Assembly: GCF_947366995.1 (NCBI RefSeq)
Contig: NZ_CANBCC010000008.1
Location: 10,189 to 74,188, forward strand
Origin: an uncultured Aquabacterium sp.
GTDB lineage: Bacteria > Pseudomonadota > Gammaproteobacteria > Burkholderiales > Burkholderiaceae_C
Direction of reading: 5' to 3'
Length of the DNA: 64,000 bases
Shown: positions 1 to 64,000 of the stretch, one piece after another
Layout of the letters: the number at the start of each line of letters is the position of its first letter
Numbering within the stretch: the stretch's first letter is position 1
Notes under the pieces: model-generated
What the model saw: the letters and a program-made list of their open reading frames with translations, nothing else
What the model was told of the DNA's origin: nothing
Databases searched by the model: none
Translations under genes and position numbers: made by a program

Positions 1-1
1 G

Positions 2-109
2 AACGGCCTGCTGGGTTACCTGACCGAGCACTGCTGCCAGGGCCAGCCCTGCAGCCCTACTGCCACCCCGAGCGCGCCGTCTTCTGCGCGTGCCTGTTCT
101 GCCTGCTGA
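2..109 (+). CDS. arsR: ArsR family repressor, C-terminal fragment (5' truncated by window edge)
   Basis: Frame 2 reads NGLLGYLTEHCCQGQPC...C*, the C-terminal CC-x4-C As(III)-binding tail of this ArsR type; stop at 107-109, directly upstream of the ars genes. Confidence 0.8.
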   Translation, partial: NGLLGYLTEHCCQGQPCSPTATPSAPSSARACSAC

Positions 110-121
110 CCGGAGCTGACC

Positions 122-625
122 ATGAAGCGATTCCACGTCCACATCCACGTCGACGACCTCGCCCGCAACATCGACTTCTATTCGAAGATGTTCGGCGCCC
201 AACCCGCGCGGGTCGAAGCCGATTACGCGAAATGGATGCTGGATGACCCGGCCGTGAACTTCGCGATTTCCACGCGCGGCCAGGGCCATGTGGGGCTGGA
301 CCACCTCGGCATCCAGGTCGATGACGAAGCCGACCTCACCGCGCTCAAGGCCCAGGCGCAGGCAGCCGACCTCGCCCTGATCGACGAAGGGGCGACCACC
401 TGCTGCTATGCGCGCAGCGACAAGCACTGGGTGCTCGACCCGCAAGGTCTGCCGTGGGAGCACTTCCGCACCCTGGGCACCATCCCGACCTTCCGCGAGT
501 CGCCCGACCTGGCCCAGCAAACAGCCGCTTCGGCCAGCACGGAAGCCAGCGCCTGCTGCACGCCGGTGAACCGCACCCGCCCCTTCCCCATCCCCGTCAA
601 GCCGACCGGCTCCAGCTGCTGCTGA
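122..625 (+). CDS. ArsI/CadI family VOC (glyoxalase-like) metalloenzyme
   Basis: MKRFHVH...YAKWMLDDP.VNFAIS...HLGIQV...TTCCYA.SDK.WV.DP.G..WE.F signature; ars operon context. Confidence 0.85.
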   Translation: MKRFHVHIHVDDLARNIDFYSKMFGAQPARVEADYAKWMLDDPAVNFAISTRGQGHVGLDHLGIQVDDEADLTALKAQAQAADLALIDEGATTCCYARSDKHWVLDPQGLPWEHFRTLGTIPTFRESPDLAQQTAASASTEASACCTPVNRTRPFPIPVKPTGSSCC

Positions 626-632
626 GGCGCCC

Positions 633-1127
633 ATGACCGACAAGCCGTACCACGTCCTGTTCGTCTGCACAGGCAACTCTGCCCGGTCCATCATTGCCGA
701 AGCCCTGCTCAACAAGCTGGGGGCAGGCCGCTTCATCGCCTGGTCCGCTGGCAGCCAGCCGAAAGGCGTCGTGCACCCGCTCGCACTGGCCGTGCTGAGC
801 CGCCTCGGGGTGCCCCAGACCGACTTCCACAGCAAGAGCTGGGATGAGTTCGCGCAGGCTGGCGCACCGCGGCTGGACTTCGTCTTCACCGTCTGCGACA
901 ACGCCGCAGGGGAGGTGTGCCCCGTGTGGCCAGGCCAGCCGGTTACTGCCCATTGGGGGGTGGCCGATCCGGCGGCCGTGGAGGGCAGCCCGGAGCGTCA
1001 ACAGCAGGCCTTCACCGACGTCGCCCAGATCCTGAAGCGGCGCATCGAGCTGATGCTCGCCTTGCCGGAAAGCAGCCTCGCCTCGCTTTCCATCCAGTCT
1101 CAACTCAACGCCATCGGCAAGCTCTGA
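633..1127 (+). CDS. arsC: Arsenate reductase, LMW-PTPase (thioredoxin-type) fold
   Basis: CTGNSARS P-loop, TVCD and CPVWPG cysteines. Confidence 0.9.
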   Translation: MTDKPYHVLFVCTGNSARSIIAEALLNKLGAGRFIAWSAGSQPKGVVHPLALAVLSRLGVPQTDFHSKSWDEFAQAGAPRLDFVFTVCDNAAGEVCPVWPGQPVTAHWGVADPAAVEGSPERQQQAFTDVAQILKRRIELMLALPESSLASLSIQSQLNAIGKL

Positions 1128-1132
1128 TTCCC

Positions 1133-1636
1133 ATGACCGTCCACGTCCTGATCCTGTGCACGCACAACTCCGCACGCAGCGTGCTGTCCGAAGGCATGCT
1201 CAACCACCTGGCCCGGAAACTGGGCAAGGATGTCCGGGCGCACAGTGCGGGCAGCGCCCCGAGTGGCCGCCTCAATCCCTTTGCCATCGAGGCCCTGAAC
1301 AACGCCGGCATCGACACGTCGGCCTACCGCAGCAAGAGCTGGGATGAATTCACCGGCCCGGACGCCCCGCCACTGTCCATCGTCATCACCGTGTGTGACA
1401 GCGCGGCGGCGGAAGCCTGCCCCGTCTTCTTTGGCGGCCATGGCCAGCCGGTCAAAGTGCACTGGGGCTACCCGGACCCCTCGAATGCCGAGGGGGGCGA
1501 TGAGGGCAAGCGCCGGGCTTTCGAGCTCACGCGCCAGGCCATCGGCTACCGGATGCTGCAGCTGCTGGCCCTGCCGCTCGACACGATGGACAAGTCGGAA
1601 CTGGCCGACGCCCTGTCTGCCATCGCGCACAGCTGA
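1133..1636 (+). CDS. arsC: Second arsenate reductase, LMW-PTPase fold
   Basis: CTHNSARS, TVCD, ACPVF and HWGYPDP motifs; ATG at 1133. Confidence 0.88.
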   Translation: MTVHVLILCTHNSARSVLSEGMLNHLARKLGKDVRAHSAGSAPSGRLNPFAIEALNNAGIDTSAYRSKSWDEFTGPDAPPLSIVITVCDSAAAEACPVFFGGHGQPVKVHWGYPDPSNAEGGDEGKRRAFELTRQAIGYRMLQLLALPLDTMDKSELADALSAIAHS

Positions 1637-1648
1637 GAGGTGGCCACC

Positions 1649-2680
1649 ATGAGCATCTTCGAGCGTTACCTCACGGTCTGGGTTTTCCTGTGCATCGTCG
1701 TGGGCATCGCCCTGGGCCAGTTCATCCCGGCCCCCTTTCACGCCATCGGCCGCATGGAGGTGGCGCAGGTCAATCTGCCTGTGGGCCTGCTCATCTGGGT
1801 CATGGTCACCCCCATGCTCATCAAGGTCGACTTCGCCAGCCTGGCGCAGGTGAAGTCGCACTGGAAGGGCATCGGCGTCACGCTGTTCGTCAACTGGGCC
1901 GTGAAGCCCTTTTCAATGGCCTTTCTGGGCTGGCTGTTCGTGCGCCAGGTGTTTGCCCCGTGGCTGCCCGCTGACCAACTCGACAGCTACATTGCCGGCC
2001 TGATCCTGCTGGCCGCCGCGCCCTGCACGGCCATGGTGTTCGTCTGGAGCCGGCTGACCAACGGCCACCCCCTGTTCACCTTGAGCCAGGTGGCGCTCAA
2101 CGACACCATCATGGTGTTCGCCTTTGCACCCATCGTGGGGCTGCTGCTGGGCTTATCGGCCATCACCGTGCCGTGGGACACGCTGGTTACGTCGGTGGTG
2201 CTGTACATCGTGATCCCGGTCATCCTCGCACAAGTCATCCGCAGGGCCTTGCTGGCACGCGGGCCCGCGGCGTTCGAGGCTGCCCTGGCAAAGATCGGCC
2301 CCTGGTCCATCTCGGCCCTGCTGGCCACCCTCGTGCTGCTGTTTGCCTTCCAGGGCCAGGCCATCATCCAGCAGCCACTGGTCATCGCCATGCTGGCCGT
2401 GCCCATCCTGATCCAGGTGTTCTTCAACTCGGCCTTGGCCTACTGGCTCAATCGCCGGGTGGGTGAGTCGCACAGCGTGGCCTGCCCTTCCGCCCTGATC
2501 GGCGCCAGCAACTTCTTCGAGCTGGCCGTGGCCGCCGCGATCAGCCTCTTCGGCTTCCAGTCGGGCGCGGCGCTGGCCACGGTGGTGGGCGTGCTGATCG
2601 AAGTGCCGGTGATGCTGCTGGTGGTGCGGCTCGTGAACCAGAGCAAGGGCTGGTACGAGCAGGGGGCGGCCCGGGCGTGA
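1649..2680 (+). CDS. acr3: ACR3 family arsenite efflux transporter
   Basis: MSIFERYLTVWV, AAPCTAMVFVWS, GASNFFELAVA and LIEVPVML motifs. Confidence 0.95.
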   Translation: MSIFERYLTVWVFLCIVVGIALGQFIPAPFHAIGRMEVAQVNLPVGLLIWVMVTPMLIKVDFASLAQVKSHWKGIGVTLFVNWAVKPFSMAFLGWLFVRQVFAPWLPADQLDSYIAGLILLAAAPCTAMVFVWSRLTNGHPLFTLSQVALNDTIMVFAFAPIVGLLLGLSAITVPWDTLVTSVVLYIVIPVILAQVIRRALLARGPAAFEAALAKIGPWSISALLATLVLLFAFQGQAIIQQPLVIAMLAVPILIQVFFNSALAYWLNRRVGESHSVACPSALIGASNFFELAVAAAISLFGFQSGAALATVVGVLIEVPVMLLVVRLVNQSKGWYEQGAARA

Positions 2681-2695
2681 CACCCCGGCAGGGGC

Positions 2696-3319
2696 TCAAC
2701 GATGGGCGTTGGCCAGCGCCACCCCGAACGCCACGAACACGCCGCCCGTCACCCGGTTGAACCAGCTCGCGTGGTTGCTCAACCAGGGTGCAATGCGCTG
2801 GGCCAGTGCAGCCAGCATGGCTTCGTACAGCACCTCGACGACCACGAACGTGCCACCAAACACCGCCAGCTGCGTCCAGAACGGCACGCCGGGCACAATG
2901 AACTGCGGCAGAAACGCAGCGAAGAAGACGATGCCCTTGGGGTTGGACACGGCCACCAGAAAGCCCTGCAGAAAGAGCTTGAACGCTGATGCAGTGGGCA
3001 CGCTCTCACCATCGGCCGCCACGGCGATGGGTTGTGCCGGCGCCATCCACAGGCGCAGGCCCAGATAGGCCAGGTACGCGGCGCCCAGCATCTTGGCCAT
3101 CAGGAAGCCCCGCTCGGATGCGGCCAGCAGCGCGCCCATGCCGGCCAGCGACACGGCGATCAGCACCAGAAAGCCCAGCGCACCGCCCAGCACAGTGAAC
3201 AGCGTGCGCTGCAGGCCGAAGCGCGCGCCATGCGTCAGGGCAAGCAGCCCATTGGGACCTGGCGCAAAGGACAGCCCCACAGCCGCCACAAGGTAAACCA
3301 ACCAGAGTTCGAAGGACAC
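2696..3319 (-). CDS. LysE/RhtB family translocator
   Basis: PGP motif, GAAYLAYLG, GFLVAVSNPKGIVFF; GTG start at 3319 after GGAG. Confidence 0.85.
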   Translation of the reverse strand: MSFELWLVYLVAAVGLSFAPGPNGLLALTHGARFGLQRTLFTVLGGALGFLVLIAVSLAGMGALLAASERGFLMAKMLGAAYLAYLGLRLWMAPAQPIAVAADGESVPTASAFKLFLQGFLVAVSNPKGIVFFAAFLPQFIVPGVPFWTQLAVFGGTFVVVEVLYEAMLAALAQRIAPWLSNHASWFNRVTGGVFVAFGVALANAHR

Positions 3320-3370
3320 GGCCCGCTCCACAGTTCAACGGGCACTGTAGCGCAGGGCGGGCCGGGACGC

Positions 3371-4123
3371 TCAGCTGCCGCGCAGCTGCACCGTGAGCCC
3401 CGGCCGCGCGAGCCGGCTCACCAGGGCCGCGGGCGGCGTCTGCCAACCCGCACCCAGCGCCGCCTGCGTGTCTGGCGTCGGGCGATAGCCTTGCAGCATC
3501 CATGTGTGGGCACCTGCCTCAGCCAGCTCATCCGCCAGCCGCATGAGGGCGCCATCGGGCAACAGCGCAGGGTGCCAGGTGGTGCGCAACTCGTGGAGCT
3601 TGCCGCTGGCCAGCACGCGATGCAGGCTGTCCCGCACGGGCTCTCCGCTGCCGCGCACGCCCGTCACCGCCTCGTAGTCGTCGAACGCGGTCTTAACGTC
3701 CAGCGCGACCCAGTCCACCAGGGGCAGACAACGCGCCAGCCGATCGGGGTACAGCCCCGCCGTGTGCAGACCGACCTCGAAGCCCAGGTCACGCACCCGT
3801 CGGATCGCATCGGGCAAGGCTGCATCCAGCGTCGGCTCACCGCCGCTGAACACGACGCCATCCAGCAGCCCGACACGCTGCACGAGCGTGTCGAGCACCC
3901 GATGCCATCGGCTCGCATCGCCTGCGGGCCGCGCCTGCAGATCCGGGTTGTGGCAATAGTGGCAGCGCCAGGGGCAGCCCTGCACGAACACGACCGCCGC
4001 CAGCTTGCCCGGCCAGTCGGTCGTGCTCAGCGGCGTGAACCCGCCGACAGCCAGGCAACCGGGCACGCGCGGCTCAGGCGCGAACGGCTTCGCGGTCAGG
4101 TTCGATGAAGTAGCGCCGTTCAT
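3371..4123 (-). CDS. nrdG: Anaerobic ribonucleotide reductase activating enzyme (radical SAM); true start may be GTG at 4066
   Basis: GGFTPLSTTDWPG, CPWRCHYCHNP (CxxxCxxC), VVFSGGEPT; lies downstream of nrdD. Confidence 0.9.
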   Translation of the reverse strand: MNGATSSNLTAKPFAPEPRVPGCLAVGGFTPLSTTDWPGKLAAVVFVQGCPWRCHYCHNPDLQARPAGDASRWHRVLDTLVQRVGLLDGVVFSGGEPTLDAALPDAIRRVRDLGFEVGLHTAGLYPDRLARCLPLVDWVALDVKTAFDDYEAVTGVRGSGEPVRDSLHRVLASGKLHELRTTWHPALLPDGALMRLADELAEAGAHTWMLQGYRPTPDTQAALGAGWQTPPAALVSRLARPGLTVQLRGS

Positions 4124-4265
4124 GGAACTCGCCTTTCTTGCCGATGTTGAACGAGGCCACGGGCCGGTGGTAGCCCATCACACGGGTCCACACCTCGCAG
4201 CGCTGGCGTTCGTGCTCGGCCAGAACCGGGTGGGGGGCGTCGGGGGTGTGTGCGATGTCGGACAT
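4074..4265 (-). CDS. Stand-alone 63-aa NrdD C-terminal glycyl-radical domain
   Basis: CEVWTRVMGYHRPV..FN.GKKGEF.ER is the NrdD RVxGY loop; own SD (AAAGGA) in a 20-nt spacer after the nrdD stop. Confidence 0.9.
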   Translation of the reverse strand: MSDIAHTPDAPHPVLAEHERQRCEVWTRVMGYHRPVASFNIGKKGEFHERRYFIEPDREAVRA

Positions 4266-4285
4266 GGGTTTCCTTTCAAGCAGGA

Positions 4286-6067
4286 TCAGGCGGGTTGGAG
4301 ATCAGGGGTGGCCGGCGTCGGCTGCCGACGCGCCAGGGCGGCTTCGTCGCAGTGCGGGCAGAAGGCGTGCTCGCCCGCCAGGTAACCGTGCACCGGGCAG
4401 ATCGAGAACGTCGGCGTGACGGTGATGTAGGGAAGACGGAAGCGGCTCAGTGCACGGCGCACCAGCGCCTTACAGGCCTCGGCCGATGACACCCGCTCAC
4501 CGAGGTAGAGGTGCAGCACCGTGCCCCCCGTGTATCGGGTCTGCAGCGGCTCCTGCCGGGCCAGCGCCTCGAACGGGTCATCGCAGAAGCCCACAGGCAG
4601 TTGAGACGAGTTCGTGTAGTAGGGCTGCGCGTCCGTGCCCGCCTGCAGGATGTCGGGCCAGCGCTGGCGGTCTTCCTTGGCGAACCGGTAGGTCGTGCCC
4701 TCGGCGGGTGTGGCTTCGAGGTTGTACAGGTGGCCGGTGGCTTCCTGCATGGCCGTGATGCGCCCGCGGATGTGATCCAGGAAGCGCACCGCAAAGGCCT
4801 CGCCCCACGCGGTGGTGATGTCGTGCGCATCGCCCGTGAAGTTGCGGATCATCTCGTTGATGCCGTTCACGCCCACCGTCGAAAAGTGGTTGCGCAGCGT
4901 GCCCAGGTAGCGCTTGGTGTAGGGAAAGAGCCCGGCATCCATGTGCTCCTGGATGACCTTGCGCTTGATCTCGAGGCTGCGCCCGGCCAGATCGAGCAGC
5001 GCGTCGGTGCGGGCCAGCAGCGCGGCCTCGTCGCCCGCATGCAGGTAACCCAGGCGCGCACAGTTGAGCGTGACCACACCGAGCGAGCCCGTCTGTTCGG
5101 CCGAGCCAAACAGCCCGTTGCCACGCTTGAGCAGCTCGCGCAAGTCGAGCTGCAGGCGGCAGCACATCGAACGGATCATGTGCGGCTGCAACTCGGAGTT
5201 CAGGAAGTTCTGGAAGTAAGGCAAGCCATACTTGGCCGTCATCTCGAACAACCGCTGCGTGTTCGGATGGTCCCAGTCGAAATCCTTGGTGATGTTGTAG
5301 GTGGGGATGGGGAACGTGAACGCCCGGCCCTTGGCATCGCCCGTCATCATCACGTCGATGTAGGCCTGGTTGATCATGTCCATCTCGGCCTGCAGCTCGC
5401 CATAGCTGAACGGCATCTCGACGCCCCCGATCACGGGCACCTGCTCGCGCAGGTCTTCGGGGCAGGTCCAGTCGAACGTCAGGTTGGTGAAAGGCGTCTG
5501 CGTGCCCCACCGCGACGGCACGTTCAGGTTGTAGATCAGCTCCTGGATGCACTGGCGCACCTGCGCGTAATCCAGCGCGTCCTTGCGGATGAAGGGCGCA
5601 AGGTAAGTGTCGAAGGAACTGAAGGCCTGGGCCCCGGCCCATTCGTTCTGCAGCGTGCCCAGGAAGTTGACGATCTGCCCCACAGCCGACGAGAGGTGCT
5701 TGGGCGGGCCCGCCTCGACCTTGCCCGGCACGCCGTTGAGGCCCTCGTGAAGCAGCGTGCGCAGCGACCAGCCGGCGCAGTAGCCCGAGAGCATGTCGAG
5801 GTCATGGATGTGGATGTCCGCGTCGCGGTGGGCCTGCCCGATCTCGGCCGGGTACACGTGGCTGAGCCAGTAGTTGGCGATCACCTTGCCCGACACGTTG
5901 AGAATCAGCCCGCCGAGCGAATAGCCCTGGTTGGCGTTGGCGTGGATGCGCCAGTCCTGGCGGTCGAGGTATTCGTTGACCGAGCGCTCCACGTCCACGG
6001 CGATCCGCCGGTCTGGGGGCGGGATCTCGGCCCGGGAAGAGGTCGCGGCGGTCAAAGGCGGCGTCAT
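4286..6067 (-). CDS. nrdD: Class III ribonucleoside-triphosphate reductase large subunit, lacking an ATP cone and the C-terminal glycyl loop
   Basis: IHIHDL, YCAGWS, EWAGAQAFSSFDT, MCCRL finger loop, YNLEATPAEG, CPVHG...CPHC Zn site, then stop; GGAG SD before ATG at 6067. Confidence 0.92.
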   Translation of the reverse strand: MTPPLTAATSSRAEIPPPDRRIAVDVERSVNEYLDRQDWRIHANANQGYSLGGLILNVSGKVIANYWLSHVYPAEIGQAHRDADIHIHDLDMLSGYCAGWSLRTLLHEGLNGVPGKVEAGPPKHLSSAVGQIVNFLGTLQNEWAGAQAFSSFDTYLAPFIRKDALDYAQVRQCIQELIYNLNVPSRWGTQTPFTNLTFDWTCPEDLREQVPVIGGVEMPFSYGELQAEMDMINQAYIDVMMTGDAKGRAFTFPIPTYNITKDFDWDHPNTQRLFEMTAKYGLPYFQNFLNSELQPHMIRSMCCRLQLDLRELLKRGNGLFGSAEQTGSLGVVTLNCARLGYLHAGDEAALLARTDALLDLAGRSLEIKRKVIQEHMDAGLFPYTKRYLGTLRNHFSTVGVNGINEMIRNFTGDAHDITTAWGEAFAVRFLDHIRGRITAMQEATGHLYNLEATPAEGTTYRFAKEDRQRWPDILQAGTDAQPYYTNSSQLPVGFCDDPFEALARQEPLQTRYTGGTVLHLYLGERVSSAEACKALVRRALSRFRLPYITVTPTFSICPVHGYLAGEHAFCPHCDEAALARRQPTPATPDLQPA

Positions 6068-6074
6068 GTCAGCT

Positions 6075-6122
6075 CCACTACATCTAGTGTCCGGGACCAC
6101 CCCGGAACGCTACAGGTAGTGT
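6075..6122. promoter_or_regulatory. Tandem NrdR boxes
   Basis: CCACTACATCTAGTGT (6075-6090) and ACGCTACAGGTAGTGT (6107-6122), 32 bp start to start, directly upstream of nrdD. Confidence 0.8.
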
Positions 6123-6145
6123 TCTAACCTCTGAACAAGAGGGTT

Positions 6146-6159
6146 TTGACGCGCGTCAA
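6146..6159. promoter_or_regulatory. FNR/ANR/DNR-family binding site
   Basis: Perfect palindrome TTGAC-GCGC-GTCAA upstream of the anaerobic RNR. Confidence 0.8.
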
Positions 6160-6216
6160 ATGCACACTGCGGATCAGCAGGCGAGGCCACACGGTGGCCG
6201 CGGTCTCGGCGAGCCG

Positions 6217-6699
6217 TCAATGAACCCACAGCACCTCGAACTGCTGTCGGGTCAGCGCGACCTGGATGGTCAATTCATCCCCTTCGCACTTGCCCAGCAT
6301 GGCCTGGCCCAAAGGGGAGTCGCTGCTGATGACCTGAACGAGCTGGGCACCACTGAGCAGCTGCATGCTGCCCCCATGCAGGCCGAGAAAGAGCTGTTGC
6401 TGCTTGTCGTCGGCGTCGACCAGGCACACCAACGCACCGAGCTGGATGCCTTGGCTGGCATCGTAGGGGCGCGGGCGGAACTGGCGCCAATGGGCGATCG
6501 CCTGGCGGATGGCCTCCGCACGACGGGCCTGGCCGGTGGCCAGATAGGCCGCTTCGAGCCCCAATGTGTCGTACTTGTTCTCGGCGATGTTCTCTTCGTG
6601 CGTCGCCGTTTCATGGGCCGTCCGGGCTGCCTGTTCGACCTGCAGCAGGTCTTCGGCGAGCCGTTCCAGCACCTGCTGCTGTAGCAAGAGTTTGTCCAT
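6217..6699 (-). CDS. GreA/GreB-like elongation factor family protein
   Basis: AENKYDTLGLEAAYLA.GQ..R coiled coil plus C-terminal IS..SPLG.A.LGK..GD motif. Confidence 0.8.
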   Translation of the reverse strand: MDKLLLQQQVLERLAEDLLQVEQAARTAHETATHEENIAENKYDTLGLEAAYLATGQARRAEAIRQAIAHWRQFRPRPYDASQGIQLGALVCLVDADDKQQQLFLGLHGGSMQLLSGAQLVQVISSDSPLGQAMLGKCEGDELTIQVALTRQQFEVLWVH

Positions 6700-6720
6700 G
6701 ATGAAAGACTTCGAACTCGT

Positions 6721-8049
6721 CTACGGCTTCTGAAGGACGCTGGCGGCCAGACAGCCCGCCAGGTGCCGCGCAGACTTGGCGCTGACACCCTTGCCGGTGA
6801 TCGACAGCGCCGGGGGATGGGCGAGCATCCGCACGAAGACGTCCCGCACTTCTTCCGCGCGGATGTCGTCGATCAAGGCCATGGTCTCGGACAGCGGCGT
6901 CACGTTCCCACTGGCCCAGAGTTCCTCGACGGCCCGCTCCATTGTCGCGAAGGGTCGCTCACTGGCACGCACGTACGAGACGGTCAACTGGTTTTTCGCG
7001 CGCTCCAGATGGACAGGATCAATGCGGGTTGTCTGCGCATGCAGCAGGTCGCCGGTCGCCTGAACCAGCGCCTCGATCTTGTCCGGGGTGGTCACCGCAT
7101 GCACCACGAAATTGAGCCACTTGTCTCCACCGTCGATGCTCGCATCGGCGGTGTAGGCCAGGCCGAGCCGCTCGCGCACCGTGTCGACCAACGGGGCCGA
7201 CATCCCGCAGCCGAACAGATTGGCCGCAAGCGCGGCGGCCAGACGCAAGCGCCGCGATGGCATGTCGTCCGGGCCCGTGGGCATCACGGGATACGCAACG
7301 TTCAGGAACACCTGCGACACCTGCGTGAAGCGCCGGGCCACCGCCTGGCCGGCATATGCCGCGGGCGTGGGTGGATGCGACCTGACGCCGTCGGTCGATG
7401 CCGGCATGGCCGCGAACAGATCCTCGGCGTGGCTCATCCACGCGTCGACGTCGAAGTGGCCGGCCGCGACGACGACCGTGTTGTCGGCCACGTAATGCCG
7501 CTGCACGTGGCGAACCAGATCGTCGCGCGTGAAGCCCTCGATGTTCTCGACCGTGCCGATCACGGGCATGCCCATGGGATGGGCGCCCCAGATGGCGCGG
7601 TCGAGCAGGTCGTTGCCACTGTCGTCGGGGTCTTCGTCGTACTCGATGGCTTCCTGGCGGATCACCTCCAGTTCGCGCTGCAGTTCAACCTCGGGAAACG
7701 TGCTGTGGAGCACGATGTCGGCCGTCATGCCGAGCAGTTGCTGCGCGTGCGCGGCCAGGCCGGTCATGAAATAGCCGGTGCTGTCCTTGCCCGTGTAGGC
7801 GTTGACGTCTGCGCCCAGCCGCTCCGCATCCAGGTTGATCGCCTGCACGGAACGCGTGGTGGTGCCCTTGAAGGCCATGTGCTCGAGGACATGGCCGATG
7901 CCATTGGTGGCGGGCGTTTCGTCGCGAGACCCGACGCGCAGGAAGACGCCCACGCTGACGCTCCGTACGTGGGACATGGGAAGGGCCAACAGCCGGACAC
8001 CGTTGGGCAGCGTACGGAGAAGCGGCTGGGTACCAATTTCATCTTGCAT
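6721..8049 (-). CDS. M16 (pitrilysin/insulinase) family zinc peptidase
   Basis: LPNGVR, GSRDE, HVLEH (HxxEH), NAYT, RERLGLAY; ATG at 8049. Confidence 0.88.
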   Translation of the reverse strand: MQDEIGTQPLLRTLPNGVRLLALPMSHVRSVSVGVFLRVGSRDETPATNGIGHVLEHMAFKGTTTRSVQAINLDAERLGADVNAYTGKDSTGYFMTGLAAHAQQLLGMTADIVLHSTFPEVELQRELEVIRQEAIEYDEDPDDSGNDLLDRAIWGAHPMGMPVIGTVENIEGFTRDDLVRHVQRHYVADNTVVVAAGHFDVDAWMSHAEDLFAAMPASTDGVRSHPPTPAAYAGQAVARRFTQVSQVFLNVAYPVMPTGPDDMPSRRLRLAAALAANLFGCGMSAPLVDTVRERLGLAYTADASIDGGDKWLNFVVHAVTTPDKIEALVQATGDLLHAQTTRIDPVHLERAKNQLTVSYVRASERPFATMERAVEELWASGNVTPLSETMALIDDIRAEEVRDVFVRMLAHPPALSITGKGVSAKSARHLAGCLAASVLQKP

Positions 8050-8179
8050 GACCCATTGTCGCCGCGACCCGCGGCTTACCAGTTGTCCACCGCCTGCGCC
8101 CCAACCCTCACCCGCATGAGACCCTGAGACCGTGCATGTACATTGCCTGAGTACGATTGAGTACTGAAGGAAGCACAGC

Positions 8180-8986
8180 TTGGCCGACAACGACAACACC
8201 CGATCAGTGGCAATTTACTGGGACTTCGAGAACCTGCACGCCGGCGTGATGGAAACGAAGTACGGCGAAGGTGTCTATGCCAAGCAGGACAACCGCTTCA
8301 AGGTGCAGGAGCCGCTGGTGGACGTGCAGGCCCTGGTCGAGTTGGGTGCATCGTATGGGCCCATCGCCATCAACCGGGCTTATGGCAACTGGCAGTACTT
8401 CGGCCGCTACCGTGACGCCTTATTGCAAGCATCCGTCGAGTTGATCCAGCTCTTCCCGCCGGGCGCCTCGGCCAAGAACGGCGCAGACATCAAGCTGTGC
8501 CTCGATGCTGCCGAAGACATCGGCCGCTTCCAACATATCGGTACGGTCATCATCGTGGGCGGCGACAGCGACTTCATGCCCGTGGCACAGAAGATCAAGG
8601 CAGCAGGACGCACGCTGATCGGTATCGGGACTAAGCGGAACACGAACAAGCACTGGGCCAAGAGTTGCCACGAGTTCCGCTTTTATGAAAGCCTGTTGGA
8701 GGCTGAAAGTGTTGAACCTGTGCCCGAAGACACAAGCCCCGCCATACCCGCGCCTCCGGTGAACCGTGCGGCGGAGTTGCTGCGCCGCGCGGTGCGGCTG
8801 CTGGCCGAATCAAAGGGCGATGCGTGGGTGAACAAGGCGAGCGTGCTGCCGATGATCAAGCGGCTGGATCCAACGTTTGATTTCAAGGATCACGGTTACG
8901 GGAGCTTCAGCGAAATGATCAAAGGGTTGGCCGATGCGGTGGAGTTACGCAAGGGGGATGTCGACCATCAGTTAAGGGTCAGGTGA
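8180..8986 (+). CDS. NYN domain protein with C-terminal OST-HTH/LOTUS domain
   Basis: AIYWDFEN, KNGADI.L..D, GGDSDF motifs; C-terminal LDPTFD.KDHGY.SFS; TTG start after AAGGAAG. Confidence 0.8.
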   Translation: MADNDNTRSVAIYWDFENLHAGVMETKYGEGVYAKQDNRFKVQEPLVDVQALVELGASYGPIAINRAYGNWQYFGRYRDALLQASVELIQLFPPGASAKNGADIKLCLDAAEDIGRFQHIGTVIIVGGDSDFMPVAQKIKAAGRTLIGIGTKRNTNKHWAKSCHEFRFYESLLEAESVEPVPEDTSPAIPAPPVNRAAELLRRAVRLLAESKGDAWVNKASVLPMIKRLDPTFDFKDHGYGSFSEMIKGLADAVELRKGDVDHQLRVR

Positions 8987-9247
8987 ACTCGACTTGCAGC
9001 GAGAACGTTCAGAGGAAATAGAAGTCCTGCTGGATCGCACCGCGACTGTCGAAGAAACCATGCGTGCCCACGAGGCGGTCGAGGCCATTCGCACTGCTGC
9101 GGATGGGTACCTCGCGACCACGCCTTACAGCTATCGCAGGGTCGGCGCGCGCCACCAGCGCGAAGAGGATTTCCAGTGACCGTGGCGCAGCCGGTTGCCG
9201 TCGACCTCTCTCAACCTCGCATGCTTGGGAAGGGCAGATCGGTGCGC

Positions 9248-10798
9248 TCACTTCAACCCCAACCGCTTCGCCAGCTTGTGCAGGTTGCTCGAATCCACCC
9301 CCAACTGACGCGCCGCCATGGCCCAGTTTCCATCGGTGTGCCGCAATGCCTGCCGGATGGCCTGGCGTTGAAGCTGATCGACCTGTTCGTGCAGGGTCAC
9401 CGGCTGGGGTGTGTCATGGTTATCGGCCGGACAGCGCACCGTCGGCTCATGCGATGAGCCGCCCACGAGGGTGTCGGAAGACAGATCCAGCAGGTCTACC
9501 GTGAGCGTCGCGATGTCGCTGCGGCTCACGCCACGGGTCAGCAGCTTGAGGGCCGCCCGGCCGATCACGTGCTCCAGCTCACGCACGTTGCCCGGCCAGG
9601 GGTAGGCCAGCAACGCGGCTTCTGCCGCGGCGTCCAGCCTCAGGCTGCGCAGGCCCAGCCGGGCCCGGTTCACTTCCAGGAAGTGGCCGGCCAGCAGCAG
9701 GATGTCGTCGCCGCGATCGCGCAGCGGGGGCACGTGCACCGGGTACACGGACAGCCGGTGATACAGGTCGGCCCGGAAGGTGCCTTCGGCGACGGCGTCG
9801 CGCAGCGCGCGGTTGGTGGCGGCCACGATGCGCACGTCCACCTTCACGGGCTTGTCGGCGCCCAGGCGCTGCACCTCGCCGTTCTGCAGCGTGCGCAGCA
9901 GCTTGGCCTGGATGGTGAGGGGCAGCTCGCCCACCTCGTCCAGGAACACGGTACCGCCTCGGGCCGCTTCGAAGCGCCCGGCACGGTCGGTGGTGGCGCC
10001 CGAGAAGGCACCGCGCACGTGGCCAAACAGCTCGCTTTCCGCGAGCGACTCGGGCAATGCCGCGCAGTTCACATGGACCATGGGCTTGCCCGCGCGCGGC
10101 GAGTGCTCGTGCACGCGGCTGGCAAACAGGTCCTTGCCGACACCCGTCTCGCCCATCAGCAGCACAGGCAGATCGGACTGGGCCACCACGTCGACCTCGT
10201 GCAGCACCCGCTGCAGCGCCGGGCTGTGGCCGATCAGGCCCAGCCACGGCCCGGCGCTGACCCCGCGCCCCACCGGGTCGGGTTCGGCCACGCGCGCCTG
10301 GCGCAAGGCCTGTACTTCCTGCTCGAGCTGGCTCATGCGCACTGCGGCCGCGACCCAGGGCAGGCACTGCTGCAGCGCCTCGCGGGCCACGGTGTCGAAC
10401 GTGCCGGGGCGCAGGGCGTCCAGCGTGAGCACGCCCCAGCGGTGGCCGTCGACCACAACGCTCGCGCCCATGCAGTCGTGCACCGGCAGCGGCTCGCCGG
10501 CCATGGCGTCGACCAGGCCGTCGTAGGGATCAGGCAGCGTGCTGGCGTGTTCGAAGTGCACCACGCCCCGTCCCAACAGGATGGCCGACAGGCGCGGGTG
10601 CTGCGCAATCACGAAGGCCCGGCCCATGGCATCGCGTGTCAGCCCATCGACGGCCACAGGGCGCAGCCGTTCGCCTTCTTCCTGCAGCAAGGCCACCGCA
10701 TGGCAGGCGAACTGCGCCTTCAGTTGCGACACCAGGCGCTGCAGCCGCACGGCGCGCGGCAGCGCCACGGCTAGGTCCGCCCACCCCAGCGTCGCCAT
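9248..10798 (-). CDS. norR: NO-responsive sigma54 activator NorR (GAF-AAA-HTH)
   Basis: GAF with VHDCMG, GETGVGKD, ESELFGH.RGAFSGA, YPWPGNVRELE, Fis-type HTH; divergent from ytfE. Confidence 0.9.
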   Translation of the reverse strand: MATLGWADLAVALPRAVRLQRLVSQLKAQFACHAVALLQEEGERLRPVAVDGLTRDAMGRAFVIAQHPRLSAILLGRGVVHFEHASTLPDPYDGLVDAMAGEPLPVHDCMGASVVVDGHRWGVLTLDALRPGTFDTVAREALQQCLPWVAAAVRMSQLEQEVQALRQARVAEPDPVGRGVSAGPWLGLIGHSPALQRVLHEVDVVAQSDLPVLLMGETGVGKDLFASRVHEHSPRAGKPMVHVNCAALPESLAESELFGHVRGAFSGATTDRAGRFEAARGGTVFLDEVGELPLTIQAKLLRTLQNGEVQRLGADKPVKVDVRIVAATNRALRDAVAEGTFRADLYHRLSVYPVHVPPLRDRGDDILLLAGHFLEVNRARLGLRSLRLDAAAEAALLAYPWPGNVRELEHVIGRAALKLLTRGVSRSDIATLTVDLLDLSSDTLVGGSSHEPTVRCPADNHDTPQPVTLHEQVDQLQRQAIRQALRHTDGNWAMAARQLGVDSSNLHKLAKRLGLK

Positions 10799-10802
10799 CG
10801 TG

Positions 10803-10858
10803 GTGATATTTACCCCATGCACGGTTTAAACGACCCTCACTTTAAGGGTTAATTCTAC
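10803..10858. promoter_or_regulatory. Three NorR enhancer sites (GT-N7-AC)
   Basis: GTGATATTTAC 10803-10813, GTTTAAACGAC 10824-10834, GTTAATTCTAC 10848-10858. Confidence 0.8.
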
Positions 10859-10870
10859 CCGCCACCACGG

Positions 10871-10883
10871 TAATTGCTTGATT
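10871..10883 (-). promoter_or_regulatory. IHF site
   Basis: Reverse complement AATCAA-GCAA-TTA matches WATCAANNNNTTR, between the enhancers and the sigma54 promoter. Confidence 0.75.
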
Positions 10884-10900
10884 TTCAAGGACCGGCGCCC

Positions 10901-10915
10901 TGGCGCGCAGCTTGC
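10901..10915 (+). promoter_or_regulatory. sigma54 (-24/-12) promoter of ytfE
   Basis: TGGCGCGCAGCTTGC, GG-N10-GC. Confidence 0.8.
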
Positions 10916-10952
10916 GCTATGGGAGGCATCTCACACGAAGGAGCCCTTCACC

Positions 10953-11606
10953 ATGAACCACGCCGACGAATCTCTGGGCTTGCTGGCCCGCACCATCCCG
11001 GGCGCCACCAAGGTGTTCCACGAATACCACCTCGACTTCTGCTGCGGCGGCAAGCAGACGCTGCAGCAGGCGGCCGACAAGGCCGGCATCGACGCTGCCC
11101 GCATCGTCGCGCAACTGGCCCGGCTGCAACCGCAGGCCGATGGCGCGGTCGACTGGACGGATGCCCCCACCCCGGCGCTGATCGAACACATCCTCGAGCG
11201 CTTCCATGCGCGGCACCGTGAGCAGCTGCCCGAGCTCATCCGCCTGGCCCGCCGCGTGGAATCCGTGCACGGCGACCGCCCCGAGTGCCCGCTCGGCCTG
11301 GCCGACCACCTCGAAAACATGCTGCAGGAGTTGGAGAGCCACATGCAGAAGGAAGAGATGGTGCTGTTCCCGATGCTGCAGCGCGGACAGCCCGGCGTGG
11401 CCGCCATGCCCATCCAGGTGATGCGCCATGAGCATGACCATCACGGTGGCGAGCTGGCCAAGCTGGAAGCGCTCACCCACGGCATCACCCTGCCTCGTGG
11501 CGCCTGCAACACCTGGCGTGCGCTGTACCTGGGCCTGCAGACGCTGCGCGAGGACCTGATGGAGCACATCCACCTCGAGAACAACGTGCTGTTCGAGCGC
11601 GGATGA
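10953..11606 (+). CDS. ytfE: Iron-sulfur cluster repair di-iron protein (YtfE/NorA/RIC)
   Basis: LDFCCGG, FHARHREQLPELI.LA.RVE.VH, HMQKEE..LFP, HIHLENNVLF; AAGGAG SD. Confidence 0.93.
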   Translation: MNHADESLGLLARTIPGATKVFHEYHLDFCCGGKQTLQQAADKAGIDAARIVAQLARLQPQADGAVDWTDAPTPALIEHILERFHARHREQLPELIRLARRVESVHGDRPECPLGLADHLENMLQELESHMQKEEMVLFPMLQRGQPGVAAMPIQVMRHEHDHHGGELAKLEALTHGITLPRGACNTWRALYLGLQTLREDLMEHIHLENNVLFERG

Positions 11607-11771
11607 AACACCGCTGAAACGGTGCGCCCAAGGGCGGTGGGGCCATCGCGGCAAGGCAATCCGTGACGCATGACGCGGCGGTTTTCCGGATCTCGCGATT
11701 GCCCTGCCTTATCCACCGACCGGTCGATGCACGTGCTTGCCATAGTGTTGGCGGCACAGCGCCATCGCACC

Positions 11772-14489
11772 GTGAAACTCTATTCCTCCCTCAGCATCCA
11801 GGGCCGGGTCACCCTCTGGGCCACCATCATCGTCCTCTTCGGGGTGGCGGTGCTGTCTGCGGCCGGCATCTCCGTCCTGCGGACCGACCTGCGGCAGGCC
11901 GCCTTCGCGGCACAAGGGGCGCTGGTCCACAGCGTTGCGGAAGACATCGATGAGAAGCTGCTGCTGCGCAAGCAGGCAGTGGCCACGGTCGCCCAGACCA
12001 TCAATGCCGAACTGCTGAACGAACCCCTCGCCCTGAGGGCCGACTTCTCGCACCGAAAGCTTTTCCAGAGCCTGTTCGACATCGTCGTGATCACCGATGC
12101 CAAAGGCCATGTGATCACCGAATGGCCGGTGCGTCCGAACGAAGGCGTGATCTCCATCGCAGACCGGGCCTACTTTCAGAAGGCCATGCGCACGGGCGAG
12201 GTTGTCATCTCGGAACCCCTCGCCAACAAGATGACGGGGGAGCCGACCCTGGTGTTTGCCGCCCCGATTCGCGACGCGCACGGCAGAGTCGCAGGCGCCC
12301 TGCTGGGCAGCCTCATCCTGACCCGCGACAACTTCCTGGCATCGCTGCGCGAAACCCGCGTCGGCCAGGGCGGCTATTTCTACCTGGCCTCGAAAGGCGA
12401 AGACGCCCGGCTCGTGCTCCACCACGATGTGAAGCGCATCATGACGCCGGTGCCACCGGCTCACGTGAGCAAGCCCCTGCATGCCGCGCTCGCAGGGTTT
12501 GAAGGCACGATCGAAGGGGTCAACAGCCGCGGCTTGAAGGCGCTGTACACGTTCAAGTCGCTGGAATCCGTGCCCTGGGTGCTGTGTGCGGCCTACCCCA
12601 CAGCCGAGGCCTATGCGCCGATCGAATCCCGGTCTGACCAGCTCGTCATCGGCGCCGTGGTGTTCGCGGTGCTGGGCGGCTTGCTGATGGGCGCGGTGAC
12701 GCGACGGCAATTGCGCCCACTGGTGCATCTGAAACGAGAGCTTCAGGCCGCCACCCACGGCAACGACAAGGCGCTGCCCTTGCAATCGGGCCCGAAGGAC
12801 CTGCGGGAACTGGCCGAGGCCTACAACGCCGTGCGTGCACACAAGAACCAGGCCGAGTCGGCGCAACTGGAGATCCAGCGCCGCCTTCGCGCCGTGCTGG
12901 AGCACGCAGGCGACGCCTTCGTCAGCATCGATGCGGGCGGCGCCATCACAGAATGGAACAAGGAGGCCGAGGAGACCTTCGGCTGGCCTCGCGCCCATGT
13001 GCTGGGCCTGCGGCTGGATCAGGTGCTGATCCCTGCGGAGCACCGCGAGGCGCACAACCGGGGGTTCGCGCGCTTTCTGGGATCCGGGATGGGTCCGGTC
13101 ATCGGCCAGCGCATCGAGGTGATGGCCCTTCATCGGACGGGACGGCTCATCCCGGTGGAGCTCTCGGTGTCGGCGCTGAAAGAGGGCGGGCAGTGGATCG
13201 CCCATGCCTTCCTGCGCGACATCTCGGAGCGCAAGGCCTCGGAGGAAAAGCTGGCCGCCAGCGAACGCCATCTGCGGGACATCATGAACAACATGCCCGC
13301 CGAGATCGCCGTGATGGACCGGCAAGGTCGCTTCGTGAGCGTCAACACGCACCGCGCCCGCACGCTGCGCCTGCCGGAACGCGCGCTGCTCGGGGCCTTT
13401 GCGCGCGACTTCCTCGACGAAGCGGAACGCAACGTGATCGAGCCACGATTCAGGCAGGCGCTCGAGGGGGTCGCCGTCCAGTTCGAGACGACACACGAGC
13501 GAGGTGGCAAGCACCACCAGCTGCACTACTTCATTCCAGACCGGGGCCCGGCAGGCGAGGTCTGCGGCGTCTATGAGATGACGCTTGACATCACCGACCG
13601 CAAGGAGGCCGAGCAACTGCTGGCCACCAACCAGGCGCAGCTGCGGGCCATCACCAACAACCTCCCGGTGTTGATCGCCTACATCGACACGGAAGGGGTC
13701 TACCGCTTCTGCAACGCGACCTTCGAGCAGTGGTTCGATCGACCCGTGACCGACATCGTGAACCGGCCACTCGAGGCCCTTCTGGCCGACGAGTCGTGGA
13801 GCCGCAAGCTGAAGTCGGCGCTCCGTGGCGAGCGGGTCGAGTTCACCACGCAATTGCATCATGGTGACGCTCATCGCCATGTGATGGCGCTCTACATCCC
13901 GGATCTGGGTGCATCGGGCGAGGTACACGGCGTGCACGCGCTGACCTTTGACATCACGCAATCCAAGGTCTACGAACAGCAACTGCTTGAACTGGCGCGC
14001 CACGACAGCCTGACCGGCCTGCCCAACCGCCGCTACTTCGAAGAGAAGCTGGATGAGGCCATGGCACGGGCCCGCCGGTCCGGCCGGGCCATGGCCCTGC
14101 TGTACCTGGACCTTGACCGCTTCAAGCACATCAACGACACGCGAGGCCACGGGGTGGGCGACGACCTGCTCAAGGGGTTTGCCCAGCGGCTGGTGGGTGC
14201 GGTCAGGGCCACCGATGCGGTGTGCCGCCTGGCAGGTGACGAGTTCACCGTGATCCTTGAAGGCCTGCATCAGGCCGAGGAAGCCACACTGGTGGCTGAC
14301 AAGATCGAACGCGCCATGGACGAGCCGATCGCGGTGCAGGACGGCGTGGTGCAGACCTCCACCAGCATTGGCGTGGCGGTGTTCGAGGGCGGTGCGGGCA
14401 CCGGGTCCGCCTTGCTGGACAAGGCCGATCAGGCGCTCTACACCGCCAAGCGCGCGGGTCGGGCCACGTTCCACGTGACCACCTTCTGA
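11772..14489 (+). CDS. Membrane sensor diguanylate cyclase (TM-dCache-TM-PAS x3-GGDEF); start uncertain (11727 or 11772)
   Basis: Two TM segments, DR.YF Cache motif, PAS repeats, HDSLTGLPNRR, DLDRFK.INDT.GH..GD, RATD I-site, AGDEF. Confidence 0.88.
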   Translation: MKLYSSLSIQGRVTLWATIIVLFGVAVLSAAGISVLRTDLRQAAFAAQGALVHSVAEDIDEKLLLRKQAVATVAQTINAELLNEPLALRADFSHRKLFQSLFDIVVITDAKGHVITEWPVRPNEGVISIADRAYFQKAMRTGEVVISEPLANKMTGEPTLVFAAPIRDAHGRVAGALLGSLILTRDNFLASLRETRVGQGGYFYLASKGEDARLVLHHDVKRIMTPVPPAHVSKPLHAALAGFEGTIEGVNSRGLKALYTFKSLESVPWVLCAAYPTAEAYAPIESRSDQLVIGAVVFAVLGGLLMGAVTRRQLRPLVHLKRELQAATHGNDKALPLQSGPKDLRELAEAYNAVRAHKNQAESAQLEIQRRLRAVLEHAGDAFVSIDAGGAITEWNKEAEETFGWPRAHVLGLRLDQVLIPAEHREAHNRGFARFLGSGMGPVIGQRIEVMALHRTGRLIPVELSVSALKEGGQWIAHAFLRDISERKASEEKLAASERHLRDIMNNMPAEIAVMDRQGRFVSVNTHRARTLRLPERALLGAFARDFLDEAERNVIEPRFRQALEGVAVQFETTHERGGKHHQLHYFIPDRGPAGEVCGVYEMTLDITDRKEAEQLLATNQAQLRAITNNLPVLIAYIDTEGVYRFCNATFEQWFDRPVTDIVNRPLEALLADESWSRKLKSALRGERVEFTTQLHHGDAHRHVMALYIPDLGASGEVHGVHALTFDITQSKVYEQQLLELARHDSLTGLPNRRYFEEKLDEAMARARRSGRAMALLYLDLDRFKHINDTRGHGVGDDLLKGFAQRLVGAVRATDAVCRLAGDEFTVILEGLHQAEEATLVADKIERAMDEPIAVQDGVVQTSTSIGVAVFEGGAGTGSALLDKADQALYTAKRAGRATFHVTTF

Positions 14490-14729
14490 CGCGCGGGCTG
14501 CGATGCCGCCGACATGGCTCATGCAACGAGCCAGTGGCGGAGAAGATTTACCGGTCAAACCTGCCTGAAGGAAGACCGTCCCTGGCACGCGTCTCCCTCT
14601 TCCTCTGGCGCGGTGCCCCGGACTGCCAGGGAACACCGCTTGCTCTGCTTGGCCACCCCGGCGCCCCACCGCCGGCCACCTGTCCGCAAGGACAGGGCCT
14701 CACAAACCAGGCACAACAAGGGGGTTTCC

Positions 14730-14840
14730 ATGCACGGCCCGCTCAAGATCGTGAGCTACGTCATCGTGCTGCTGATGGCCCTGGCGGTCATCTACGCGGT
14801 CTACATCTCGGCCACCTACTGGGCCGGCATCGGCGTCTGA
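14730..14840 (+). CDS. 36-aa single-TM small protein upstream of norC
   Basis: MHGPLKIVSYVIVLLMALAVIYAVYISATYWAGIGV; AAGGGG SD, GC3-rich codons, 13 nt before norC. Confidence 0.7.
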   Translation: MHGPLKIVSYVIVLLMALAVIYAVYISATYWAGIGV

Positions 14841-14853
14841 CGAGGAAGACGCC

Positions 14854-15726
14854 ATGAACAAGAAGCAATCCCGCACCTTTGCCATCGCCTGCACGGCGGT
14901 GGCCACCGTGGTCTTCCTCGGGCTGACCATCGACAGCCATCGGCAGTTTCCCAAGCTGACCAACGCCGACCAGCTCACACCCCAGGTGATTGCCGGCAAG
15001 GACGTCTGGCACAAGTTCAACTGCGTGAACTGCCACACGCTGTTTGGCGAAGGCGCCTACTACGCACCTGACCTCACCAAGATCGCCAAGCTGCGCGGCG
15101 ACGCCTACCTGCAGGCCTACATGCGCAACCCGGCGCAGTTCTACGACGAGCAGCGCCACCGTCGCCTGATGCCCAAGCAGGATCTGAGCGACGAGGAGAT
15201 CCGCAACCTCGTGAGCTTTCTGACCTGGGTGAGCAACGTCGACAACCAGGGCTGGCCACCCCGGCCGATCCTGGTGACGGGCGCCACCTTCCCGGGCACC
15301 GACATGACCGCACGGCAGCAGGCCGAAACTTCCGGTGAGAAGACGGACGGCAGCGCCGTGCCACCGGGCGCGCGGCCGCTGTCGGGCAACGAAAACCCGA
15401 TTGCGCTGGGCGAGCGCGTCTTCCGCGCGGCCACGCCCGCCTGTGCCGCCTGCCATTCGCTGGCCCCGGGCGTGAACATGGCCGGGCCCTCGCTGTCCGG
15501 CGTGGGCAGCCGTGCCGCGCAATTGATCGGCTCGTCGGATTACAAGGGCAAGGCCAAGGATGTGGCCGGCTACCTCCGCGAGGCAGTGCAGAGCCCGAGC
15601 GCGCATGTGGTGCCCGGCGCCATGTACTCGGCCAACGGCGTGTCCTTCATGCCCGACACCTACAGCAAGAGCCTGACGCCCGAGCAGCTAGACCAGCTCG
15701 TCGCCTACCTCTCATCGCTCCGTTAA
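14854..15726 (+). CDS. norC: NorC-like cytochrome c subunit with a second heme c domain
   Basis: N-terminal TM, CVNCH...GEGAYYAPDL...LMP, then CAACH...FMP. Confidence 0.85.
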   Translation: MNKKQSRTFAIACTAVATVVFLGLTIDSHRQFPKLTNADQLTPQVIAGKDVWHKFNCVNCHTLFGEGAYYAPDLTKIAKLRGDAYLQAYMRNPAQFYDEQRHRRLMPKQDLSDEEIRNLVSFLTWVSNVDNQGWPPRPILVTGATFPGTDMTARQQAETSGEKTDGSAVPPGARPLSGNENPIALGERVFRAATPACAACHSLAPGVNMAGPSLSGVGSRAAQLIGSSDYKGKAKDVAGYLREAVQSPSAHVVPGAMYSANGVSFMPDTYSKSLTPEQLDQLVAYLSSLR

Positions 15727-15741
15727 CCCGCGAGGTCCCGC

Positions 15742-17121
15742 ATGCGATACCACTCTCAATCGGTCGCCTACTGGTACTTCGCCGTGGCGATGGCGCTCTT
15801 CGGCCTGCAGATCGTCTTCGGCCTGCTGTCTGCGGCCAAGTACCTCGGGCCCGACCCGCTGCTTTACATCCTGCCGTTCGACGTGACCAAGGTGATCCAC
15901 ACCAACCTGCTGGTTGTGTGGGTGCTCACGGGCTTCATGGGCGCCACCTACTGGATGGTGCCCGACGAGTCGCGCACCGAACTGCACAGCGTGAAGCTGG
16001 CCTACATCCAGCTAGGCTTGTGGGTGCTGATGGGCGTCACGGCCGTCATCGGCTACCTCTTCCGCTATGGCACCGGCAACAAGCTGCTGGAGCAACCGCT
16101 GCCCCACAAGATCGTCATCGTGGTGGTGATGCTCATGTTCCTCTACAACGTCGTGATGACGATCCGCAAGTCGGGCCGCTTCACGACCACCGAGGGGGTG
16201 CTGTTGCTGGGGATTGCCGGCGCGGCGGTGCTGTACCTGCCCGCGCTGATCGAGCATGACAACTACGTGGTCTCCATCTTCTACCGCTGGTGGACCATCC
16301 ACCTGTGGGTGGAAGGCGTGTGGGAGATGATCCAGGGCGGCTTCCTGGCCTACCTGCTGATCCGGCTCTCGGGCGCCGACCGCGAGGTGCTCGAGAAGTG
16401 GCTGTACGTGATCGTCGGGCTGGTGTTCATTGCCGGCATCCTGGGCACGGCGCACCATTACTACTGGGTGGGCGTGCCCAGCTACTGGCTGCCCATCGGG
16501 GGCATCTTCAGCGCGCTGGAGCCCGCGGCCCTGGTCGGCATGGCGATCTACGCCTACTCGGCCATGCGCCGTTCGGGCCTGGCCCACCCCAACACGCTGG
16601 CCCTGCACTGGACGCTGGGCAGCGCCATCTTCACGCTGTTCGGCGCGGGGCTGCTCGGCCTGGCGCACACCTGGCCCAGCGTCAACAAGTGGACGCACGG
16701 CACGCTGATCACGGCCATGCACGGCCACGCGGCCTTCTATGGGGCTTACGCGATGATTGTGCTGGCCATGATCACGTATGCCCTGCCGGTGATCTCGCCT
16801 GCGCGGCGTGAACAGGGCACGGCCATGGGCTACTGGGCGTTCTGGCTGCAACTGGTCGGCATGTTCGGCATGACACTGTCGTTCGCGACCGCGGGCATCG
16901 GACAGGTCTATCTGGAACGCATCATGGGCCTCGGCTACCTCGACGCCCAGCTCAAGATCCAGGTGCACTTCCTGATGCTGATCGGCACGGCCAGCCTGTT
17001 CGCGTTGGGGGTCGCGCTCTTCATCATCGACTTCTTCCGGTATGCGCCGCGCTTCGAGGTGGTGAAGGACGCCGATGAACGCATTCCCACTCCAGCGCCC
17101 GTCCGCCCGGTGCGGGTCTGA
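15742..17121 (+). CDS. norB: Nitric oxide reductase large subunit (cNOR type)
   Basis: IHTN, HLWVEGVWE, GTAHHYYW, ALEP and HGHAAFYG ligands all present. Confidence 0.9.
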   Translation: MRYHSQSVAYWYFAVAMALFGLQIVFGLLSAAKYLGPDPLLYILPFDVTKVIHTNLLVVWVLTGFMGATYWMVPDESRTELHSVKLAYIQLGLWVLMGVTAVIGYLFRYGTGNKLLEQPLPHKIVIVVVMLMFLYNVVMTIRKSGRFTTTEGVLLLGIAGAAVLYLPALIEHDNYVVSIFYRWWTIHLWVEGVWEMIQGGFLAYLLIRLSGADREVLEKWLYVIVGLVFIAGILGTAHHYYWVGVPSYWLPIGGIFSALEPAALVGMAIYAYSAMRRSGLAHPNTLALHWTLGSAIFTLFGAGLLGLAHTWPSVNKWTHGTLITAMHGHAAFYGAYAMIVLAMITYALPVISPARREQGTAMGYWAFWLQLVGMFGMTLSFATAGIGQVYLERIMGLGYLDAQLKIQVHFLMLIGTASLFALGVALFIIDFFRYAPRFEVVKDADERIPTPAPVRPVRV

Positions 17122-17124
17122 CCC

Positions 17125-17928
17125 GTGATGACTGGAGACGCCCAAGCCACCGGCCAGGCACCCTTCTACATGGCCTCGGGCGCCGAGGTCGAGATCTTCA
17201 CGCAGTGCCATCAGCGCCACCTTGCCGTGATGCTCAAGGGGCCGACCGGCTGCGGCAAGACCCGCTTCGTGGAGCACATGGCCTGGCGGCTGGGCCGCCC
17301 GTTGATCACGGTGTCCTGCCATGACGACCTGACCGCCAGCGACCTCATCGGCCGCTTCCACATCCGGCACGACGGCACGCAGTGGCAGGACGGGCCCTTG
17401 ACGCGGGCCGTTCGGGAAGGCGCCATCTGCTATCTGGACGAGGTGGTGGAAGCCCGGCAGGACACGGTAGTGCTGGTGCACCCGCTGACCGACTATCGCC
17501 GCATGCTGCCTGTCGACAAGACGGGCGAGTTGCTCGAAGCGGCGCCCGGCTTCCAGCTGGTTGTCTCGTACAACCCGGGCTACCAGCGCATGCTGAAGGA
17601 ACTCAAGCCCAGCACGCGCCAGCGTTTCGTGGCGCTCGACTTTAGCTTCCCGTCGCCCGAGCAGGAAGCCCGCGTGGTGGCGCATGAAAGCGGCATTGAC
17701 GCGGGCATGGCCCACGGCCTGGTGGCCCTCGGCGGCCGCCTGCGCACGCTGCAGGACCAGGGTCTGGCCGAGGTGCCAAGCACCCGCTTGCTTGTCCATG
17801 CCGGGCGCCTGATGGCCGGCGGCATCGAGGCCCGGCAGGCCTGCCATACCGCGATCGTTGCGCCACTCTCGGACGACCCGACGCTGGTGTCGGCCATGCG
17901 CGACCTGGTGGACGCCACGTTCGTGTGA
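17125..17928 (+). CDS. norQ: CbbQ/NirQ/NorQ AAA+ ATPase
   Basis: GPTGCGKTRFVE, CYLDEVVEARQD, SYNPGYQ, LKPST.QRF. Confidence 0.93.
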   Translation: MMTGDAQATGQAPFYMASGAEVEIFTQCHQRHLAVMLKGPTGCGKTRFVEHMAWRLGRPLITVSCHDDLTASDLIGRFHIRHDGTQWQDGPLTRAVREGAICYLDEVVEARQDTVVLVHPLTDYRRMLPVDKTGELLEAAPGFQLVVSYNPGYQRMLKELKPSTRQRFVALDFSFPSPEQEARVVAHESGIDAGMAHGLVALGGRLRTLQDQGLAEVPSTRLLVHAGRLMAGGIEARQACHTAIVAPLSDDPTLVSAMRDLVDATFV

Positions 17929-17932
17929 CGCC

Positions 17933-19936
17933 ATGGCCGAGGCCGAAGATGTCCTTCAGGACGCCGCGCGACACGCCACGATCTTCGTGCGCGACCTGTG
18001 GCGGCGGCACCGACCGCCCGCATCGCAGGCAGAGGGCATCACCCTGCGGGACGTGAGCCGGCGGCTCGACCTGCTGGCCCATGCAGTCTTCGGACGTGCG
18101 TTTGCACTCCGGCAGGCGGATCCGCCCGCCCCGGCCACACTGCTCGACAAGCTGTTTCGCCGCGGGGAAGGCGTGCGCGTGCAGCAGGCGCTGCCGGCGA
18201 CCGATGGCCACACCATCTGGCTGCCGGCCACCCTGCCCTTCGGGCGCGAACCGGCTGACACCACCCCCTATCGTCTGGCGCTGCTGCAGCAGGCGATGCG
18301 CGCCGTTCGGGGCAGTGCCGAGGGCTGGTCTTCGCTGAGCCACCCCGTCGAGCAGGCGCTGTTCCTGGTGCGGGAGGCCGATGCCGCCGATGCAGCGCTG
18401 GTCCGGATGCTGCCTGGCGTGGCGGCCGCCTTGCAGAGCTGGCGTCAGCATGCGCTGTCTGTCCGTCCACCACTGGCCACGTTGCCCACCCACCGCCAAC
18501 CGCTCGAGGCGGTGGTGCAGGGGATATTGGCTCAACCCGTGAGCCACCTCAAGGCGACGCCGGTGGAAGCGGTGTGGCATCAGGCCCGCCATGAAGCGCG
18601 CGAACTGCCCGACGCGCCGCCGGGCCGCCTGCTGTACCGCGACCTGTGGACGGGCGAGTTCCGGCGCCCTGCCCCGGCCGCCCTTCTGCGAGCCGGCGAC
18701 CCGCAAGCCGAGGGCGTGCCACCGCCCCCCGCACGCAGCGCCCGCCTGCCGCGCAGCCCCGCAGTGCGGGAAGCCCCGGACGACGAAGACGACACACGGC
18801 AAGGCGCGTGGATGGTTCAGACCGCCCAGCCGCACGAACAGGCCGAAGACCCGATCGGCATGCAGCGGCCCACCGACCGCGACGACACCACCGCGGCCGA
18901 GGAATACGCCGATGCGCTGTCCGAGCTGCCGCAGGCCCGGCTGGTGGCCACCCCGATCCGGCCGAAGGAAGTGCTGCTATCAGAAGACCTGCCCGCCTTT
19001 CGCGCCAGGGCTGCCCTGTCCAGCGGGGATCCGGGCACCGCGGGCCGCTACCGCTATCCGGAGTGGGACTACCGCAGCGAGAGCTATGTGGAAAACGCCG
19101 TGACGGTGCACGTGAGCGAAGCGCAGGAGGGCCCGCAAGCGTGGGTCGATGCGACGCTTGCGCGGAACCAGGGGCTGCTGAGCCTGGTTCGCCGTCGGTT
19201 CGAGATGCTGCAGGCTCAGCGACTGCGCCTGTACCGGCAGCTCGACGGTGAGGAGCCGGACCTGAACGCCTGCGTGGAAGCCTGGGCCGATCTGCGTGCC
19301 GGCCGGTCCATGCCGACCCACCTCTACCAGACGGTGCGCCCAGCCCGGCGCGACATGGCGGTGCTCATCCTCACCGACATCAGCGGCTCGACAGATGGGT
19401 GGCTGTCTGCCCATCGCCGGGTGATCGACGTGGAGCGGGAGGCCCTGCTGCTGGTGAGCCGCGCGCTCGAAAGCATGCGTGAGCGGCATGCGCTTCAGGC
19501 GTTCTCGGGCGAAGGCCCTCGCGGCGTGGTGGTGCGGGTGCTCAAGGATTTCGACGAACACCGCAGCGACCTCGTGGCCCGGCGGATCGCCTCACTGGAG
19601 CCCGAGCACTACACCCGTGCCGGCGCCGCCCTGCGGCACGCCACGGCGACCTTGATGCAGCAGCCAGCTCACCATCGCCTGCTGCTGCTGCTGTCCGATG
19701 GCAAGCCCAACGACATCGACGATTACGAAGGCCGGTACGGCGTGGAAGACATGCGGCAGGCCGCCACGGAAGCCCGCCTGCAGGGCATTCACCCGTTCTG
19801 CCTCACGGTGGACCGGCAGGCAGCCGCTTACCTGCCCCAGGTGTTCGGGCCGCATCACTACGCCATGCTGCCGCGGCCCGAGCGCCTGCCGATCGTGCTG
19901 CTGGAATGGATGAAACGGCTCGCGGGATCCGGCTGA
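17933..19936 (+). CDS. norD: NorD vWA-domain NOR activation protein
   Basis: YPEWDY, DISGST MIDAS, YTRAGAALRHA, LSDGKPND.D.YEGRYG.ED. Confidence 0.9.
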   Translation: MAEAEDVLQDAARHATIFVRDLWRRHRPPASQAEGITLRDVSRRLDLLAHAVFGRAFALRQADPPAPATLLDKLFRRGEGVRVQQALPATDGHTIWLPATLPFGREPADTTPYRLALLQQAMRAVRGSAEGWSSLSHPVEQALFLVREADAADAALVRMLPGVAAALQSWRQHALSVRPPLATLPTHRQPLEAVVQGILAQPVSHLKATPVEAVWHQARHEARELPDAPPGRLLYRDLWTGEFRRPAPAALLRAGDPQAEGVPPPPARSARLPRSPAVREAPDDEDDTRQGAWMVQTAQPHEQAEDPIGMQRPTDRDDTTAAEEYADALSELPQARLVATPIRPKEVLLSEDLPAFRARAALSSGDPGTAGRYRYPEWDYRSESYVENAVTVHVSEAQEGPQAWVDATLARNQGLLSLVRRRFEMLQAQRLRLYRQLDGEEPDLNACVEAWADLRAGRSMPTHLYQTVRPARRDMAVLILTDISGSTDGWLSAHRRVIDVEREALLLVSRALESMRERHALQAFSGEGPRGVVVRVLKDFDEHRSDLVARRIASLEPEHYTRAGAALRHATATLMQQPAHHRLLLLLSDGKPNDIDDYEGRYGVEDMRQAATEARLQGIHPFCLTVDRQAAAYLPQVFGPHHYAMLPRPERLPIVLLEWMKRLAGSG

Positions 19937-19954
19937 GACGAGGCCGAGCCGGGA

Positions 19955-21208
19955 TCAGACCGGACGGGCGCGCGGGCGCCGCGTGTCGGGCAGGAACGCC
20001 GTGGCCAGCCCCAGCAGCGGCAGGAAGGACGTCAGGCCATAGACCCAGACGATCCCCTTGGCATCGGCGAGTTCACCAAGCCCAGCAGCACCGAGGCCCC
20101 CGATGCCGAACATCAGCCCGAACATCAGCCCCGACACCATGCCGACGCGGCCGGGCACCGCCTCCTGGGCGTAGACCACCATGGCAGAGAAGGCCGACGA
20201 CATCACCAGCCCGATGACGAAGGCCAGGACGCCCGTCCAGAACAGGCTGGCGTAAGGCAAGGCCAGGGCGAACGGGGCCACCCCCAGAAAGGACACCCAG
20301 ATGACGGCCTTGCGCCCGATGCGATCGCCCACCGGCCCGCCGAAGAACGTGCCGGCCGCCACCGCACCGAGAAAGAGGAACAGGAACAGGAACATCTGAC
20401 TGTGCTGCACGCTGAGGCCGAAGTGCTGGATCAGGTAGAAGGTGAAGTAGTTCGTGAACGAAGCGATGTAGACGAACTTGGCGAACAGCAGCACGCAGAT
20501 CACCGCCACCGCCTGGATCACCTGCCGACGCTCCAGGCCCTCGCCACGCGCAGAAGCGAGGCTGCGGGCCTTGGCCTGGCCATGGCGTCTTACCCACGCT
20601 GTCAGGCGCAGCAGCACCACGATGGCGACGACGGCCGCCACCATGAACCAGGCCGCCGCCTGCTGCCCGTGCGGGATGACGATGACCGCGGCCAGCAAGG
20701 GGCCGATGGCGCTGCCCGTGTTGCCGCCGACCTGAAAGGTGGATTGCGCCGTACCAAACCGCCCACCCGACGCGAGACGGGCCACGCGCGACGCTTCCGG
20801 GTGGAAGGTGGCCGAACCGACGCCGACCACCGCCGCGGCCACCAGCAGCATGGTGTAGGAATCGGCCATGGCGATGAGGCCGATGCCGATCAAGGTCATG
20901 ACCATGCCGGATGGCAGCAGGTAAGGCTTGGGGTGCCGGTCCGTGTACATCCCGATCCACGGCTGCAGCAGCGAGGCGGTGATCTGGTAGACCAGCGCAA
21001 TCACGCCGATCTGACCGAAGCTCAGCGCGAAACTGGACTTGAGCAGCGGAAAGATGGACGGCAGCATCGCCTGGATCAGGTCATTGAGCAGGTGCGCAAA
21101 GGCCGCGCCGCCCACAACGGGCAGCAGAAAGCCGTGCGACGGTGCGTCGGCGTGCGATGCCGTGGGTGCGGCCGCGGTGGTGCGATGGGCGTTGAGTTCA
21201 GCAGACAT
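19955..21208 (-). CDS. MFS transporter, Fsr (fosmidomycin resistance)-like
   Basis: HLLND..Q, LLQP.IG...D, FHPEASRVAR, GGN.G...GP motifs. Confidence 0.85.
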   Translation of the reverse strand: MSAELNAHRTTAAAPTASHADAPSHGFLLPVVGGAAFAHLLNDLIQAMLPSIFPLLKSSFALSFGQIGVIALVYQITASLLQPWIGMYTDRHPKPYLLPSGMVMTLIGIGLIAMADSYTMLLVAAAVVGVGSATFHPEASRVARLASGGRFGTAQSTFQVGGNTGSAIGPLLAAVIVIPHGQQAAAWFMVAAVVAIVVLLRLTAWVRRHGQAKARSLASARGEGLERRQVIQAVAVICVLLFAKFVYIASFTNYFTFYLIQHFGLSVQHSQMFLFLFLFLGAVAAGTFFGGPVGDRIGRKAVIWVSFLGVAPFALALPYASLFWTGVLAFVIGLVMSSAFSAMVVYAQEAVPGRVGMVSGLMFGLMFGIGGLGAAGLGELADAKGIVWVYGLTSFLPLLGLATAFLPDTRRPRARPV

Positions 21209-21407
21209 GAGGGACTCGGTCTCGGGAGTGGCAAGCGTAAGGTAATGCGGCCACGCTGCTGTCCCAAAGGGCGGATCGGCAGGGTGCCGGCGGTGGCTTT
21301 GCACGATCCTGAGCCCGCCGCCTGGGCAAATGGGACAGGCGCGTCGTTTGCTCCCCGCGTCGCGTTACAACCCCTGCGCCCCGGCCCACCCGAGGGTGCC
21401 CGACACC

Positions 21408-21920
21408 ATGAAAAAGCCTAGCCTGCTCTTTTCCGCGCTGATCGGCGCCGTGGCCAGCGCGCGTTCGATGACGCCCATGGCTGCCCTCGCCGCAGCTCGC
21501 CTCGCGGGGGCCCACACGCCCGGGAAGCTCTTTCTCCTTGACCGGCCCCTGCTCACGTTCGGGGCCCTCGCCATGGGCGTCGGTGAGCTGCTGGGCGACA
21601 AGATGAAATCCGCGCCCGACCGGACGGTTTTCCTCGGGCTGCTGGCCCGCGTGATGAGCGCCGGCATTGCGGGCGCGGCACTGGCGCCTCCCGGCAGGGA
21701 ACCGACGGGCGCCTCGGTCGCGATTGCCACCGCCGTGCCGCTGGCTTACGCGACGCTGTCTCGCCGCAAGCGCGCCATGGCGCGCATCGGCCAGACGCGC
21801 AGTGGCCTGATCGAAGACGCGCTGATCGTGGCGGCAGGCGCCACCATCGTGGCCCTGGCCACCCGGTCGTTGCCCATGGAGCCGACGGCCCAGGCGCAGC
21901 GCGAGAGGATCGCCTCATGA
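21408..21920 (+). CDS. Membrane protein (DUF4126-like)
   Basis: Hydrophobic; ARSMTP and GELLGDKM.SAPDRT motifs. Confidence 0.6.
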   Translation: MKKPSLLFSALIGAVASARSMTPMAALAAARLAGAHTPGKLFLLDRPLLTFGALAMGVGELLGDKMKSAPDRTVFLGLLARVMSAGIAGAALAPPGREPTGASVAIATAVPLAYATLSRRKRAMARIGQTRSGLIEDALIVAAGATIVALATRSLPMEPTAQAQRERIAS

Positions 21921-23326
21921 GCTTCCTCATCTGCATCGCGGCCCTGAGTTTCCTGATGTTCGTGGCCTACCGGGGCCTCAGCGTGATCCTCTTTGCGCCC
22001 ATTGCGGCTCTGGGCGCGGTCCTGCTCACGGCCCCGTCCGAGGTCATGCCCGTGTACAGCGACCTGTTCATGGACAAGGCGGTGGTGTTCATCAAGCTGT
22101 ACTTCCCCGTGTTCCTGCTCGGGGCGCTCTTCGGCAAGGTCATCGAGTTGTCCGGATTTGCCCGGTCCATCACCTCTTCGGTGATCCAGCTGGCCGGCCG
22201 CCAGCGTGCGGTGCTGGCCATCGTCCTGGTGTGCAGCATCCTCACGTACGGCGGTGTGTCGCTGTTCGTGGTGGTCTTTGCCGTGTACCCCTTCGCAGCC
22301 GAGTTGTTCCGGCAAGGCAATCTGCCCAAGCGCCTGATTCCCGGCACGATTGCCCTGGGTGCCTTCACCCTCACGATGGACGCGCTGCCCGGCACACCGC
22401 AGATCCAGAACGTCATCCCCACCAGCTTCTTCGGCACGGACATCTACGCCGCGCCCGTTCTGGGCAGCATCGGCGGCGCCTACATTCTCTTGATGGGCAT
22501 GCTGTACCTGAACTGGCGCCTGCGCCAGGCCATGCGGGCCAACGAAGGCTATGGCACGGGGCACACCAACGAGCCCGAGCAGGCGGCCGCGGGCATCACG
22601 GTCCATCCCCTGGTCGCCATCCTGCCGCTGCTGGTGGTGGGCGTCAGCAACTGGGCGTTCACCAAGCATGTCTTCCCCGCGATCTACCTGCCTGATCCGA
22701 CCGTCACCACCACGTCCGTCACGCTGGCTGGCCTCAACAAGCCCATCGAGGTGGCCGTCAAGTCGATGATCGGCATCTGGTCGGTCGAGGTGGCGCTGGT
22801 GCTCGGCATCCTGACCGTGCTGGCCTTCGCCTTCCGCACGGTGCCGTCCCGCTTTGCGGAGGGCAGCAAGAACGCCATCGCGGGCTCGTTGCTGGCTGCG
22901 GTCAACACCGCCAGCGAGTACGGGTTCGGTGCGGTCATCGCCGCCCTGCCCGGCTTTCTTGTGATCCGCGATGCGCTCAAGGCCATCCCCAACCCGCTGG
23001 TCAACGAGGCCATCGCGGTCACCACGCTGGCCGGCATCACCGGGTCGGCGTCCGGCGGGATGAGCATCGCGCTGGCTGCAATGGCACAGCAGTTCAAGGA
23101 GGCCGCCGTGGCTTCCGGCATCCCGATGGAGGTGCTGCACCGCGTGGCCTCGATGGCCAGCGGCGGGATGGACACCCTGCCGCACAACGGCGCGGTCATC
23201 ACGCTGCTGATGGTGACCGGGCTCACGCACCGGACCTCCTACAAGGATATCTTCGCCATCACCTGCATCAAGACGTCGGCGGTGTTCGTCGTGATCGCGC
23301 TGTACTACCTGACGGGGCTGGTGTGA
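21917..23326 (+). CDS. GntP family permease
   Basis: LTYGGVSLFVV.F, PGTPQIQN.IP, GITGSASGG, LPHNGAV. Confidence 0.88.
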   Translation: MSFLICIAALSFLMFVAYRGLSVILFAPIAALGAVLLTAPSEVMPVYSDLFMDKAVVFIKLYFPVFLLGALFGKVIELSGFARSITSSVIQLAGRQRAVLAIVLVCSILTYGGVSLFVVVFAVYPFAAELFRQGNLPKRLIPGTIALGAFTLTMDALPGTPQIQNVIPTSFFGTDIYAAPVLGSIGGAYILLMGMLYLNWRLRQAMRANEGYGTGHTNEPEQAAAGITVHPLVAILPLLVVGVSNWAFTKHVFPAIYLPDPTVTTTSVTLAGLNKPIEVAVKSMIGIWSVEVALVLGILTVLAFAFRTVPSRFAEGSKNAIAGSLLAAVNTASEYGFGAVIAALPGFLVIRDALKAIPNPLVNEAIAVTTLAGITGSASGGMSIALAAMAQQFKEAAVASGIPMEVLHRVASMASGGMDTLPHNGAVITLLMVTGLTHRTSYKDIFAITCIKTSAVFVVIALYYLTGLV

Positions 23327-23404
23327 GCGGACGCGGCCGGATCGCGTTATGGTCCCGGGTGCCGCGTGGGCGGCATGGCGGGCTCCAGGAATTGAAGGTG
23401 GAAG

Positions 23405-24382
23405 ATGGCAGAGATCGGTGTGGTGGTCTATCCAGGCGCTCAGCAATCGGCGGTGCTCGGGCTGACCGACCTGTTGTGCCTGGCCAGCGGCTTTGCCCGC
23501 ACGCGCGAAAAGTCCGAGCGCGCTCCCCTGCGCATCACGCATTGGCGCCCTGACGGAAACGACGGAGTACCGTCGCGGGTCTTCGACAGCCACCCGGACG
23601 CCCCGTCGGAGCCGCTCTCGGCGCTCATCCTCCCACCGACCTTGGAGGATCCCGATGGCGTCGATGTGGCGCCCTCCTTGTCGGCGTGGCTGCGAGACCA
23701 GCACGCGCAGGGCGTGGTGATGGGCGCGGTGTGCGCGGGCGCCTTCCTGCTGGCCGAAACCGGGCTGATGGCCGGACGGCCGATGACGACGCACTGGACG
23801 TATGCCGAGCAGCTGCAGGCGCGCTATCCGACGGTTCGGGTCGATGCCGACCGGCTGATCGTGGACGACGGTGACGTCATCACCGCGGGCGGCCTCATGG
23901 CCTGGACGGATCTGGGCCTGCGCCTGGTAGACCGTCTGCTGGGCCCGACTGTGATGATGGAAACGGCCCGCATGTTGCTGGTCGATCCGCCCGGCCGCGA
24001 ACAGCGTTATTACAGCGTGTTCTCGCCCCGGTTGTCGCACGGGGATACGGCCGTGCTGCGTGTGCAGCATTGGCTGCAGGCCACGCAGGCCAAGGACGTC
24101 GCCCTGCCGACACTGGCTGCGCAAGCCCGCCTGGAAGAGCGCACTTTTCTGCGGCGCTTTCAGAAGGCCACCGGCATGACCACCACCGAGTACTGCCAAC
24201 GGCTGCGCGTGGGCCGCGCCCGCGATCTCCTGCAGTTCGACAAGGCGTCCATCGACCGGGTGGCATGGGAAGTGGGATACAGCGACGCAGGCGCCTTTCG
24301 CAAGGTGTTCACGCGCATCGTGGGCCTGTCGCCCAGCGAGTACCGCCGTCGCTTCAGTGCAGACCAGAGCATCGGGCACTGA
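23405..24382 (+). CDS. GlxA family (DJ-1 plus AraC) transcriptional regulator
   Basis: VCAGAF.LAETG, TAGG..AW.DL, ERTFLRRF, VGYSD..AFR..F. Confidence 0.9.
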   Translation: MAEIGVVVYPGAQQSAVLGLTDLLCLASGFARTREKSERAPLRITHWRPDGNDGVPSRVFDSHPDAPSEPLSALILPPTLEDPDGVDVAPSLSAWLRDQHAQGVVMGAVCAGAFLLAETGLMAGRPMTTHWTYAEQLQARYPTVRVDADRLIVDDGDVITAGGLMAWTDLGLRLVDRLLGPTVMMETARMLLVDPPGREQRYYSVFSPRLSHGDTAVLRVQHWLQATQAKDVALPTLAAQARLEERTFLRRFQKATGMTTTEYCQRLRVGRARDLLQFDKASIDRVAWEVGYSDAGAFRKVFTRIVGLSPSEYRRRFSADQSIGH

Positions 24383-24521
24383 ACACCGGCGCAGCCCCCT
24401 CTGCGCTGTTGTCGGTTGCAACACGGAAGTTGTCGGTATGGCCACTTCGCACCATGGCGCCTTCGGGTGACCATGGCGGCGCTTTTATAAGCAACCTCGA
24501 ACAACCGAACCGGAGACCTCC

Positions 24522-25070
24522 ATGAAAAAGCGCGCCGTGATCGTCATCGACCTGCAGAACGAATACCTGCCTTCTGGCAAGCTGCCCCTGTCGGGCATTG
24601 AAGCGGCATCGGCCAATGCAGCCAAGGTGATCGCCGACGCCCGCAGCAAGGGCTTCCCGGTCGTCCACGTGCGGCACGAGTTCGCCAACAGCGAGGCACC
24701 CGTATTCGTGCCCGGCACGAACGGCGTGGAAATTCAGCCGACCGTGGCCCCCCATGGCGACGAGCCCGTCATCGTCAAGAACCACATCAACGCCTTCCGC
24801 GGCACCAACCTCAAGCAGCAACTCGAAGCCCGTGGCGTGGAAGAGGTCGTGGTCGTCGGGGCAATGAGCCACATGTGCGTGGACGCCGGTGTGCGCGCCG
24901 CAGCCGACATGGGTTACGCCGTCACCGTGCTGCACGACGCCTGTGCCACGCTGGACCTTGAATTCGGTGGTGTGACCGTTCCTGCCGCGCAGGTGCACGC
25001 GGCCATGATGGCCGCCTTCGCGTTCGGCTACGCCACGGTGAAGTCGACCGGAGAGTACCTCGCCGCCTGA
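24522..25070 (+). CDS. Isochorismatase / cysteine hydrolase
   Basis: VIDLQNEY, K..INAF, GAMSHMCVDA catalytic D-K-C. Confidence 0.9.
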   Translation: MKKRAVIVIDLQNEYLPSGKLPLSGIEAASANAAKVIADARSKGFPVVHVRHEFANSEAPVFVPGTNGVEIQPTVAPHGDEPVIVKNHINAFRGTNLKQQLEARGVEEVVVVGAMSHMCVDAGVRAAADMGYAVTVLHDACATLDLEFGGVTVPAAQVHAAMMAAFAFGYATVKSTGEYLAA

Positions 25071-25079
25071 GGCCGGTCC

Positions 25080-26447
25080 TCACGGAAGCAGCGCTGGCAG
25101 CCCGGACACGCCCAGGCCGATCACGGCACAGGCTGCCAGCAGCGGCATCACACCGACCTTGAAGCGGAACAAGGCGACCGCGGCCCCCAGTGCGATCACG
25201 GCGGAAGCCGAATCGAAAGGACCTTGAAAGCCCCGCGGCCACAGCACGTGGTACGCGAAGAACAAGGCCAGATTGAGGATCACGCCCACGACCGCGGCCG
25301 TGATGGCCGTCAATGGCGCCGTGAACTTCAGCTTGCCGTGTGTGGACTCGATCAGCGGTCCCCCCGCCAGGATGAAGACAAAGGACGGCAAGAAGGTGAA
25401 GAAGGTCACCACGCTGGCCGCGGTGGCACCGGCCAGGAACAGCGCATCCGGCCCGAACAGTTGCTTGAACCATCCCCCAACAAAGCCCACAAACGCCACC
25501 ACCATGATCAGCGGGCCGGGCGTCGTTTCACCCAGCGCCAGGCCGTCGATCATCTGCGGCCCGCTGAGCCATTGGTGGTGCTCGACCGCGCCCTGGTACA
25601 CATAAGGCAGCACCGCATAGGCACCGCCAAACGTCAGCAAGGCGGCCTTGGTGAAGAACCATCCCATCTGCGTCAGTGCGCCATCAAGGCCTTGCACAGC
25701 GATCAGGATGGCCATCGCCCCCAGCCAGAGTCCCGCACCCGTGGCCAGCACGGTTGCAAGGCGCGCGCAGCGGAACAGCGCATGGGGCGGTGCCGGCGTG
25801 TCATCGTCAATGAGGGCGGGACCATAGCTGGCCTGCGCCCCGCCGTGTCCCCCGCCCATGGCGAATACGTGGGGTGCAAAGCGGGCACCCACTGCGCCCA
25901 GGACCCCGGCCGCCAGCACGATCAACGGAAACGGCGCGTCGAGTACGAAGATGGCCACGAAAGCAGCACCCGCAATCGCCCACAGCCACCGGTTCTTCAA
26001 GGCGCGGCTGCCGATGCGATGCGCAGCATGGATGACCAGCGCCGTGACCGCAGGCTTGATGCCGTAGAAGAGCCCGGCCACCAGCGGCAGGTGCCCGAAG
26101 GCCAAGTAGACCCAGGACAGGCCGATGAGGATGAACAGCGAGGGCAGCACGAACAGGGCGCCCGCCACGATGCCACCCCGCGTGCGGTGCATCAGCCAGC
26201 CGATGTAGGTGGCCAGCTGCTGTGCCTCGGGGCCGGGCAGCAACATGCAGTAGTTGAGCGCATGAAGAAACCGCCGCTCGCTGATCCAGCGGCGCCGCTC
26301 CACCAGCTCCGTGTGCATGATGGCGATCTGACCGGCGGGCCCGCCGAAGCTGATGAAGCCGAGCTTGAGCCAGAAGCGGAACGCCTCCCAGAAACCAACG
26401 GGCAAGGGAACGTGGGGGGTGGGCGATGGAACGAGGGCGCCAGGCAT
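25080..26447 (-). CDS. chrA: Chromate efflux transporter (long-chain CHR)
   Basis: SFGGPAGQ, LPGPEAQQ, FGGAYAVLP, TPGP; GGAG SD before ATG at 26447. Confidence 0.92.
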   Translation of the reverse strand: MPGALVPSPTPHVPLPVGFWEAFRFWLKLGFISFGGPAGQIAIMHTELVERRRWISERRFLHALNYCMLLPGPEAQQLATYIGWLMHRTRGGIVAGALFVLPSLFILIGLSWVYLAFGHLPLVAGLFYGIKPAVTALVIHAAHRIGSRALKNRWLWAIAGAAFVAIFVLDAPFPLIVLAAGVLGAVGARFAPHVFAMGGGHGGAQASYGPALIDDDTPAPPHALFRCARLATVLATGAGLWLGAMAILIAVQGLDGALTQMGWFFTKAALLTFGGAYAVLPYVYQGAVEHHQWLSGPQMIDGLALGETTPGPLIMVVAFVGFVGGWFKQLFGPDALFLAGATAASVVTFFTFLPSFVFILAGGPLIESTHGKLKFTAPLTAITAAVVGVILNLALFFAYHVLWPRGFQGPFDSASAVIALGAAVALFRFKVGVMPLLAACAVIGLGVSGLPALLP

Positions 26448-26476
26448 GCGGCGTTCTCCTGGGTGCATGGTCTTGA

Positions 26477-27355
<879 letters not shown>

Positions 27356-27547
27356 CCCCTGTGTGCGCCCGGCGCCCACTTCTCGCTGACAGACGCCGCG
27401 CTTCCGGGTCGCAAAGCCCGTCGGACCCGGGCACTTCTCTCGGGCGGGTCATCGCGCATGCGCGTGTCCGATTGCCCAACTTGCTGTACCGCGGGTTGCC
27501 CCTTACATTGCCTGTTGACCGAAGGATGAACCCGAAAGGGAGAACCG

Positions 27548-27790
27548 ATGCTTGCTGATCCCGTCGACTTCAAGGTGCAACTGTCCACCATCCAGGCCAC
27601 CGTCCTGGAGGTGCTCCCGCAGTCGGGGCTGGTCTACGCCGTGGATGGCGCGAACCGAACCTGGGCCGTGACGCGAAAGGCGTCCGCCGTGCCCTTGACC
27701 GCCTACCAGGAAGGCAGTCCATGCGTGCTCACGATTGCCCGGCACCGTGACTTCTCGCTGGTCGAGCGCTGCGAACTGCCTCATTCTTGA
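27548..27790 (+). CDS. Hypothetical 80-aa protein
   Basis: GGGAGA SD, GC3-biased codons, fills an intergenic gap. Confidence 0.6.
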   Translation: MLADPVDFKVQLSTIQATVLEVLPQSGLVYAVDGANRTWAVTRKASAVPLTAYQEGSPCVLTIARHRDFSLVERCELPHS

Positions 27791-27846
27791 GCACACCAGG
27801 TGGCGCCCTGGGAGCGGGTTGACTTGCCCGCCCCGAGCCCACAGAG

Positions 27847-27869
27847 TTATCCACAGCTTCTGTGGGTAA
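27847..27869. other. Inverted pair of DnaA-box-like sequences
   Basis: TTATCCACA at 27847-27855 and TGTGGGTAA at 27861-27869 (reverse complement TTACCCACA). Confidence 0.55.
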
Positions 27870-27970
27870 GCCGGCGCCGCGCTGCCCTCGCCCTCCTCCA
27901 GGGCGCCTGCGCAGGGGCTGTTGAGCGCGCAGCACCACCCCGCGTTCGAGGGGGACATCCGTCTTGTATT

Positions 27971-27989
27971 GCGAATGATTCTCATTAAC
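27971..27989. promoter_or_regulatory. Fur box
   Basis: GCGAATGATTCTCATTAAC, 14/19 match to GATAATGATAATCATTATC, upstream of the heme uptake genes. Confidence 0.8.
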
Positions 27990-27990
27990 A

Positions 27991-28242
27991 ATGAGTTCAT
28001 CACGCACTTGCGCGGGCCCTCTCCCGCTGACCCCCGTGGACACCGCCACTTCCCTCGCCCCTGTCCAGCATCGTCTGCTCCACCTGCTCGACGAGTTGAT
28101 CCGTCATGACGGCTATGGCTCGCTGCGGATCGACGTGCGTCTGCTCAAGCGGGGTCAGAAGGAAGTGATTCTGGACTGCGGCAAGCAGCATCGCTTCGTG
28201 GTCGACGTGCCTGCGGCAGCCGGCAAAGACGCCAGCGCGTGA
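27991..28242 (+). CDS. Small hypothetical protein immediately after the Fur box (start uncertain, possibly GTG at 28036)
   Basis: Core LLDELIRHDGYGSLRIDVRLLKRGQKEVILDCGKQHRFVVD looks like a compact alpha/beta domain; typical codon usage. Confidence 0.7.
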   Translation: MSSSRTCAGPLPLTPVDTATSLAPVQHRLLHLLDELIRHDGYGSLRIDVRLLKRGQKEVILDCGKQHRFVVDVPAAAGKDASA

Positions 28243-28371
28243 GCGTTTTCTGCCCGAGGGCATGGCGCCCTGGGCCTGCGGACTTCTCCGTCCGACTGCA
28301 TCCATCCTCGTCAACCTGCTGTTGTGGCCTTTGTGGGTAAGGAACACGGCGCCCTCTTCAGAGAGCACCTC

Positions 28372-29067
28372 ATGTCCTTGTCTGTACGCGCCTTCGCGCC
28401 CGCCCTTTCGTCCATCGCCCTGGCCCTCGCGGCTGCCGGTCAGGCCCACGCCACGGCCGGTCAATGGGACAGCAGCGTCGCCGGCTTCAGCGGCATCGGC
28501 GCCTCGGCTGCCACGCCGTGGATCGCTTCGCCGGCCACCGGCAGCACGTATGCCGAGTGGAACGCCATCTTCAGCTACCCGTCCGACAACACGCCCGACA
28601 TCGGTGGCGCCGGCACGCTGACGGAAACCACCGGCTCGGCCTTCCCGACCAGCGGCGGCAACATCTACAGCATCTCCGGCGCCTCGGCGTTTTCGCTGGA
28701 TCTGGGCACGGCGGCGGCCGGCACGTGGGACGTCTACCTGCGCGTGTCGACCGTGGGCTCGGCCGTGGCCGACACCGCCAAGCTCAACGGCGTGAGCGCC
28801 ACCCGTGTGACCACCTTCAGCCAGGCCATCACCGGCGGCTTCGGTGGCACCGAGGAAGAGAGCCTGTGGAAGTGGACGGTGACGCTGAGCAGCCCCGCCA
28901 CCTGGCTGACGAGCTTTGCGGCCAGCGGCGCGCACATGAGCCTGGACCAGGTGGCCTTCTACGCCGTGCAAACGCCGGCTGCCGCCGTGCCGGAACCGCA
29001 GACCTGGGCCCTGATGCTCGCCGGCCTGGGTGCCATGGGGGCGTTGCAGCGCCGTCGCCGCGCCTGA
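28372..29067 (+). CDS. Secreted PEP-CTERM sorting-domain protein
   Basis: Signal peptide ending AHA; C-terminal VPEPQTWALMLAGLGAMGALQRRRRA. Confidence 0.92.
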   Translation: MSLSVRAFAPALSSIALALAAAGQAHATAGQWDSSVAGFSGIGASAATPWIASPATGSTYAEWNAIFSYPSDNTPDIGGAGTLTETTGSAFPTSGGNIYSISGASAFSLDLGTAAAGTWDVYLRVSTVGSAVADTAKLNGVSATRVTTFSQAITGGFGGTEEESLWKWTVTLSSPATWLTSFAASGAHMSLDQVAFYAVQTPAAAVPEPQTWALMLAGLGAMGALQRRRRA

Positions 29068-29094
29068 AGTCGACCGAACCGATCTGGAACAGAG

Positions 29095-31380
29095 GTGAAG
29101 TCGGCCTCGACCTCGTCGTGCTGGCGGGCGGTGGGCAGCGGGTTCGCGGTTGCCGCCGCCTGCCTGCCTGCCGCCCTGCCGGTTTCCGCGGCCACGGCCG
29201 CTGCAGACGCAGACGCTGAACAGGAGATGCCCGCGGTGCAGGTGAAGGCCAGCGCCGCGCGGCCGCCGGAGGGCGTCACGATGGCGCCCACACAGGCGCG
29301 CACCACCGTCACCGAAACGACGCTGAGGCAGCGACAGCCGGACTCGGTCTTCCAGGTGATGGACGAGGTGCCGGGCGTGACCGTGCAGGGCGGACCGCGC
29401 AACAGCGGGATGGGCTTCAACATCCGCGGCTACAGCGACAACGAAGACGTGCGCATCGAGCTCGACGGAGTGGTGAAAGGCTTCGAGAAGTACCGCTTCG
29501 GCGGCACCTTCATCGAGCCGGAGCTGCTCAAGTCCATCGAAGTGCGCCGGGGCGCGCAGGTGGAAAGCGCCGGCGCGCTGGGCGGCACCGTGAGCGCCAC
29601 CACGCGCGATGCGCGCGACATGCTGCGCACCGGGCAACAGTGGGGCGCCCGCGCCCGCATCGGACACGCCACTAACAACGACGAGCGCCAGGCCATGGTG
29701 GCCGTGTATGGCCGCCCCACCGAGGCCACGGACACGGTGCTGGCCTTTACGCGCCGCACCGGAGGCAACATCAAGCTGGCAGGGGGCGACACCCTGCCCT
29801 TGTCCGAGGTCGACATGGGCAGTGGCCTGGCCAAGGCGAGCTGGTGGGTCAACGACGCATGGCGGCTGAGTGCCAGCTGGATCCGCTACCGCGATCAGGG
29901 CCTGCAGGCCTACGACACGTTCAGCGGCACCATGGGCACCGGCACCACGCCCATGGCGCAGGTGGGCACGTTCGGCCAGGTGCAACGCCGCATCGATGAC
30001 GACACCGTGTCGATGCAGGCGCTCTGGAGTGACGAGGCCGCAGGCCACGAATGGCAGACCACGCTGGGCCGCAGTCTCACGCGCGTGCAGGACCACTTTG
30101 AACCCGGATGGTCGGTGTTTTCGCTGTCAACCGAGGTGGACGACGATGTGCACCAGACGCATCTGACGCTGGACAGCCGACTGCGCTGGCAGTTGCTCGG
30201 CAGACCGTCCAACCCTTCCATGGCCTCGTCCGGCACACTGGGGCAGCAGCTTGCGCTGCGGGCCGGTCTGCAAGCTGGCCACAGTGATCGTGCCGCCGAG
30301 CGCGTGACCGGCAATGCGGCGCTCAACCAGGCGCTCTACCGCGACGGCTACAACCCCGCGCAGCCGCCTGGCACCCGTGACACGCGGGGCACCTTTCTGC
30401 AACTCGACTGGCGCCTTGGCCGCATGCAGGTGCTGCCTGGTGTGCGCTGGGACCAGATCGCGTCCACAGTGCACGGCGCCAATGCCGACCTGCTGAAGGC
30501 CGCGGGCGAGCCGGACACCGTGCGCTACACCGAGGTCTCGCCCAGCCTGACCTTGAGCTATGCGCTGGTGCCCGAGCGGTGGACCGTGTTCGCCACGACC
30601 GCCCAGTCCTTCCGCCCGCCCCTGCTGGACGAGGCCTTCATGCGGGCCGGCTACGGTGTGTGCAACAACAACGCGCTGCTGCGCATGGGCACCGGCACGA
30701 CGCCACGCGTGCCGGGCTATGCCCCCGGTGCCCAGGTCGCGCCGTCCACGGGCATCTGCAGCAACGCCTTCGTGCCCGAGACGTCGGAAGGCTTCGAGGC
30801 CGGCGTGCACACCCGCCAGGTCGATCTGTTCGGGCCGCGCAGCACGGCCCAGGCCAAGCTCACCGTCTTCTTCAACCGCACCGAGCACCTCCTCGAATCG
30901 CTGATGGCCGAGCCCGGCGGCAGTGGCCGCCTGATCCAGCCCGGCTGGGAACGACGCCGCGGGATCGAGCTGGAAACCAGTGTGGGCTGGGCTCAGTGGC
31001 GCACGCGTCTGGCCGCCTCGCGCCTGCGCGGTCGCCAGTTCGACGGCCTGTTCGAAAGTGACCTGGTCGGCGTGCCTGGCGACCGGGTGCATCTGAGCTT
31101 CGGGCGCCAACACCCGTGGGGCGAATGGGGACTGCGCTGGCAACAGGTCTGGGCACGCCGCTACTACGTGGACACCGCCCGCACCCAGGTGGCCGAAGCG
31201 CCGGGCTACCGGCTGCTGGGCGCCTCGCTGACCTGGCGACTGAACCCCACTTGGGAAACCACCCTCACCGCAGACAACCTCGCCGATGCGAGCTACCGGC
31301 TCGACAACGGACTGAGCGGCGCACTGGGCACCGCCGGCCCGGGTCGCAACGTCCGCATCTCCCTCAGCGCGCGCTACTGA
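29095..31380 (+). CDS. TonB-dependent receptor, probably for heme
   Basis: Signal peptide, plug (PGV.V.GGPR, IRG, IEV.RG), FRPP, C-terminal GRNVRISLSARY; upstream of hemS-hmuTUV. Confidence 0.88.
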   Translation: MKSASTSSCWRAVGSGFAVAAACLPAALPVSAATAAADADAEQEMPAVQVKASAARPPEGVTMAPTQARTTVTETTLRQRQPDSVFQVMDEVPGVTVQGGPRNSGMGFNIRGYSDNEDVRIELDGVVKGFEKYRFGGTFIEPELLKSIEVRRGAQVESAGALGGTVSATTRDARDMLRTGQQWGARARIGHATNNDERQAMVAVYGRPTEATDTVLAFTRRTGGNIKLAGGDTLPLSEVDMGSGLAKASWWVNDAWRLSASWIRYRDQGLQAYDTFSGTMGTGTTPMAQVGTFGQVQRRIDDDTVSMQALWSDEAAGHEWQTTLGRSLTRVQDHFEPGWSVFSLSTEVDDDVHQTHLTLDSRLRWQLLGRPSNPSMASSGTLGQQLALRAGLQAGHSDRAAERVTGNAALNQALYRDGYNPAQPPGTRDTRGTFLQLDWRLGRMQVLPGVRWDQIASTVHGANADLLKAAGEPDTVRYTEVSPSLTLSYALVPERWTVFATTAQSFRPPLLDEAFMRAGYGVCNNNALLRMGTGTTPRVPGYAPGAQVAPSTGICSNAFVPETSEGFEAGVHTRQVDLFGPRSTAQAKLTVFFNRTEHLLESLMAEPGGSGRLIQPGWERRRGIELETSVGWAQWRTRLAASRLRGRQFDGLFESDLVGVPGDRVHLSFGRQHPWGEWGLRWQQVWARRYYVDTARTQVAEAPGYRLLGASLTWRLNPTWETTLTADNLADASYRLDNGLSGALGTAGPGRNVRISLSARY

Positions 31381-31428
31381 GCGCGCCCCCCTTGCTCTCT
31401 TTCCTTGCCAAACCCATGGAGCCCGACG

Positions 31429-32517
31429 ATGACACCGACCTCGAACGACCTCTTGCGCTCGTCCTTCGCCGCCCTGCGGGCCGAGGGCTTGCGCGCCCGC
31501 GACGCGGCCGCCCGCATGGGCCTCAGCGAGGGCGCCGCAGTGGCTGCCCATGCTGTGAGCCCGACCCTGCCGGCACACCCGGCCGGCAACCTGCTGCACG
31601 CCGTCGTGCTCGACGCTGACTGGCTGGGTCTGTTGCGCGGCCTCGAACAGGTCGGCGAGGTCATGGCGCTGACCCGCAACGAGCACATCGTGCACGAGAA
31701 GATCGGCGTGTACCGACACGCCTCTGCACAGGGTCCCGTGGGCCTCCTCGTCGGCCCGGAGATCGACCTGCGGCTGTTCTTCTCCCACTGGCACGTGGGC
31801 TTCCATGTGGCCGAATCAACGCCGCGCGGGGTGCAGCAAAGCCTGCAGTTCTTCGACCGGCATGGCGTGGCGGTGCACAAGGTGCATGCCCGACCGCAGA
31901 CCGATCTGGATGCCTGGCATGCCCTGGTGGCGCGCCATCGCAGCCCCCTGCCCTCGCCCGCTTTCGACCCCGGCGAGCCCGGCCGCACGCCGGACCGCCC
32001 AGACGCCGAGATCGACGCGCTCGGACTGGGTGAGGCCTGGGCTTCGATGCATGACACGCACGAGTTCTTTGATCTGCTCAAGCGCTTCCAGGTGGGCCGC
32101 CTGCAGGCGCTGCGGCTGATGGAGGGCGTGCACACGCGCCGTGCCCCGGCCGATGCGACCGCCCGCCTGCTGGCCCAGGCGCGCGACGCCAGCTTGCCCA
32201 TCATGGTCTTTGTCGGCAGCCGAGGCTGCATCCAGATCCACACCGGCCCCGTCCATCGCGTCGAACCCATGGGCCCGTGGATCAATGTGCTGGACGATGG
32301 CTTCAACCTGCATCTGCGTGAAGACGCCATCCATGAAACGTGGCTGGTCAGCAAGCCGACCGACGACGGACCGGTGACCTCCATCGAGGTGTTCGACCGC
32401 CACGGCGATGTGATCGTGATGTTCTTCGGCGCGCGCAAGCCCGGCCAGCCCGAGCGACCCGACTGGCGGGCGCTGGCCTTGGGCCTGACCTCGGCCGCCG
32501 AGCGGGAGGCCGCATGA
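31429..32517 (+). CDS. hemS: HemS/ChuS/PhuS heme trafficking or degrading protein
   Basis: RARDAA, MALTRN...VHEK.G, DLR.F..HW, HDTHEFF, VGSRGCIQIHTG. Confidence 0.92.
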   Translation: MTPTSNDLLRSSFAALRAEGLRARDAAARMGLSEGAAVAAHAVSPTLPAHPAGNLLHAVVLDADWLGLLRGLEQVGEVMALTRNEHIVHEKIGVYRHASAQGPVGLLVGPEIDLRLFFSHWHVGFHVAESTPRGVQQSLQFFDRHGVAVHKVHARPQTDLDAWHALVARHRSPLPSPAFDPGEPGRTPDRPDAEIDALGLGEAWASMHDTHEFFDLLKRFQVGRLQALRLMEGVHTRRAPADATARLLAQARDASLPIMVFVGSRGCIQIHTGPVHRVEPMGPWINVLDDGFNLHLREDAIHETWLVSKPTDDGPVTSIEVFDRHGDVIVMFFGARKPGQPERPDWRALALGLTSAAEREAA

Positions 32518-33386
32518 TGCGGCGTCGCCACCTGTTCGCCCTCGCCCTGACGCCCTGGATGACGGACGTGAAGGCCGCTCCGACAGCAACAGGGCGCCCG
32601 CCGCGGCTTGTGACGGTTCACGGCAGCCTGACGGAGATCGCCTTTGCACTGAAGGCGCAAGCCACGCTGGTGGGCACCGACACGACGAGTGCCTACCCGC
32701 CCGCCGCACAGCAGACCACCAAGGTGGGCTACATGCGCAGCCTGTCCGCGGAGGGCCTGCTCGCGCTGCAGCCGACCGCCGTCCTGGGCACCGAGGAGGC
32801 CGGACCCGCCGTGGTGCTGGCACAGGTCCGCGCCGCGGGCATCCCGGTCACCCTGGCCGCATCACGCCACCGCTTTGAAGACGTGACCGACAAGATCCAC
32901 CTGGTCGCCCAAGCCACAGGGCGCGGTCCGGCCGGTCGCGACGTCGCAGCGAGCCTGCAGCGCCAATGGCAGACGACGCAGGCACAGGTGGCACGCACGA
33001 CAGCGTCACGCCTGGCCCGCAAGGCCGCGGCGCCGCGGGTGTTGTTCGTGATGGCGCACGGCGGCGCCGCGATGACCGCCGGCACGGACACCGCCGCCGA
33101 TGCGGTGCTGGGCCTGGTTGGCGCATCGAACGCGCTCACAGGCGTGCGGGGCTACCGCGCCCTCAACGCGGAAGCCGCCGCCGCCGCCCAACCGGACGTC
33201 GTCCTCACCACCACCGAGTCGCTGGCGTTCGTGGGCGGCGCCGAGCGCTTCTGGCAACAGCCGGGCCTGGCCCTGACGCCCGCCGCGCGGCACCAGCGCC
33301 TGATCGCGCTGGACGCCATGGGGCTGCTCGGCTTCGGGCCGCGCATGCCCGCCGTACTCGACGACCTCAGGCGGCAACTGGCATGA
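32514..33386 (+). CDS. hmuT: Heme ABC transporter periplasmic binding protein
   Basis: GSLTEI.FAL, D.TS.YP, VGYMR.LSAEG (Tyr heme ligand), LGFGPR. Confidence 0.88.
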   Translation: MMRRRHLFALALTPWMTDVKAAPTATGRPPRLVTVHGSLTEIAFALKAQATLVGTDTTSAYPPAAQQTTKVGYMRSLSAEGLLALQPTAVLGTEEAGPAVVLAQVRAAGIPVTLAASRHRFEDVTDKIHLVAQATGRGPAGRDVAASLQRQWQTTQAQVARTTASRLARKAAAPRVLFVMAHGGAAMTAGTDTAADAVLGLVGASNALTGVRGYRALNAEAAAAAQPDVVLTTTESLAFVGGAERFWQQPGLALTPAARHQRLIALDAMGLLGFGPRMPAVLDDLRRQLA

Positions 33387-34501
33387 GCGCGACGACGGTG
33401 CCGCGCCCGGCAGACCCGCCACCGATTGCATCCACCCGCCCGCATGTTGACCCACGCTGGGTCTGGGCCATCGGGCTGCCTTTGCTGGTGGCTGCCCTCG
33501 CCTTCGCCGCCACCCAGGGGGCCTATGCCCTCACCACCGATGACCTCGGACGGCTCTGGCTGTTGTGGCAGCAGCCAACTGGCTCACCTCATGAGCCTTC
33601 TCTGGCTGGTGCGCAGGTGTTCTGGCACATTCGCGCACCGCGCCTGGCCATGGCGGTGCTGGCGGGCGGCGCCCTCGGCCTCAGCGGTGCACTGGTTCAA
33701 GGGCTGTTCCGCAATCCACTGGCCGACCCCGGCCTCATCGGCGTGAGCGCGGGCGGCGCGCTCGGCGCGGCCACCTGCATCGTCGTGCTGCCGCTCGCGG
33801 GGTCGGTGCTGCCGGGATTCAGCCAACGAGGGATCGGGGCATGGGCCACGATGCTGGCCGCGTTTGCCGGTGCGCTCTTCGTCACCGCCCTCGCCTGGCG
33901 CCTGGCACGCCGGCAAGGCCGCATCCAGGTCGCGCAGCTGCTGTTGGTTGGCGTGGCCATCAATGCCCTGGCCGGCGCCGGGCTGGGCCTGCTCACCTAC
34001 CTGGCCAATGACACACAGCTGCGGGCCCTCACCTTCTGGCTGATGGGCAGCCTTGCACCGAGCCAGTGGCCCGCCGTGATGGCCGTGTGCCCATGGGTGG
34101 CTGCTGCGGTGCTGCTCGCCCCCGCCCTCACCCGGTCGCTTGATGCACTCGCCCTCGGTGAGGCGCAGGCGCACCTCATGGGCGTGCGCATCCGCCGCGT
34201 CCAGCGAGCCTCGGTCGCACTGACTGCGCTTGCCGTGGGCAGCGTCACCGCGGTGATCGGCATGGTGGGCTTCATCGGACTGGTGGCCCCTCACATCGTG
34301 CGGCAGCTCTTCGGGCCGCGCCACCGGGTGGTCCTCCCGGGGTCGGCCCTGCTCGGGGCCAGCCTGGTCGTGCTGGCCGACACGGCGGCGCGCACGCTGT
34401 TCGCACCGGCCGAGTTGCCCCTCGGGGTGCTGACGGGCCTCATGGGGGCGCCGGCATTTCTGTGGATCCTGCAGCGGCGCCCGGCCGCTTCGACAACTTG
34501 A
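33383..34501 (+). CDS. hmuU: Heme ABC transporter permease (FecCD)
   Basis: RAPR, QGLFRNPLADP..IGVS.G, FWLMGSL, IGFIGLVAPH, ELPLG. Confidence 0.9.
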   Translation: MSATTVPRPADPPPIASTRPHVDPRWVWAIGLPLLVAALAFAATQGAYALTTDDLGRLWLLWQQPTGSPHEPSLAGAQVFWHIRAPRLAMAVLAGGALGLSGALVQGLFRNPLADPGLIGVSAGGALGAATCIVVLPLAGSVLPGFSQRGIGAWATMLAAFAGALFVTALAWRLARRQGRIQVAQLLLVGVAINALAGAGLGLLTYLANDTQLRALTFWLMGSLAPSQWPAVMAVCPWVAAAVLLAPALTRSLDALALGEAQAHLMGVRIRRVQRASVALTALAVGSVTAVIGMVGFIGLVAPHIVRQLFGPRHRVVLPGSALLGASLVVLADTAARTLFAPAELPLGVLTGLMGAPAFLWILQRRPAASTT

Positions 34502-34515
34502 AAGGCGCATGGCGC

Positions 34516-35307
34516 ATGGAACTGCACGCAAAGCACCTTCGTGTCGAGCATGGCGGCCGCATGGTGCTCGACGTTCCCGAGCTCCGGCTCCACGCCGGCC
34601 GGGTACACGCCCTGCTGGGTCCCAATGGCGCCGGCAAATCCACCTTGCTGAACGCCATGGCGGGCCTCGATCCTGCACTGAGCCACGCCATCACGCTGGG
34701 CAGCAGGCCCTTGTCCAATTGGCCGCCACAAGAGCTCGCCCGTCAACGTGCGTTGTTCTCGCAGGAGCACACGGTGCCCTTCGATTTCAGCGTGCACGAC
34801 ATCGTCGAGATGGGTCGGTTTCCCCATGTTGAATGTCCACATCCTCGAGAAGCTCATCTGGTGAGCGAGTCGTTGGCCCGGACGGGAGCCGCGCATCTCG
34901 CGGGTCGTCTGCTCGCCACGCTGTCAGGGGGAGAAAAGGCCCGAGTTCACCTCGCTCGCGTGCTGGCGCAGATCACCGCACTGCCTGACGACCAGCGACC
35001 CCGATGGCTCTTTCTCGACGAACCCACTGCGGCGCTGGATCTCGCCCACCAGCAGGGCGTGATGCGCCTGCTGAGCACGCTGGCGTCGCAGGGATGCGGT
35101 GTCGTGGTCGTGCTGCACGACATGAACCTCGCCAACAGCCATGCCGACCAGATCGTGGTGTTGGCCCGAGGGCGCATCGTCAGGGTCGGCACCAGCAGCG
35201 AGGTCCTGCAGCCGCCGCTGATCCGAGAGGTGTGGGGCGTCGCATGCGAACGGGTGCCGCTGCCCTTCCCGCCCCTGGGTCAGCGCGAGTGGCTGACCTT
35301 TCCCTGA
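34516..35307 (+). CDS. hmuV: Heme ABC transporter ATPase
   Basis: GPNGAGKSTL, LSGGEKARVHLARVLAQ, LDEPTAALD..HQ, VLHD.NLA. Confidence 0.9.
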   Translation: MELHAKHLRVEHGGRMVLDVPELRLHAGRVHALLGPNGAGKSTLLNAMAGLDPALSHAITLGSRPLSNWPPQELARQRALFSQEHTVPFDFSVHDIVEMGRFPHVECPHPREAHLVSESLARTGAAHLAGRLLATLSGGEKARVHLARVLAQITALPDDQRPRWLFLDEPTAALDLAHQQGVMRLLSTLASQGCGVVVVLHDMNLANSHADQIVVLARGRIVRVGTSSEVLQPPLIREVWGVACERVPLPFPPLGQREWLTFP

Positions 35308-35311
35308 AGAC

Positions 35312-36637
35312 TCATGGCTCGATCGCAGGCTCCGGCTGCTGCGCCAGGTAGAGCTTCACCATCTCGGCCTTGAGCAAGGGCGACGTCCAGTCCCCCTCCC
35401 TCACGCGCTTGGCAATCGACGGCGTCAGCAGCCCCTTCTCCTTCAGCTGGGCCGACAACACCTGCAGCAGCCCGGCCCGCACCGGCGCGGGCAGGTGCGC
35501 AATCTCGGCCACGGCGCGGTCGAAGCGCTCGCGCCGGGCTGCTTCGGTGGCGTCCACCACCACCGCCTGCGCCGGCATCGCCGTCTCCCTGGGCGCCCGC
35601 TCGGCGGGGGCAGGTTCCGCCACGCGCGGCGAGGCCTCGGCGGCCCGCGGGTCCAGCAGGCTCATCAGGTACATCAAAGGGCTGCGCACGGGCGAAAGGT
35701 CGGTGCGCTGCACGCGCGCTCGGGTGTCCAGCAAGGCGCGCACGAGGCGGTCCTCGCTGTACTGCGCCACCAATGGCGCCAGCTGGGCATCTTGCAGACC
35801 CAGTCCCTCGGCCGCCTGACGAACACGTGTGGGCTGGGGGGCCGGCGCGGTGTCCACGGCTGCCCAGGCGGCATCGGCGGCTGTGGAGGCGCCCTTGTCC
35901 TGGCGCTTCTTGCGCACCGCGAACTGCACCTCGGTGACCGCCCTGCCCTGCCGGTGCTCGAGCAACTCCACCTCGATATCCGACTTTTCATTGATCTCGG
36001 CAATGGCGGCCAGCACCGATTCGTTCTTGACCTTGCGCCACTCGCGCTTCTTCGGCGAGGACGACAGCGCGGACACCCACCACGCCGGCGAGGCCCGGTT
36101 CGTCACGCCGGAAGGGTTGTTCTTGTAGCGGCTGCAGATGTCGTACAGCGCGATCGCACCATAGCTTTCGAGCCTGGCGAGAATGGGCAGATCCTGCAGA
36201 GTCCAGAGCTTGGGGTCCAGCAAGGCCTTAATGAGGTCCGGCGGAAACGCCCATTGCACCAGACGCTCACCGTGCCGCATCTCGAATGCAGCCTGCGACA
36301 ACAGCGCCATGTCGCGCCATTCCGGGCCGTTGGTCGTGCCCGGCGCCTCCCAGGTCATGGCCATCTTGCGCATCTCGCGCAGATAGCCTTGCGCCAGGGT
36401 GCGTGACTCGGTGCTGCTGCCGGCCAGCAACAACGCGCGCCGCAACGGCATTTCAAAAAGGTGCGTCGCCTCGGGTACACGCCCCAGCGACCTCATCTGT
36501 TGCTGAGCCTCCCACAGCAACACGGTATAGAGCTTGCGGGCCACGGCGGTCATTCCCTTGTCCTTGCTGATCATCACCAGCACCTCGTTGGGCTTGCGCA
36601 AGGCTGGCAGGGAGGCGGTCAAGGGGTCGTCGCTCAT
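35312..36637 (-). CDS. repA: Replication initiator protein (Rep_3 / winged-helix type)
   Basis: LRKPNE, RKLY.VLL, LYDIC.RY..N, K.....AI.EIN..SDI; divergent from parAB across an iteron array. Confidence 0.82.
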   Translation of the reverse strand: MSDDPLTASLPALRKPNEVLVMISKDKGMTAVARKLYTVLLWEAQQQMRSLGRVPEATHLFEMPLRRALLLAGSSTESRTLAQGYLREMRKMAMTWEAPGTTNGPEWRDMALLSQAAFEMRHGERLVQWAFPPDLIKALLDPKLWTLQDLPILARLESYGAIALYDICSRYKNNPSGVTNRASPAWWVSALSSSPKKREWRKVKNESVLAAIAEINEKSDIEVELLEHRQGRAVTEVQFAVRKKRQDKGASTAADAAWAAVDTAPAPQPTRVRQAAEGLGLQDAQLAPLVAQYSEDRLVRALLDTRARVQRTDLSPVRSPLMYLMSLLDPRAAEASPRVAEPAPAERAPRETAMPAQAVVVDATEAARRERFDRAVAEIAHLPAPVRAGLLQVLSAQLKEKGLLTPSIAKRVREGDWTSPLLKAEMVKLYLAQQPEPAIEP

Positions 36638-36715
36638 GGCATGTCAGTGTACTCGATCTGTCCTTCGTTGATTGCGCGCTCGGACAGTTGGAGGTCCGGC
36701 GTACCGGCCAGCCGC

Positions 36716-37048
36716 TGTCCGGTTTTCAACCGCCACGGCGATATTTCCTTCGTCCGGTTGATTTCTGGACAGTTTCGAGACTGGGAAACCGGCTTCCGGT
36801 CCGAAGGCTGAGCCGCACAGCCCGGTTGAAAACTGGACATCCCCGCCGTGATCGGGCATCCGATGCGCCCGCCGGCTGCGGCCGCGTCCCCTGCGGTCGT
36901 GCGGGATGCATTCCGTCCCGCTGCGGCGGACCCACCCTGTGGACAAACCGGTTGGAATCCGGACACTCCGGGGGTCGTCAGGACAGAAGCGGGCGCGGCA
37001 TGGACACACGCGGTTGGAACATGGACACTGGCGGTTCAGAACTGGACA
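36716..37048. repeat. Iteron array, consensus CGGTTGRAA..YGGACA
   Basis: 17-bp copies at 36755, 36823, 36949, 37011, 37032; degenerate copies at 36969 and 36990; inverted copy at 36716-36732; GGACA ends recur at 36945, 36965, 36985, 37006, 37027, 37048 (20-21 bp period). Confidence 0.82.
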
Positions 37049-37089
37049 GAGCGGATCTGTAAGTGCTTGTCACTCAACGGTTTTTCGGG

Positions 37090-37098
37090 CTATCCACA
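37090..37098 (+). promoter_or_regulatory. DnaA box-like site next to the AT-richer origin segment
   Basis: CTATCCACA, one mismatch to TTATCCACA, just after the iterons. Confidence 0.55.
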
Positions 37099-37305
37099 AG
37101 CTTAGATCTACTTGTATTCGTATTGAAGAGACTTGAATCCAGGAGCACTGACGCCGGTAAGATGTCTAAAACACGGTGCTGGCAGCGCGGCTCGGTGCAG
37201 CAGGGGTGTCGTCACGCCGCGATGGCCGCCATATGGCACGGACCGCGCTGATCCCACGTTTTAAATCAAATAACTCAAAATTCGTGGAATGGATGGTCTT
37301 GGCGG

Positions 37306-37329
37306 TGTGCTTCGTTAGAATGAAGCACA
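37306..37329. promoter_or_regulatory. Inverted repeat upstream of parA (possible par operator)
   Basis: TGTGCTTC-N8-GAAGCACA. Confidence 0.45.
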
Positions 37330-37354
37330 TACAGTCCACCATCATTCATACACG

Positions 37355-38527
37355 ATGCTCAGAGACGATCGAAAAGCTTCTCTCCAAGACATTGAACGCA
37401 TGTCTGCGCGGGCGGAAGTGGCCCTTGAAAAAATCCGCGGCACGCTGTTGAGCCCCGATGCGCGCAAGAGCGCGCCGGTGTTCTCCATCAGTCAACTGGA
37501 GCACTTCACCGGCGCCGACCGCAACAAGATCAACTACGCGGCCCGCAAGGGCGAGCTGCCCGAGGGCACGATGCCCGATGGCGGCGGCCGTCGCACCTGG
37601 ACCACCGAGGAACTCCAGAAGTGGACACGGCACTTCCGGGCAGATCGACTGCGCCCGGAAGGCCTAGCCGGCATCACGATCTCGGTCGCGAACTTCAAGG
37701 GCGGCGTCACGAAAACGACCACTGCGGCCACCTTGGCCCAGGGGCTGAGCCTGCGCGGGCACAAGGTGTTGCTGGTCGACGTGGATCCCCAGGCTTCGTT
37801 GACCACGCTTTTTGGCCTGCTGCCGGGCGTCGAGATCGATGAGGAACACACGCTCTCGCCCCTGTTCAGCGGGGACGCGACCGACGCACGCTATGCCGTG
37901 CGCAAGACCTATTGGCCGGACCTGGATCTGATTCCGGCGATGACGCGGCTGTACGCTGCCGAGTTCAAGCTGCCTGCGCGCCAGAAGGACAACGCGGACT
38001 TCGAATTCTGGAAGGTGCTGGACCTCGGGCTCGACCCCTTGCGCGACGAGTACGACGTCATCGTCATCGACACCCCCCCTTCCCTTTCCTACACAACGAT
38101 CAACGCCGTGATGGCATCGGACGGACTGGTGGTCCCCGTGCCGCCCAGCACGCTGGATTTCGCCTCGCTGAGCCAATTCTGGAGTCTGTATCTGGACATT
38201 GCGCACAGCCTGAGCGAGTTGCGGGGTGACGCCAAGAAGTTCGAGTTCGTCAACATCCTGGCTTCGCGCGTCGACGCCAATGATGCGTCGAGTCGCATCG
38301 TGCGGGGGTGGCTGCGCGAGGTGTACGCCGAGCGGGTCCTGGCGACTGAAATCCCGCGGACCTCGATTGCTGGCACGGCGGCGGTCGGTTTTGGCACAGT
38401 CTATGACCTACCGAAGAGCGCTGCCAGCGCTGGCACGTATGCCCGCGCATTCGACGCCTATGAGGCATTCATCGATGAAGTCGACGCCCAATTGCAAAGT
38501 GTGTGGGCCGGTTGGAGGGACGAATGA
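37355..38527 (+). CDS. parA: ParA type Ia partition ATPase with N-terminal HTH
   Basis: NFKGGVTKTT, VDVDPQASLT, IVIDTPP. Confidence 0.93.
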   Translation: MLRDDRKASLQDIERMSARAEVALEKIRGTLLSPDARKSAPVFSISQLEHFTGADRNKINYAARKGELPEGTMPDGGGRRTWTTEELQKWTRHFRADRLRPEGLAGITISVANFKGGVTKTTTAATLAQGLSLRGHKVLLVDVDPQASLTTLFGLLPGVEIDEEHTLSPLFSGDATDARYAVRKTYWPDLDLIPAMTRLYAAEFKLPARQKDNADFEFWKVLDLGLDPLRDEYDVIVIDTPPSLSYTTINAVMASDGLVVPVPPSTLDFASLSQFWSLYLDIAHSLSELRGDAKKFEFVNILASRVDANDASSRIVRGWLREVYAERVLATEIPRTSIAGTAAVGFGTVYDLPKSAASAGTYARAFDAYEAFIDEVDAQLQSVWAGWRDE

Positions 38528-39591
38528 GCACGAAACGAGGAAACCGCCCGACCGACATCGGGGCGATGCTGTCGCTCGGCAACCTGGACGCGGCCGTGAC
38601 GGCACGCTCCACACCGGCCACGGAAAGCCGGCCGCGAACCGCCGCCGGTGAGTTGCTCGCAGAACGCCGCAGTGGACTGGAGTCGGAGAACGCAAGGCTG
38701 AGGGCGCAGGTTGGCGATCTCCAGTCGGAAGTGCAGAAATGGTCTGACTCGCTGCCGGTGCTGGCTTTGGATCCGGACCTGGTCGAGCACAGTCGGTTCG
38801 CCAACCGCATCGCCGAGAGCTTTGACACACCCGAGTTCCGCGAGTTCAAGGCCGAGATCCAGGCGGCCGGTGGCAACGTGCAACCGATCAAGGTCGTGCC
38901 GATCCCTGGGACCGAGCCGCTTCGCTACTCCATCGTGTATGGCCATCGCCGGCATCGAGCGTGTCTGGAACTGGGCATCAAGGTCAACGCCATCGTCGAG
39001 AACCTGAGCGAGCGCGGCCAGTTCATCGAGATGGAGCGCGAGAACCGCGGGCGACGGGATCTCTCTGCCTACGAACAAGGGCTGTGGTATCTGCGCGCCT
39101 GTTCGCCCGTGATCCCGGCGGAGAAGGGCGGCCAGACCGGCTGGGCGCTGTTCGGCAACATGTCGGAGATGGCCGAAGCACTGGGGGTGGACAAGGGCAA
39201 CGTTTCGAAGGCCTGTCAGATCGCCGAGCTGCCGGATGCGGTGCTCGCGGCTTTTGGCCGCCCGACTGAGATCCAGTTCAACTGGGCGACCGCGCTGACG
39301 CGGGCCCGCAAGCTCGATCTGCCCGGCCTGTTGAGCCGCGCGGCCGATGTGCGTCGTCGCCGGGAAGCCGGCGAGTTGCTGTCTGCGAAGACGGTCTATG
39401 CGTTGCTGACGTCGCCCGCGCAGGTGGCGGTGGAGCAGGGCGCCGAGGTCGAGTTGACCCAGGCGGACGGTACACGGTTTGCGCGCTTGCTGCGCGACAA
39501 GAAAGGTCGCACCGTGGTGGAGTTCGATGCGCCACTGTCTTCTGCGGACACTGACAAGCTGGTGGAAGGGCTGGTGGAACTGTTCAAGTGA
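38524..39591 (+). CDS. parB: ParB/RepB/Spo0J partition protein
   Basis: GNVQPI.V, YGHRRHRAC (GxxR), EN..R.DLS.YE, central HTH; 4-nt overlap with parA. Confidence 0.92.
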   Translation: MSTKRGNRPTDIGAMLSLGNLDAAVTARSTPATESRPRTAAGELLAERRSGLESENARLRAQVGDLQSEVQKWSDSLPVLALDPDLVEHSRFANRIAESFDTPEFREFKAEIQAAGGNVQPIKVVPIPGTEPLRYSIVYGHRRHRACLELGIKVNAIVENLSERGQFIEMERENRGRRDLSAYEQGLWYLRACSPVIPAEKGGQTGWALFGNMSEMAEALGVDKGNVSKACQIAELPDAVLAAFGRPTEIQFNWATALTRARKLDLPGLLSRAADVRRRREAGELLSAKTVYALLTSPAQVAVEQGAEVELTQADGTRFARLLRDKKGRTVVEFDAPLSSADTDKLVEGLVELFK

Positions 39592-39611
39592 GCCAGCGCA
39601 AGTTCCCCACG

Positions 39612-39634
39612 AGCCGCCCAAGGGCGGCTTTTTT
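39612..39634 (+). terminator. Rho-independent terminator of parAB
   Basis: AGCCGCC-CAAG-GGCGGCT followed by a T run. Confidence 0.85.
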
Positions 39635-39640
39635 CTTCTG

Positions 39641-39738
39641 GTTGTACGGTACAACTCTGCGAAGTGGCTGGACTGGGAGTTGTACCGTACAACAGCGCCC
39701 CGTGCCGAAACCGGCTGCCTGCTGTTGTACCGTACAAC
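39641..39738. repeat. Three 15-bp quasi-palindromes GTTGTAC(C/G)GTACAAC, putative parS centromere
   Basis: Copies at 39641-39655, 39679-39693 and 39724-39738, directly downstream of parB. Confidence 0.78.
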
Positions 39739-39739
39739 T

Positions 39740-41968
39740 TCAACGTCGCTTCATCTTGTTGAGTTCTTGAACCAACAGCTTGCGCTCGGTGTTCAAGTAA
39801 ACAGAGGTCGTCTGCAGACTCGCGTGACCCATCGCGTTCATCAAAGCGGCCGGGCTCACGTTGTCTGCCGCTGCCGAGTTGGCGAAGAAGTGCCTCAACC
39901 AATGTGTCGATGCGTGTCGCAAGGCTGCTGTATCCAGTGCGACCCCGTTTTCTTCGGCCAGGTCTGCACACCGATGAAAGAAGCGCTTGAGGGCCTGATG
40001 GAGCGCCGTGGGATCCAGTGACCCGAAGCGGTCTGCGTTTTGCGGTTCAGTGCGATCCAGAACGGGCAGGCCACGCGCATCCAGCTTCCAGCGCGGTGGT
40101 GCCTTCCGCAACGCGCCCACCAGGGGCAGGCCGTCGTCGGCATCCGGACCAGCGTGCACAGTGGCGGAGCCGCCAGGGGAGGGCGCTGCCTCCGGCGCCC
40201 ACAGCGTACGAACACGCGGATTGCGCGCATCGAACGCGGTTTCGGCGGCCTTCATGTCGGCGTGGTGCTGGTCCAGCAAGGCCTTGATGTCGTCGTGCAG
40301 CAGCGCTTCCCGGTTGCGACTGCCTTTGCCGGCGATGCGAAGGAACCAGAATGCCTGGCCATCCACCTCTTGCTGAAACAGCGCACCCCGACGGGTCGTG
40401 ACCAACTCGATCAGCCGCAGCCCCGTTGTGGCGCCGATCTCCAGCACGAGCCGGGTTCTCCGTAACGAAGCCGCTCGGGCGAAAGCCTGATCGGGATGAA
40501 CTGCGTCGGGGAGAAGCCGTGGCGTGCCACCGTCCTCCGCCGCTGGGCCGACAGCCGCGTACAGCTCGGACCAGCAACGCATCAGCCACTGCCATTGCTC
40601 GTCGGAGAAGCTGCGCGCAATGTCGATGCGGAAGTGCGGCAGCTTCATGCTCGGCAGCACGCCGCGGGCCCCATTGGCGCTCAGGTAGCCGGCCTCCACC
40701 AGTGCCGTCAACATCGCCGAGATGACCGAGAAGTTCAGCTTTTGGCTCGACAGACTCAATGGTCGCTTCAATGGCCGCCATTCGCTGCTGTGGCGATCCA
40801 CTTTCGCACGTTGGACCCAGTCCGCCGGCGGCGCTGCCAGAAAGGCACGGTACGCCTGGAAGTCAGGCTCAGTCAGGGATGACATCGGCTTGCGCCGCAC
40901 CCAGACGCACCACAGGTAGAAGCGCTCTGCGATGCGGCTGTAGCTGGCATGCGTCCGCGGCGAGGCGGCGTGCCCCTGCAGCCAGGCGTGGATGGCTTCC
41001 AGATCTGTGTGAACCCCGAGCACATTTGGCGTGGTGTTGCGAAACAGACCGGTACGTCCGTCGAGGCCTTCAGGCACCGCCAGCCGGTCCAGCGGGACCA
41101 GCCCGTAATGCCGAACGGACGCGGGAGCCAGCAGACCCCGCTCACTGCCTCTGCGTAGCGCTCGCAATGCGAAAGGCTTGAGCGCCTCATCGTGCAGCGG
41201 CCGGCCCATCTCGGCGGCCAAGGGCGCCAGCCACCCCACCAGCCGTTCAGCACGCACCCGGCCCAGGCGTGGCACGCGGGTCCACCACCGATGCTGCCGG
41301 AGGTTGATGAAGTCGATGAGGTCTCCCAAGGTCAGCAAGGGCAGGGCGCGACCGTCCACTTCCGTGCGCTGGAGCTGCGCGGCCAGGCCCGGGCTCAACC
41401 ACGCCGTGAGGGAGTCAGTGAGGGCTGGGGGGCGTGCCAGCTCACCAGCCAGCCGATTGAGCGATTCAAGTTGCAGCCGCGCTGCCTGCGTCTCTTCTGA
41501 GCAGGAGAGGGTGGTGGCCGGCATGGGCGCACTCGGCTGATCGAGTCCATGCTCCGCTTCGTACTCGGCAAGCCACTCCGCCTGGCTCTGGAAATCGACA
41601 TCCAGGCCGAGCGCTTCGCACTGTTGGGCGATCCATTCGTCCAACGAGGGCAGGGCGGAGAGGCAAGGCGGGGCTGCCGTACCCCGCCCATTTGGGGACA
41701 GCGCCCGTCCGGCCTCAACGCCAAGGCCGCGTTGCTCTGCCGCCAGATGGATCTGGCGGGTCAGGCGATCAAAACGATGCTGGAAATGCCGCTCATCGTC
41801 TGGCCCGCCTTCGAACGCCAGGTACAAGGTCCAGGCCTTGCGCAGTGAGATGCCCTCGAGCACGGCGCGGACAAAGCTGAAGTGGTGGTGTCGCAGCTCG
41901 GCGGCTGCGATCTGCATCTTCTGTCCCGCGGGACGTCCTCGTCGGCGGGGTTTCAGGGTGTCACCCAC
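39740..41968 (-). CDS. Large tyrosine recombinase (phage integrase family) with long N-terminal extension
   Basis: TGLRLIEL, GKG.R.R, HWLRH, GHASLQTTSVY: catalytic R-K-H-R-H-Y set. Confidence 0.88.
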   Translation of the reverse strand: MGDTLKPRRRGRPAGQKMQIAAAELRHHHFSFVRAVLEGISLRKAWTLYLAFEGGPDDERHFQHRFDRLTRQIHLAAEQRGLGVEAGRALSPNGRGTAAPPCLSALPSLDEWIAQQCEALGLDVDFQSQAEWLAEYEAEHGLDQPSAPMPATTLSCSEETQAARLQLESLNRLAGELARPPALTDSLTAWLSPGLAAQLQRTEVDGRALPLLTLGDLIDFINLRQHRWWTRVPRLGRVRAERLVGWLAPLAAEMGRPLHDEALKPFALRALRRGSERGLLAPASVRHYGLVPLDRLAVPEGLDGRTGLFRNTTPNVLGVHTDLEAIHAWLQGHAASPRTHASYSRIAERFYLWCVWVRRKPMSSLTEPDFQAYRAFLAAPPADWVQRAKVDRHSSEWRPLKRPLSLSSQKLNFSVISAMLTALVEAGYLSANGARGVLPSMKLPHFRIDIARSFSDEQWQWLMRCWSELYAAVGPAAEDGGTPRLLPDAVHPDQAFARAASLRRTRLVLEIGATTGLRLIELVTTRRGALFQQEVDGQAFWFLRIAGKGSRNREALLHDDIKALLDQHHADMKAAETAFDARNPRVRTLWAPEAAPSPGGSATVHAGPDADDGLPLVGALRKAPPRWKLDARGLPVLDRTEPQNADRFGSLDPTALHQALKRFFHRCADLAEENGVALDTAALRHASTHWLRHFFANSAAADNVSPAALMNAMGHASLQTTSVYLNTERKLLVQELNKMKRR

Positions 41969-42281
41969 CTTAATACCTCAAGATATTCGGACAACGCGCA
42001 GCAGGCCGGTTCCCCGCTCGCCTGCTCGATTTTCGCCCTTTCTGGGGCCCACCCCCTGGTTCACTTGTTTTAGGGCCACAGACGTCGTCCTGCGCGGTCA
42101 CATTGTTCATTAATGCTGTCCCCGGGCGTGGTCCGCTTTGGTTCCTTGGATTCGTTCTGCTTGTCTATTTGGAACGTCGACGATTCCGTTCCGCGCGAAT
42201 CCTCTTCACGATTCCGTCTTTCCTTCATTTTAAAACACACACGAATAAGGAAGTTAATCCATGTGTCACTCGGCAAAGGAA

Positions 42282-42310
42282 ATGCGGCGTCCGGCTGGCC
42301 GACGCCGCAT
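42282..42310. terminator. Hairpin terminator downstream of katE (T runs on both sides)
   Basis: ATGCGGCGTC...GACGCCGCAT stem. Confidence 0.7.
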
Positions 42311-42424
42311 CTTTTGAGCCAAGGCGATGAACAGCCTCGCCCCTTCCTGGCACTCCATCACTCCGGAAAGCGTCAATTGGCCTTGCTCGCGCTCCGCAGT
42401 GCGAGGCCCGGTAGGCCAGCTGCT

Positions 42425-44875
42425 TCACACCATCGGCGGATCGGTTTCCCGCTGGAAGTGGCGGTGCAGCGCGACGGCCTGAATGAAGGCTTGTGCCCCG
42501 CTGTCCGCAGCGTTGGCCAGCACGATGCCCGGGTCCGAGACCTCACTGGCCGTGGCGGTGGGAATGCCGGCCGCCTGCAGCAGTTGCAGCCCGCTGCCCA
42601 GCACCAGGATGGCCTTGCAGTGGCGGTACTGGTCGCGGATGTGCTCGGCGGCATGGCCGTCGCGCAACAGGGCCTTTACGGCTGTCTCGCCATCTGGCAG
42701 CACCAGAGCGTCGAACAGGAAACCCGGCTCATTCTCAAGAGAGACATCGGCCTGCAGCTCCACACCGTCGGCTGTCTGCACCGGCCCGATGCGTGGCGCG
42801 GCGATGCGCGGCACCGCGCCCTGCTCGAACAGCGCAGCATGCACCGCCAGCAGCGACTCGCCCATGACGCCGTCGGCAGCCATGAGCATGATCTTGCGGC
42901 CGGCGATGGAGCCGTTGCCCGGCCGCGCGAACAGCGACAGCGCGGCCGACACATTGACTTCCGGCTTGGGCGAGCGTGACAGCGCCTTTGGCATCGGGTC
43001 GGGCACCGGCATGTTGAGCCCGACCGCCACCCGGGTAGCGAGGTCTTCCGAGGCATTGCGCAGCATCGCCAGCGTGCGCTCGCGGATGGCCGGCACGGTG
43101 ACCTTGCTCAGCTCGAAGCGGAAGGCAGCGGCGATGTGGTTCTTCTCCACCGGCGACTGGCTCTCGTAGAACAGCCGGGCCTGGTTGTAATGCTCGGCAA
43201 ACAGCTCTGGCTTGGCGCGCACCTTGGCCGAGTCCTCCCGGTTGCGCAGCCGCGCCGCAACGGACACGAAGCCCTGCTCCGCCGCGCCGGCCTGGAAGGG
43301 GCATCCGCCCGCCAGCGAGTTGGGCTCGTAGGACACTCGGCCACGGTGAATGGCCTGGCGGTGCAAACCGTCGCGCTGGTTGTTGTGCACCGGCGCGATG
43401 GGCGAGTTGATCGGAATCTCGTGAAAGTTGGGGCCGCCCAGCCGGGTGATCTGCGTGTCCACATAGGAATGGATGCGGCCGGCCAGCAGCGGATCGTTGG
43501 TGAAGTCCAGCCCCGGGATGATGTGGGCGGTGCAGAACGCGACCTGCTCGGTCTCGGCGAAGAAGTTGTCCGGGTTGCGGTTGAGCACCATGCGGCCAAT
43601 GGGGCGCACGGGCACCAGTTCCTCGGGCACGATCTTGGTGGCGTCCAGGATGTCGAAGCTGAACTTGGCGGCTTCGTCCTCGGTGAACACCTGGATGCCG
43701 AGCTCGTACTCCGGGTAGGCGCCGCTCTCGATGCGCTCCCACAGGTCGCGGCGGTGGTAGTCGGGGTCGGCACCAGAGATCTTCACGGCCTCGTCCCAGG
43801 TCAGCGAATGCGTGCCGGCTTTGGGCGTCCAGTGGAACTTGACCAGCACCGACTCTCCCGCGGCATTGACCAGCCGGAAGGTGTGCACACCAAAGCCCTG
43901 CATGGTGGCGTAGCTGCGCGGGATGGCGCGGTCGCTCATGACCCACATCAGCATGTGGGTGGATTCGGGCATCAGCGACACGAAGTCCCAGAAGGTGTCG
44001 TGGGCGCTTGCGGCCTGCGGCATCTGGTGGTGCGGCTCGGGTTTGACGGCGTGAACGAGGTCGGGGAACTTCATCGCGTCCTGGATGAAGAACACCGGGA
44101 TGTTGTTGCCCACCAGGTCCCAGTTGCCCTCGTCGGTGTAGAACTTGACGGCAAAGCCGCGCACGTCGCGCGCGGTGTCCTTGCTGCCGCGCTCTCCCTG
44201 CACGGTTGAGAAGCGCACGAACACGGGCGTGCGCTTTCCGGCGGCCTTGAACGGCGCGGCCATCGTCAGCGCGCTGAGGTCCTCGTAGGCCTCGAAGTAG
44301 CCGTGCGCCGCCGAACCGCGAGCGTGCACGATGCGCTCAGGAATGCGCTCGTGGTCAAAGTGGGTGATCTTCTCGCGGAGGATGAAGTCCTCCAGCAGCA
44401 CCGGGCCGCGCGTGCCCGCTTTGAGCGAGTTCTGGTTGTCCGCCACACGCACGCCCTGATTGGTGGTGAGCACCTGGCCGGCGGAATCGACCCGCACGCG
44501 GTCCAGCGGGGCAATGGTGGCGTTGACGCCCTCGGGCGCCTGCGTGCCGACCTTCGCGCCGGTGTTTACCTCGGACAGGGTGCCGCTCGTGACGAGCCTC
44601 GACGGCGGCGTCACGTGCTGGCCTGTGGCCGGTGCCGTGCCCGGTACGGCGCCATACTCGCCACCCTTGGTGGCGTTGTAGGGCATGGAAGCCGCCGTCG
44701 CCTGCACATGCTCCATGCGCTGGGCCGCCGGGTCGCCGTCCGGAGCAGGCGTCGCGTACGACGGTCCGCTGTCGGTGTTCCGGGCGGCGGCCTTGGCCGC
44801 GACGGACTTCTTCGCAGGGGGAGATGACTTTGCAGCGTTCTTTGCTGCCGCGGGATTCGGTGGCGTCTTGGGCAT
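42425..44875 (-). CDS. katE: Large-subunit catalase HPII with C-terminal DJ-1-like domain
   Basis: [42 protein letters not shown]. Confidence 0.95.
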
Positions 44876-44995
44876 GGGCGTCCTGTGTGAGTGAGGTGGA
44901 CAAGCCCGCCTGCCGGCAATCACCGTGCCCGCTCGTGCTGCAGCAGGCCGGCATGCAGTCCAGCGGTGAACGAGGCTCTGTGCAGAGCCGTCGGG

Positions 44996-46204
44996 TCACT
45001 TCCGGACGAGTCGCAATGCGGCCAGGCCCAGAAGCAGCGGCACGAAGGACACCCACAGCACGGTGTTCCAGCCGTATGCCGCCAGCAGCCCACCGGACGA
45101 CAGCGAGCCGATCGCCATGACCCCGAAGACCGTGAAGTCGTTGATCGACTGCACGCGGGTGGCTTCTTCCGGCGTATGGCACTCGAGCACCAGTGCAGAA
45201 GCGCCCAGGAAGCCGAGGTTCCATCCCAGGCCGAGCAGGACCAGCGCGCCCCAGAAGTGGGCGACTTCCATGTCATGCAGCGCGACCATCGAAGACAGGC
45301 CGATCAGGGCGAGCCCGGCCATGGCGACGCGCGGGGCGCCGTAGCGCGCAATCAGCCGCCCGGTGAAGAAGCTGGGCGCGTACATCGCGATCACATGCCA
45401 TTGCAGGCCGGTGTTCGAGGCAGAACGGGGCAGGCCACACAAGTGCATGGCCAGGGGAGCCGCCGTCATCAGGAAGTTCATCAGCAGGTAGGAGACGGCC
45501 CCGATCACCACCGCCGACACGAACTTGGGCTGCGCGATGATGTCGCGAACCGGTCGACCGCCTGCGATCGTGTGCTGTGTGGGGAGAGGCAGCTGCACGC
45601 CCAGCAACAAAAGCGCAGACACGGCCGCCACGCCCGCCTGGCAGAGGAAGGTGGCAGCAAACGTGTGCAATGGCCACAGATCCATCGTGCTGTTGACGAG
45701 TTGCGGCCCCACCATGCCGGCCGCCACACCGCCGCCCATCACCAGCGACAGCGCGCGGGGACGCCGCTCGGGGGCCACGCCGTCGGCCGCGGCAAACCGG
45801 AACGACAACACGACGGCCGCGTACGCGCCGCCGAGGAACATGGCCAGGCAGAACAGCCAGAAGTGGTTCGTGAATACCGCGAGCATCGCGACCAGGCCGG
45901 CCAGCGTGCCCGCCGCGGTGCCTGCGAGGAAGGCGGTGCGCCGGCCATGACGTCGCGCCACGGCGCCCACGGGAAAGATGCAGGCCGCCATGCCGATCAC
46001 GAAGATGGAGACGGGCAGGGTGGCCAGCCACGGCGAGGGCGCCAGACCGTGGCCGATGATGGCGCCGGTGGCGTAGGCCACGACCGAGTTGGCACCGGCC
46101 AGGGCCTGGGCCACTGTCAGGCGCCAGATGTTGCCGCGTTGAACGGACTCGGGCAGAAGAAGCGGTGCGGTGGGCGCGATGGCAGCAGTCGGTGTCTGGC
46201 TCAT
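44996..46204 (-). CDS. MFS transporter
   Basis: 12 hydrophobic segments, FRFAAAD, QWHVIAMYAPSFFTGRLI. Confidence 0.85.
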   Translation of the reverse strand: MSQTPTAAIAPTAPLLLPESVQRGNIWRLTVAQALAGANSVVAYATGAIIGHGLAPSPWLATLPVSIFVIGMAACIFPVGAVARRHGRRTAFLAGTAAGTLAGLVAMLAVFTNHFWLFCLAMFLGGAYAAVVLSFRFAAADGVAPERRPRALSLVMGGGVAAGMVGPQLVNSTMDLWPLHTFAATFLCQAGVAAVSALLLLGVQLPLPTQHTIAGGRPVRDIIAQPKFVSAVVIGAVSYLLMNFLMTAAPLAMHLCGLPRSASNTGLQWHVIAMYAPSFFTGRLIARYGAPRVAMAGLALIGLSSMVALHDMEVAHFWGALVLLGLGWNLGFLGASALVLECHTPEEATRVQSINDFTVFGVMAIGSLSSGGLLAAYGWNTVLWVSFVPLLLGLAALRLVRK

Positions 46205-46297
46205 GAACGGGGCGCTGAGGCGCTGGAGGACGAACGGGAGGGTGTGTGCAGCGTACCGCCGCCAGGGGATGGTCGCATGCGCAATGCCGCCTGCCGC

Positions 46298-47701
46298 TCA
46301 AATGAGCGCAGCCAGGGTCTCGATGGCGCGCGCCACCCGCCCGTCGTCAGGATGGCCTGCATTGAGCCTGAGGGCGTGCCGAAAGCGATGGTCCGCCGAG
46401 AACAGCGGGCCGGGCGCGAGGCTGATGCCGTGCTCCAGCGCGCGTTGATGCAGCCGGAGGGTGTCCGTGCCGGCCGGCAGCACGACCCACAGAAAGTAGC
46501 CGCCCTGCGGATCCGACACGGTCGTGCCCGGAGGGAAGTGGCGCAGCACCCAACGCCGCATCATGCCCATGTGCTGCGCCAGCTGAAGGCGCAGGCGTCG
46601 CAGGTGACTGTCGAGGCCGCCCTGTTCCATGTAGTCGGCGAGGGCAAGCTGCGAAGGCACGGGCGCACCCAGTGACCCCATCATTTTCAAACGCAGCACC
46701 GTGGATGTGTGGCGCCCAGCCGCAGCCCAGCCGATGCGATAGCCCGGCGCCAGGCATTTCGAGAACGAACTGCAGTGCAGAACCAGCCCCTCGCGGTCGA
46801 AGGCCTTGAGCGGGTGAGGCCGCGTGGCGCCATGAAAGAGTTCGCCGTACACGTCGTCCTCGATGATGGGCACACCCTCCGCAGTCAGCATCTCGACGAT
46901 GGCCTGGCGACGCGAGGTCGGCATCAAGGCACCGAGCGGGTTCTGAAAGCTCGGCATGATCCAGCACGCTGCCGGGCGATGTCGCGCGATCACCTCGGCG
47001 AGGCCATCGGGGTCCATGCCGAGCTGTGGGTCGGTCGGCACTTCGACCGCGCGCAGATGCAGCCGCTCCAATGCCTGGAGGGCCGCATAGAAAGTGGGGC
47101 TTTCCACCGCCACGACGTCGCCCGGCCGTGTCACCGCCTGCAGGCACAGGTTGAGAGCTTCCATCGCGCCGTTGGTGATCACCGGTTCTTCGGCGTTCAG
47201 CGTGATGCCGTGCCGTGCATAGCGTGCGCGCAGCGCATGGCGCAGTCGGTCGTTGCCCGCTGTGAGCTCGGCCGTCAAGGCCGCCGGTGCCAGATGACGC
47301 ATGGCGCGGGCGCCGCTACGGGCCAGCTTGTCCAGCGGAAACAGGGTGGGGGAGGGGAAGGCCGATCCGAGCGGCACGACCTCGGCATTGCGCGTGGACC
47401 GCAGGACGTCGAAGACCAGTTCGGAGACGGACACCTCGGTGCTGCCCTGAGCGACCGCCGCCGGTCCTTGCACGCCGGTCTGGACGGCCCGTTGCGCACA
47501 GACGTAGTAGCCCGAGCGCGGTCTCGCTTCGATCAGCCCACGTGATTCGAGCAGGTAGTAGGCCTGGAAGACGGTGGACGGACTGAGGTGGGTGTTCTGG
47601 CAGGCCTGGCGCACCGAGGGCAGCTTCTCGCCGGGCCGCAGTTGCCCCTCGCGAATGCGCAAGGTGATGGCCTCCGCGAGTTCCTCGTAACGCGTGCCCA
47701 T
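46298..47701 (-). CDS. MocR/GabR family regulator (GntR HTH plus PLP aminotransferase domain)
   Basis: GEKLPSVR, VESPTFY, FQNPLG, IIEDDVYGEL, SFSKCLAPG.RIGW. Confidence 0.9.
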   Translation of the reverse strand: MGTRYEELAEAITLRIREGQLRPGEKLPSVRQACQNTHLSPSTVFQAYYLLESRGLIEARPRSGYYVCAQRAVQTGVQGPAAVAQGSTEVSVSELVFDVLRSTRNAEVVPLGSAFPSPTLFPLDKLARSGARAMRHLAPAALTAELTAGNDRLRHALRARYARHGITLNAEEPVITNGAMEALNLCLQAVTRPGDVVAVESPTFYAALQALERLHLRAVEVPTDPQLGMDPDGLAEVIARHRPAACWIMPSFQNPLGALMPTSRRQAIVEMLTAEGVPIIEDDVYGELFHGATRPHPLKAFDREGLVLHCSSFSKCLAPGYRIGWAAAGRHTSTVLRLKMMGSLGAPVPSQLALADYMEQGGLDSHLRRLRLQLAQHMGMMRRWVLRHFPPGTTVSDPQGGYFLWVVLPAGTDTLRLHQRALEHGISLAPGPLFSADHRFRHALRLNAGHPDDGRVARAIETLAALI

Positions 47702-49098
47702 CACATCACCGAGGCGTGAACCTGTTCGGGGTGGGCCAGCACGTCGCCCACGACGCGCAGGCTCTGTTCGCATTGCGCCTGGGTGGTGGGCCCGCCCAGG
47801 CACAGGCGCACCGCACGCGGCGGAGCCGTGTTGGTGGCGAACGCCGTGCTGGCCACCGCGGCCACCCCGCGCGAACGCCAGAAGGACGCCGCTTCGTTCG
47901 GGCTCAGCCGATCCGGCAGACGCAGCCAGGCATGGAAACAATCGGGCTGGCTCCACACATCGTGCCCGCTGAGATGGCGCAACAGCATGGCGTGCCGCAC
48001 GTTGGTCTCGCGTCGGACGGCCTGGACCACGGCCGAGGCGGTGCCATCGTTGACCCACTGCGTTGCGAGGGCCACCGTCGGGGGCGCGGCCATGACGCTG
48101 AGGGCCCGCAATGCGCCGGCGAGGCGTTGCGTGGCCTGCGCCGTGGGCGCATGCACATAGGCCACGCGCAGACCGGCGCCCACGCACTTCGCGAACCCGG
48201 TCACGTGGTATGTCAGCCCGGGCGCCAGTTCGGCGAGCGTGACGGGCTGCCGGGTGGGCAGGGCGCCGTAGGCGTCGTCTTCGATGATGGGGATGCTGTA
48301 GCGCAGAGCGATGTCGGCCAGCGCCTCGCGGCGAGCCGCACTCATTGTCATCGCGGTCGGGTTCAGCATCGTGGGATTGCAGTAAAGCGCCTTGGGTCCG
48401 ACGTGCTTGCAGGCGTCCTCGAAGTGGTCGGGGCAGGGGCCATCCTTGTCCACGGGCAACGCGTACAGCTTCACGCCGAGTTGCGTGGCCAGCGCCTTGA
48501 TGCCGGGATAGCTGACGGATTCGACACACAGCGTGTCACCCGGGCGCGCCAGCATGCTGATCAGGCCCGCGAGCACGCCATGAATGCCCGGGCCGACGAG
48601 GACCCGCTCCGGCTGGGTCGGTCCCATGCTTGAGGCCAGCCAGCGCGCGCCCGCGTCACGGTCGGCCGGGGTGCCACCAAAGTCCTGGTAGCGCAGGTGG
48701 GCCAGCAGCCGCTGTGGCTCCTGGTAGATCTGGCGGCAGCCATCGGTCATGCGTGCCAGCAAGTCCGGGTCGTCTGGCTCGGGTGGCAGGTTCATGGTCA
48801 TCTCGGCCGCCGTGCCGCCGCGCAATGGCACGGCTGGAGCGGCACTGCGGACGAAGCTGCCTCGGCCCGGCCGGGCCTCGATCTGGCCACGCTTCTGCGC
48901 CTCGGCCAGGGCGCGCGCCACCGTCGTGTAGTTCAGGTCCAGGGCATCCGCCAGTGTCCGCATCGGAGGGAGTCGGTCTCCCGGCGCGAGCCGTCCGCTC
49001 GCAACGTCCTCGGCCAGCAGCTCTGGGATCAACAGGTATGCGGGCTTGTGACTGTCGCGCAGGCGGACAAGCCAGTGCTTGTAGAGGGTGTAAGGCAT
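47701..49098 (-). CDS. Second MocR family regulator, coupled to the first by a TGATG overlap
   Basis: GDRLPPMR.LA..L.LNYTTV.RA, LNPT, IIEDDAYG, FAKCVGAGLRVAY. Confidence 0.9.
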   Translation of the reverse strand: MPYTLYKHWLVRLRDSHKPAYLLIPELLAEDVASGRLAPGDRLPPMRTLADALDLNYTTVARALAEAQKRGQIEARPGRGSFVRSAAPAVPLRGGTAAEMTMNLPPEPDDPDLLARMTDGCRQIYQEPQRLLAHLRYQDFGGTPADRDAGARWLASSMGPTQPERVLVGPGIHGVLAGLISMLARPGDTLCVESVSYPGIKALATQLGVKLYALPVDKDGPCPDHFEDACKHVGPKALYCNPTMLNPTAMTMSAARREALADIALRYSIPIIEDDAYGALPTRQPVTLAELAPGLTYHVTGFAKCVGAGLRVAYVHAPTAQATQRLAGALRALSVMAAPPTVALATQWVNDGTASAVVQAVRRETNVRHAMLLRHLSGHDVWSQPDCFHAWLRLPDRLSPNEAASFWRSRGVAAVASTAFATNTAPPRAVRLCLGGPTTQAQCEQSLRVVGDVLAHPEQVHASVM

Positions 49099-49143
49099 GC
49101 CCAATTGATCGCATTCAACGTGCCAGATGATCGGATTAGATTG

Positions 49144-49160
49144 TGCACTCAAGCAGTGCA
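49144..49160. promoter_or_regulatory. NtrC-like binding site
   Basis: TGCAC-TCAAGCA-GTGCA, about 220 bp upstream of the sigma54 promoter. Confidence 0.6.
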
Positions 49161-49376
49161 AGGCAGCCCGAAATCGTGCGGCGAAATGTCGTTTGCACGA
49201 CGAGCCTGTCGGCTTTGGTGCGACCACTTACCCCGATCGGATGGCGCAGTGCAGCCGGAGGCGCTTGCCAGTGCCATTGCTTGATCGCATTGAGACCGAT
49301 CAACGCCCTCATTTGCGGGAGCTGCGCTGGATTCGGCCGATTGATCGCAACTTGATCGCACGCGGCCGCGGCCGCC

Positions 49377-49392
49377 TGGCACATCCGGTGCA
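49377..49392 (+). promoter_or_regulatory. sigma54 promoter of the Nit1C-type operon
   Basis: TGGCACATCCGGTGCA, GG-N10-GC. Confidence 0.72.
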
Positions 49393-49447
49393 CCTGCTTC
49401 AGCAGCGCGCGCCACCCTCTCTCATCCCTTACTTCTGGAGTGATCCC

Positions 49448-49930
49448 ATGCCTGCTGTGACCAAAGCCCCCAATCAGATCGGCGACTTCCTCGTGGACTA
49501 CGAAGAGAAGGTCTTCGAGGACGTGAAAGCCGAACCCGGCGACAAGGCCCTCGTCACCTTCCACACGGTGGCCTTCGAAGGCTCCATCGGCTTCGTCAAC
49601 CTGCTGCAGGCCACGCGTCTGCAGCGCAAGGGCTTCGACACCTCGGTGTTGCTGTACGGGCCGGGCGTCACGCTGGGCGTGAAGCGCGGCTTTCCCAAAC
49701 TGGGTGACGCCGCGTTTCCCGGCCACCTGAACTTCAACGACCAGATCGCCAAGTTCATCGCCGAGGGCGGCAAGGTCTACGCGTGCCGCTTCGCGCTGCA
49801 GGCCCTGTACGGGCACGGCGAGGGCTCGCTCATCGAAGGCATCAAGCCCATCAACCCCCTCGACGTGCTGGACATCATCCTGCTGCACCGCAAGGAGAAG
49901 GCCTTCATCCTCGACACCTGGACGCTGTGA
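49448..49930 (+). CDS. nitB: MSMEG_0572/Sll0783 family DsrE-like protein
   Basis: [43 protein letters not shown]. Confidence 0.88.
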
Positions 49931-49953
49931 TCGACTCAACCGGGTACGCCACC

Positions 49954-50994
49954 ATGAGCCAGCCACGCATCATCAAAGCCGCCGCCGTGCAGATCTCGCC
50001 CGTGTTGAACGAGGCCGAAGGCACGCTGCACAAGGTGCTCGACAGCATCGATGCCGCCGCCCGACAGGGCGTGCAGATCATCGTGTTCCCCGAGACCTTC
50101 GTGCCGTACTACCCCTACTTCTCGTTCATCCGGCCGCCCATGGCATCCGGGGCCGAGCACATGGCGCTGTATGAGCACGCGGTGGTCGTACCCGGCCCCG
50201 TCACCGAGGCTGTGGCTCAGCGCGCCCGCCAGCACGGCATGGTCGTCGTGCTCGGTGTGAACGAGCGCGACCACGGCACGATCTACAACACCCAGCTGAT
50301 CTTCGACGAGACCGGCACCCTGCGGCTCAAGCGCCGCAAGATCACGCCCACCTTCCACGAGCGCATGGTGTGGGGGCAGGGCGATGGCAGCGGCCTGAAG
50401 GTGGTCGACACGGCCGTGGGCCGGGTCGGGGCACTGGCCTGCTGGGAGCACTACAACCCCCTGGCCCGCTATGCCCTCATGGCGCAGCACGAGGAGATCC
50501 ACTGCGCCCAGTTCCCGGGCTCGCTCGTGGGGCCGATCTTTGCCGACCAGATGGAGGTGACGATCCGCCATCACGCACTCGAGTCTGGCTGCTTCGTCAT
50601 CAACAGCACGGGCTGGCTGACGGACGAGCAGATCCAGTCCATCACGCCCGAGCCCGGCTTGCAGCGTGCGCTGCGCGGGGGCTGCTGCACGGCCATCGTG
50701 TCGCCCGAAGGCGTGCACCTGGCGCCGCCGCTGAAGGAGGGCGAAGGCATGCTGGTGGTGGATCTCGACATGAGCCTCATCACCAAACGCAAGCGGATGA
50801 TGGATTCGGTCGGGCACTACGCGCGGCCGGAGCTGCTGAGCCTGCGGCTGGATGACCGGCCGACCGCGCCCGTGCACCTGCTCGGCGGGGCGGCCCTCGA
50901 GGGGCTGTCCCCTTCCATGGCCACGGGTCTGGGTACCGCGGCCTCGCCGGAAGCCTCGGCATTGGCCCCTGCGCCGCTGACGCGCGTCGCCTGA
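49954..50994 (+). CDS. nitC: Nit6803/Sll0784 family nitrilase
   Basis: [30 protein letters not shown] (E-K-C triad), [16 protein letters not shown]. Confidence 0.93.
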
Positions 50995-51030
50995 CCCCCT
51001 CGTCCCCGTCCTTGTCCTCAGGAGACCGGT

Positions 51031-52167
51031 ATGACCCTCTCGACCCTCAGTCCTCGCGCCCGCGACCTCATCACCGAGCTGCAATCCCGCGGCCTGCGCC
51101 TGGCGGACCCGGGCGTCGGTGCCCCGAGCCGCCGCGGCGGGGCAGGCCCGTCCGATCACAAGGCCGTGACCATCGACGGGCACACCGTGATGGTGCCCGT
51201 CCACACGGCGCCGGCCTTTGACTCGCCCTTTCTGGCCGATGCGCCGGATGCAGCCGGCACGAGCACGCTCAAGCACGGCAGCATCCCGATCGCGCAGATC
51301 ACATTTCCGTCGACCCCGCGCTTCTACGAACGCCAGACTGCCGACGGCGTCCCCTACAGCCACATCGCGACCTTGCACGGCCGCGATGTGCTGGCCACCA
51401 CGGTGCTGCAGACCTGCATCCGCTACGAGAGCCGACGCAAGAGCTGCCAGTTCTGCTCCATCGGCCAATCCCTGGCGGCGGGCCGCACGATCGCGCACAA
51501 GACACCGGCCCAGCTGGCCGAGGTGGCGCGCGCTGCGGTCGATCTGGACGGCATTCGCCACATGGTGCTGACGACCGGCACTCCGGCCACGCCCGACCGC
51601 GGCGCCGCCGTGCTGGTGGACAGCGCGCGCGCCCTCAAGGCTGCCGTGCCGGATCTGCCCATCCAGGCGCAGTGCGAGCCACCGGACAGCGACCTCTGGT
51701 TCCAGCGCTTGAAAGATGCGGGCGTCGACACGCTCGGCATGCACCTGGAAGCCGTCACGCCCGCCGTGCGCGAGCGCGTGATGCCGGGCAAGGCCAGTGT
51801 GCCGCTCGCGCGCTACTTCAGCGCCTTCGAGGCGGCGGTGGCCGTGTTCGGGCGGGGCCAGGTGAGCACCTACATCCTGGCCGGCCTCGGCGACAGCCGC
51901 GAAGCCATTCTGGACATCAGCCAGCGGCTGCTCGATATCGGCGTCTATCCCTTCGTGGTGCCCTTCGTGCCCATCACAGGCACACCGCTGGAAAGCCATC
52001 CGGCGCCGACCACGGAGTTCATGCGCTCGGTGCTCGAGCCACTGGGTCAGATGGTGAGCCAGGCCGGGCTGCGCGCCAGTGACATCAAGGCGGGCTGCGG
52101 CAAGTGTGGTGCCTGCTCGTCGTTGTCGGTGTACGAAACCGCCAGCCCGCTGGCCGTTCCGGCTTGA
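51031..52167 (+). CDS. nitD: MSMEG_0568 family radical SAM protein
   Basis: SRRGGAGPSDHKA, LATTVLQTCIRY...CQFC, C-terminal GCGKCGACS. Confidence 0.9.
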   Translation: MTLSTLSPRARDLITELQSRGLRLADPGVGAPSRRGGAGPSDHKAVTIDGHTVMVPVHTAPAFDSPFLADAPDAAGTSTLKHGSIPIAQITFPSTPRFYERQTADGVPYSHIATLHGRDVLATTVLQTCIRYESRRKSCQFCSIGQSLAAGRTIAHKTPAQLAEVARAAVDLDGIRHMVLTTGTPATPDRGAAVLVDSARALKAAVPDLPIQAQCEPPDSDLWFQRLKDAGVDTLGMHLEAVTPAVRERVMPGKASVPLARYFSAFEAAVAVFGRGQVSTYILAGLGDSREAILDISQRLLDIGVYPFVVPFVPITGTPLESHPAPTTEFMRSVLEPLGQMVSQAGLRASDIKAGCGKCGACSSLSVYETASPLAVPA

Positions 52168-52194
52168 TCAAAAAGCGCTTCGAAGGAGCCCGCC

Positions 52195-52782
52195 ATGCAA
52201 GCCCTCACCGTCTGTGAGTTGCCGATCGACTTTGCCCCGGCCGCCTTTCGCATCAAGTGCGTGAGCGAGCCGTGGGAGCGACGCGAGGCCCTGGCGCTGC
52301 GTCGTGCGGTGTTCTGCGTCGAGCAGGGCCTCTTCGTCGGCAACGACCTCGATGCCATCGACGCCGACGCCACCCTGCTGGTGGCCTGCGCCTGCGTGGC
52401 GGGCGAGTGCGACCAGGTGGTGGGCACGGTGCGCATCCACGAGGCCCAGCCCGGTGTGTGGTGGGGCTCGCGCCTGGCGGTGCACCCGTCCTACCGGCAT
52501 CTCGGCCGGCTGGGGGCCACGCTGATACGCCTGGCGGTCAGCATGGCCCATGCGCGGGGCGCGACGGCATTCTGGGCGCACGTGCAGCAGCAGAACGTCG
52601 CGTTGTTCGAGAAGCTGAACTGGCGGCTGCACGGGCCGGTGCAGTTGCATGGCCGGCCTCATGGCCTGATGGAGGCCAGCCTGGCGCACTACCCGCCATG
52701 CCATGAACCGGACTGGGGCTACTTCACGCTGCCGCAGGCCCGTGCACGCACCGCAGCGGCCGTTGGGGGGGACCGTGCATGA
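52195..52782 (+). CDS. nitE: MSMEG_0567/Sll0786 family GNAT acetyltransferase
   Basis: LRRAVFC.EQG.F, VGTVRIHE, W.GSRLAV, AHVQ.QN. Confidence 0.88.
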   Translation: MQALTVCELPIDFAPAAFRIKCVSEPWERREALALRRAVFCVEQGLFVGNDLDAIDADATLLVACACVAGECDQVVGTVRIHEAQPGVWWGSRLAVHPSYRHLGRLGATLIRLAVSMAHARGATAFWAHVQQQNVALFEKLNWRLHGPVQLHGRPHGLMEASLAHYPPCHEPDWGYFTLPQARARTAAAVGGDRA

Positions 52783-53849
52783 GCACCGCTCACCCACACG
52801 CGCCCCAAGGCCTCTCGCTCGACCTCGCGGCCCTGACCGTCCAGCTGCGCGCCAGCCGTGGCTTCGCGCACAAGCAGGACATCGCCGGGGTGGCGCAGGT
52901 GCTCTCGCGCCACCTGCCCGGCGGCTTGGGCGACACCACGCTGGCCCAGCAGGCCGGCATCGGCCTGGGCGACGACTGTGCCGTCATCCCCGATGGGCAC
53001 GGCGATCACCTGCTGCTGGCCATTGAAGGCCTGGTCGAGGACTTCGTCAGCGAGATGCCCTGGTTTGCCGGCTACAGCGCCGTCATGGTCAACCTCAGTG
53101 ACATTGCCGCCATGGGTGGCCGGCCCATCGCGGTGGTCGATGCGCTGTGGAGTGATGGGGTCGGGCAGGCAGAGCCCATCGTGCAAGGCATGGCCGCCGC
53201 CTCGGCCGCCTATGGCGTGCCCATCGTCGGCGGGCACAGCAACGCACGCGCGCCCCGGCCGCAACTCGCGGTGGCGGTGCTGGGCAAGGCCCGGCGTCTG
53301 TTGAGCAGCTTCGCGGCACGGCCGGGTCAGCGGTTGCTGATGGCCGTGGACCTGCGCGGGCAATGGGAGGGCGGCTACCCGTTCTGGAATGCGTCGACGC
53401 GGACTCCGGCCGACTGCCTCCGGGCCGACCTCGCCTTGTTGCCCCAGCTGGCCGAGGACGGGCTGTGCGCCGCCGCGAAGGACATCAGCATGGCGGGCGT
53501 GCTGGGCACGGTCCTCATGATGCTCGAGTGCTCGCAAGTCGGCGCCACGGTGGACCTTGCTGCCTTGCCGCATCCGCCCGGGCATGGGCCTGCCGAAGGG
53601 CTGCCCGCGTTGCTGCGGTGGCTGCAGGCCTTTCCGAGCTTCGGCTATGTGCTGGCCGTGGACGATGCCCATGTGGCGGCGGTGTGCGCGCGCTTCCACG
53701 CCCGCGGGATGGCCTGTGCGCCGATCGGCGCGGTGCAGGGAGGCAGTGCCCTGCAACTGCAAAGCGGCCTGGACAGCGACCTCGCGCTGCTGTGGGACTG
53801 GGCCGCGCACCCCTTCATCGTGCCGCAGTGCGAGCGGGAGGCCCCATGA
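52779..53849 (+). CDS. nitF: Sll0787 family AIR synthase/SelD-like protein
   Basis: GDDCAVIP, AGY..VMVN.SD.AAMGGRP, VGGH.N, KDISMAG. Confidence 0.88.
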   Translation: MSTAHPHAPQGLSLDLAALTVQLRASRGFAHKQDIAGVAQVLSRHLPGGLGDTTLAQQAGIGLGDDCAVIPDGHGDHLLLAIEGLVEDFVSEMPWFAGYSAVMVNLSDIAAMGGRPIAVVDALWSDGVGQAEPIVQGMAAASAAYGVPIVGGHSNARAPRPQLAVAVLGKARRLLSSFAARPGQRLLMAVDLRGQWEGGYPFWNASTRTPADCLRADLALLPQLAEDGLCAAAKDISMAGVLGTVLMMLECSQVGATVDLAALPHPPGHGPAEGLPALLRWLQAFPSFGYVLAVDDAHVAAVCARFHARGMACAPIGAVQGGSALQLQSGLDSDLALLWDWAAHPFIVPQCEREAP

Positions 53850-55036
53850 AGGCCGACCGACTCCGGATCGCCTTGCTCATGCACTCGCTCAACCCGCGGG
53901 GCGGGGTGGTGCACACGCTGGAACTGGCCGATGCGCTGGTGGCCCAGGGCCACGACGTGACCGTGATGGCGGCCGCCGCAGCAGGTCAGACCCTGTTCAG
54001 GTCCACGCGGGCGCGGCTGTCGATCGCGCCGCTTTTGGCCGGCCCGTCCGGGCTCGTGAACACGGTGCGCCATCGCATCGACGCCATGACCGATCACCTG
54101 CGCACGTCGAACGCGTTGGCGGACGTCGATGTCTTCCACTCGCAGGACAGCATCACCGCCAACGCCCTGGCCAACCTGACCGAAGAGGGCAGGGTGGGGG
54201 GCTACGTGCGCACGGTTCACCACCTTGACGCGTTCGACGAGCCGTCACTCACGGCATGGCAGGCCAGGGGCGTGACCACCGCCAGCCTGCTGCTGTGCGT
54301 GAGCGACCTGTGGCAAGGCGTGTTGCGCCGCGACTGGGCGCGTGAGGCCCGGCGCGTGCACAACGGCGTGAACCTGCAGCGCTACACCCCTGTCGTGACG
54401 GACGAGCAGGCCGCCATGGACCGCGAAGCTTTGCGTGCGCTGGGCGTTCAGCCCGCAGGGCCGGTGTGGCTGGCCGTGGGCGGCGTCGAGGCCCGCAAGA
54501 ACACCGTCGCGTTGCTACAGGCCTTTGCGCGTGTGCGCCGGCTGGCTCCACAAGCTCAGTTGGTGATCGCCGGTGGCGCGAGCCTGCTTCAGCATGACGC
54601 GGCCGTGCAGGCCTTCCAGACCCTTCGACACGAGGCCGGCCTGGCGCCGGGGCAGCCCGATGCCGATCGCCTGGTGTGCGCGGGGCCGGTCTCCGATGCC
54701 GTTCTCGCTGCACTGTACCGACGGGCCCGCGCACTCGTGATGCCGTCCCTCAAGGAGGGCTTCGGGCTGGTGGCTCTGGAGGCCATGGCGTGCGGGACGC
54801 CCGCCCTCGTCTCGCGCCGTGCGCCCTTCACAGAGCACTTCCGCGAAGGCGAGGTCTTCTGGGTCGACCCGCTCGATGTGGACGACATCGCCCGCGGCCT
54901 CGTGCAGAGCCTCGATTCGGATCACCACAGCGCACTGGCACACCAGGCCCGCGACGTGTGCCAGCGCTTCAGCTGGGCGGCCTCGGCCATCCGCCACATC
55001 GACCTTTACCAACACCACCTTGCCTGCCATGCCTGA
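53846..55036 (+). CDS. MSMEG_0565 family glycosyltransferase (GT-B, family 4-like)
   Basis: HSLNPRGGVVH.LELA, RTVHH, GG.E.RKN, PS.KEGFGLV.LEAMA. Confidence 0.88.
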   Translation: MKADRLRIALLMHSLNPRGGVVHTLELADALVAQGHDVTVMAAAAAGQTLFRSTRARLSIAPLLAGPSGLVNTVRHRIDAMTDHLRTSNALADVDVFHSQDSITANALANLTEEGRVGGYVRTVHHLDAFDEPSLTAWQARGVTTASLLLCVSDLWQGVLRRDWAREARRVHNGVNLQRYTPVVTDEQAAMDREALRALGVQPAGPVWLAVGGVEARKNTVALLQAFARVRRLAPQAQLVIAGGASLLQHDAAVQAFQTLRHEAGLAPGQPDADRLVCAGPVSDAVLAALYRRARALVMPSLKEGFGLVALEAMACGTPALVSRRAPFTEHFREGEVFWVDPLDVDDIARGLVQSLDSDHHSALAHQARDVCQRFSWAASAIRHIDLYQHHLACHA

Positions 55037-55319
55037 AATGCACTTCACCGTCCGCTGGCCGGACGGCACCGAACAGACCTGCTATTCGCCCTCCCTGGTT
55101 GTGCGCGAGCACCTGACGGCCGGCCAGCGCTACCCGCTGCCGGAGTTCCTGCAGCGCACCCACACCGCCCTGTCGATCGCGTCCGAGCGCGTGCGAGAGA
55201 AGTACGGCTTTGCCTGCTCGCGCGCCATGGACCAGTGGGCCGAAATCGAGAGCCAGGCCGAGCGCCACACCCCGTCACCCCAGGCCGAGGTCATGGTCCT
55301 GCATTTCGACCCCGCCTGA
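55029..55319 (+). CDS. nitG: MSMEG_0570 family small protein
   Basis: MPEMHF.VRWPDG....CYSPSLV, RV.EKYGFACS.A. Confidence 0.88.
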   Translation: MPEMHFTVRWPDGTEQTCYSPSLVVREHLTAGQRYPLPEFLQRTHTALSIASERVREKYGFACSRAMDQWAEIESQAERHTPSPQAEVMVLHFDPA

Positions 55320-55374
55320 CAGCGCCGCCATTCGCTTTTTCACACACACACCCACCCTCCGCGAGGACCCGACC

Positions 55375-56664
55375 ATGCACGCCCACCCTTCATCCGCTCC
55401 CGCCCATCACGCCGTTCTCATCGTCGGAGGCGGCCAGGCAGGGCTGTCGCTCAGCCACTACCTGCAGCAACGCAGCATCGACCACCTCGTGCTGGAGAAG
55501 CACACGCCCATGCACGCGTGGCGCACCCAGCGCTGGGACGCCTTCTGTCTGGTGACGCCCAACTGGCAGTGCAAGCTGCCGGGTCATGACTACGACGGCC
55601 CTGAGCCCCACGGCTTCATGAAGAAGGACCAGATCGTGGCGTATCTCGAGGCCTTCCTGAAGAAGGTGAACCCGCCGATGCTGACCGGCGTGACGGTGCA
55701 GCACGTCAAGGCCCGTCCGGAAGGGGGCTACGCCGTGCAGACCACGGCCGGTCTGTTCACCGCCGATCAGGTGGTGGTGGCGTCCGGCGGATACCACGAG
55801 CCTGTGGTGCCCCGCCTGGCCGAACGCCTGCCTGCCCACATCACCCAGCTGCACTCGGAGCAGTACCGCAACCCGCAGAGCCTGCCTGAAGGGGGCGTGC
55901 TGGTGGTGGGCTCCGGCCAGTCCGGGGCGCAGATTGCCGAAGACCTGCACCTGGCCGGCAAGCAGGTGCACCTGGCGGTCGGCGACGCGCCGCGGTGTGC
56001 GCGCTTCTACCGCGGCCGTGATGTGGTCGACTGGCTGGCCGACATGGGCTACTACGACATGCCGGTGGACCAGCACCCGCTGCGCGAAGGCGTGCGCGAC
56101 AACACCAACCACTATGTGACCGGCCGCGATGGCGGGCGCGACATCGACCTGCGCGCCTTCGCGAAGCAGGGCATGAAGCTGTACGGTCTGCTGGACAGCC
56201 TGCAAGACGGTGTGGTCTCGTTCCAGGACAACCTGAAGGCGGCGCTGGACCAGGCCGACAAGGTCTACAACGGGATCAACGCGGCCATCGACAAGCACAT
56301 TGCCGAACAGGGCATCGACGCACCCGCGGGCGGGGTCTACGAGCCGGTCTGGCAACCCGATGGCAACCACACGCGGCTGGATCTGGCGGCCGAAGGCATC
56401 ACCTCGGTCATCTGGTGCATCGGCTTCAAGCCGGACTTCAGCTGGCTGGATGCACCGGTGTTCAACGGCCGGGGCCAGCCGGTGCACCACCGGGGCGTCA
56501 CCCGGCAGGCGGGTCTGTACTTCCTGGGGCTGCCGTGGCTGTACACCTGGGGATCGGGCCGGTTCTCGGGCGTGGCGCGCGATGCGCTGTACCTGGCCGA
56601 GGCCATCGAGAAGCAGGCGCTGCGCGCACCCGTGGCGGCCCGTGAGCCCGCCCTGCACAGCTGA
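55375..56664 (+). CDS. nitH: MSMEG_0569 family flavin-dependent oxidoreductase
   Basis: GGGQAGLS, WDAFCLVTPNWQC, VGSGQSGAQIAEDL, DNTNHYVTGRDGGRDIDLR, YTWGSGRF. Confidence 0.9.
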   Translation: MHAHPSSAPAHHAVLIVGGGQAGLSLSHYLQQRSIDHLVLEKHTPMHAWRTQRWDAFCLVTPNWQCKLPGHDYDGPEPHGFMKKDQIVAYLEAFLKKVNPPMLTGVTVQHVKARPEGGYAVQTTAGLFTADQVVVASGGYHEPVVPRLAERLPAHITQLHSEQYRNPQSLPEGGVLVVGSGQSGAQIAEDLHLAGKQVHLAVGDAPRCARFYRGRDVVDWLADMGYYDMPVDQHPLREGVRDNTNHYVTGRDGGRDIDLRAFAKQGMKLYGLLDSLQDGVVSFQDNLKAALDQADKVYNGINAAIDKHIAEQGIDAPAGGVYEPVWQPDGNHTRLDLAAEGITSVIWCIGFKPDFSWLDAPVFNGRGQPVHHRGVTRQAGLYFLGLPWLYTWGSGRFSGVARDALYLAEAIEKQALRAPVAAREPALHS

Positions 56665-56739
56665 CAGGCCATCTGATACGGTGTTTTCTTCAGAAAACTG
56701 ATCACACCATCCCAGGCCGCCGTGCGGGAGCATGGCGGC

Positions 56740-57462
56740 ATGACATCGGATCTCACCTCCACCGGCGCTGAGCAGGACGCGCCATCCCGCCTGGCTTCCG
56801 TCGCACGCCGTGGGCTGCTGCGCTGTGCCGTGCCCCTGGCGCAGGGCGGCGATGGCGCCCCGGTTGACGAACTGGTCTGCCGGATCCGCGAGCTGGCCGG
56901 GCAGGACATGGCCTCCGCCCGCATCGCGTGGGCCCAGCGCCTCGCCGTCGAGGCACTGGTTCACAGTCCCAACATCGCGCTGCGCGAACACCTCTTGCCC
57001 GATCTGCTGACCGGGGCCCTGGCCGGCACCTTGTCCTGGCGCCTGGACCTCACCCTGGCCTCCGCGCGGTCGCTGGTTCAGGCACAGCCGCTGGAGCGCG
57101 GCTGGCACCTGAACGGCCTGCTCGACGACGTGCCCAACCTGCAATGGGAGGGCTATGTGGTCGTGTGCCCTGTGCGCTTTGATGCGCAGGTGGGCCAGCC
57201 CCAGCGCTGGGCCTGGGTGGTCCTGCGCAGTGAAGAGGACGGTCTGCGCCACATGATCGACGTGGCCCGCCCCCAAGACGTGGCCACCGCCAGCGGCACC
57301 GTCCGCCTGAACAACGTCTATTTCCGTGAGGACGAGCTGCTGGCCGACGACCCGCACCGCCTCGCCCTGCACCTGCAACTGCTCGATCAGGCCCTGCGTC
57401 CCGCGATGCTGGCGGCGGCGCTGAGCCGGCCTGCGCCTGTCCACAAGAAGTACGAGGTCTGA
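56740..57462 (+). CDS. Truncated acyl-CoA dehydrogenase-like protein
   Basis: Resembles the ACAD N-terminal/middle domains (SPN.ALRE.LLP.L..G, GW.LNG, TASG.V.L.NV); no C-terminal helical domain. Confidence 0.5.
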   Translation: MTSDLTSTGAEQDAPSRLASVARRGLLRCAVPLAQGGDGAPVDELVCRIRELAGQDMASARIAWAQRLAVEALVHSPNIALREHLLPDLLTGALAGTLSWRLDLTLASARSLVQAQPLERGWHLNGLLDDVPNLQWEGYVVVCPVRFDAQVGQPQRWAWVVLRSEEDGLRHMIDVARPQDVATASGTVRLNNVYFREDELLADDPHRLALHLQLLDQALRPAMLAAALSRPAPVHKKYEV

Positions 57463-57464
57463 CC

Positions 57465-58907
57465 ATGTCGTCCACCCCCCGCGTGATCCCCATCCAGCCC
57501 GTGTCCCTGATGCCGGGCGTGGAGGCTGCCAGCAAGGTGCAGCCCAAGTCCGTCAAGGGCCGATTCAGCCGCCTGCGCTGGCTGATGTTGGCCCTGACCC
57601 AGCTCTTCTTCTTCGGCCTGCCCTGGCTGGAATGGCAGGGCCGCCAGATGGTGCGCTTCGACCTGGAAGCCAAGCGCTTCTATCTGGGCAGCCTGATCTT
57701 CCTGCCGCAGGACCTGATCTTCCTCACCGGCCTGCTGGTGTTCTGCGCGATGCTGCTGTTTGCGGCCACCACGCTGGCCGGCCGCGTGTGGTGCGGCTTC
57801 AGTTGCCCGCAGACCGTGTACACCTCGCTGTTCATGTGGGTCGAGCGGCATACCGAGGGCGACCGCTACCAGCGCATCCGGCTCGATCAGTCGGGCTGGA
57901 CCGCCAACAAGCTGCTGCGCCGGGGCGGCAAGCACGCGGTGTGGATCGCCATCAGCCTGTGGACGGGCTTCACCTTCGTGGGCTGGTTCTCGCCCATCCG
58001 CGAGGTCGGGCCGCAGATCCTGCACGGCACAGTGGGCTTCTGGGATGTGTTCTGGAGCCTGTTCTACGGCGTGGCCTGCTATGGCAACGCAGGTTTCCTG
58101 CGCGAGAAGGTGTGCCTGCACATGTGCCCCTACGGCCGCTTCCAGGGTGCCCTGATGGACAGCGAGACCCTGATCGTGGGCTATGACGTGAAGCGGGGTG
58201 AGCCGCGGGGCGTGCCCCGCAAGGGCAGCGAGGAGCCCTCGCGCCCGGGCGCCTGTGTGGACTGCACCCTGTGCGTCCAGGTCTGCCCCACCGGCGTGGA
58301 CATCCGCAATGGCCTGCAGGCCGGATGCATCGGCTGCGCGCTCTGCATCGACGCGTGCGATGCCGTCATGGACAAGATCGGTCAGCCGCGTGGTCTGATC
58401 CGCTACGCCCGGCAGCGCGAGCTTCAGGGCGATGGGCAGGGCGGCCAGGCCACCACACCGGGCGGCGTCGGCAGCCTGCTCATGCGCCACCGCGTTCGCC
58501 TGTATGCTGGCGTGATGGGCGGCTTGCTGCTCGCCATGGCCTGGTCGGTGGCGCATCGCCCCGACATCCGTGTGGACGTCATCCGCGACCGGGGCGTGAT
58601 GGCCCGCCTGGTCGAGGACGGCGCCGTTGAAAACGTCTACCGCCTGCAACTCATGAACCAGACCGAGCAGCTTCAGCGCATTGCGATCACTGTCGAAGGC
58701 TTGCCGGGCGCTCAGGTGATGAGCCGGTCGGACATCGTCCTGTCGCCGGTGGCCGACATGCAGTTGACCGTGTCGGTGCAACTGCCCATGTCACAGGCCG
58801 CCAGGCTGGCAGGTCAGACCCTGCCGATCCGGTTCCAGGTGGCCAGCCGAAGCGCGACGCAGGCGGACCTCCTGTCCGAAGGCAGCACCTTCATCGTGCC
58901 GCGATGA
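57465..58907 (+). CDS. ccoG: Cytochrome oxidase accessory polyferredoxin CcoG/FixG
   Basis: GR.WCG..CPQTV, CPYGRFQ, CVDCTLCVQVCPTGVDIR.GLQ..CIGCALCIDAC. Confidence 0.92.
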   Translation: MSSTPRVIPIQPVSLMPGVEAASKVQPKSVKGRFSRLRWLMLALTQLFFFGLPWLEWQGRQMVRFDLEAKRFYLGSLIFLPQDLIFLTGLLVFCAMLLFAATTLAGRVWCGFSCPQTVYTSLFMWVERHTEGDRYQRIRLDQSGWTANKLLRRGGKHAVWIAISLWTGFTFVGWFSPIREVGPQILHGTVGFWDVFWSLFYGVACYGNAGFLREKVCLHMCPYGRFQGALMDSETLIVGYDVKRGEPRGVPRKGSEEPSRPGACVDCTLCVQVCPTGVDIRNGLQAGCIGCALCIDACDAVMDKIGQPRGLIRYARQRELQGDGQGGQATTPGGVGSLLMRHRVRLYAGVMGGLLLAMAWSVAHRPDIRVDVIRDRGVMARLVEDGAVENVYRLQLMNQTEQLQRIAITVEGLPGAQVMSRSDIVLSPVADMQLTVSVQLPMSQAARLAGQTLPIRFQVASRSATQADLLSEGSTFIVPR

Positions 58908-59827
58908 GGCCCCGCGCGGCCGGCGAGACCGGCGCCCGCCATGCAAGCGACAACCTGAGGGGCATGGGCTGGATGGTGCTGGCGATGGCCGCCTTCGCGC
59001 TGGAAGACGCCTTGCTCAAGCAGGTGGCCCGCATGCTGCCGATCGGCCAGGTCCTGGTGCTGTTCGGGATCGGTGGCGCGCTGGTGTTCGGGCTCTACCG
59101 ACGCGAGGGCATGCAGCCCCTCTGGCACGCCGATGCGCGTTCGAAGCCCATGTGGGTGCGGGCCGGATTCGAGATCACCGGCCGCCTGTTCTATGTGCTG
59201 GCCATTGCCCTGACACCGCTGTCTTCCGCGACGGCCATCCTGCAGGCCACGCCGGTGCTGGTGGTGCTGGGCGCACGCTTTTACTTCGGCGAACGGGTGG
59301 GCGCCGTGCGTTGGGTGGCGGTGCTGCTGGGCCTGGCCGGCGTCGCCGTGGTCCTGAGGCCGACCGCGGGCGACTTCTCCGTGCTCTCCCTGCTGACGGT
59401 GGTCGGCATGGTGGGCTTCGCCGGGCGTGACCTGGCCAGCCGTGCGGTGCCCGTGACGCTGGGCACGCGCCACCTCGGCTTCTACGGCTTTCTGGCCGTG
59501 GTGGTGGCCGGTGCGCTGTATGCCGTCTGGCAAGGGCAGGCATGGGTCTGGCCGGATCGCGCGGGCGTGGTGGCCCTGGTTGTGGCCGTGCTGGTGGGCA
59601 CCGGGGCCTATGCTTCGCTGATGAAAGCCATGCGCACGGGCGATGTGGCAGCGGTCACGCCGCTGCGCTACACGCGCCTGTTGTTCGGGGTCGGCATGGG
59701 CGTCGTCGCGTTCGGCGAGCAGGTCGACGCCATCACACTGGCCGGTTGCGCGGTGATTCTGCTTGCAGGGCTGCTGTTGACCTGGGATGCGCGCCGGTCT
59801 CGCCGCAGGGTGCAAGCCCGCCCATGA
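58904..59827 (+). CDS. DMT/EamA family transporter
   Basis: Ten hydrophobic segments, GERVG..RW, P..Y..L. Confidence 0.85.
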   Translation: MRPRAAGETGARHASDNLRGMGWMVLAMAAFALEDALLKQVARMLPIGQVLVLFGIGGALVFGLYRREGMQPLWHADARSKPMWVRAGFEITGRLFYVLAIALTPLSSATAILQATPVLVVLGARFYFGERVGAVRWVAVLLGLAGVAVVLRPTAGDFSVLSLLTVVGMVGFAGRDLASRAVPVTLGTRHLGFYGFLAVVVAGALYAVWQGQAWVWPDRAGVVALVVAVLVGTGAYASLMKAMRTGDVAAVTPLRYTRLLFGVGMGVVAFGEQVDAITLAGCAVILLAGLLLTWDARRSRRRVQARP

Positions 59828-59829
59828 CA

Positions 59830-59862
59830 AAGCCCCCGTGCGGGGTCACCGCGCGGGGGCTT
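59830..59862. terminator. Hairpin between the convergent DMT and mgsC genes
   Basis: AAGCCCCCGTGCGG...CCGCGCGGGGGCTT stem. Confidence 0.6.
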
Positions 59863-59899
59863 GCCGTGGACAAGCCCGGGGCCTGTCCTCAGGGCGGAA

Positions 59900-61264
59900 T
59901 CAACCGGTCTGACCCGGGATCCAGCTCGTGCCGGCCAGCGGCACCTGGGCCATGGCCGCGGCCTCCACCGTCAGGGCCACCAGGTCTTCCGGCTCCAGAT
60001 GGTGCACGTCCTGCTTGCCGCAGGCGCGGGCCAGCGTGGTCAGCTCCATGGTCAGCGTCTTGAGGTAGTTCTTGAGGTGCTTGGCACCCCATTCCGGCTC
60101 CAGGCGCTTTTCCAGCACGGCGTCCTGCGTGGTCACGCCCACCGGGCACTTGCCCGTGTGGCAGTGGTGGCAGAAGCCGGGCGCGGTGCCCAGCGCGGCG
60201 TAGTCGGCCTCGGCGCTGTGCTGCTGGCCGCCTTGCTGGTAGGTGTCGCGGTTGCAACCCAGGGCCATCAGCACGCCCTGGCCGATGGCCACGGCGTCGG
60301 CACCCAGGGCCAGGGCCTTGGCCACGTCGGCGCCGGTGCGGATGCCGCCCGACACGATCAGCTGCACGGTGCCCTTCATGTCGAGGTCTTCCAGCGCGGC
60401 CACGGCCTGGCGCACGGCGGCCAGGGTGGGGATGCCCACGTGCTCGATGAAGCAGGTCTGCGTGGCGGCGGTGCCACCCTGCATGCCGTCGACCACCACC
60501 ACGTCGGCACCGGCGTGCACGGCCAGCTTGACGTCGTTGTAGACGCGGGTGGCGCCCACCTTCACGTAGATCGGCTTTTCCCAGTCGGTCAGTTCGCGCA
60601 GTTCCTGGATCTTGATGGCCAGGTCATCGGGGCCGGTCCAGTCGGGATGGCGGCAGGCCGAGCGCTGGTCCACGCCTTCCGGCAGGGTGCGCATCTTGGC
60701 CACGCGCGGGTTCACCTTCTGGCCCAGCAGCATGCCGCCGCCGCCCGGCTTGGCGCCCTGGCCCAGCACCACCTCGATGGCATCGGCCTTGCGCACGTCG
60801 TCGGGGTTGAAGCCGTAGCGCGAAGGCAGGCACTGGTACACCAGCGTCTTCGACGAGCGACGCTCTTCCTGCGTCATGCCGCCGTCACCGGTGGTGGTCG
60901 AGGTGCCCATGGCGGTGGCCGCCAGGCCCAGGGCTTCCTTCACGTTGGCCGACAGCGCGCCGAAGCTCATGCCGGCCACGGTGATGGGGGTGTCCAGCAC
61001 GATGGGCTTCTTGGCGAAACGGGTGCCCAGCACGGTCTTGGTGCTGCACTTCTCGCGGTAGCCCTCCAGCGGGTAACGCGACAGCGAGGCACCCAGGAAG
61101 ACCAGGTCATCGAAGTGCGGCAGCTTGCGCTTGGCGCCCAGGCCGCGAATCTCGTACAGGCCGGTGTTCGAGGCGCGGTGGATGTAGTCCAGCGTGCTGC
61201 GGTCGAACGACGCGGATTCTTCGCGTTGCAGGCGCTTGAAGGTGATGGGGTGTTCGGTGCTCAT
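59900..61264 (-). CDS. mgsC: N-methylglutamate synthase FMN subunit (GlxD-like)
   Basis: GMSFGALS, TTTGDGG, GQGAKPGGGG, DGMQGGT, ISGGIR-type motif, CHHCHTGKCPVG. Confidence 0.85.
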   Translation of the reverse strand: MSTEHPITFKRLQREESASFDRSTLDYIHRASNTGLYEIRGLGAKRKLPHFDDLVFLGASLSRYPLEGYREKCSTKTVLGTRFAKKPIVLDTPITVAGMSFGALSANVKEALGLAATAMGTSTTTGDGGMTQEERRSSKTLVYQCLPSRYGFNPDDVRKADAIEVVLGQGAKPGGGGMLLGQKVNPRVAKMRTLPEGVDQRSACRHPDWTGPDDLAIKIQELRELTDWEKPIYVKVGATRVYNDVKLAVHAGADVVVVDGMQGGTAATQTCFIEHVGIPTLAAVRQAVAALEDLDMKGTVQLIVSGGIRTGADVAKALALGADAVAIGQGVLMALGCNRDTYQQGGQQHSAEADYAALGTAPGFCHHCHTGKCPVGVTTQDAVLEKRLEPEWGAKHLKNYLKTLTMELTTLARACGKQDVHHLEPEDLVALTVEAAAMAQVPLAGTSWIPGQTG

Positions 61265-61275
61265 GACAGGGCTCC

Positions 61276-61965
61276 TCAGTAGGTTTGATCAGCGTCTGCG
61301 TTCCAGTGGTACAGCGAGCGAGCGGAAGCCACGCGCTTGAAGTCCTGCGGCTTGTGGTTCAGGCCCGCGGCGGCCAGCAGCTCGGTCAGCGCGGTGATGT
61401 CGCTGTCGCCCAGCGGCTCCAGCTGCGCATCGGCGCCCAGGCTCTTGATCTCGCCCTTCACGTAGATCACGGCTTCGTACAGCGAGTCGCCCAGAGCGTC
61501 GCCGGCGTTGCCGCAGATGACCATGCGGCCGGCCTGTGCCATGAAGCCCGAGAAGCTGCCGACCGAGCCCCCCACCACGATGTCGCCGCCCTTGAGCGAG
61601 ATGCCACAGCGCAGGCCCGCATCGCCGTCGATGATCAGCAGGCCACCGTGGGCCGAGGCCCCGGCGCTGTTCGAGGCAAAGCCCTTCACGTGCACCTTGC
61701 CGCTCATCATGTTCTCGGCCACGCCGGTGCCGGCGCTGCCATTGATGGTCACGTCGGCCAGCTTGTTCATGCCGGCGGCGTAGTAGCCTGCATGGCCATC
61801 GATGGTCACCTTCACCGGGGCATTCATGCCCACGGCGATGTTGTGGGCGCCATCGGGGTTCACGACGGTGATGTGCTGACCGGTCAGCTCGGCTGCCGGG
61901 CCGTGCAGGTGCTGGTTGAGCGGGCGAACGCCACCCTGGCTCAGGTCAAAGGTCAGGCTTTCCAT
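61276..61965 (-). CDS. mgsB: N-methylglutamate synthase GXGXG subunit (GlxC-like)
   Basis: GAHNIAVG, GYYAAGMN, AENMMSG, RCGISLKG, GDSLYEA. Confidence 0.85.
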   Translation of the reverse strand: MESLTFDLSQGGVRPLNQHLHGPAAELTGQHITVVNPDGAHNIAVGMNAPVKVTIDGHAGYYAAGMNKLADVTINGSAGTGVAENMMSGKVHVKGFASNSAGASAHGGLLIIDGDAGLRCGISLKGGDIVVGGSVGSFSGFMAQAGRMVICGNAGDALGDSLYEAVIYVKGEIKSLGADAQLEPLGDSDITALTELLAAAGLNHKPQDFKRVASARSLYHWNADADQTY

Positions 61966-62861
61966 ACGTACATCTCCTCAGGGGCAGGTTCAAAGACGGT
62001 GGCGTGCTTCACATCGGGCAGGTGGGCCAGCGAGCGGAACTCGGAGGCAATGGCCACGTAGTCGTCGGTCTCGGCCACCACGGCCGGTTTGCAGGCAAAG
62101 GGGTCGCGGATCAGGGCCAGTTCGGTCGACGTGCCCATCAGGAAGGTGAAGAAGCCATCCAGCGCTTCGAAGCCCTTCTGCAGCGCGTTGTGCAGGGTGT
62201 CGCCTTCGCGCAGCCGCCACTCCAGGAAGCGGCAGGCCGCCTCGGTGTCGTTGTCGGTTTCGAACTTGATGCCACGCGGCTCGAGCATGCGGCGCACGCC
62301 GTTCGGGTTCGACAGCGAGCCGTTGTGCACCAGGCAGAAGTCTTCACCGGCGGTGAAGGGGTGTGCGCGGTCCGGCGTCACGGCCGACTCGGTGGCCATG
62401 CGGGTGTGGCCGACCAGGTGGCTGCCTTGCAGCTGGCTGAACTGGTAGCGGGCGGCCACTTCAGCCGGTGTGCCGATGTCCTTGTACAGGTCGATGCTGC
62501 GGCCGGTCGACAGCAGGTGCAGCTTCGGACCGTAGGCCTTGACGAAGGCCTTGACCGGCTCGGCCGCGCCCTCGAAGGTGATCACGGCATGGTTGTCCTT
62601 GACGCTCGCCTTGGCCTGGACCTTCAGCTCGGCGTTGAGCGCGTCCAGCAGGGCCGACCAGTCGTAGTCGTTGCCTTCCTCGGTCAGGCCCGAGTACACG
62701 CTGATCTTGCGCAGGCCCGCGGGCAGCGGGTCGGTGAACACGGCCAGGCCGGCCGAATCGGGGCCACGCTCGGTCATGCCGATGAGCATGGGCACCATGA
62801 GCTCGCCGAGCTGGCTGCGCAGCGCGGGCTTCTTGAGGAGCAATCCAACGATTCCACACAT
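61953..62861 (-). CDS. mgsA: N-methylglutamate synthase class II amidotransferase subunit (GlxB-like)
   Basis: N-terminal MCGIVG, RGPDSAG, GHTRMATES, HNGSLSN. Confidence 0.85.
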   Translation of the reverse strand: MCGIVGLLLKKPALRSQLGELMVPMLIGMTERGPDSAGLAVFTDPLPAGLRKISVYSGLTEEGNDYDWSALLDALNAELKVQAKASVKDNHAVITFEGAAEPVKAFVKAYGPKLHLLSTGRSIDLYKDIGTPAEVAARYQFSQLQGSHLVGHTRMATESAVTPDRAHPFTAGEDFCLVHNGSLSNPNGVRRMLEPRGIKFETDNDTEAACRFLEWRLREGDTLHNALQKGFEALDGFFTFLMGTSTELALIRDPFACKPAVVAETDDYVAIASEFRSLAHLPDVKHATVFEPAPEEMYVWKA

Positions 62862-62879
62862 GATGGGTCTGTTCCTTCT

Positions 62880-64000
62880 TCAGAAAAATTCCAGGTATTG
62901 CTTGACTTCCCAGTCCGAGACATGGCGCTGGTATTCGATCCACTCCATGCGCTTGAGCTTGAGGAACTCCTTGGCGACCGGGCCCAGGGCGCCCGTGATC
63001 AGCTCGTCGGCTTCCAGCGCATCCAGGGCGGCGCCCAGGTTTTGCGGCAAGAGGCCAATGCCCGCATCCTTGAGCTGTGCATCGCTCCACTCGTAGAGGT
63101 TCACGTTGCGCGGGGCACCCGGGTCCAGCTTGCGGTCGATGCCATCGAGACCGGCTACGATCACAGCGGCGGTGGCCAGGTAGGGGTTGCAGGCACCGTC
63201 AGGCAGGCGCAGTTCCAGACGACCCTTGGGCACGCGCACCATGGTCGAGCGGTTGTTGTCGCCGTAGCTGATGTAGGCCGGGGCCCAGGTGGCGCCCGTC
63301 AGCGAGCGGCCCACCACCAGGCGCTTGTACGAGTTCACCGTCGGGGCGCACAGCGCGGTCAGGGCCGGCGCGTGGGCCAGCAGGCCGCCCAGGAAGTGAT
63401 AGGCCATGGGCGACAGCTCCAGACCGTTGGCATCGGCCTTGTCGCAGAACAGGTTGCGCTTGCCGTCGCCGATGGACAGGTGCATGTGCATGCCGTTGCC
63501 CGGGCGGTTGGCAAAGGGCTTGGGCATGAACGAGCACACCAGGCCCATCTCGTTGGCGATCTCGGCGGCCGCCATCTTGAAGAACACAAAGTGATCACAC
63601 GAGGTGAGACAGTCTGTGTAGGTGTAGTTCAGTTCGAACTGGCCGTTGGCGTCTTCATGGTCGATCTGGTAGACGTCGATGCCGGTGGCGCGCATCACGT
63701 TGGAGAGCTTCTCCAGGTAGGCGCGGGTGCGCGACAGGCCCTTGTAGTCATAGCAGGGCTTGGCCAGCGTGTCGCTGGGGTCGCAGGGCTCGATGCCGCC
63801 GGACTCGGTACGACGCAGCAGCGAGAACTCGGGCTCCAGACCGGTGAACATCGTCAGGCCGCGCTCGGCCAGACGGGCCACCTGCTTCTTCAGCGTGACG
63901 CGGCTGTCGTAGACCCAGGGTTCGCCTTCCACATGGCCTTCGCACACGATGCGGGCCAGGCCGGGCTGCCAGGGCACCAGCGAGACGGTGCTCAGGTCGC
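62880..64000 (-). CDS. gmaS: Type III glutamine synthetase-like gamma-glutamylmethylamide synthetase (5' end outside window)
   Basis: [22 protein letters not shown]....GNG.H.H, GDNNRS, RLELR; directly upstream of mgsABC. Confidence 0.8.

What the first reader, a model, noticed from the sequence alone, without database searches (positions are those of the whole stretch)
4074..6067. Class III RNR with its glycyl radical carried on a separate 63-aa gene
Seen: NrdD keeps the MCCRL finger loop and CPVHG..CPHC Zn site but stops with no RVxGY loop. That loop (TRVMGY) is encoded by a separate ORF 20 nt downstream, in another frame, with its own AAAGGA SD, between nrdD and nrdG. Established: glycyl-radical enzymes are cleaved at the Gly radical by O2, and PFL is rescued by the autonomous glycyl cofactor GrcA/YfiD. 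Inference: here the radical carrier is a small exchangeable subunit supplied in trans, so O2 would destroy only the 63-aa peptide. That would suit a microoxic denitrifier. The large subunit also lacks an ATP cone.
Basis: partly seen in the sequence, partly recalled or inferred. Interest (0 to 1): 0.82.

Follow-up and report, generated by a model that had tools for sequence, protein, structure and literature searches.

The report
Anaerobic RNR with detachable radical peptide
This plasmid encodes an oxygen-sensitive DNA-precursor enzyme (class III ribonucleotide reductase) whose radical-bearing glycine sits on a separate 63-residue protein; the arrangement is conserved in hundreds of bacterial species, lone copies occur in viruses, and I found no paper that describes it.

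Summary
On the minus strand lie nrdD-large (4286-6067, 593 aa: catalytic barrel, SMCCR finger loop, Cys/His/Cys/Cys zinc ribbon, no ATP cone, no glycine loop), a 63-aa ORF (4074-4265) carrying TRVMGY, and nrdG (3371-4123). The window is Aquabacterium olei plasmid pTB101.

Independent assemblies show no indel at the junction. The same large-small-nrdG order occurs in all 78 related genome loci I could score. Spacers run from -41 to +221 nt, all three relative frames occur, and each small ORF has its own start, usually behind a Shine-Dalgarno-like motif. The small ORF is under purifying selection. Cupriavidus necator H16 pHG1 (where nrdDG is reported essential for denitrifying growth) and Paracoccus denitrificans share the split; Ralstonia solanacearum carries the same stand-alone small ORF.

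About half of the 150 nearest 50%-identity NrdD clusters end after the zinc site. In viral contigs, 67 of 80 loci carry the glycine peptide with no NrdD core within 10 kb. The archaeal virus ANMV-1 has none in its 38.5-kb record.

Best reading: a two-polypeptide class III RNR whose glycyl radical sits on a small dissociable subunit activated by NrdG. Replacement after O2 damage is plausible but untested. I found no paper describing this, and reviews from 2021 and 2026 say spare-part proteins are known only for pyruvate formate-lyase.

The parts
6146..6159 (.). Palindromic FNR/Dnr/NNR-type box TTGACGCGCGTCAA, 79 bp upstream of the nrdD-large ATG; the likely anaerobic promoter element of the operon
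   Evidence: It is the only match to TTGAYNNNNRTCAA in the 64 kb (0.07 expected from shuffles). The P. aeruginosa nrdDG promoter has a Dnr box of the same form (PMC5645315). Its function here is inferred.
4286..6067 (-). nrdD-large: class III RNR catalytic subunit, 593 aa, with no ATP cone and no glycyl-radical loop
   Evidence: NF006126 1039 bits over profile positions 95-653 of 684; PF13597 at 1.7e-171. The closest solved relative is T. maritima NrdD. The AF2 model has pLDDT 85.5 and matches NrdD structures at TM 0.66-0.76. PGAP calls the same CDS.
5153..5170 (-). Finger-loop motif SMCCRL (thiyl-radical cysteine region)
   Evidence: Read from the sequence. It aligns with the SCCR motif region of T. 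maritima NrdD (PMC4493059).
4349..4399 (-). Zinc-ribbon motif C-P-V-H-x11-C-P-H-C (Cys/His/Cys/Cys), complete within the large subunit
   Evidence: Read from the sequence. T. maritima NrdD binds Zn through CxxxHx6CxxC, and that domain sits between the last barrel strand and the glycine loop (PMC4493059). Metal binding here is inferred.
4289..4348 (-). 20-residue C-terminal tail of the large subunit (DEAALARRQPTPATPDLQPA) followed by the TGA stop at 4286-4288
   Evidence: Split relatives share CD(E/A)E..LA(R/K)K after the CxxC, then a variable tail. Fused relatives continue CxxC-G-x3-5-EV(Y/W)SRV.GY instead.
4266..4285 (-). Intergenic spacer with Shine-Dalgarno AAAGGA (4271-4276)
   Evidence: Independent contigs show no indel here. 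In relatives the spacer varies from -41 to +221 nt, with AGGAG-like motifs or ATGA overlaps.
4074..4265 (-). nrdD-small: 63-aa protein carrying the glycyl-radical loop TRVMGY (Gly31, codon 4173-4175) inside the conserved core ERQRCEVWTRVMGYHRPVASFNIGKKGEFHERRYF (4107-4211)
   Evidence: It matches the last 32-33 positions of the NrdD profiles. 26 residues are invariant across 16 diverse homologues. Against 74 loci, differences fall 1034 at codon position 3 versus 241 and 180 at positions 1 and 2, and 847 codon changes are synonymous versus 323 non-synonymous. The AF2 model gives a beta hairpin around the Gly with pLDDT 83-91.
3371..4123 (-). nrdG: radical-SAM activase (250 aa; CPWRCHYC at 3953-3976, GGEP at 3833-3844), overlapping the end of nrdD-small by 50 nt
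   Evidence: TIGR02495 NrdG2 at 192.6 bits against a cutoff of 131; PF04055. 71 of 80 related genome loci have a radical-SAM gene with CxxxCxxC and GGEP directly after the small ORF.

Best explanation
This is a two-polypeptide class III (anaerobic) ribonucleotide reductase. The 593-aa large subunit supplies the ten-stranded barrel, the finger-loop cysteines, the specificity site and the zinc ribbon. The 63-aa small subunit supplies only the glycine loop. The three genes are probably co-transcribed from an FNR/Dnr-type anaerobic promoter and translated as one coupled unit, since the small ORF overlaps nrdG. NrdG uses S-adenosylmethionine to abstract a hydrogen from Gly31 of the small subunit, either free or already docked. 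The loop then sits inside the barrel against the SMCCR cysteine and starts nucleotide reduction exactly as in single-chain NrdD. What is shown: the gene structure, its conservation, selection on the small ORF, and (as reported for the homologous pHG1 operon) a requirement in vivo. What is inferred: that the radical resides on Gly31, and that the small subunit docks non-covalently. A further inference, which I put at about 0.4-0.5, is that the peptide can dissociate and be replaced. O2 cleavage at the glycine would then cost a 7-kDa peptide rather than a 66-kDa enzyme, and viruses could feed their own copy of the peptide to a host large subunit.
For: Clean division of one profile between two ORFs. 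No indel in independent assemblies. All 78 scorable loci from species-level genomes (77 related loci plus the window) are split, with spacers of -41 to +221 nt, relative frames 0/1/2 in 19/21/38 loci, and an own ATG start usually behind a Shine-Dalgarno-like motif. nrdG follows directly in at least 71 of 80 loci. Purifying selection acts on the small ORF and its core is invariant. The same three-gene operon is present on C. necator H16 pHG1, where nrdDG is reported essential for complete denitrification and its loss is offset by B12 (PMC2864759 citing Siedow 1999). It is also present in P. denitrificans, and R. solanacearum carries the same stand-alone small ORF directly upstream of nrdG. In an AF2 model of the joined chains, built on fused homologues, the barrel is confident and the glycine hairpin of the small subunit has pLDDT 83-91; the fold matches solved NrdDs. 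On trans action: 67 of 80 viral loci carry the peptide with no NrdD core within 10 kb. ANMV-1 has a 144-aa glycine-loop protein and no NrdD core in its 38.5-kb record. One checked viral locus is a phage replication module. PFL activase is known to act on short peptides and on free YfiD (PMC13450708).
Against: There is no biochemical evidence for a radical on the peptide, for complex formation or for exchange. The zinc-ribbon, tail and N-terminal segment is unreliable because MAFFT misaligned it. E. coli is a facultative aerobe yet keeps a fused NrdD, and split forms also occur in Omnitrophota, so the link to oxygen exposure is not established. Most viral contigs are fragments, so a catalytic subunit further than 10 kb away cannot be excluded for most of them. 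One NrdD lacking the glycine loop had no small ORF within 3 kb (L085).
Confidence: 0.8

Rival explanations
1. Neutral gene fission. The enzyme has two pieces, but the pieces form a permanent complex equivalent to the single chain. The split happened at a structurally permissive linker, confers no benefit, and the peptide is never exchanged.
For: The break lies exactly at the domain boundary between the zinc ribbon and the C-terminal loop (PMC4493059). One metagenomic relative (P0248) reads as a fusion through tail and N-terminus, so a covalent link is tolerated. Split RNRs without a known adaptive role exist, for example class II NrdJa/NrdJb (PMC9669993). In cellular genomes there is usually a single copy of the small gene, always in the operon.
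Against: A rough neighbour-joining tree needs at least 18 split/fused changes among 124 cluster representatives, which suggests recurrence at the same site (weak tree). The split is retained across several bacterial lineages (Alpha-, Beta- and Gammaproteobacteria, Omnitrophota). Orphan viral copies make no sense unless the peptide can join a large subunit it was not co-translated with.
Confidence: 0.35
2. Artefact or decay. The stop and frame change are a sequencing or assembly error, or a recent pseudogenising mutation, and the true gene is a normal fused nrdD.
For: A single frame-disrupting indel would produce this picture in one genome.
Against: Three independent public assemblies show no indel. 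Every scorable related locus is split, with different spacers and frames. Each small ORF has its own start, usually behind a Shine-Dalgarno-like motif, and is under purifying selection. Compared with fused forms, extra residues are present on both sides of the break.
Confidence: 0.01
3. Recoding. Ribosomal frameshifting, stop read-through or protein splicing rejoins the two ORFs into one polypeptide.
For: In 19 of 78 loci the two ORFs are in the same frame, so read-through of one stop would fuse them.
Against: In the other 59 loci the frame offset is +1 or +2, spacers reach 221 nt, there is no conserved slippery site, and each small ORF has its own ribosome-binding site. ATGA overlaps indicate termination-reinitiation. 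Tail and N-terminus are short and variable, with no intein-like blocks.
Confidence: 0.02
4. The small protein is not the radical carrier but a regulator or decoy, for example a competitive substrate of NrdG, and the large subunit obtains its radical in another way.
For: Orphan viral copies could in principle act as inhibitors of host NrdG or NrdD.
Against: The large subunit has no glycine loop of its own, whereas the small one keeps every residue conserved around the radical glycine in fused NrdDs (RV.GY.RP...N.GK..E...R). No alternative radical source is encoded in the operon.
Confidence: 0.03

Closest known systems
Canonical single-chain class III RNR (NrdD of T. maritima, phage T4, E. coli, P. 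copri) with its activase NrdG
   Same: Homologous barrel, finger-loop cysteines, zinc ribbon, glycine-loop sequence and adjacent radical-SAM activase. The nearest solved structure is T. maritima NrdD. The SMCCR, YCAGW and TPAEG motifs align with the Cys/Cys-Cys/Glu set of the T. maritima type. From memory, Wei et al. 2014 linked that set to thioredoxin-dependent NrdD.
   Different: The glycine loop is a separate gene product, the large subunit stops about 20 residues after the zinc site, and there is no ATP cone in this particular member.
GrcA/YfiD of E. coli and Y06I of phage T4 (autonomous glycyl radical cofactors, the 'spare parts' of pyruvate formate-lyase)
   Same: A small stand-alone protein carrying an RVxGY glycine loop that is activated by the cognate activase and completes a catalytic subunit in trans. 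A viral version exists in both cases.
   Different: There is no sequence-family relationship: the match is to PF13597 (NRDD), not PF01228. GrcA backs up an enzyme that has its own glycine domain and is encoded elsewhere. Here the large subunit has no glycine domain at all and the peptide is encoded inside the operon, so it is an obligate subunit. Rescue after O2 damage is untested.
Split class II RNR NrdJa/NrdJb (Pseudomonas aeruginosa and some phages)
   Same: An RNR catalytic gene divided into two consecutive ORFs that must assemble (PMC9669993; PMC3653736).
   Different: A different class and a different break point. NrdJb carries a C-terminal IscU-like and zinc-finger reducing domain, not the radical site.
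Small subunits of other glycyl radical enzymes (benzylsuccinate synthase beta/gamma, 4-hydroxyphenylacetate decarboxylase gamma)
   Same: Glycyl radical enzymes that need an extra small polypeptide.
   Different: From my own knowledge, those subunits carry FeS clusters or regulate the enzyme; the radical glycine stays on the large subunit.

Membership tests
Class III ribonucleotide reductase (NrdD/NrdG) | Catalytic core homologous to NrdD | tested here: met
   NF006126 1039 bits, TIGR02487 448 bits, PF13597 572 bits. Foldseek against NrdD structures gives TM 0.66-0.76.
Class III ribonucleotide reductase (NrdD/NrdG) | Finger-loop cysteine for the thiyl radical | tested here: met
   SMCCRL at 5153-5170; it aligns with the SCCR region of T. 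maritima NrdD.
Class III ribonucleotide reductase (NrdD/NrdG) | Zinc ribbon before the glycine loop | tested here: met
   CPVH-x11-CPHC at 4349-4399, comparable with CxxxHx6CxxC of T. maritima NrdD. This is the motif only; metal binding was not tested.
Class III ribonucleotide reductase (NrdD/NrdG) | Glycyl-radical loop (RVxGY) at the C-terminus of the same polypeptide | tested here: not met
   The large ORF stops at 4286-4288 without the loop. The loop is on the separate ORF 4074-4265. The same holds in all 78 scorable loci.
Class III ribonucleotide reductase (NrdD/NrdG) | Dedicated radical-SAM activase encoded alongside | tested here: met
   TIGR02495 NrdG2 at 192.6 bits; CPWRCHYC motif.
Class III ribonucleotide reductase (NrdD/NrdG) | Glycyl radical by EPR and NTP reduction | not testable with these tools
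   Only indirect evidence: the homologous pHG1 operon is reported essential for denitrifying growth (PMC2864759).
GrcA/YfiD autonomous glycyl radical cofactor (IPR011140, PF01228) | Homology to the C-terminal glycine-radical domain of PFL | tested here: not met
   The Pfam scan of the 63-aa protein hits only PF13597 (NRDD), and no GrcA model appears in NCBIfam at E<=0.01.
GrcA/YfiD autonomous glycyl radical cofactor (IPR011140, PF01228) | Small stand-alone protein with the radical glycine motif | tested here: met
   63 aa with TRVMGY; homologues are 56-86 aa.
GrcA/YfiD autonomous glycyl radical cofactor (IPR011140, PF01228) | Partner enzyme has its own glycine domain, which the small protein replaces after O2 cleavage | tested here: not met
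   The partner large subunit lacks any glycine loop. Rescue after O2 damage cannot be tested here.
Split RNR genes caused by introns, inteins or homing endonucleases (phage nrdD, nrdA) | An intervening intron, intein or endonuclease gene between the pieces | tested here: not met
   The spacer is 20 nt here and -41 to +221 nt in relatives, with no ORF or intein blocks between the pieces. Contrast the phage cases in PMC3653736.

The most novel reading that the evidence does not exclude
NrdD-small would be the first autonomous glycyl-radical cofactor outside pyruvate formate-lyase. It would be a diffusible, consumable radical carrier that NrdG charges and that cycles on and off the catalytic subunit, letting bacteria that shuttle between oxic and anoxic conditions repair class III RNR cheaply. 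Phages and archaeal viruses would encode orphan copies to charge or hijack the host's large subunit during infection.
Probability: 0.4. Interest if true: 0.9.

Novelty: new variant of a known kind. Interest (0 to 1): 0.8.

Why it matters
Every textbook and review account of glycyl radical enzymes puts the radical glycine on the catalytic polypeptide. The only known exception is the PFL repair protein GrcA/YfiD. [quoted passage not shown]

Here the native state of a widespread class III RNR has the radical site on a 7-kDa subunit. That makes the question directly testable in tractable organisms: C. necator H16, P. denitrificans and R. solanacearum.

It also offers a minimal natural substrate for studying how an activase reaches a buried glycine. 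It has practical consequences for annotation, because large subunits look truncated and small ORFs are named 'nrdD' or 'hypothetical protein', and were not listed in some of the gene tables I saw (those tables are incomplete). It may also prompt a re-reading of older genetics on the pHG1 operon.

The orphan viral copies suggest a new kind of auxiliary gene that acts on host deoxynucleotide supply under anoxia.

Tried and rejected
- **Sequencing indel at 4266-4288:** rejected. Three independent assemblies show no indel.
- **Pseudogene:** rejected, on conservation and the codon-position pattern.
- **Frameshift, read-through or intein rejoining:** rejected, on variable frames and spacers and the small ORFs' own ribosome-binding sites.
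- **Structure, single sequence:** AF2 on the joined chains alone was useless (pLDDT 33).
- **Structure, accepted alignment (A3):** it gave a good core, but MAFFT placed the homologues' zinc-ribbon segment against the small subunit's N-terminus. Residues 565-608 of the model are therefore uninformative. No coordinates were available, so no Gly-Cys distance was measured.
- **Literature:** nine full-text searches and several targeted reads found no description of a class III RNR with a separately encoded glycine loop. The key 1999 paper on the pHG1 operon (PMC93980) is not held. My recollection that it assigned or mutated 'Gly650' could not be checked. Residue 650 of the pHG1 large subunit is the Gly of the zinc motif CPTHGY.
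- **Taxonomy of the nearest fused relatives:** The listing of cluster members returned no organism names.
- **RNA evidence:** Only DNA or unclassified runs hold the window sequence.
- **Unresolved case:** one NrdD without a glycine loop (P0185, locus L085) had no small ORF within 3 kb.
- **Phylogeny:** the neighbour-joining tree of representatives is crude. 'Split' there means only 'no glycine motif after the zinc site', so the figure of at least 18 changes is indicative only.
Full report
**1. What is in the window**

On the minus strand three ORFs follow each other.

- **Large ORF:** 4286-6100 from a GTG, or 4286-6067 (593 aa) from the ATG that follows a GGAG and that PGAP uses.
- **Spacer:** 20 nt, with AAAGGA at 4271-4276.
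- **Small ORF:** 63 aa at 4074-4265, in a different frame.
- **Third ORF:** 250 aa at 3371-4123, overlapping the small one by 50 nt.

The large protein matches NCBIfam NF006126 over profile positions 95-653 of 684 (1039 bits) and Pfam PF13597 over positions 2-529 of 562. The small protein matches positions 649-681 of the same NCBIfam profile and positions 531-562 of PF13597. The third ORF is an NrdG2-type radical-SAM activase (TIGR02495, 192.6 bits).

One NrdD profile is therefore divided cleanly between two genes. The large subunit has SMCCRL (5153-5170) and the zinc motif CPVH-x11-CPHC (4349-4399), then 20 more residues and a stop. The small one has TRVMGY, with Gly31 at 4173-4175. No ATP-cone domain is detected.

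**2. Origin and context**

The window is identical to Aquabacterium olei NBRC 110486 plasmid pTB101 (NZ_CP029211.1, positions 216147-280146). RefSeq annotates the large gene as 'ribonucleoside triphosphate reductase' and the small one as 'nrdD'.

A nitric-oxide reductase cluster (norR, ytfE, norC/B-like genes, norQ, norD) lies at 9.5-17.4 kb. The only perfect FNR/Dnr-type palindrome in the 64 kb (TTGACGCGCGTCAA, 6146-6159) sits 79 bp upstream of the large gene's ATG, where 0.07 matches are expected by chance. The operon therefore looks anaerobically induced and belongs to a denitrification plasmid.

**3. It is not an artefact**

Contigs from three unrelated public runs (a phyllosphere metagenome, a drinking-water metagenome and an isolate with seven substitutions) cover 4260-4290 with no inserted or deleted letters.

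The small peptide has 6104 relatives at E<=0.001 in the protein collection. The best 120 are all 56-86 aa and come from Aquabacterium, Ideonella, Rubrivivax, Leptothrix and others.

I analysed the best 80 loci.

- In every scorable case (78 counting the window, a few of them imperfectly parsed) the glycine loop is on its own ORF downstream of a large NrdD ORF.
- The distance from the large stop to the small start ranges from -41 to +221 nt.
- Twelve loci have ATGA-type overlaps.
- The relative frame is 0, +1 or +2 in 19, 21 and 38 loci.
- An AGGAG-like motif usually precedes the small ATG.
- A radical-SAM gene follows directly in at least 71 of 80 loci.

Across 74 loci, differences from the window in the 35-codon core fall 1034 times on codon position 3, against 241 and 180 on positions 1 and 2. 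Synonymous codon changes number 847 and non-synonymous 323. Twenty-six residues are invariant in a diverse set of 16 small proteins. The small gene is translated and selected.

**4. How far the split extends**

The carriers include Burkholderiales of many genera, Xanthomonadales, Thiothrix, Allochromatium, Alphaproteobacteria (Paracoccus, Bradyrhizobium, Devosia, Acetobacteraceae) and Omnitrophota.

It is present on C. necator H16 megaplasmid pHG1: large 676 aa (76.19 kDa, with an ATP cone), small 66 aa, nrdG 239 aa, next to norB. It is present in P. denitrificans. Matches to the small peptide occur in 133 R. solanacearum megaplasmid records, and in the one I inspected the peptide is a stand-alone ORF directly upstream of nrdG, although my parse of its large ORF failed. 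The C. metallidurans genome paper lists NrdDG as Rmet_5137/Rmet_5139, which leaves a gene between them.

That paper, citing Siedow et al. 1999, states that pHG1 nrdDG is essential for complete denitrification and that B12 offsets its loss. The split enzyme therefore appears to work in vivo.

A search with the large subunit against 1.84 billion cluster representatives gave 150 best hits at 42-84% identity.

- About 69-77 of them end within 80 residues of the zinc motif without any glycine motif.
- About 52-55 are fused.
- The rest are fragments or wrong-frame calls.

I looked up three representatives that lack a glycine motif.

- P0148 has a variant zinc site (CPYPH) and is followed by a 60-aa PF13597 ORF.
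- P0142 lies on a phage-like contig and is followed by a 63-aa PF13597 ORF.
- P0185 has none within 3 kb.

P0136, which I first classed as lacking the loop, proved to be fused, with the loop lying ahead of a C-terminal glutaredoxin-like domain.

A crude neighbour-joining tree needs at least 18 changes between the two states. The window's own clade (about 25 clusters at >=55% identity) is nearly uniformly split. This hints at recurrent fission or fusion at one site, but the tree is weak.

ATP-cone loss is independent of the split. Split large ORFs come in a class of about 600 aa without the cone and a class of about 680-700 aa with it.

**5. Anatomy of the break**

In fused relatives the second Cys pair is followed by G-x3-5 and then EV(Y/W)SRV.GY. 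In split forms it is followed by D-(E/A)-E-x-L-A-(R/K)-K, a variable tail and a stop. The small protein begins with about 20 variable residues, then (D/E)xER(Q/T)(R/P)C-E-(V/I)-W-T-R-V-M-G-Y-H-R-P.

According to the T. maritima structure paper, the zinc ribbon sits between the last barrel strand and the C-terminal glycine loop, and has been proposed to contact NrdG (PMC4493059). The break is thus exactly at a domain boundary, and the zinc ribbon stays with the large subunit.

**6. Structure prediction**

A single-sequence AF2 run on the joined chains failed, with pLDDT 33. With an alignment of fused and split homologues the model reached pLDDT 85.5 and pTM 0.86.

- The small subunit's core (model residues about 610-650) scores 70-91 and forms a beta hairpin around the glycine.
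- The fold matches P. copri, T. maritima, S. thermophilus and T4 NrdD at TM 0.61-0.76.
- The segment 565-608 (second half of the zinc site, tail, small N-terminus) has low confidence, because MAFFT aligned the homologues' zinc region to the wrong part of the query. It says nothing about how the ends pack.

**7. An unexpected extension: orphan copies in viruses**

A scan of IMG/VR with a diverse small-peptide alignment gave 152 confirmed loci. Of the best 80:

- about 72 have the glycine loop on an ORF of about 45-140 aa, and 2-3 are fused;
- with 10-kb flanks, only 13 contain an NrdD catalytic core by tblastn or by an HMM of the core;
- 67 contain neither a core nor an NrdG.

One checked locus (L245, 19.3 of 20.4 kb) is a phage replication module with an initiator, a DnaC-like loader and an HNH endonuclease. 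The 67-aa peptide sits among small early genes there.

In GenBank, the 38.5-kb record of archaeal virus ANMV-1 encodes a 144-aa 'anaerobic ribonucleoside triphosphate reductase'. It consists of two CxxC pairs followed by CEMYSRIVGYLRPVNQWNKGKLQEF. The record contains no NrdD core.

Many viral peptides carry the (D/E)xERQxCE(V/I)W signature of cellular small subunits. They therefore look derived from split systems. An orphan peptide can only be useful, or harmful, through a host large subunit and a host activase. This is the best available computational support for action in trans. It parallels T4 Y06I, the viral GrcA homologue.

**8. Mechanism**

The best-supported reading is a heteromeric class III RNR in which NrdG generates the radical on Gly31 of the small subunit, and the loop then inserts into the barrel next to the finger-loop cysteine. 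Gene structure, conservation, selection and, through pHG1, in-vivo function are shown or reported. The location of the radical and the non-covalent docking are inferred from homology.

Whether the peptide exchanges, and whether the split exists to limit O2 damage, remains inference. I put it at 0.4-0.5.

- **In favour:** the viral orphans, the many facultative denitrifiers among carriers, the known O2 cleavage of glycyl radical enzymes at the glycine, and the ability of PFL activase to charge peptides and free YfiD.
- **Against, or neutral:** fused NrdD in facultative E. coli, split forms in Omnitrophota, and usually a single operonic copy per replicon.

The main rival is a neutral fission that yields a permanent complex. 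Artefact, recoding and decoy models are essentially excluded (see the rival explanations).

**9. Comparison with what is known**

The system is a class III RNR in every tested respect except one defining feature, namely that the glycine loop should be on the catalytic chain.

It works like GrcA/YfiD in that a small protein supplies the radical glycine. It is not a member of that family: it has no PF01228 hit, it is NrdD-derived, it is encoded in the operon, and its partner has no glycine domain of its own.

It resembles the split class II NrdJa/NrdJb only as a gene fission. Phage nrdD genes split by introns, inteins or endonucleases (PMC3653736) are a different phenomenon.

**10. Novelty**

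Databases already hold thousands of these small ORFs, named 'nrdD' or 'hypothetical protein', and some gene tables I saw did not list them. In nine full-text searches and targeted reads of RNR and glycyl-radical-enzyme reviews I found no description of the arrangement.

The 2021 JBC paper says that only YfiD and Y06I have been validated as spare parts. The 2026 review says it is yet to be determined whether spare-part proteins exist for enzymes other than PFL.

The library lacks most subscription journals, including the 1999 pHG1 paper, so prior mention elsewhere cannot be excluded; I estimate a chance of about 25%. I classify the finding as a new variant of a known kind, of high interest to specialists because it turns an explicitly open question into a simple experiment.

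Noticed in passing
L088-L250 (IMG/VR loci); L170 = KP703175.1 25525-25959: Orphan NrdD-type glycine-loop peptides (about 45-140 aa) occur in viral contigs. 67 of 80 loci have no NrdD core or NrdG within 10 kb. The 38.5-kb record of archaeal virus ANMV-1 has a 144-aa version and no core at all.
   Followed up: partly
window 4197-4199 (Cys23 of the small protein); A1, L088-L167: A cysteine eight residues before the radical glycine (RQ[RP]C-E-[VI]-W) is invariant in cellular small subunits and present in nearly all viral ones, but varies (T or C) in fused NrdDs. Its role is unknown; an inter-subunit contact or metal ligand is possible.
   Followed up: no
P0121-P0270 (representatives of the large subunit): Very many close NrdD homologues are 900-1900 aa long and match the query in 2-5 separate stretches. 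They are probably intein-containing nrdD genes, among both split and fused forms.
   Followed up: no
L086 (P0136) and P0141, P0146, P0154, P0158, P0192: Some fused NrdDs carry a C-terminal glutaredoxin/thioredoxin-like domain (CPNC) after the glycine loop, which would be a built-in reductant.
   Followed up: partly
L083 (P0148) and P0159, P0163, P0170, P0187, P0197, P0213, P0250: A subgroup of large subunits replaces the second Cys pair of the zinc motif with CPYPH/CPYEH. The one member I checked is also split, with a 60-aa glycine peptide downstream.
   Followed up: partly
L081 (C. necator pHG1) 1780-3810, residue 650: Residue 650 of the 76.19-kDa pHG1 large subunit is the Gly of the zinc motif CPTHGY. 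I recall, without being able to verify it, that the 1999 study treated a C-terminal Gly of this protein as the radical site. If so, that assignment would need revisiting, because the true glycine loop is on the next ORF.
   Followed up: partly
P0248 (metagenomic, 556 aa): One relative reads straight through from the zinc site via a tail and N-terminus-like linker into RTRCEFWTRVMGYHRP. It is either a secondary re-fusion or a frameshift error.
   Followed up: no
window 6146-6159: The only perfect FNR/Dnr-type box (TTGACGCGCGTCAA) in the 64 kb lies upstream of nrdD-large.
   Followed up: yes
window 9509-17433: Nitric-oxide reductase cluster: norR, ytfE, a c-type cytochrome, a NorB-like haem-copper subunit (annotated as cbb3 subunit I), norQ, and a norD-like VWA gene.
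   Followed up: no
window 126-2685: Arsenic resistance genes: ArsI/CadI-family enzyme, two arsC genes and an ACR3 arsenite efflux gene.
   Followed up: no
window 30929-37531: Plasmid maintenance region: replication initiator, ParA/ParB-like pair and a large phage-type integrase.
   Followed up: no
window 44190-51380: A conserved MSMEG_0565-0572 / sll0783-type 'nitrogen starvation response' cluster (nitrilase, radical SAM protein, acetyltransferase, AIR-synthase-like protein, glycosyltransferase, flavin oxidoreductase) of unknown product.
   Followed up: no
L203/L204 (viral contigs): A few viral loci have the gene order nrdD-large, nrdG, small peptide instead of large, small, nrdG.
   Followed up: no

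What the first reader, a model, noticed from the sequence alone, without database searches (positions are those of the whole stretch)
16066..16285. NorB lacks the conserved Ca2+/proton-entry residues of canonical cNOR
Seen: the loop reads TGNKLLEQP and later VVSIFYRWW. From memory of P. aeruginosa NorB the equivalents are MGREFLEQP and TRDKFYWWW. That puts Lys at the Ca2+-ligand Glu135 position (Glu122 in Paracoccus), Asn at Arg134 and Ser/Ile at Asp198/Lys199, residues assigned to the periplasmic proton channel. All six His ligands and the active-site Glu residues remain. Inference: a Lys may replace Ca2+, and protons may enter by another route, possibly changing electrogenicity or O2 versus NO preference.
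Basis: partly seen in the sequence, partly recalled or inferred. Interest (0 to 1): 0.62.

Follow-up and report, generated by a model that had tools for sequence, protein, structure and literature searches.

The report
Nitric-oxide reductase lacking calcium-ligand glutamate
This plasmid-borne nitric-oxide reductase belongs to a widespread but unstudied branch of the enzyme family in which the glutamate that normally holds a structural calcium ion is always a lysine and the usual proton-entry residues are replaced, so it is a natural test of how these N2O-producing enzymes work.

Summary
NorB (15742-17121) has Lys114 where P. aeruginosa cNOR has the Ca2+ ligand Glu135. It also has Asn113 for Arg134 and Ser178/Ile179 for Asp198/Lys199. 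All six His ligands and the three active-site Glu remain.

This is a clade signature, not a one-off. At least 574 species genomes carry an 82-92% identical NorB. In all 80 examined it sits in a fixed module: 36-aa membrane peptide, two-haem NorC, NorB, NorQ, NorD. A sister clade (119 sequences) also has Lys135 and a two-haem NorC but keeps Arg134 and Asp198. 23 canonical NorB have Glu135 and 22 paired NorC have one haem.

Both Lys clades also share Trp202Arg, Gln415Glu and a 14-residue loop deletion. The window's clade alone adds Arg57Lys, Asn54Asp and, in NorC, Glu57His.

The cytoplasmic channel plug (Ile244) and the NorD-docking acids are kept. In 15 of 36 genomes this enzyme is the only NorB-type reductase, and 8 of those 15 have a nitrite reductase.

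Best reading: a working periplasmic-proton cNOR in which Lys probably substitutes for Ca2+ and proton entry is rebuilt. An electrogenic or O2-reducing shift is not supported. One paper lists "9% K" in a table. I found no discussion or characterisation.

The parts
14629..14644 (+). Candidate sigma-54 -24/-12 element GGGAACACCGCTTGCT upstream of the nor module (inferred only)
   Evidence: Read. GG and TTGC have the consensus spacing. The element is identical in Aquabacterium olei pTB101. No sigma-70-like promoter or FNR box lies nearby.
14730..14840 (+). 36-aa single-helix membrane peptide, first gene of the module
   Evidence: tblastn finds it directly upstream of norC in most of the 80 related loci. 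It is absent from the sister clade and not annotated in A. olei.
14854..15726 (+). Two-haem NorC (290 aa): the NorC domain (CVNCH at 57) plus a C-terminal class I cytochrome c domain (CAACH at 197)
   Evidence: Residues 12-137 align to 3o0r_C (E 2e-23). Pfam gives two Cytochrom_C stretches. Two CxxCH motifs occur in 78/78 clade members. Gly71/Tyr73/Glu70 are kept, Glu57c is His in 78/78, and Lys53c varies.
15010..15012 (+). NorC His53, at the position of channel-1 entrance residue Glu57c
   Evidence: The alignment to 3o0r_C shows gkdvwHk against GKLVWEq. His is invariant in 78/78, against Glu in 22/22 canonical NorC.
15742..17121 (+). NorB, catalytic subunit (459 aa)
   Evidence: phmmer gives 4xyd_A E 6e-110 and 3o0r_B E 4e-106. 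The AlphaFold2 model has pLDDT 84 and pTM 0.88. Foldseek gives TM 0.90 to 4xyd_A and 0.88 to 3o0r_B.
15880..15891 (+). Asp47...Lys50, replacing Asn54 and Arg57 of the cavity next to the Ca2+ site (channel 3)
   Evidence: Asp is found in 80/80 and Lys in 80/80 of the window's clade. Asn and Arg are each found in 23/23 canonical sequences, and the sister clade keeps Arg57.
16078..16083 (+). Asn113-Lys114, at the positions of Arg134 and the Ca2+ ligand Glu135. A 14-residue loop deletion lies just before them.
   Evidence: Lys is found in 199/199 sequences of the two Lys clades.
16273..16278 (+). Ser178-Ile179, at the positions of channel-1 residues Asp198 and Lys199
   Evidence: Position 198 is Ser in 62, Ala in 17 and Gly in 1. 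Position 199 is Ile in 80/80.
16285..16287 (+). Arg182, replacing the canonical Trp202. The gain is shared by both Lys clades.
   Evidence: Arg in 199/199 against Trp in 23/23.
16915..16917 (+). Glu392, replacing channel-2 residue Gln415. The gain is shared by both Lys clades.
   Evidence: Glu in 199/199 against Gln in 23/23. Channel-2 residues are as listed in PMC3431322.
17125..17928 (+). NorQ (MoxR-type AAA+ ATPase)
   Evidence: Pfam AAA_5 and CbbQ_C. Present in all related loci long enough to show it.
17933..19936 (+). NorD (VWA protein)
   Evidence: Pfam VWA. The start is set by the A. olei annotation. The NorD-docking acids Asp213/Glu215 of NorB (Pa Asp233/Glu235) are kept in 80/80.
9248..11606 (.). 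Context: norR (9248-10822, minus strand) and ytfE/scdA (10878-11606, plus strand), NO-responsive neighbours
   Evidence: Pfam gives GAF + Sigma54_activat + HTH_8 for the first and ScdA_N + Hemerythrin for the second. In A. olei, norR-ytfE is followed, after a short hypothetical ORF, by the nor module.

Best explanation
NorB here is the catalytic subunit of a working, NorQD-matured, cytochrome c-dependent NO reductase. It belongs to a distinct, horizontally spread branch that I call K-type cNOR.

The complex is predicted to contain:
- a 36-aa membrane peptide;
- a NorC with a second, tethered cytochrome c domain (a likely built-in electron entry);
- NorB with the normal haem b / haem b3-FeB centre.

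Shown:
- The Ca2+-ligand Glu135 is an invariant Lys.
- The 14-residue loop before it is deleted.
- Trp202 is Arg and Gln415 is Glu.
- In the window's subclade, Arg134, Asp198, Lys199, Arg57, Asn54 and NorC Glu57 are also replaced.

Inferred:
- The Lys ammonium group, perhaps together with Arg182, takes over the job of Ca2+, which is to neutralise and bridge the propionates of haems b and b3. The two arginines of A- and B-type oxidases do the same job.
- Protons still come from the periplasm, but through a rebuilt entrance. Candidates are His53 of NorC with the Ser178 region, or channel 2 with the new Glu392.
- The enzyme is therefore not electrogenic.

In this genome it is a second, plasmid-borne NOR beside norR-ytfE, and it probably responds to NO stress.

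My sub-confidences are: functional NOR of a distinct clade 0.85; Lys replaces Ca2+ 0.5; proton entry differs from canonical channel 1 0.55.
For: Family and fold:
- Searches place the protein in the cNOR NorB family.
- The catalytic ligands are intact.

Clade-wide signature:
- GTGNK[LM]LEQP occurs in 80/80 window-type sequences.
- Lys135, Arg202 and Glu415 occur in 199/199 sequences of the two Lys clades, against Glu, Trp and Gln in 23/23 canonical sequences.
- Glu to Lys changes the charge by +2, which is exactly the charge of the lost Ca2+ (inference).
- NorC has two haems in 78/78 plus 7/7 K-type loci and one haem in 22/22 canonical loci.

Phylogeny:
- The two Lys clades are sisters (SH-aLRT 99).
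- Together they are sister to Pseudomonas-type cNOR.
- The window's clade sits on a long stem of 1.29 changes per site.

Evidence that the enzyme works:
- It is 82-92% identical across Burkholderiales, Pseudomonadales, Steroidobacterales, Cellvibrionaceae, Myxococcota and Acidobacteriota in at least 574 species genomes.
- It is the only NorB homologue in 15 of 36 genomes, and 8 of those 15 have NirK or NirS.
- Neighbours include NnrS, NsrR-type Rrf2, NorR, NirK-cytochrome c and NosZ.

Evidence against a cytoplasmic proton route:
- Ile244 is kept in 80/80, position 290 is aromatic, and Asp233/Glu235 are kept. The criteria come from PMC12067857.

Literature:
- In P. denitrificans, E122Q has 1% activity and the channel-1 residues matter (PMC4816578). 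A clade without them must therefore solve the problem in another way.
Against: - No metal content, structure or activity data exist for any member.
- The NorC Ca2+ ligands Gly71 and Tyr73 and Glu70c are invariant, which would also fit a retained Ca2+ site.
- The P. denitrificans E122A variant still keeps part of its Ca2+.
- The AlphaFold2 model is least confident exactly around residues 111-120 (mean pLDDT 61), and the tool gives no coordinates, so the Lys114 and Arg182 side-chain positions are unverified.
- The orientation of Arg182 toward the propionates is a guess from helix position only.
- The canonical comparison set (23 sequences) comes from one GTDB class plus one PDB entry (P. aeruginosa 3o0r_B).
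Confidence: 0.5

Rival explanations
1. Ca2+ is still bound between the haems. Its ligands would be the two propionates, NorC Tyr73 OH, the Gly71 carbonyl, waters and perhaps the new Asp47. Lys114 points away and serves proton transfer or gating instead. Only the proton entrance differs from canonical cNOR.
For: Gly71c, Tyr73c and Glu70c are invariant in 78/78. Asn54 becomes Asp in 80/80 of the window's clade, which puts a new carboxylate in the cavity beside the Ca2+ site (cavity residues listed in PMC3431322). The P. denitrificans E122A and E122D variants lose Ca2+ only partly (PMC4816578).
Against: The sister clade has Lys135 but Asn or His at position 54, so no substitute carboxylate is general. 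A cationic Lys three residues before Glu138, in a site built for a divalent cation, should repel Ca2+ (inference). Glu to Lys is exactly charge-compensating for loss of the ion.
Confidence: 0.3
2. The changes reflect a change of job. The enzyme would take protons from the cytoplasm (electrogenic), or would prefer O2 or another substrate over NO.
For: PGAP names it 'cbb3-type cytochrome c oxidase subunit I' with the GO term aerobic respiration. The subunit make-up (small peptide plus extra cytochrome c domain) resembles cbb3. The channel-1 residues that define periplasmic uptake are largely gone.
Against: The FeB ligand Glu191 and Glu195/Glu260 are kept, with 42-44% identity to cNOR NorB against 16-18% to CcoN. 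The K-analogue plug Ile244 is kept in 80/80 and NorQD with its docking acids is kept. The genomic partners are nir, nos, nnrS, nsrR and norR. The PGAP name is a generic family label.
Confidence: 0.07
3. It is an inactive or decaying paralogue carried on a plasmid beside the functional chromosomal norCB.
For: This genome also has a canonical nirS-norCBQ-nosZ set on contig C1. Glu122 substitutions cripple the Paracoccus enzyme.
Against: The frames are intact and the protein is 82-92% identical over at least 574 species genomes from several phyla. It is the sole NorB homologue in 15 of 36 genomes, and 8 of those have a nitrite reductase. The clade-specific residues are themselves invariant.
Confidence: 0.03

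Closest known systems
Canonical cNOR NorBC of Pseudomonas aeruginosa (PDB 3O0R) and Roseobacter denitrificans (4XYD); Paracoccus denitrificans NorCBQD
   Same: The 12-helix NorB fold (TM 0.88-0.90), all six His ligands, the FeB Glu and two further active-site Glu, a membrane-anchored NorC haem c domain with Gly71/Tyr73, NorQ/NorD with docking acids, and a plugged cytoplasmic K-analogue.
   Different: - Glu135 (Ca2+ ligand) is Lys.
- Arg134, Asp198, Lys199, Arg57, Asn54 and NorC Glu57 are replaced.
- Trp202 is Arg and Gln415 is Glu.
- A 14-residue periplasmic loop is deleted.
- NorC carries a second cytochrome c domain.
- An extra 36-aa peptide gene is present.
- Identity to canonical NorB is 42-48%.
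Sister K-type clade (for example G302:C44 = L083; Bdellovibrionota, Myxococcota and Gammaproteobacteria MAGs)
   Same: Lys135, Arg202, Glu415, the short loop, a two-haem NorC and NorQD. It often lies next to nirK-cytochrome c/nirV and nosZ.
   Different: It keeps Arg134, Asp198, Arg57, Lys53c and an acidic 57c. Position 199 is Ser. It has no small peptide gene. It is about 53% identical to the window's NorB.
cbb3-type oxidase CcoNOQP
   Same: Nearest oxidase relative. It has a Ca2+ site between haems b and b3. Its architecture includes a small single-helix subunit (CcoQ) and additional c-haem domains (CcoP).
   Different: It has a CuB/Tyr active site and a cytoplasmic proton channel, and it keeps the Glu ligand of Ca2+ (Glu122). 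Identity is only 16-18%.
A- and B-type haem-copper oxidases (arginine pair at the haem propionates)
   Same: Protein cations sit where C-type oxidases and NORs hold Ca2+ (stated in PMC4816578). This is the precedent for a metal-free solution.
   Different: The arginines come from a different loop. This is a functional analogy only, and the homology of position was not tested.
Thermus thermophilus cNOR NorCBH
   Same: A cNOR with a third small membrane subunit, reported to use a periplasmic pathway other than channel 1.
   Different: It has no NorQD, an open K-analogue and a one-haem NorC. Its Glu135 status was not checked here. NorH is encoded downstream and its relatedness to the 36-aa peptide was not tested.
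K+-independent pyruvate kinases (Glu117 to Lys; recalled from memory, not checked here)
   Same: A Glu-to-Lys swap at a cation site in which the Lys amine acts as a tethered internal cation.
   Different: An unrelated enzyme and a monovalent cation. This is an analogy only.

Membership tests
[quoted passage not shown] | NorB with the haem-copper oxidase subunit I fold, closest to solved cNOR NorB | tested here: met
   phmmer E 6e-110 and 4e-106 to 4xyd_A and 3o0r_B. Foldseek TM 0.90 and 0.88. Pfam COX1.
[quoted passage not shown] | Six His ligands (haem b x2, haem b3, FeB x3) | tested here: met
   His53, 187, 238, 239, 327 and 329 are present, and are invariant in 80/80.
[quoted passage not shown] | The FeB glutamate ligand (Glu211) and the active-site Glu215 and Glu280 | tested here: met
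   Glu191, Glu195 and Glu260 are present in the window. Glu211 and Glu280 are kept in 80/80. Glu215 is Met or Val in 18/80 relatives but Glu here.
[quoted passage not shown] | Membrane-anchored NorC with a CxxCH haem c domain | tested here: met
   Residues 12-137 align to 3o0r_C, E 2e-23. A second cytochrome c domain is an addition.
[quoted passage not shown] | Ca2+ site ligands: NorB Glu135, and NorC Gly71 and Tyr73 | tested here: not met
   Glu135 is Lys114 (199/199 in the two Lys clades). Gly71 and Tyr73 are kept. Metal occupancy itself cannot be tested with these tools.
[quoted passage not shown] | The seven ionisable channel-1 residues (Glu135, Asp198, Lys199, Arg134, Lys53c, Glu57c, Glu70c; PMC3431322) | tested here: not met
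   Only Glu70c is invariant. Lys53c is variable (Lys in 54/78). The other five are replaced.
[quoted passage not shown] | NorQ/NorD maturation genes, the NorD-docking acids, and a hydrophobic plug in the K-analogue (criteria of PMC12067857) | tested here: met
   norQ and norD are adjacent. Asp233/Glu235 and Ile244 are kept in 80/80. Position 290 is Tyr.
[quoted passage not shown] | NO to N2O reductase activity with periplasmic protons | not testable with these tools
   Support is indirect only: it is the sole NorB homologue in 8 nitrite-reductase-bearing genomes.
cbb3-type cytochrome c oxidase subunit I (the name PGAP gives it) | CcoN-level similarity and a CuB-type site without a Glu metal ligand | tested here: not met
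   Identity to CcoN chains is 16-18%, against 42-44% to NorB. The FeB ligand Glu191 is present.
qNOR | A single chain of about 750 aa with a fused N-terminal NorC-like domain that lacks haem c | tested here: not met
   The protein is 459 aa with a separate haem-c NorC. qNOR hits are weaker, with E 5e-40 or worse.

The most novel reading that the evidence does not exclude
K-type cNORs are the first members of the C-type oxidase/NOR lineage that work without the inter-haem Ca2+. Tethered protein cations (Lys114, possibly with Arg182) take its place. Substrate protons would use a periplasmic route other than the experimentally established channel 1. The switch is evolutionarily locked to a NorC with its own built-in cytochrome c.
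Probability: 0.4. Interest if true: 0.7.

Novelty: new variant of a known kind. Interest (0 to 1): 0.55.

Why it matters
cNOR produces much of the N2O that denitrifiers release. Its proton pathway and the role of its Ca2+ site are still argued from point mutants of one or two enzymes.

In Paracoccus, changing Glu122 or the channel-1 residues cripples the enzyme. The Ca2+ bridge is described as common to cNOR, qNOR and cbb3 oxidases (PMC10256718).

A natural, abundant and strongly conserved branch that lacks the Glu ligand and most channel-1 residues, yet is the only NOR in many nitrite reducers, offers three things:
- a ready-made test of which features are essential;
- the compensating changes to try in the model enzymes (Arg202, Glu415, His57c);
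- a correction to current annotation, which labels these genes cbb3 oxidase/aerobic respiration and so undercounts NO reducers.

Tried and rejected
- The exhaustive representative search returned mostly fragments. It was usable only for site tabulation, not for a clean tree.
- A search for an FNR/DNR box (TTGA-N6-TCAA) found none near the nor module. The sigma-70 and terminator scan of 14400-14900 found nothing.
- The AlphaFold2 model gives no coordinates and has low confidence at 111-120, so it cannot place the Lys side chain.
- Literature searches for a two-haem NorC or for Lys at the Ca2+ site found no description beyond the '9% K' table entry.
- Three papers were not held: ter Beek 2013 (JBC), Woo et al. 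2022 (nine cNorB clades) and Ducluzeau 2014. A mention there cannot be excluded.
- I considered the eNOR, sNOR, gNOR, nNOR, NOD and 'N2O-red' families of Murali et al. 2024. I rejected them because the active-site ligands and the 42-48% identity place the protein with cNOR.
- I checked whether nirK lies directly upstream in Stutzerimonas, as the published text implies. In L059 the upstream genes are a di-haem peroxidase and a cupin, so the link is not immediate there.
Full report
**The observation**

The finding lies in a 459-aa ORF at 15742..17121 (+). TGNKLLEQP is residues 111-119 (nt 16072-16098). VVSIFYRWW is residues 176-184 (nt 16267-16293), so the stated end coordinate is 8 nt short.

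A phmmer search of all PDB chains gives the two solved cNOR NorB subunits as best hits: 4xyd_A at E 6e-110 and 3o0r_B at E 4e-106. qNOR follows far behind.

The equivalences are:
- Lys114 = Glu135
- Asn113 = Arg134
- Ser178 = Asp198
- Ile179 = Lys199

One caveat applies. The pairwise alignment to 3o0r_B places the loop gap so that TGNKL pairs with TGNEL (124-128). The alignment to 4xyd_A, and multiple alignments that include the sister clade (EGRKFLEIP), support Lys114 = Glu135. Under either placement, residues 105-116 contain no acidic residue.

His53, 187, 238, 239, 327 and 329 and Glu191, 195 and 260 correspond to His60, 207, 258, 259, 347 and 349 and Glu211, 215 and 280.

An AlphaFold2 model (pLDDT 84, pTM 0.88) superposes on 4xyd_A and 3o0r_B with TM 0.90 and 0.88, and on cbb3 CcoN with only 16-18% identity.

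**Surroundings in the window**

The gene is the third of five co-directional genes:
- a 36-aa one-helix peptide (14730-14840);
- a 290-aa NorC with two CxxCH motifs (14854-15726). Its residues 12-137 align to 3o0r_C, followed by a class I cytochrome c domain;
- NorB;
- NorQ (17125-17928);
- NorD (17933-19936).

Upstream lie norR (GAF, sigma-54 AAA+, HTH; 9248-10822, minus strand), ytfE/scdA (10878-11606) and a Cache-PAS-GGDEF gene (11670-14489).

The same module is 95% identical on plasmid pTB101 of Aquabacterium olei. There norR-ytfE is followed, after a short hypothetical ORF, by the nor module, and the GGDEF gene is absent. PGAP calls the NorB 'cbb3-type cytochrome c oxidase subunit I' and does not annotate the peptide.

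The window's own genome also has a canonical set on contig C1. This comprises a nirS cluster, norC (145 aa, one haem), norB (478 aa, GREFLEQP, VRDKMYWWF), norQ and nosZ. It has no nirK.

**It is a clade, not an oddity**

A scan of one genome per species found at least 574 genomes encoding a NorB that is 82-92% identical. They include Burkholderiales, Stutzerimonas/Pseudomonas, Steroidobacterales, Cellvibrionaceae, Pseudidiomarina and Litchfieldella, and also Myxococcota and Acidobacteriota MAGs.

All 80 loci fetched carry two-haem NorC, NorB and NorQ wherever the contig allows. Most also show the small peptide and NorD. Genes outside the module are not conserved, apart from scattered NnrS, Rrf2/NsrR-type and peroxidase genes.

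Site counts for the window's clade:
- GTGNK[LM]LEQP in 80/80.
- Position 198 is Ser in 62, Ala in 17 and Gly in 1. Position 199 is Ile in 80.
- In NorC, the Glu57c position is His in 78/78. Lys53c varies (K54, Q13, M6, N3, R2). Glu77c is Asp in 78/78. Glu70c, Gly71c and Tyr73c are invariant.

In an even sample of 400 genomes of the class, identities to the query were 100, 85 and 53%, then 48% or less. The groups are therefore discrete.

**The sister clade and what is shared**

The 53% hit (L083) and 119 full-length relatives come from Bdellovibrionota, Kofleriaceae and other MAGs. They also have Lys at position 135 (119/119), the short loop and a two-haem NorC (7/7 loci). They keep Arg134, Asp198, Arg57 and Lys53c, and they lack the peptide gene.

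Their neighbours include nirK-cytochrome c/nirV/senC, nosZ, NnrS, a sigma-54 activator and PAS-GGDEF.

23 canonical NorB sequences have Glu135, and all 22 paired NorC have one haem.

A maximum-likelihood tree puts the two Lys clades together (SH-aLRT 99). Together they are sister to Pseudomonas-type cNOR (SH-aLRT 90). The window's clade sits on a long stem (1.29 changes per site) with very short internal branches.

Changes fixed in both Lys clades and absent from all canonical sequences:
- Glu135Lys, Trp202Arg, Gln415Glu, loss of Lys199, Gln342Leu, Ala346Met;
- deletion of 14 residues (Pa 118-133).

Changes specific to the window's clade:
- Arg134Asn, Asp198Ser/Ala, Arg57Lys and Asn54Asp in NorB;
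- Glu57His in NorC.

**What the literature says**

Pisliakov et al. define channel 1 by seven ionisable residues: Glu135, Asp198, Lys199, Arg134, Lys53c, Glu57c and Glu70c. They define channel 2 by Arg416, Thr66c, Glu77c, Gln411 and Gln415, and channel 3 by Glu135, Glu138, Arg57, Asn54 and Asn60c (PMC3431322).

ter Beek et al. show that Paracoccus cNOR uses channel 1, that E122Q has 1% activity, and that E122A/D variants lose Ca2+ partly. Their conservation table reads 'E135 (88% E, 9% K ...)', 'R134 (96%, rest N,I,M,L)', 'D198 (96% D ...)' and 'E57c (77% E, rest Q,H,D)', without comment on the Lys forms. They also note that A/B-type oxidases have two arginines where NORs and cbb3 have Ca2+, and that Thermus cNOR was proposed to use channel 2 (PMC4816578).

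The Ca2+ bridge is presented as common to cNOR, qNOR and cbb3 (PMC10256718).

Appelgren and Adelroth give markers for NorQD-dependent, cytoplasmically plugged cNORs: acidic Asp220/Glu222 (Pd numbering), hydrophobic Ile244 and aromatic 290 (PMC12067857).

A Stutzerimonas study mentions an 'extra norCBQD' downstream of clade II nirK, with no further analysis.

I found no paper in the held library that describes a two-haem NorC or discusses Lys at the Ca2+ site. Three possibly relevant papers were not held.

**How it most likely works**

Shown:
- The catalytic centre, the NorQD dependence markers (Asp213/Glu215 = Pa Asp233/Glu235) and the K-analogue plug (Ile224 = Ile244; Tyr at 290) are intact.
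- Five of the seven channel-1 residues are replaced and a sixth (Lys53c) is no longer conserved.

Inferred:
- Glu to Lys adds +2, the same charge as the lost Ca2+. Lys is about one bond longer than Glu, so its amine could sit near the metal position and bridge the two propionates. Tyr73c and the Gly71c carbonyl would act as hydrogen-bond partners.
- Arg182, gained together with Lys, may add a second cation, in the manner of the arginine pair of A/B-type oxidases.
- Protons probably still enter from the periplasm. Two routes are possible. One is a rebuilt channel 1, using the invariant His at 57c and Ser/Ala at 198. The other is channel 2, which gains an invariant Glu at 415.
- The perfect association of Lys135 with the loop deletion and the two-haem NorC suggests the periplasmic face was rebuilt as one event to dock the extra cytochrome domain.

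That the enzyme works follows indirectly from three observations:
- very strong conservation;
- spread across several phyla;
- the fact that in 15 of 36 genomes it is the only NorB homologue, while 8 of those 15 have NirK or NirS.

In the window's genome it is a second NOR, on a plasmid, beside norR-ytfE. A candidate -24/-12 element lies at 14629-14644 and is conserved in A. olei. This points to an NO-stress role, but that is not shown.

**Rivals**

- A retained Ca2+ site is the serious alternative, at about 0.3. The NorC ligands are kept and the window's clade has a new Asp47.
- An electrogenic or O2-reducing enzyme is unsupported, because the plug, the FeB ligand set and the genomic partners are all those of a cNOR.
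- A decaying paralogue is excluded for practical purposes.

**Verdict**

This is a new variant of a known kind. It is a coherent, abundant and uncharacterised cNOR branch whose existence is visible in a published conservation table and in databases. Its defining features (Lys for the Ca2+ ligand, co-gained Arg and Glu, lost channel-1 residues, two-haem NorC, extra peptide) have not been described together as far as I could search. Earlier notes of this scan on the di-haem NorC, the peptide, the NorR context and the Glu215Met relatives agree with what I measured, but they are not independent evidence.

Noticed in passing
L026, L034, L035, L047, L049, L050, L055, L058, L063, L067-L070, L073, L075, L077, L080, L082 (NorB, Pa-Glu215 position): 18 of 80 window-type NorB have Met (17) or Val (1) instead of the conserved active-site Glu215 (HLWVEGVWM). 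Among them are Pseudidiomarina species in which this is the only NorB homologue. The window itself keeps Glu195.
   Followed up: partly
window 14629-14644: GGGAACACCGCTTGCT has the spacing of a sigma-54 -24/-12 element, about 85 nt before the 36-aa ORF. It is identical in A. olei pTB101. It would fit NorR control of the nor module independently of the ytfE promoter.
   Followed up: partly
window 11670-14489 versus L118 (A. olei pTB101): The Cache-PAS-GGDEF gene between ytfE and the nor module is absent in the 95%-identical A. olei plasmid, so it appears to be an insertion or a loss. A PAS-GGDEF gene also follows a sister-clade nor cluster (L114).
   Followed up: no
L118 (NZ_CP029211.1 228497-233579) and window 14730-17121: RefSeq/PGAP names this NorB 'cbb3-type cytochrome c oxidase subunit I' (GO aerobic respiration) and NorC 'c-type cytochrome', and leaves the 36-aa ORF unannotated. 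Gene-name-based surveys would miss these NO reductases.
   Followed up: yes
G408 (Azohydromonas aeria): C31:10792-12132 and C41:924-2273: One genome carries two copies of the window-type NorB (both 87% identical to the query) plus a canonical cNOR.
   Followed up: no
L089, L116 (sister clade): A long NirK with a C-terminal cytochrome c, NirV and SenC lie directly next to the K-type norCBQD, and in L116 nosZ lies next to it as well. Both the nitrite and the NO reductase of these organisms therefore carry tethered cytochrome c domains.
   Followed up: partly
P0155, P0157, P0171, P0174, P0182, P0194-P0208, P0218: A separate, well-supported group of about 32%-identical NorB-like proteins has Gln at the Glu280 position and an acidic residue at the Ile244 plug position. 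I did not identify it further.
   Followed up: no

What the first reader, a model, noticed from the sequence alone, without database searches (positions are those of the whole stretch)
28372..29067. PEP-CTERM surface protein embedded at the head of a Fur-boxed heme uptake operon (candidate tethered hemophore)
Seen: a signal peptide, a beta-rich domain of about 175 aa (TYAEWN, SGGNIYS, SLWKW, GAHMSLDQV) and a VPEP-TM-RRRR tail. It is co-oriented 27 nt before the TonB receptor, then hemS-hmuTUV, all downstream of a Fur box. Established: PEP-CTERM proteins are exosortase substrates usually linked to EPS or floc formation; known hemophores (HasA, HmuY, NEAT, HusA) are other folds. Inference: this may be a new exosortase-anchored iron or heme scavenger. 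The only His of the mature domain lies in a His-Met pair, a plausible heme ligand set, and several Tyr are present.
Basis: partly seen in the sequence, partly recalled or inferred. Interest (0 to 1): 0.8.

Follow-up and report, generated by a model that had tools for sequence, protein, structure and literature searches.

The report
Exosortase-anchored partner of heme receptor
A small secreted protein with a PEP-CTERM sorting tail is encoded, in dozens of freshwater bacteria, directly in front of a heme-type outer-membrane receptor and behind an iron-sensing switch, so it is probably a new kind of helper for capturing heme, although heme binding has not been shown.

Summary
ORF 28372-29067 encodes a 231-aa protein with a signal peptide, a roughly 177-aa all-beta domain and a PEPxxWA-type PEP-CTERM tail. 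It lies 27 nt before a TonB-dependent receptor (TBDR), which is followed by hemS-hmuTUV. The only strong Fur box in the 64 kb lies upstream. The window is an Aquabacterium megaplasmid.

The domain matches no Pfam or NCBIfam model, no solved structure and no paper. AlphaFold gives a confident jelly roll that resembles none of the known hemophore folds.

The genomic link is strong. A heme/hemoglobin-family TBDR follows the gene in 24 of 24 genome loci and in 20 of 20 informative closer metagenome loci. It does so even where the tail is replaced by other anchors. A conserved 68-aa cytoplasmic protein usually leads the unit, so the PEP-CTERM gene is second, not at the head.

The His-Met ligand idea fails: His188 is Ser in 60 of 116 homologues. 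No His, Met or Cys is specific to the receptor-linked clade.

Best reading: a surface co-receptor or hemophore-like partner of a dedicated heme TBDR clade. Heme binding, surface location and the presence of an exosortase remain untested.

The parts
27971..27989 (+). Fur box (GCGAATGATTCTCATTAAC)
   Evidence: It matches the GATAATGATAATCATTATC consensus at 15 of 19 positions and is the only site with 13 or more matches in the 64 kb. A box scoring 13-16 lies within 700 nt upstream of the family gene in 15 of 24 genome loci, and one scoring 12 or more in 18 of 24; in the loci checked it lies 40-150 nt upstream of the small ORF. A contig from RNA-labelled run X26 begins at 27989.
28036..28242 (+). 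Small conserved cytoplasmic protein (68 aa from GTG 28036; alternative ATG at 27991). It is the first gene of the unit and its function is unknown.
   Evidence: A. olei annotates the orthologue as a hypothetical protein. The homologue search found 90 relatives, all unnamed and without Pfam domains. It is present in 19 of 24 genome loci and in 16 of 21 TBDR-linked metagenome loci. Invariant residues are H24, G26, G28, GQKEVI and GKQ.R.V. AlphaFold gives pLDDT 84 with one helix and three strands, and there is no fold or PDB match.
28372..28452 (+). Sec signal peptide of the PEP-CTERM protein (aa 1-27, AHA|T cleavage site)
   Evidence: This is a reading of the sequence. Ala27 is at least 90% conserved across 116 homologues. 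There is no lipobox Cys. No signal-peptide predictor was available.
28453..28983 (+). Uncharacterised beta jelly-roll domain (aa 28-204), the family-defining part
   Evidence: No Pfam hit even at E<=10. AlphaFold2 gives pLDDT 91.3 and an all-beta model. Foldseek against PDB finds only weak CBM6/CBM35, TNF-like and ephrin-LBD matches. The exhaustive profile search found 494 cluster representatives at E<=1e-3.
28984..29067 (+). PEPxxWA-type PEP-CTERM sorting signal (VPEP, TM helix, RRRR) plus the stop codon
   Evidence: PF07589 at 33.2 bits, NF035944 at 39.6 bits and TIGR02595 at 21.8 bits, all above their cut-offs.
29095..31380 (+). Partner TonB-dependent receptor of the heme/hemoglobin family, with the variant motif FRPPLLDE...C-loop-C...VPE (from nt 30610) in place of FRAP/His/NPNL
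   Evidence: Plug and barrel domains are present. The best family is TIGR01785 TonB-hemin at 257.5 bits, below its cut-off of 316.85. A variant of the same motif (FRPP or FRAP start, a Cys in the loop) was read in 7 of the 10 receptors near family genes that were inspected.
31429..32517 (+). hemS/chuX-type cytoplasmic heme-binding/degrading protein (alternative TTG start at 31405)
   Evidence: PF05171 HemS at E=1.3e-79 and PF06228 at E=1.9e-54. The start codon follows the A. olei annotation.
32514..33386 (+). hmuT periplasmic binding protein
   Evidence: PF01497 at E=1.5e-26. Its ATG overlaps the hemS stop codon as ATGA.
33383..34501 (+). hmuU permease
   Evidence: PF01032 FecCD at E=3.4e-84. 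It overlaps hmuT by ATGA.
34516..35307 (+). hmuV heme ABC ATPase
   Evidence: NF010068 heme ABC transporter ATP-binding protein at 281.8 bits, above the 261-bit cut-off.

Best explanation
The gene encodes the accessory half of a two-part, iron-repressed heme uptake receptor.

Proposed steps (all inferred):
1. The protein is exported by Sec.
2. It is held by its C-terminal helix until an exosortase cleaves at the PEP motif and passes it to the cell envelope or surface.
3. There its jelly-roll domain works with the TBDR encoded 27 nt downstream, a dedicated clade of the heme/hemoglobin receptor family. It either captures heme or a heme-carrying protein and hands it over, or it forms part of the receptor's extracellular binding site.
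4. Heme then passes through HmuT and HmuUV to HemS.

Shown:
- the protein's architecture;
- the conserved gene pairing with heme-family TBDRs across genera and across different anchor types;
- the conserved Fur box;
- operon-like spacing.

Inferred: surface location, processing by an exosortase, contact with the TBDR, and the ligand.

If heme is bound directly, the His188-Met189 pair is unlikely to be the ligand set. The invariant Tyr99, or the clade-specific polar cluster E62, D72, E85, R124, E161, E163 and Q193, are better candidates for function.
For: Gene context:
- Close family: all 24 loci from 24 contigs of the one-genome-per-species collection have a TBDR homologue directly downstream. 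19 of 24 also have the small ORF and 19 of 24 have hemS within 7 kb. The trio stays together even where hemS-hmuTUV has moved upstream (L018) or lies divergent (L021).
- Rhodocyclales: in Methyloversatilis the order is small ORF, family member, then hemS-hmuTUV. The TBDR lies 1.2 kb upstream, with exbBD-tonB and feoAB nearby.
- Distant members, at 29-40% identity to one another and 38-40% to the window protein where measured, keep the pairing under other architectures. L030 reads exbB-exbD-tonB, small ORF, domain with a VPLPA-type tail, TBDR. L032 reads small ORF, two tandem copies, TBDR, hemS-hmuTU. L036 reads a copy with TSP3 repeats and no PEP-CTERM, a second copy, TBDR, hemP, hemS-hmuT.
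- Metagenome scan: 20 of 20 informative loci among the 24 closest have the TBDR within about 100 nt downstream.

Receptor identity: all six partner TBDRs tested score best against TIGR01785 TonB-hemin. One passes the curated cut-off, at 324.9 bits against 316.85.

Regulation and transcription:
- The Fur box is conserved.
- Contigs from RNA-labelled runs span the PEP/TBDR junction: X24/25 cover 28247-31783, X26 covers 28990-30276 and X27 covers 28386-29461.

The protein itself:
- Confident all-beta model, pLDDT 91.
- Purifying selection.
- Charged and polar residues are conserved only in the TBDR-linked clade.
Against: - No binding data exist.
- No His, Met or Cys is conserved. His188 is Ser in 60 of 116 homologues.
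- Tyr99 is also invariant in the 30 distant members examined that have no TBDR nearby, so it may be structural rather than a ligand.
- The nearest folds are carbohydrate-binding modules, and only weakly: E about 1e-3, target-normalised TM-score at most 0.54.
- In 17 of 21 TBDR-linked metagenome loci no hemS lies within 6 kb.
- The window's TBDR scores below the TonB-hemin cut-off and has no His between the FRPP motif and the second Cys.
- How PEP-CTERM proteins cross the outer membrane is not established (my own knowledge).
- No exosortase is annotated on the related plasmid, and the chromosome could not be searched.
- The RNA label of the runs is the tool's guess, and DNA may be present in them.
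Confidence: 0.5

Rival explanations
1. The same two-part receptor exists, but its ligand is not heme. The domain and its TBDR would import another iron source or metal complex, and the hemS-hmuTUV neighbours in Aquabacterium would be a secondary association.
For: 17 of 21 TBDR-linked metagenome loci have no hemS within 6 kb. L030 instead carries FMN_bind and PepSY_TM genes downstream. The clade-specific residues are mostly acidic (E62, D72, E85, E161, E163), which would suit a cation. The window's TBDR has no His in the loop after the FRPP motif, where my own knowledge places the conserved His of canonical heme receptors, and several partner TBDRs score below the TonB-hemin cut-off.
Against: TonB-hemin is the best-scoring family for every partner TBDR tested, and one passes the cut-off. 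HemS and HmuTUV are adjacent in 19 of 24 genome loci and in Methyloversatilis, L032, L036, L049, L056, L058 and L061. In Methyloversatilis the family gene sits next to hemS rather than next to the TBDR. A classical hemP lies in L036.
Confidence: 0.17
2. The protein stays in the periplasm. It would remain tethered to the inner membrane by its uncleaved C-terminal helix, or be released into the periplasm, and relay or chaperone heme between the TBDR and HmuT rather than acting at the surface.
For: After Sec export, the PEP-CTERM helix first places the domain in the periplasm (established topology of the signal). No route across the outer membrane is known for PEP-CTERM cargo (my own knowledge). 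No exosortase could be confirmed here.
Against: Relatives carry anchors or modules typical of extracellular proteins: GC-type dockerin, TSP3 repeats, PKD domains and multi-copy arrays. HmuT already fills the periplasmic carrier role. The gene pairs with the TBDR rather than with hmuT in the 20 of 20 informative metagenome loci.
Confidence: 0.12
3. It is an ordinary matrix or floc PEP-CTERM protein, CBM-like and polysaccharide-binding, that merely happens to sit next to a heme operon.
For: The fold resembles CBM6/CBM35 weakly. There are sub-threshold matches to FxDxF and PepA-type PEP-CTERM families over the C-terminal half. PEP-CTERM proteins are classically tied to EPS and floc formation (my own knowledge).
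Against: The TBDR is adjacent in 24 of 24 genome loci plus 20 of 20 informative metagenome loci, across orders and across different anchors. Shared Fur box, 27-nt spacing and junction-spanning RNA contigs also argue against chance. The family scores fall below the cut-offs, and the only above-cut-off matches are to the tail.
Confidence: 0.06

Closest known systems
HmuY-HmuR of Porphyromonas gingivalis (the hmuYRSTUV operon)
   Same: A small (about 200 aa) all-beta, envelope-tethered accessory protein is encoded immediately upstream of, and co-oriented with, a heme TBDR in an iron-regulated operon. The description of HmuY is from my own knowledge.
   Different: There is no sequence or fold relationship: no HmuY Pfam hit and none among the 50 listed Foldseek matches. 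HmuY is a lipoprotein, whereas this protein has no Cys and carries a PEP-CTERM tail. HmuY ligates heme through two His, and here no His is conserved.
Bipartite TonB receptors with a surface lipoprotein partner (HpuA-HpuB, TbpB-TbpA, LbpB-LbpA of Neisseria)
   Same: The partner gene lies directly upstream of a TBDR of the hemoglobin/transferrin/lactoferrin family (TIGR01786 is the second-best hit, at 230 bits). The partner is beta-rich and proposed to be surface-exposed, and the unit is Fur-controlled.
   Different: The anchor is a PEP-CTERM signal rather than a lipid plus Slam. The domain family is unrelated and far smaller than TbpB. The hosts are environmental Betaproteobacteria with no obvious host protein to target.
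Secreted hemophores HasA (with HasR) and HphA/hemophilin (with HphR)
   Same: A dedicated extracellular protein that serves one cognate heme TBDR encoded beside it.
   Different: Those are released through a type I or type XI/Slam pathway and have different folds. No similarity was detected. The His/Tyr ligand pair of HasA has no conserved counterpart here apart from Tyr99.
PEP-CTERM/exosortase cargo such as PepA of Zoogloea (floc formation), and the FxDxF PEP-CTERM family
   Same: The sorting signal is the same. The C-terminal half plus tail gives sub-threshold similarity: NF038126 at 46.3 bits against a cut-off of 50, and floc_PepA at E=1.8e-5 for a relative.
   Different: The genomic context is heme uptake, not EPS. 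The N-terminal two thirds of the domain are not covered by those models. The same domain also occurs with anchors other than PEP-CTERM.
CBM6/CBM35-type jelly rolls
   Same: These are the nearest solved folds, for example 5la2, 5fui, 2w1w and 7ehg.
   Different: The matches are marginal: best E=8e-4, target-normalised TM-score at most 0.54 and 9-19% identity. No sugar-binding evidence or carbohydrate context exists.

Membership tests
PEP-CTERM (exosortase-sorted) proteins | C-terminal tripartite signal: PEP motif, hydrophobic helix, basic cluster | tested here: met
   PF07589 at 33.2 bits (cut-off 20.7), TIGR02595 at 21.8 (cut-off 16) and NF035944 PEPxxWA-CTERM at 39.6 (cut-off 35), over residues 205-230.
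PEP-CTERM (exosortase-sorted) proteins | N-terminal signal peptide | tested here: met
   By reading the sequence: a hydrophobic core and an AHA|T site, with Ala27 at least 90% conserved in 116 homologues. No signal-peptide predictor was available.
PEP-CTERM (exosortase-sorted) proteins | An exosortase (EpsH/Xrt) gene in the same genome | not tested
   None is annotated anywhere on the 366-kb A. olei plasmid pTB101, which does carry two other PEP-CTERM proteins.
FxDxF family PEP-CTERM protein (NF038126) | Whole-protein score above the curated cut-off | tested here: not met
   46.3 bits against a cut-off of 50. The match covers only residues 133-229, profile positions 69-165.
Known hemophore or hemophore-like families (HasA, HmuY, NEAT, HusA, HphA) | Sequence or fold homology to one of these families | tested here: not met
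   No Pfam hit for the mature domain even at E<=10. The PDB profile search gave nothing below E=0.17. None of these folds is among the 50 listed Foldseek PDB matches.
Known hemophore or hemophore-like families (HasA, HmuY, NEAT, HusA, HphA) | Binds heme and delivers it to a cognate TBDR | not testable with these tools
   This needs hemin titration and transport assays. Conservation does not support His188/Met189 as ligands.
Bipartite TBDR systems with a surface partner (TbpB/HpuA type) | Partner gene immediately upstream of the TBDR and co-oriented with it | tested here: met
   The gap is 27 nt here. The arrangement holds in 24 of 24 genome loci and 20 of 20 informative closer metagenome loci.
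Bipartite TBDR systems with a surface partner (TbpB/HpuA type) | Partner is a lipoprotein (lipobox Cys) | tested here: not met
   The protein contains no Cys at all.
TonB-dependent heme/hemoglobin receptors (TIGR01785), applied to the partner gene | Score above the curated cut-off; FRAP/NPNL boxes with a conserved His (the box description is from my own knowledge) | tested here: inconclusive
   The window TBDR scores 257.5 bits against a cut-off of 316.85, yet this is its best family. A partner TBDR in L030 passes at 324.9 bits. The motif is FRPP...C-loop-C...PE, with no His inside the loop.
Fur regulon | Fur box in the promoter region | tested here: met
   The site matches the consensus at 15 of 19 positions and is unique in the 64 kb. 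A box scoring 13 or more lies upstream in 15 of 24 genome loci and one scoring 12 or more in 18 of 24. Fur binding and iron response were not testable.

The most novel reading that the evidence does not exclude
This uncurated jelly-roll domain defines a new, widespread class of Gram-negative heme (or hemoprotein) capture proteins. They would work as obligate partners of their own clade of heme TBDRs and be displayed through the exosortase pathway or interchangeable surface anchors. That would be the first nutrient-uptake role for PEP-CTERM cargo, and a hemophore-type system found in free-living freshwater bacteria rather than in pathogens.
Probability: 0.4. Interest if true: 0.8.

Novelty: new variant of a known kind. 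Interest (0 to 1): 0.62.

Why it matters
PEP-CTERM/exosortase cargo is abundant in environmental bacteria, yet almost none of it has an assigned function beyond floc and EPS biology. Here a cargo family has a specific, testable job suggested by very consistent gene context. If the job is confirmed, three things would follow:
- A new fold and a new anchoring mode would join the short list of heme-capture accessory proteins (HasA, HmuY, HpuA, HphA, NEAT).
- The associated TBDR clade with the FRPP/Cys-loop motif would be defined as two-component receptors.
- The exosortase field would gain a cargo with an easy growth phenotype (heme as sole iron source) for studying sorting and surface display.

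The conserved 68-aa leader protein is a further unknown component of heme-uptake loci.

Tried and rejected
- Pfam and NCBIfam scans of the mature domain and of 28 diverse relatives matched only the anchors: PEP-CTERM, VPLPA-CTERM, dockerin, TSP3 and PKD.
- A PDB sequence profile search gave nothing below E=0.17.
- Foldseek against PDB gave only marginal CBM, TNF-like and ephrin-LBD jelly rolls.
- The His188-Met189 ligand idea was rejected on conservation.
- I looked for heme-ligand-type residues specific to the TBDR-linked clade and found only acidic and polar ones.
- The small ORF was tested as HemP and rejected. It gave no Pfam hit even at E<=10 and no PDB sequence match, and its alpha-plus-three-strand model has no significant fold match (best E=0.11).
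- The extra PEP-CTERM proteins beside the pair in A. soli and Methyloversatilis were tested as distant paralogues and rejected (hhalign E=0.2 and 0.58).
- Rfam gave nothing between 27500 and 29300.
- The consensus scan found no sigma-70 promoter on either strand and no terminator on the + strand between 27600 and 29400. Its one terminator-like hit lies on the minus strand, at a rate expected by chance.
- Seven literature searches (PEP-CTERM or exosortase with heme, TonB, hemophore, iron or Aquabacterium, and PEPxxWA) found nothing describing such a system.
- The whole A. olei plasmid annotation was read for an exosortase, and none is listed.
- A first metagenome scan with a too-diverse alignment failed and was repeated with a narrower one.
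Full report
**1. What is in the sequence**

ORF 28372..29067 (+) encodes 231 aa. It has three parts:
- a Sec-type signal peptide (aa 1-27, AHA|T);
- an all-beta region of about 177 aa;
- the tail VPEPQTWALMLAGLGAMGALQRRRRA.

The tail passes the curated cut-offs of Pfam PEP-CTERM (33.2 bits against 20.7) and of NCBIfam PEPxxWA-CTERM (39.6 against 35). His188 is the only His of the mature protein, and there is no Cys.

Downstream genes:
- a TonB-dependent receptor (TBDR) at 29095-31380, 27 nt after the stop. Its best family is TIGR01785 TonB-hemin at 257.5 bits, below the cut-off of 316.85;
- hemS (31429-32517), hmuT (32514-33386), hmuU (33383-34501) and hmuV (34516-35307).

Two of these junctions are ATGA overlaps.

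Upstream, GCGAATGATTCTCATTAAC at 27971-27989 matches the Fur consensus at 15 of 19 positions. It is the only site with 13 or more matches in the 64 kb.

Between this box and the PEP-CTERM gene lies a conserved small ORF (28036-28242, 68 aa). The PEP-CTERM gene is therefore second in the unit, not first.

**2. Where it comes from**

The region is 94.8% identical to the 366-kb plasmid pTB101 of Aquabacterium olei. There the orthologue is annotated only as a 'PEPxxWA-CTERM sorting domain-containing protein'. The operon abuts the plasmid replication and partition genes. Against A. olei the gene shows 26 synonymous and 6 non-synonymous codon differences, which indicates purifying selection.

**3. 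The family**

A word-seeded search found 132 proteins of 159-337 aa, most of them 210-250 aa. The sources that name an organism give Aquabacterium and Rubrivivax.

An exhaustive profile search with the mature domain alone found 494 cluster representatives at E<=1e-3, of which 243 are at E<=1e-10.

Of 145 retrieved representatives:
- 73 end in a PEP-CTERM tail;
- 28 end in a VPLPA-like tail;
- the others carry GC-type dockerin tails, TSP3 or PKD modules, or two to four tandem copies of the domain.

No Pfam-A or NCBIfam model covers the domain itself. There is no PDB sequence match. No paper in the held library describes it.

**4. Structure**

AlphaFold2 with 116 sequences gives pLDDT 91.3 and pTM 0.81: a beta sandwich or jelly roll followed by the C-terminal helix.

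Foldseek against PDB returns only marginal jelly rolls (CBM6, CBM35, TNF-like, ephrin LBD). The best E-value is 8e-4 and the target-normalised TM-score is at most 0.54. No HasA, HmuY, NEAT, HusA or HphA fold is among the 50 listed matches.

The fold is therefore generic and does not name the ligand.

**5. Gene context, the main evidence**

Close family. In 24 loci from 24 contigs of the one-genome-per-species collection (Aquabacterium, Leptothrix, Rhizobacter and unclassified Burkholderiales), a TBDR homologue directly follows the gene in all 24. The small ORF precedes it in 19, and hemS is present in 19. The trio small ORF, domain gene, TBDR stays intact where hemS-hmuTUV has moved (L018, L021).

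Methyloversatilis (Rhodocyclales). The order is small ORF, family member (48% identity), then hemS-hmuTUV. The TBDR lies 1.2 kb upstream, and exbBD-tonB and feoAB are nearby.

Distant members keep the link under other architectures:
- L030: exbB-exbD-tonB, small ORF, domain with a VPLPA tail, TBDR.
- L032: small ORF, two tandem copies, TBDR, hemS-hmuTU.
- L036: a copy with TSP3 repeats and no PEP-CTERM tail, a second copy, TBDR, a classical hemP, hemS-hmuT.

Metagenome scan of 80 loci:
- Among the 24 closest to the query, 20 of 20 informative loci have the TBDR immediately downstream.
- Of the 56 more distant loci, 11 were too short to judge, 35 have no TBDR in reach and 10 have one nearby.
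- Many of the distant loci that lack a TBDR are planctomycete-like and sit beside DUF1559-type proteins.

The domain superfamily is thus broader than heme uptake. A large proteobacterial clade, which includes the window's gene, is bound to the TBDR.

**6. The partner receptor**

All six partner TBDRs tested score best against TonB-hemin, and one exceeds the cut-off at 324.9 bits. In seven of the ten receptors near family genes that were inspected, a variant of the motif FRPPL[IVL]DE...C-loop-C...PE was read. By my own knowledge this occupies the place of the FRAP / conserved His / NPNL region of canonical heme receptors. In the window it starts at nt 30610 and has no His inside the loop. This looks like a receptor clade specialised to work with the accessory protein.

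**7. Regulation and transcription**

A Fur-like box scoring 13-16 of 19 lies within 700 nt upstream of the family gene in 15 of 24 genome loci, and one scoring 12 or more in 18 of 24. In the loci checked it lies 40-150 nt upstream of the small ORF. In the window, a score of 13 or more occurs once in 64 kb.

Public runs labelled RNA by the tool (a guess; DNA may be present) hold contigs of related Aquabacterium strains:
- X24/25, one 3550-nt contig covering 28247-31783;
- X26, 28990-30276;
- X27, 28386-29461.

All three cross the PEP/TBDR junction. This argues against separate transcription.

Contig 5' ends fall at 27989 (X26), directly after the Fur box. They also fall at 28247/28248 (X24/25 and, independently, X29), 5 nt after the small ORF's stop. 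I cannot tell whether the second position is a start site or a processing site.

No consensus sigma-70 promoter, no + strand terminator and no Rfam element was found.

**8. Ligand residues**

Across 116 homologues, position 188 is His in 56 and Ser in 60, and position 189 is Met in 87 and Leu in 28. The proposed His-Met pair is therefore not a family property.

Invariant residues are W63, P75, E85, N97, Y99, F107, L123, R124, G129, E163, W168, F182 and S190-L191-D192-Q193.

I compared 51 TBDR-linked members with 30 members that have no TBDR nearby:
- The core W63, P75, F91, T93, G96-N97-I98-Y99, G129 and D192 is shared by both groups.
- E62, D72, E85, R124, E161, E163 and Q193 are conserved only in the linked clade: 86-94% there against 0-20% in the other group.

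These clade-specific residues are charged or polar, not classical axial heme ligands. They would suit a protein-protein interface or a cation site at least as well as a heme pocket. Tyr99 remains a possible tyrosinate ligand, but its conservation outside the linked clade makes a structural role equally likely.

**9. Interpretation**

What is shown:
- a PEP-CTERM-tailed protein of a new domain family;
- co-inheritance, and apparently co-transcription, with a dedicated clade of heme/hemoglobin-family TBDRs;
- a position behind a conserved Fur box;
- usual co-occurrence with a heme ABC importer and HemS.

What I infer is a two-part receptor. The accessory protein would be displayed in the envelope. 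It would either capture heme or a hemoprotein for the TBDR, or complete the TBDR's binding site. This is functionally analogous to HmuY-HmuR or HpuA-HpuB.

I put 0.5 on that mechanism and about 0.85 on the weaker claim that the protein functions together with the TBDR.

Rivals:
- a non-heme ligand (0.17);
- a periplasmic relay (0.12);
- a bystander matrix protein (0.06).

The protein is a member of the PEP-CTERM class by its signal, although the exosortase is unverified. It is not a member of any known hemophore family.

**10. Limits**

- Heme binding, surface exposure, iron response and exosortase dependence could not be tested.
- No exosortase is annotated on pTB101, although two more PEP-CTERM proteins are. 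The chromosome could not be queried.
- TBDR detection in the metagenome loci used an iterated search seeded on the window's receptor. Very divergent receptors could have been missed.

Noticed in passing
window 28036-28242 (+); also L030 2186-2476, L032 5660-5869, L028 7001-7192: A highly conserved 62-106-aa cytoplasmic protein (core HDG[YF]GS..V[DE]VR.LKRGQKEVI..CGKQ[YH]RFVVD, with invariant His24 and near-invariant Cys48) leads the unit behind the Fur box. It has no family, name or fold match. It takes the place that HemP/HmuP holds in other heme loci, and a classical HemP is present instead in L036.
   Followed up: partly
window 27989 and 28247-28248: Contigs in RNA-labelled public runs start at 27989 (X26), directly after the Fur box. 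They also start at 28247/28248 in two independent studies (X24/25 and X29), 5 nt after the small ORF's stop. In X29 the stretch 28248-29291 has depth 17.5 against 2-4 for the rest of the operon. This may be a second start site, or a processing site that enriches the PEP-CTERM message.
   Followed up: partly
window 30610-30780 (TBDR aa 506-560); L030, L039, L046, L050, L059, L024, L074: Receptors next to family genes carry FRPPL[IVL]DE...Cys-loop-Cys...PE (FRAP in L074, which lies on the opposite strand) where, by my own knowledge, canonical heme receptors have FRAP / conserved His / NPNL. Seven of the ten inspected show it. This may be a signature of a two-component receptor clade.
   Followed up: partly
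L024 5993-7111 (A. soli); L028 2873-3637 (Methyloversatilis): Other PEP-CTERM proteins that are unrelated to this family (hhalign E=0.2 and 0.58) sit directly beside the pair or directly upstream of the heme-type TBDR. More than one PEP-CTERM family may therefore be recruited to these receptors.
   Followed up: partly
L035 6001-8817; L062-L117; proteins P0221, P0302, P0311: Distant members of the domain superfamily have no TBDR nearby. Many sit beside DUF1559/N-methyl (planctomycete-type) proteins and beside a roughly 450-aa 'DRW.YPFNATPG...' protein. That protein is fused behind two to four copies of the domain in some proteins of 700-1044 aa. Their function is unknown.
   Followed up: no
L032 6001-7469; L036 244-2329; L055, L056, L058: Tandem duplication: two diverged copies of the domain gene precede one TBDR in several loci. 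In L036 the first copy has TSP3 repeats instead of a sorting tail.
   Followed up: partly
window 35312-38527 and the plasmid pTB101 as a whole: The heme-uptake operon ends 4 nt before the plasmid replication initiator gene (35312-36637, minus strand), with parA at 37355-38527. The related megaplasmid also carries nar, nor, a cbb3-type oxidase, catalases and cytochromes c, all of them heme enzymes, and in addition its own exbD-tonB and T2SS genes.
   Followed up: no
window 26528-27355 and 25080-26582: Just upstream of the Fur box lie a lone modA (molybdate-binding protein) with no modBC beside it, and a chrA chromate efflux gene on the opposite strand. They look unrelated to the heme unit.
   Followed up: no
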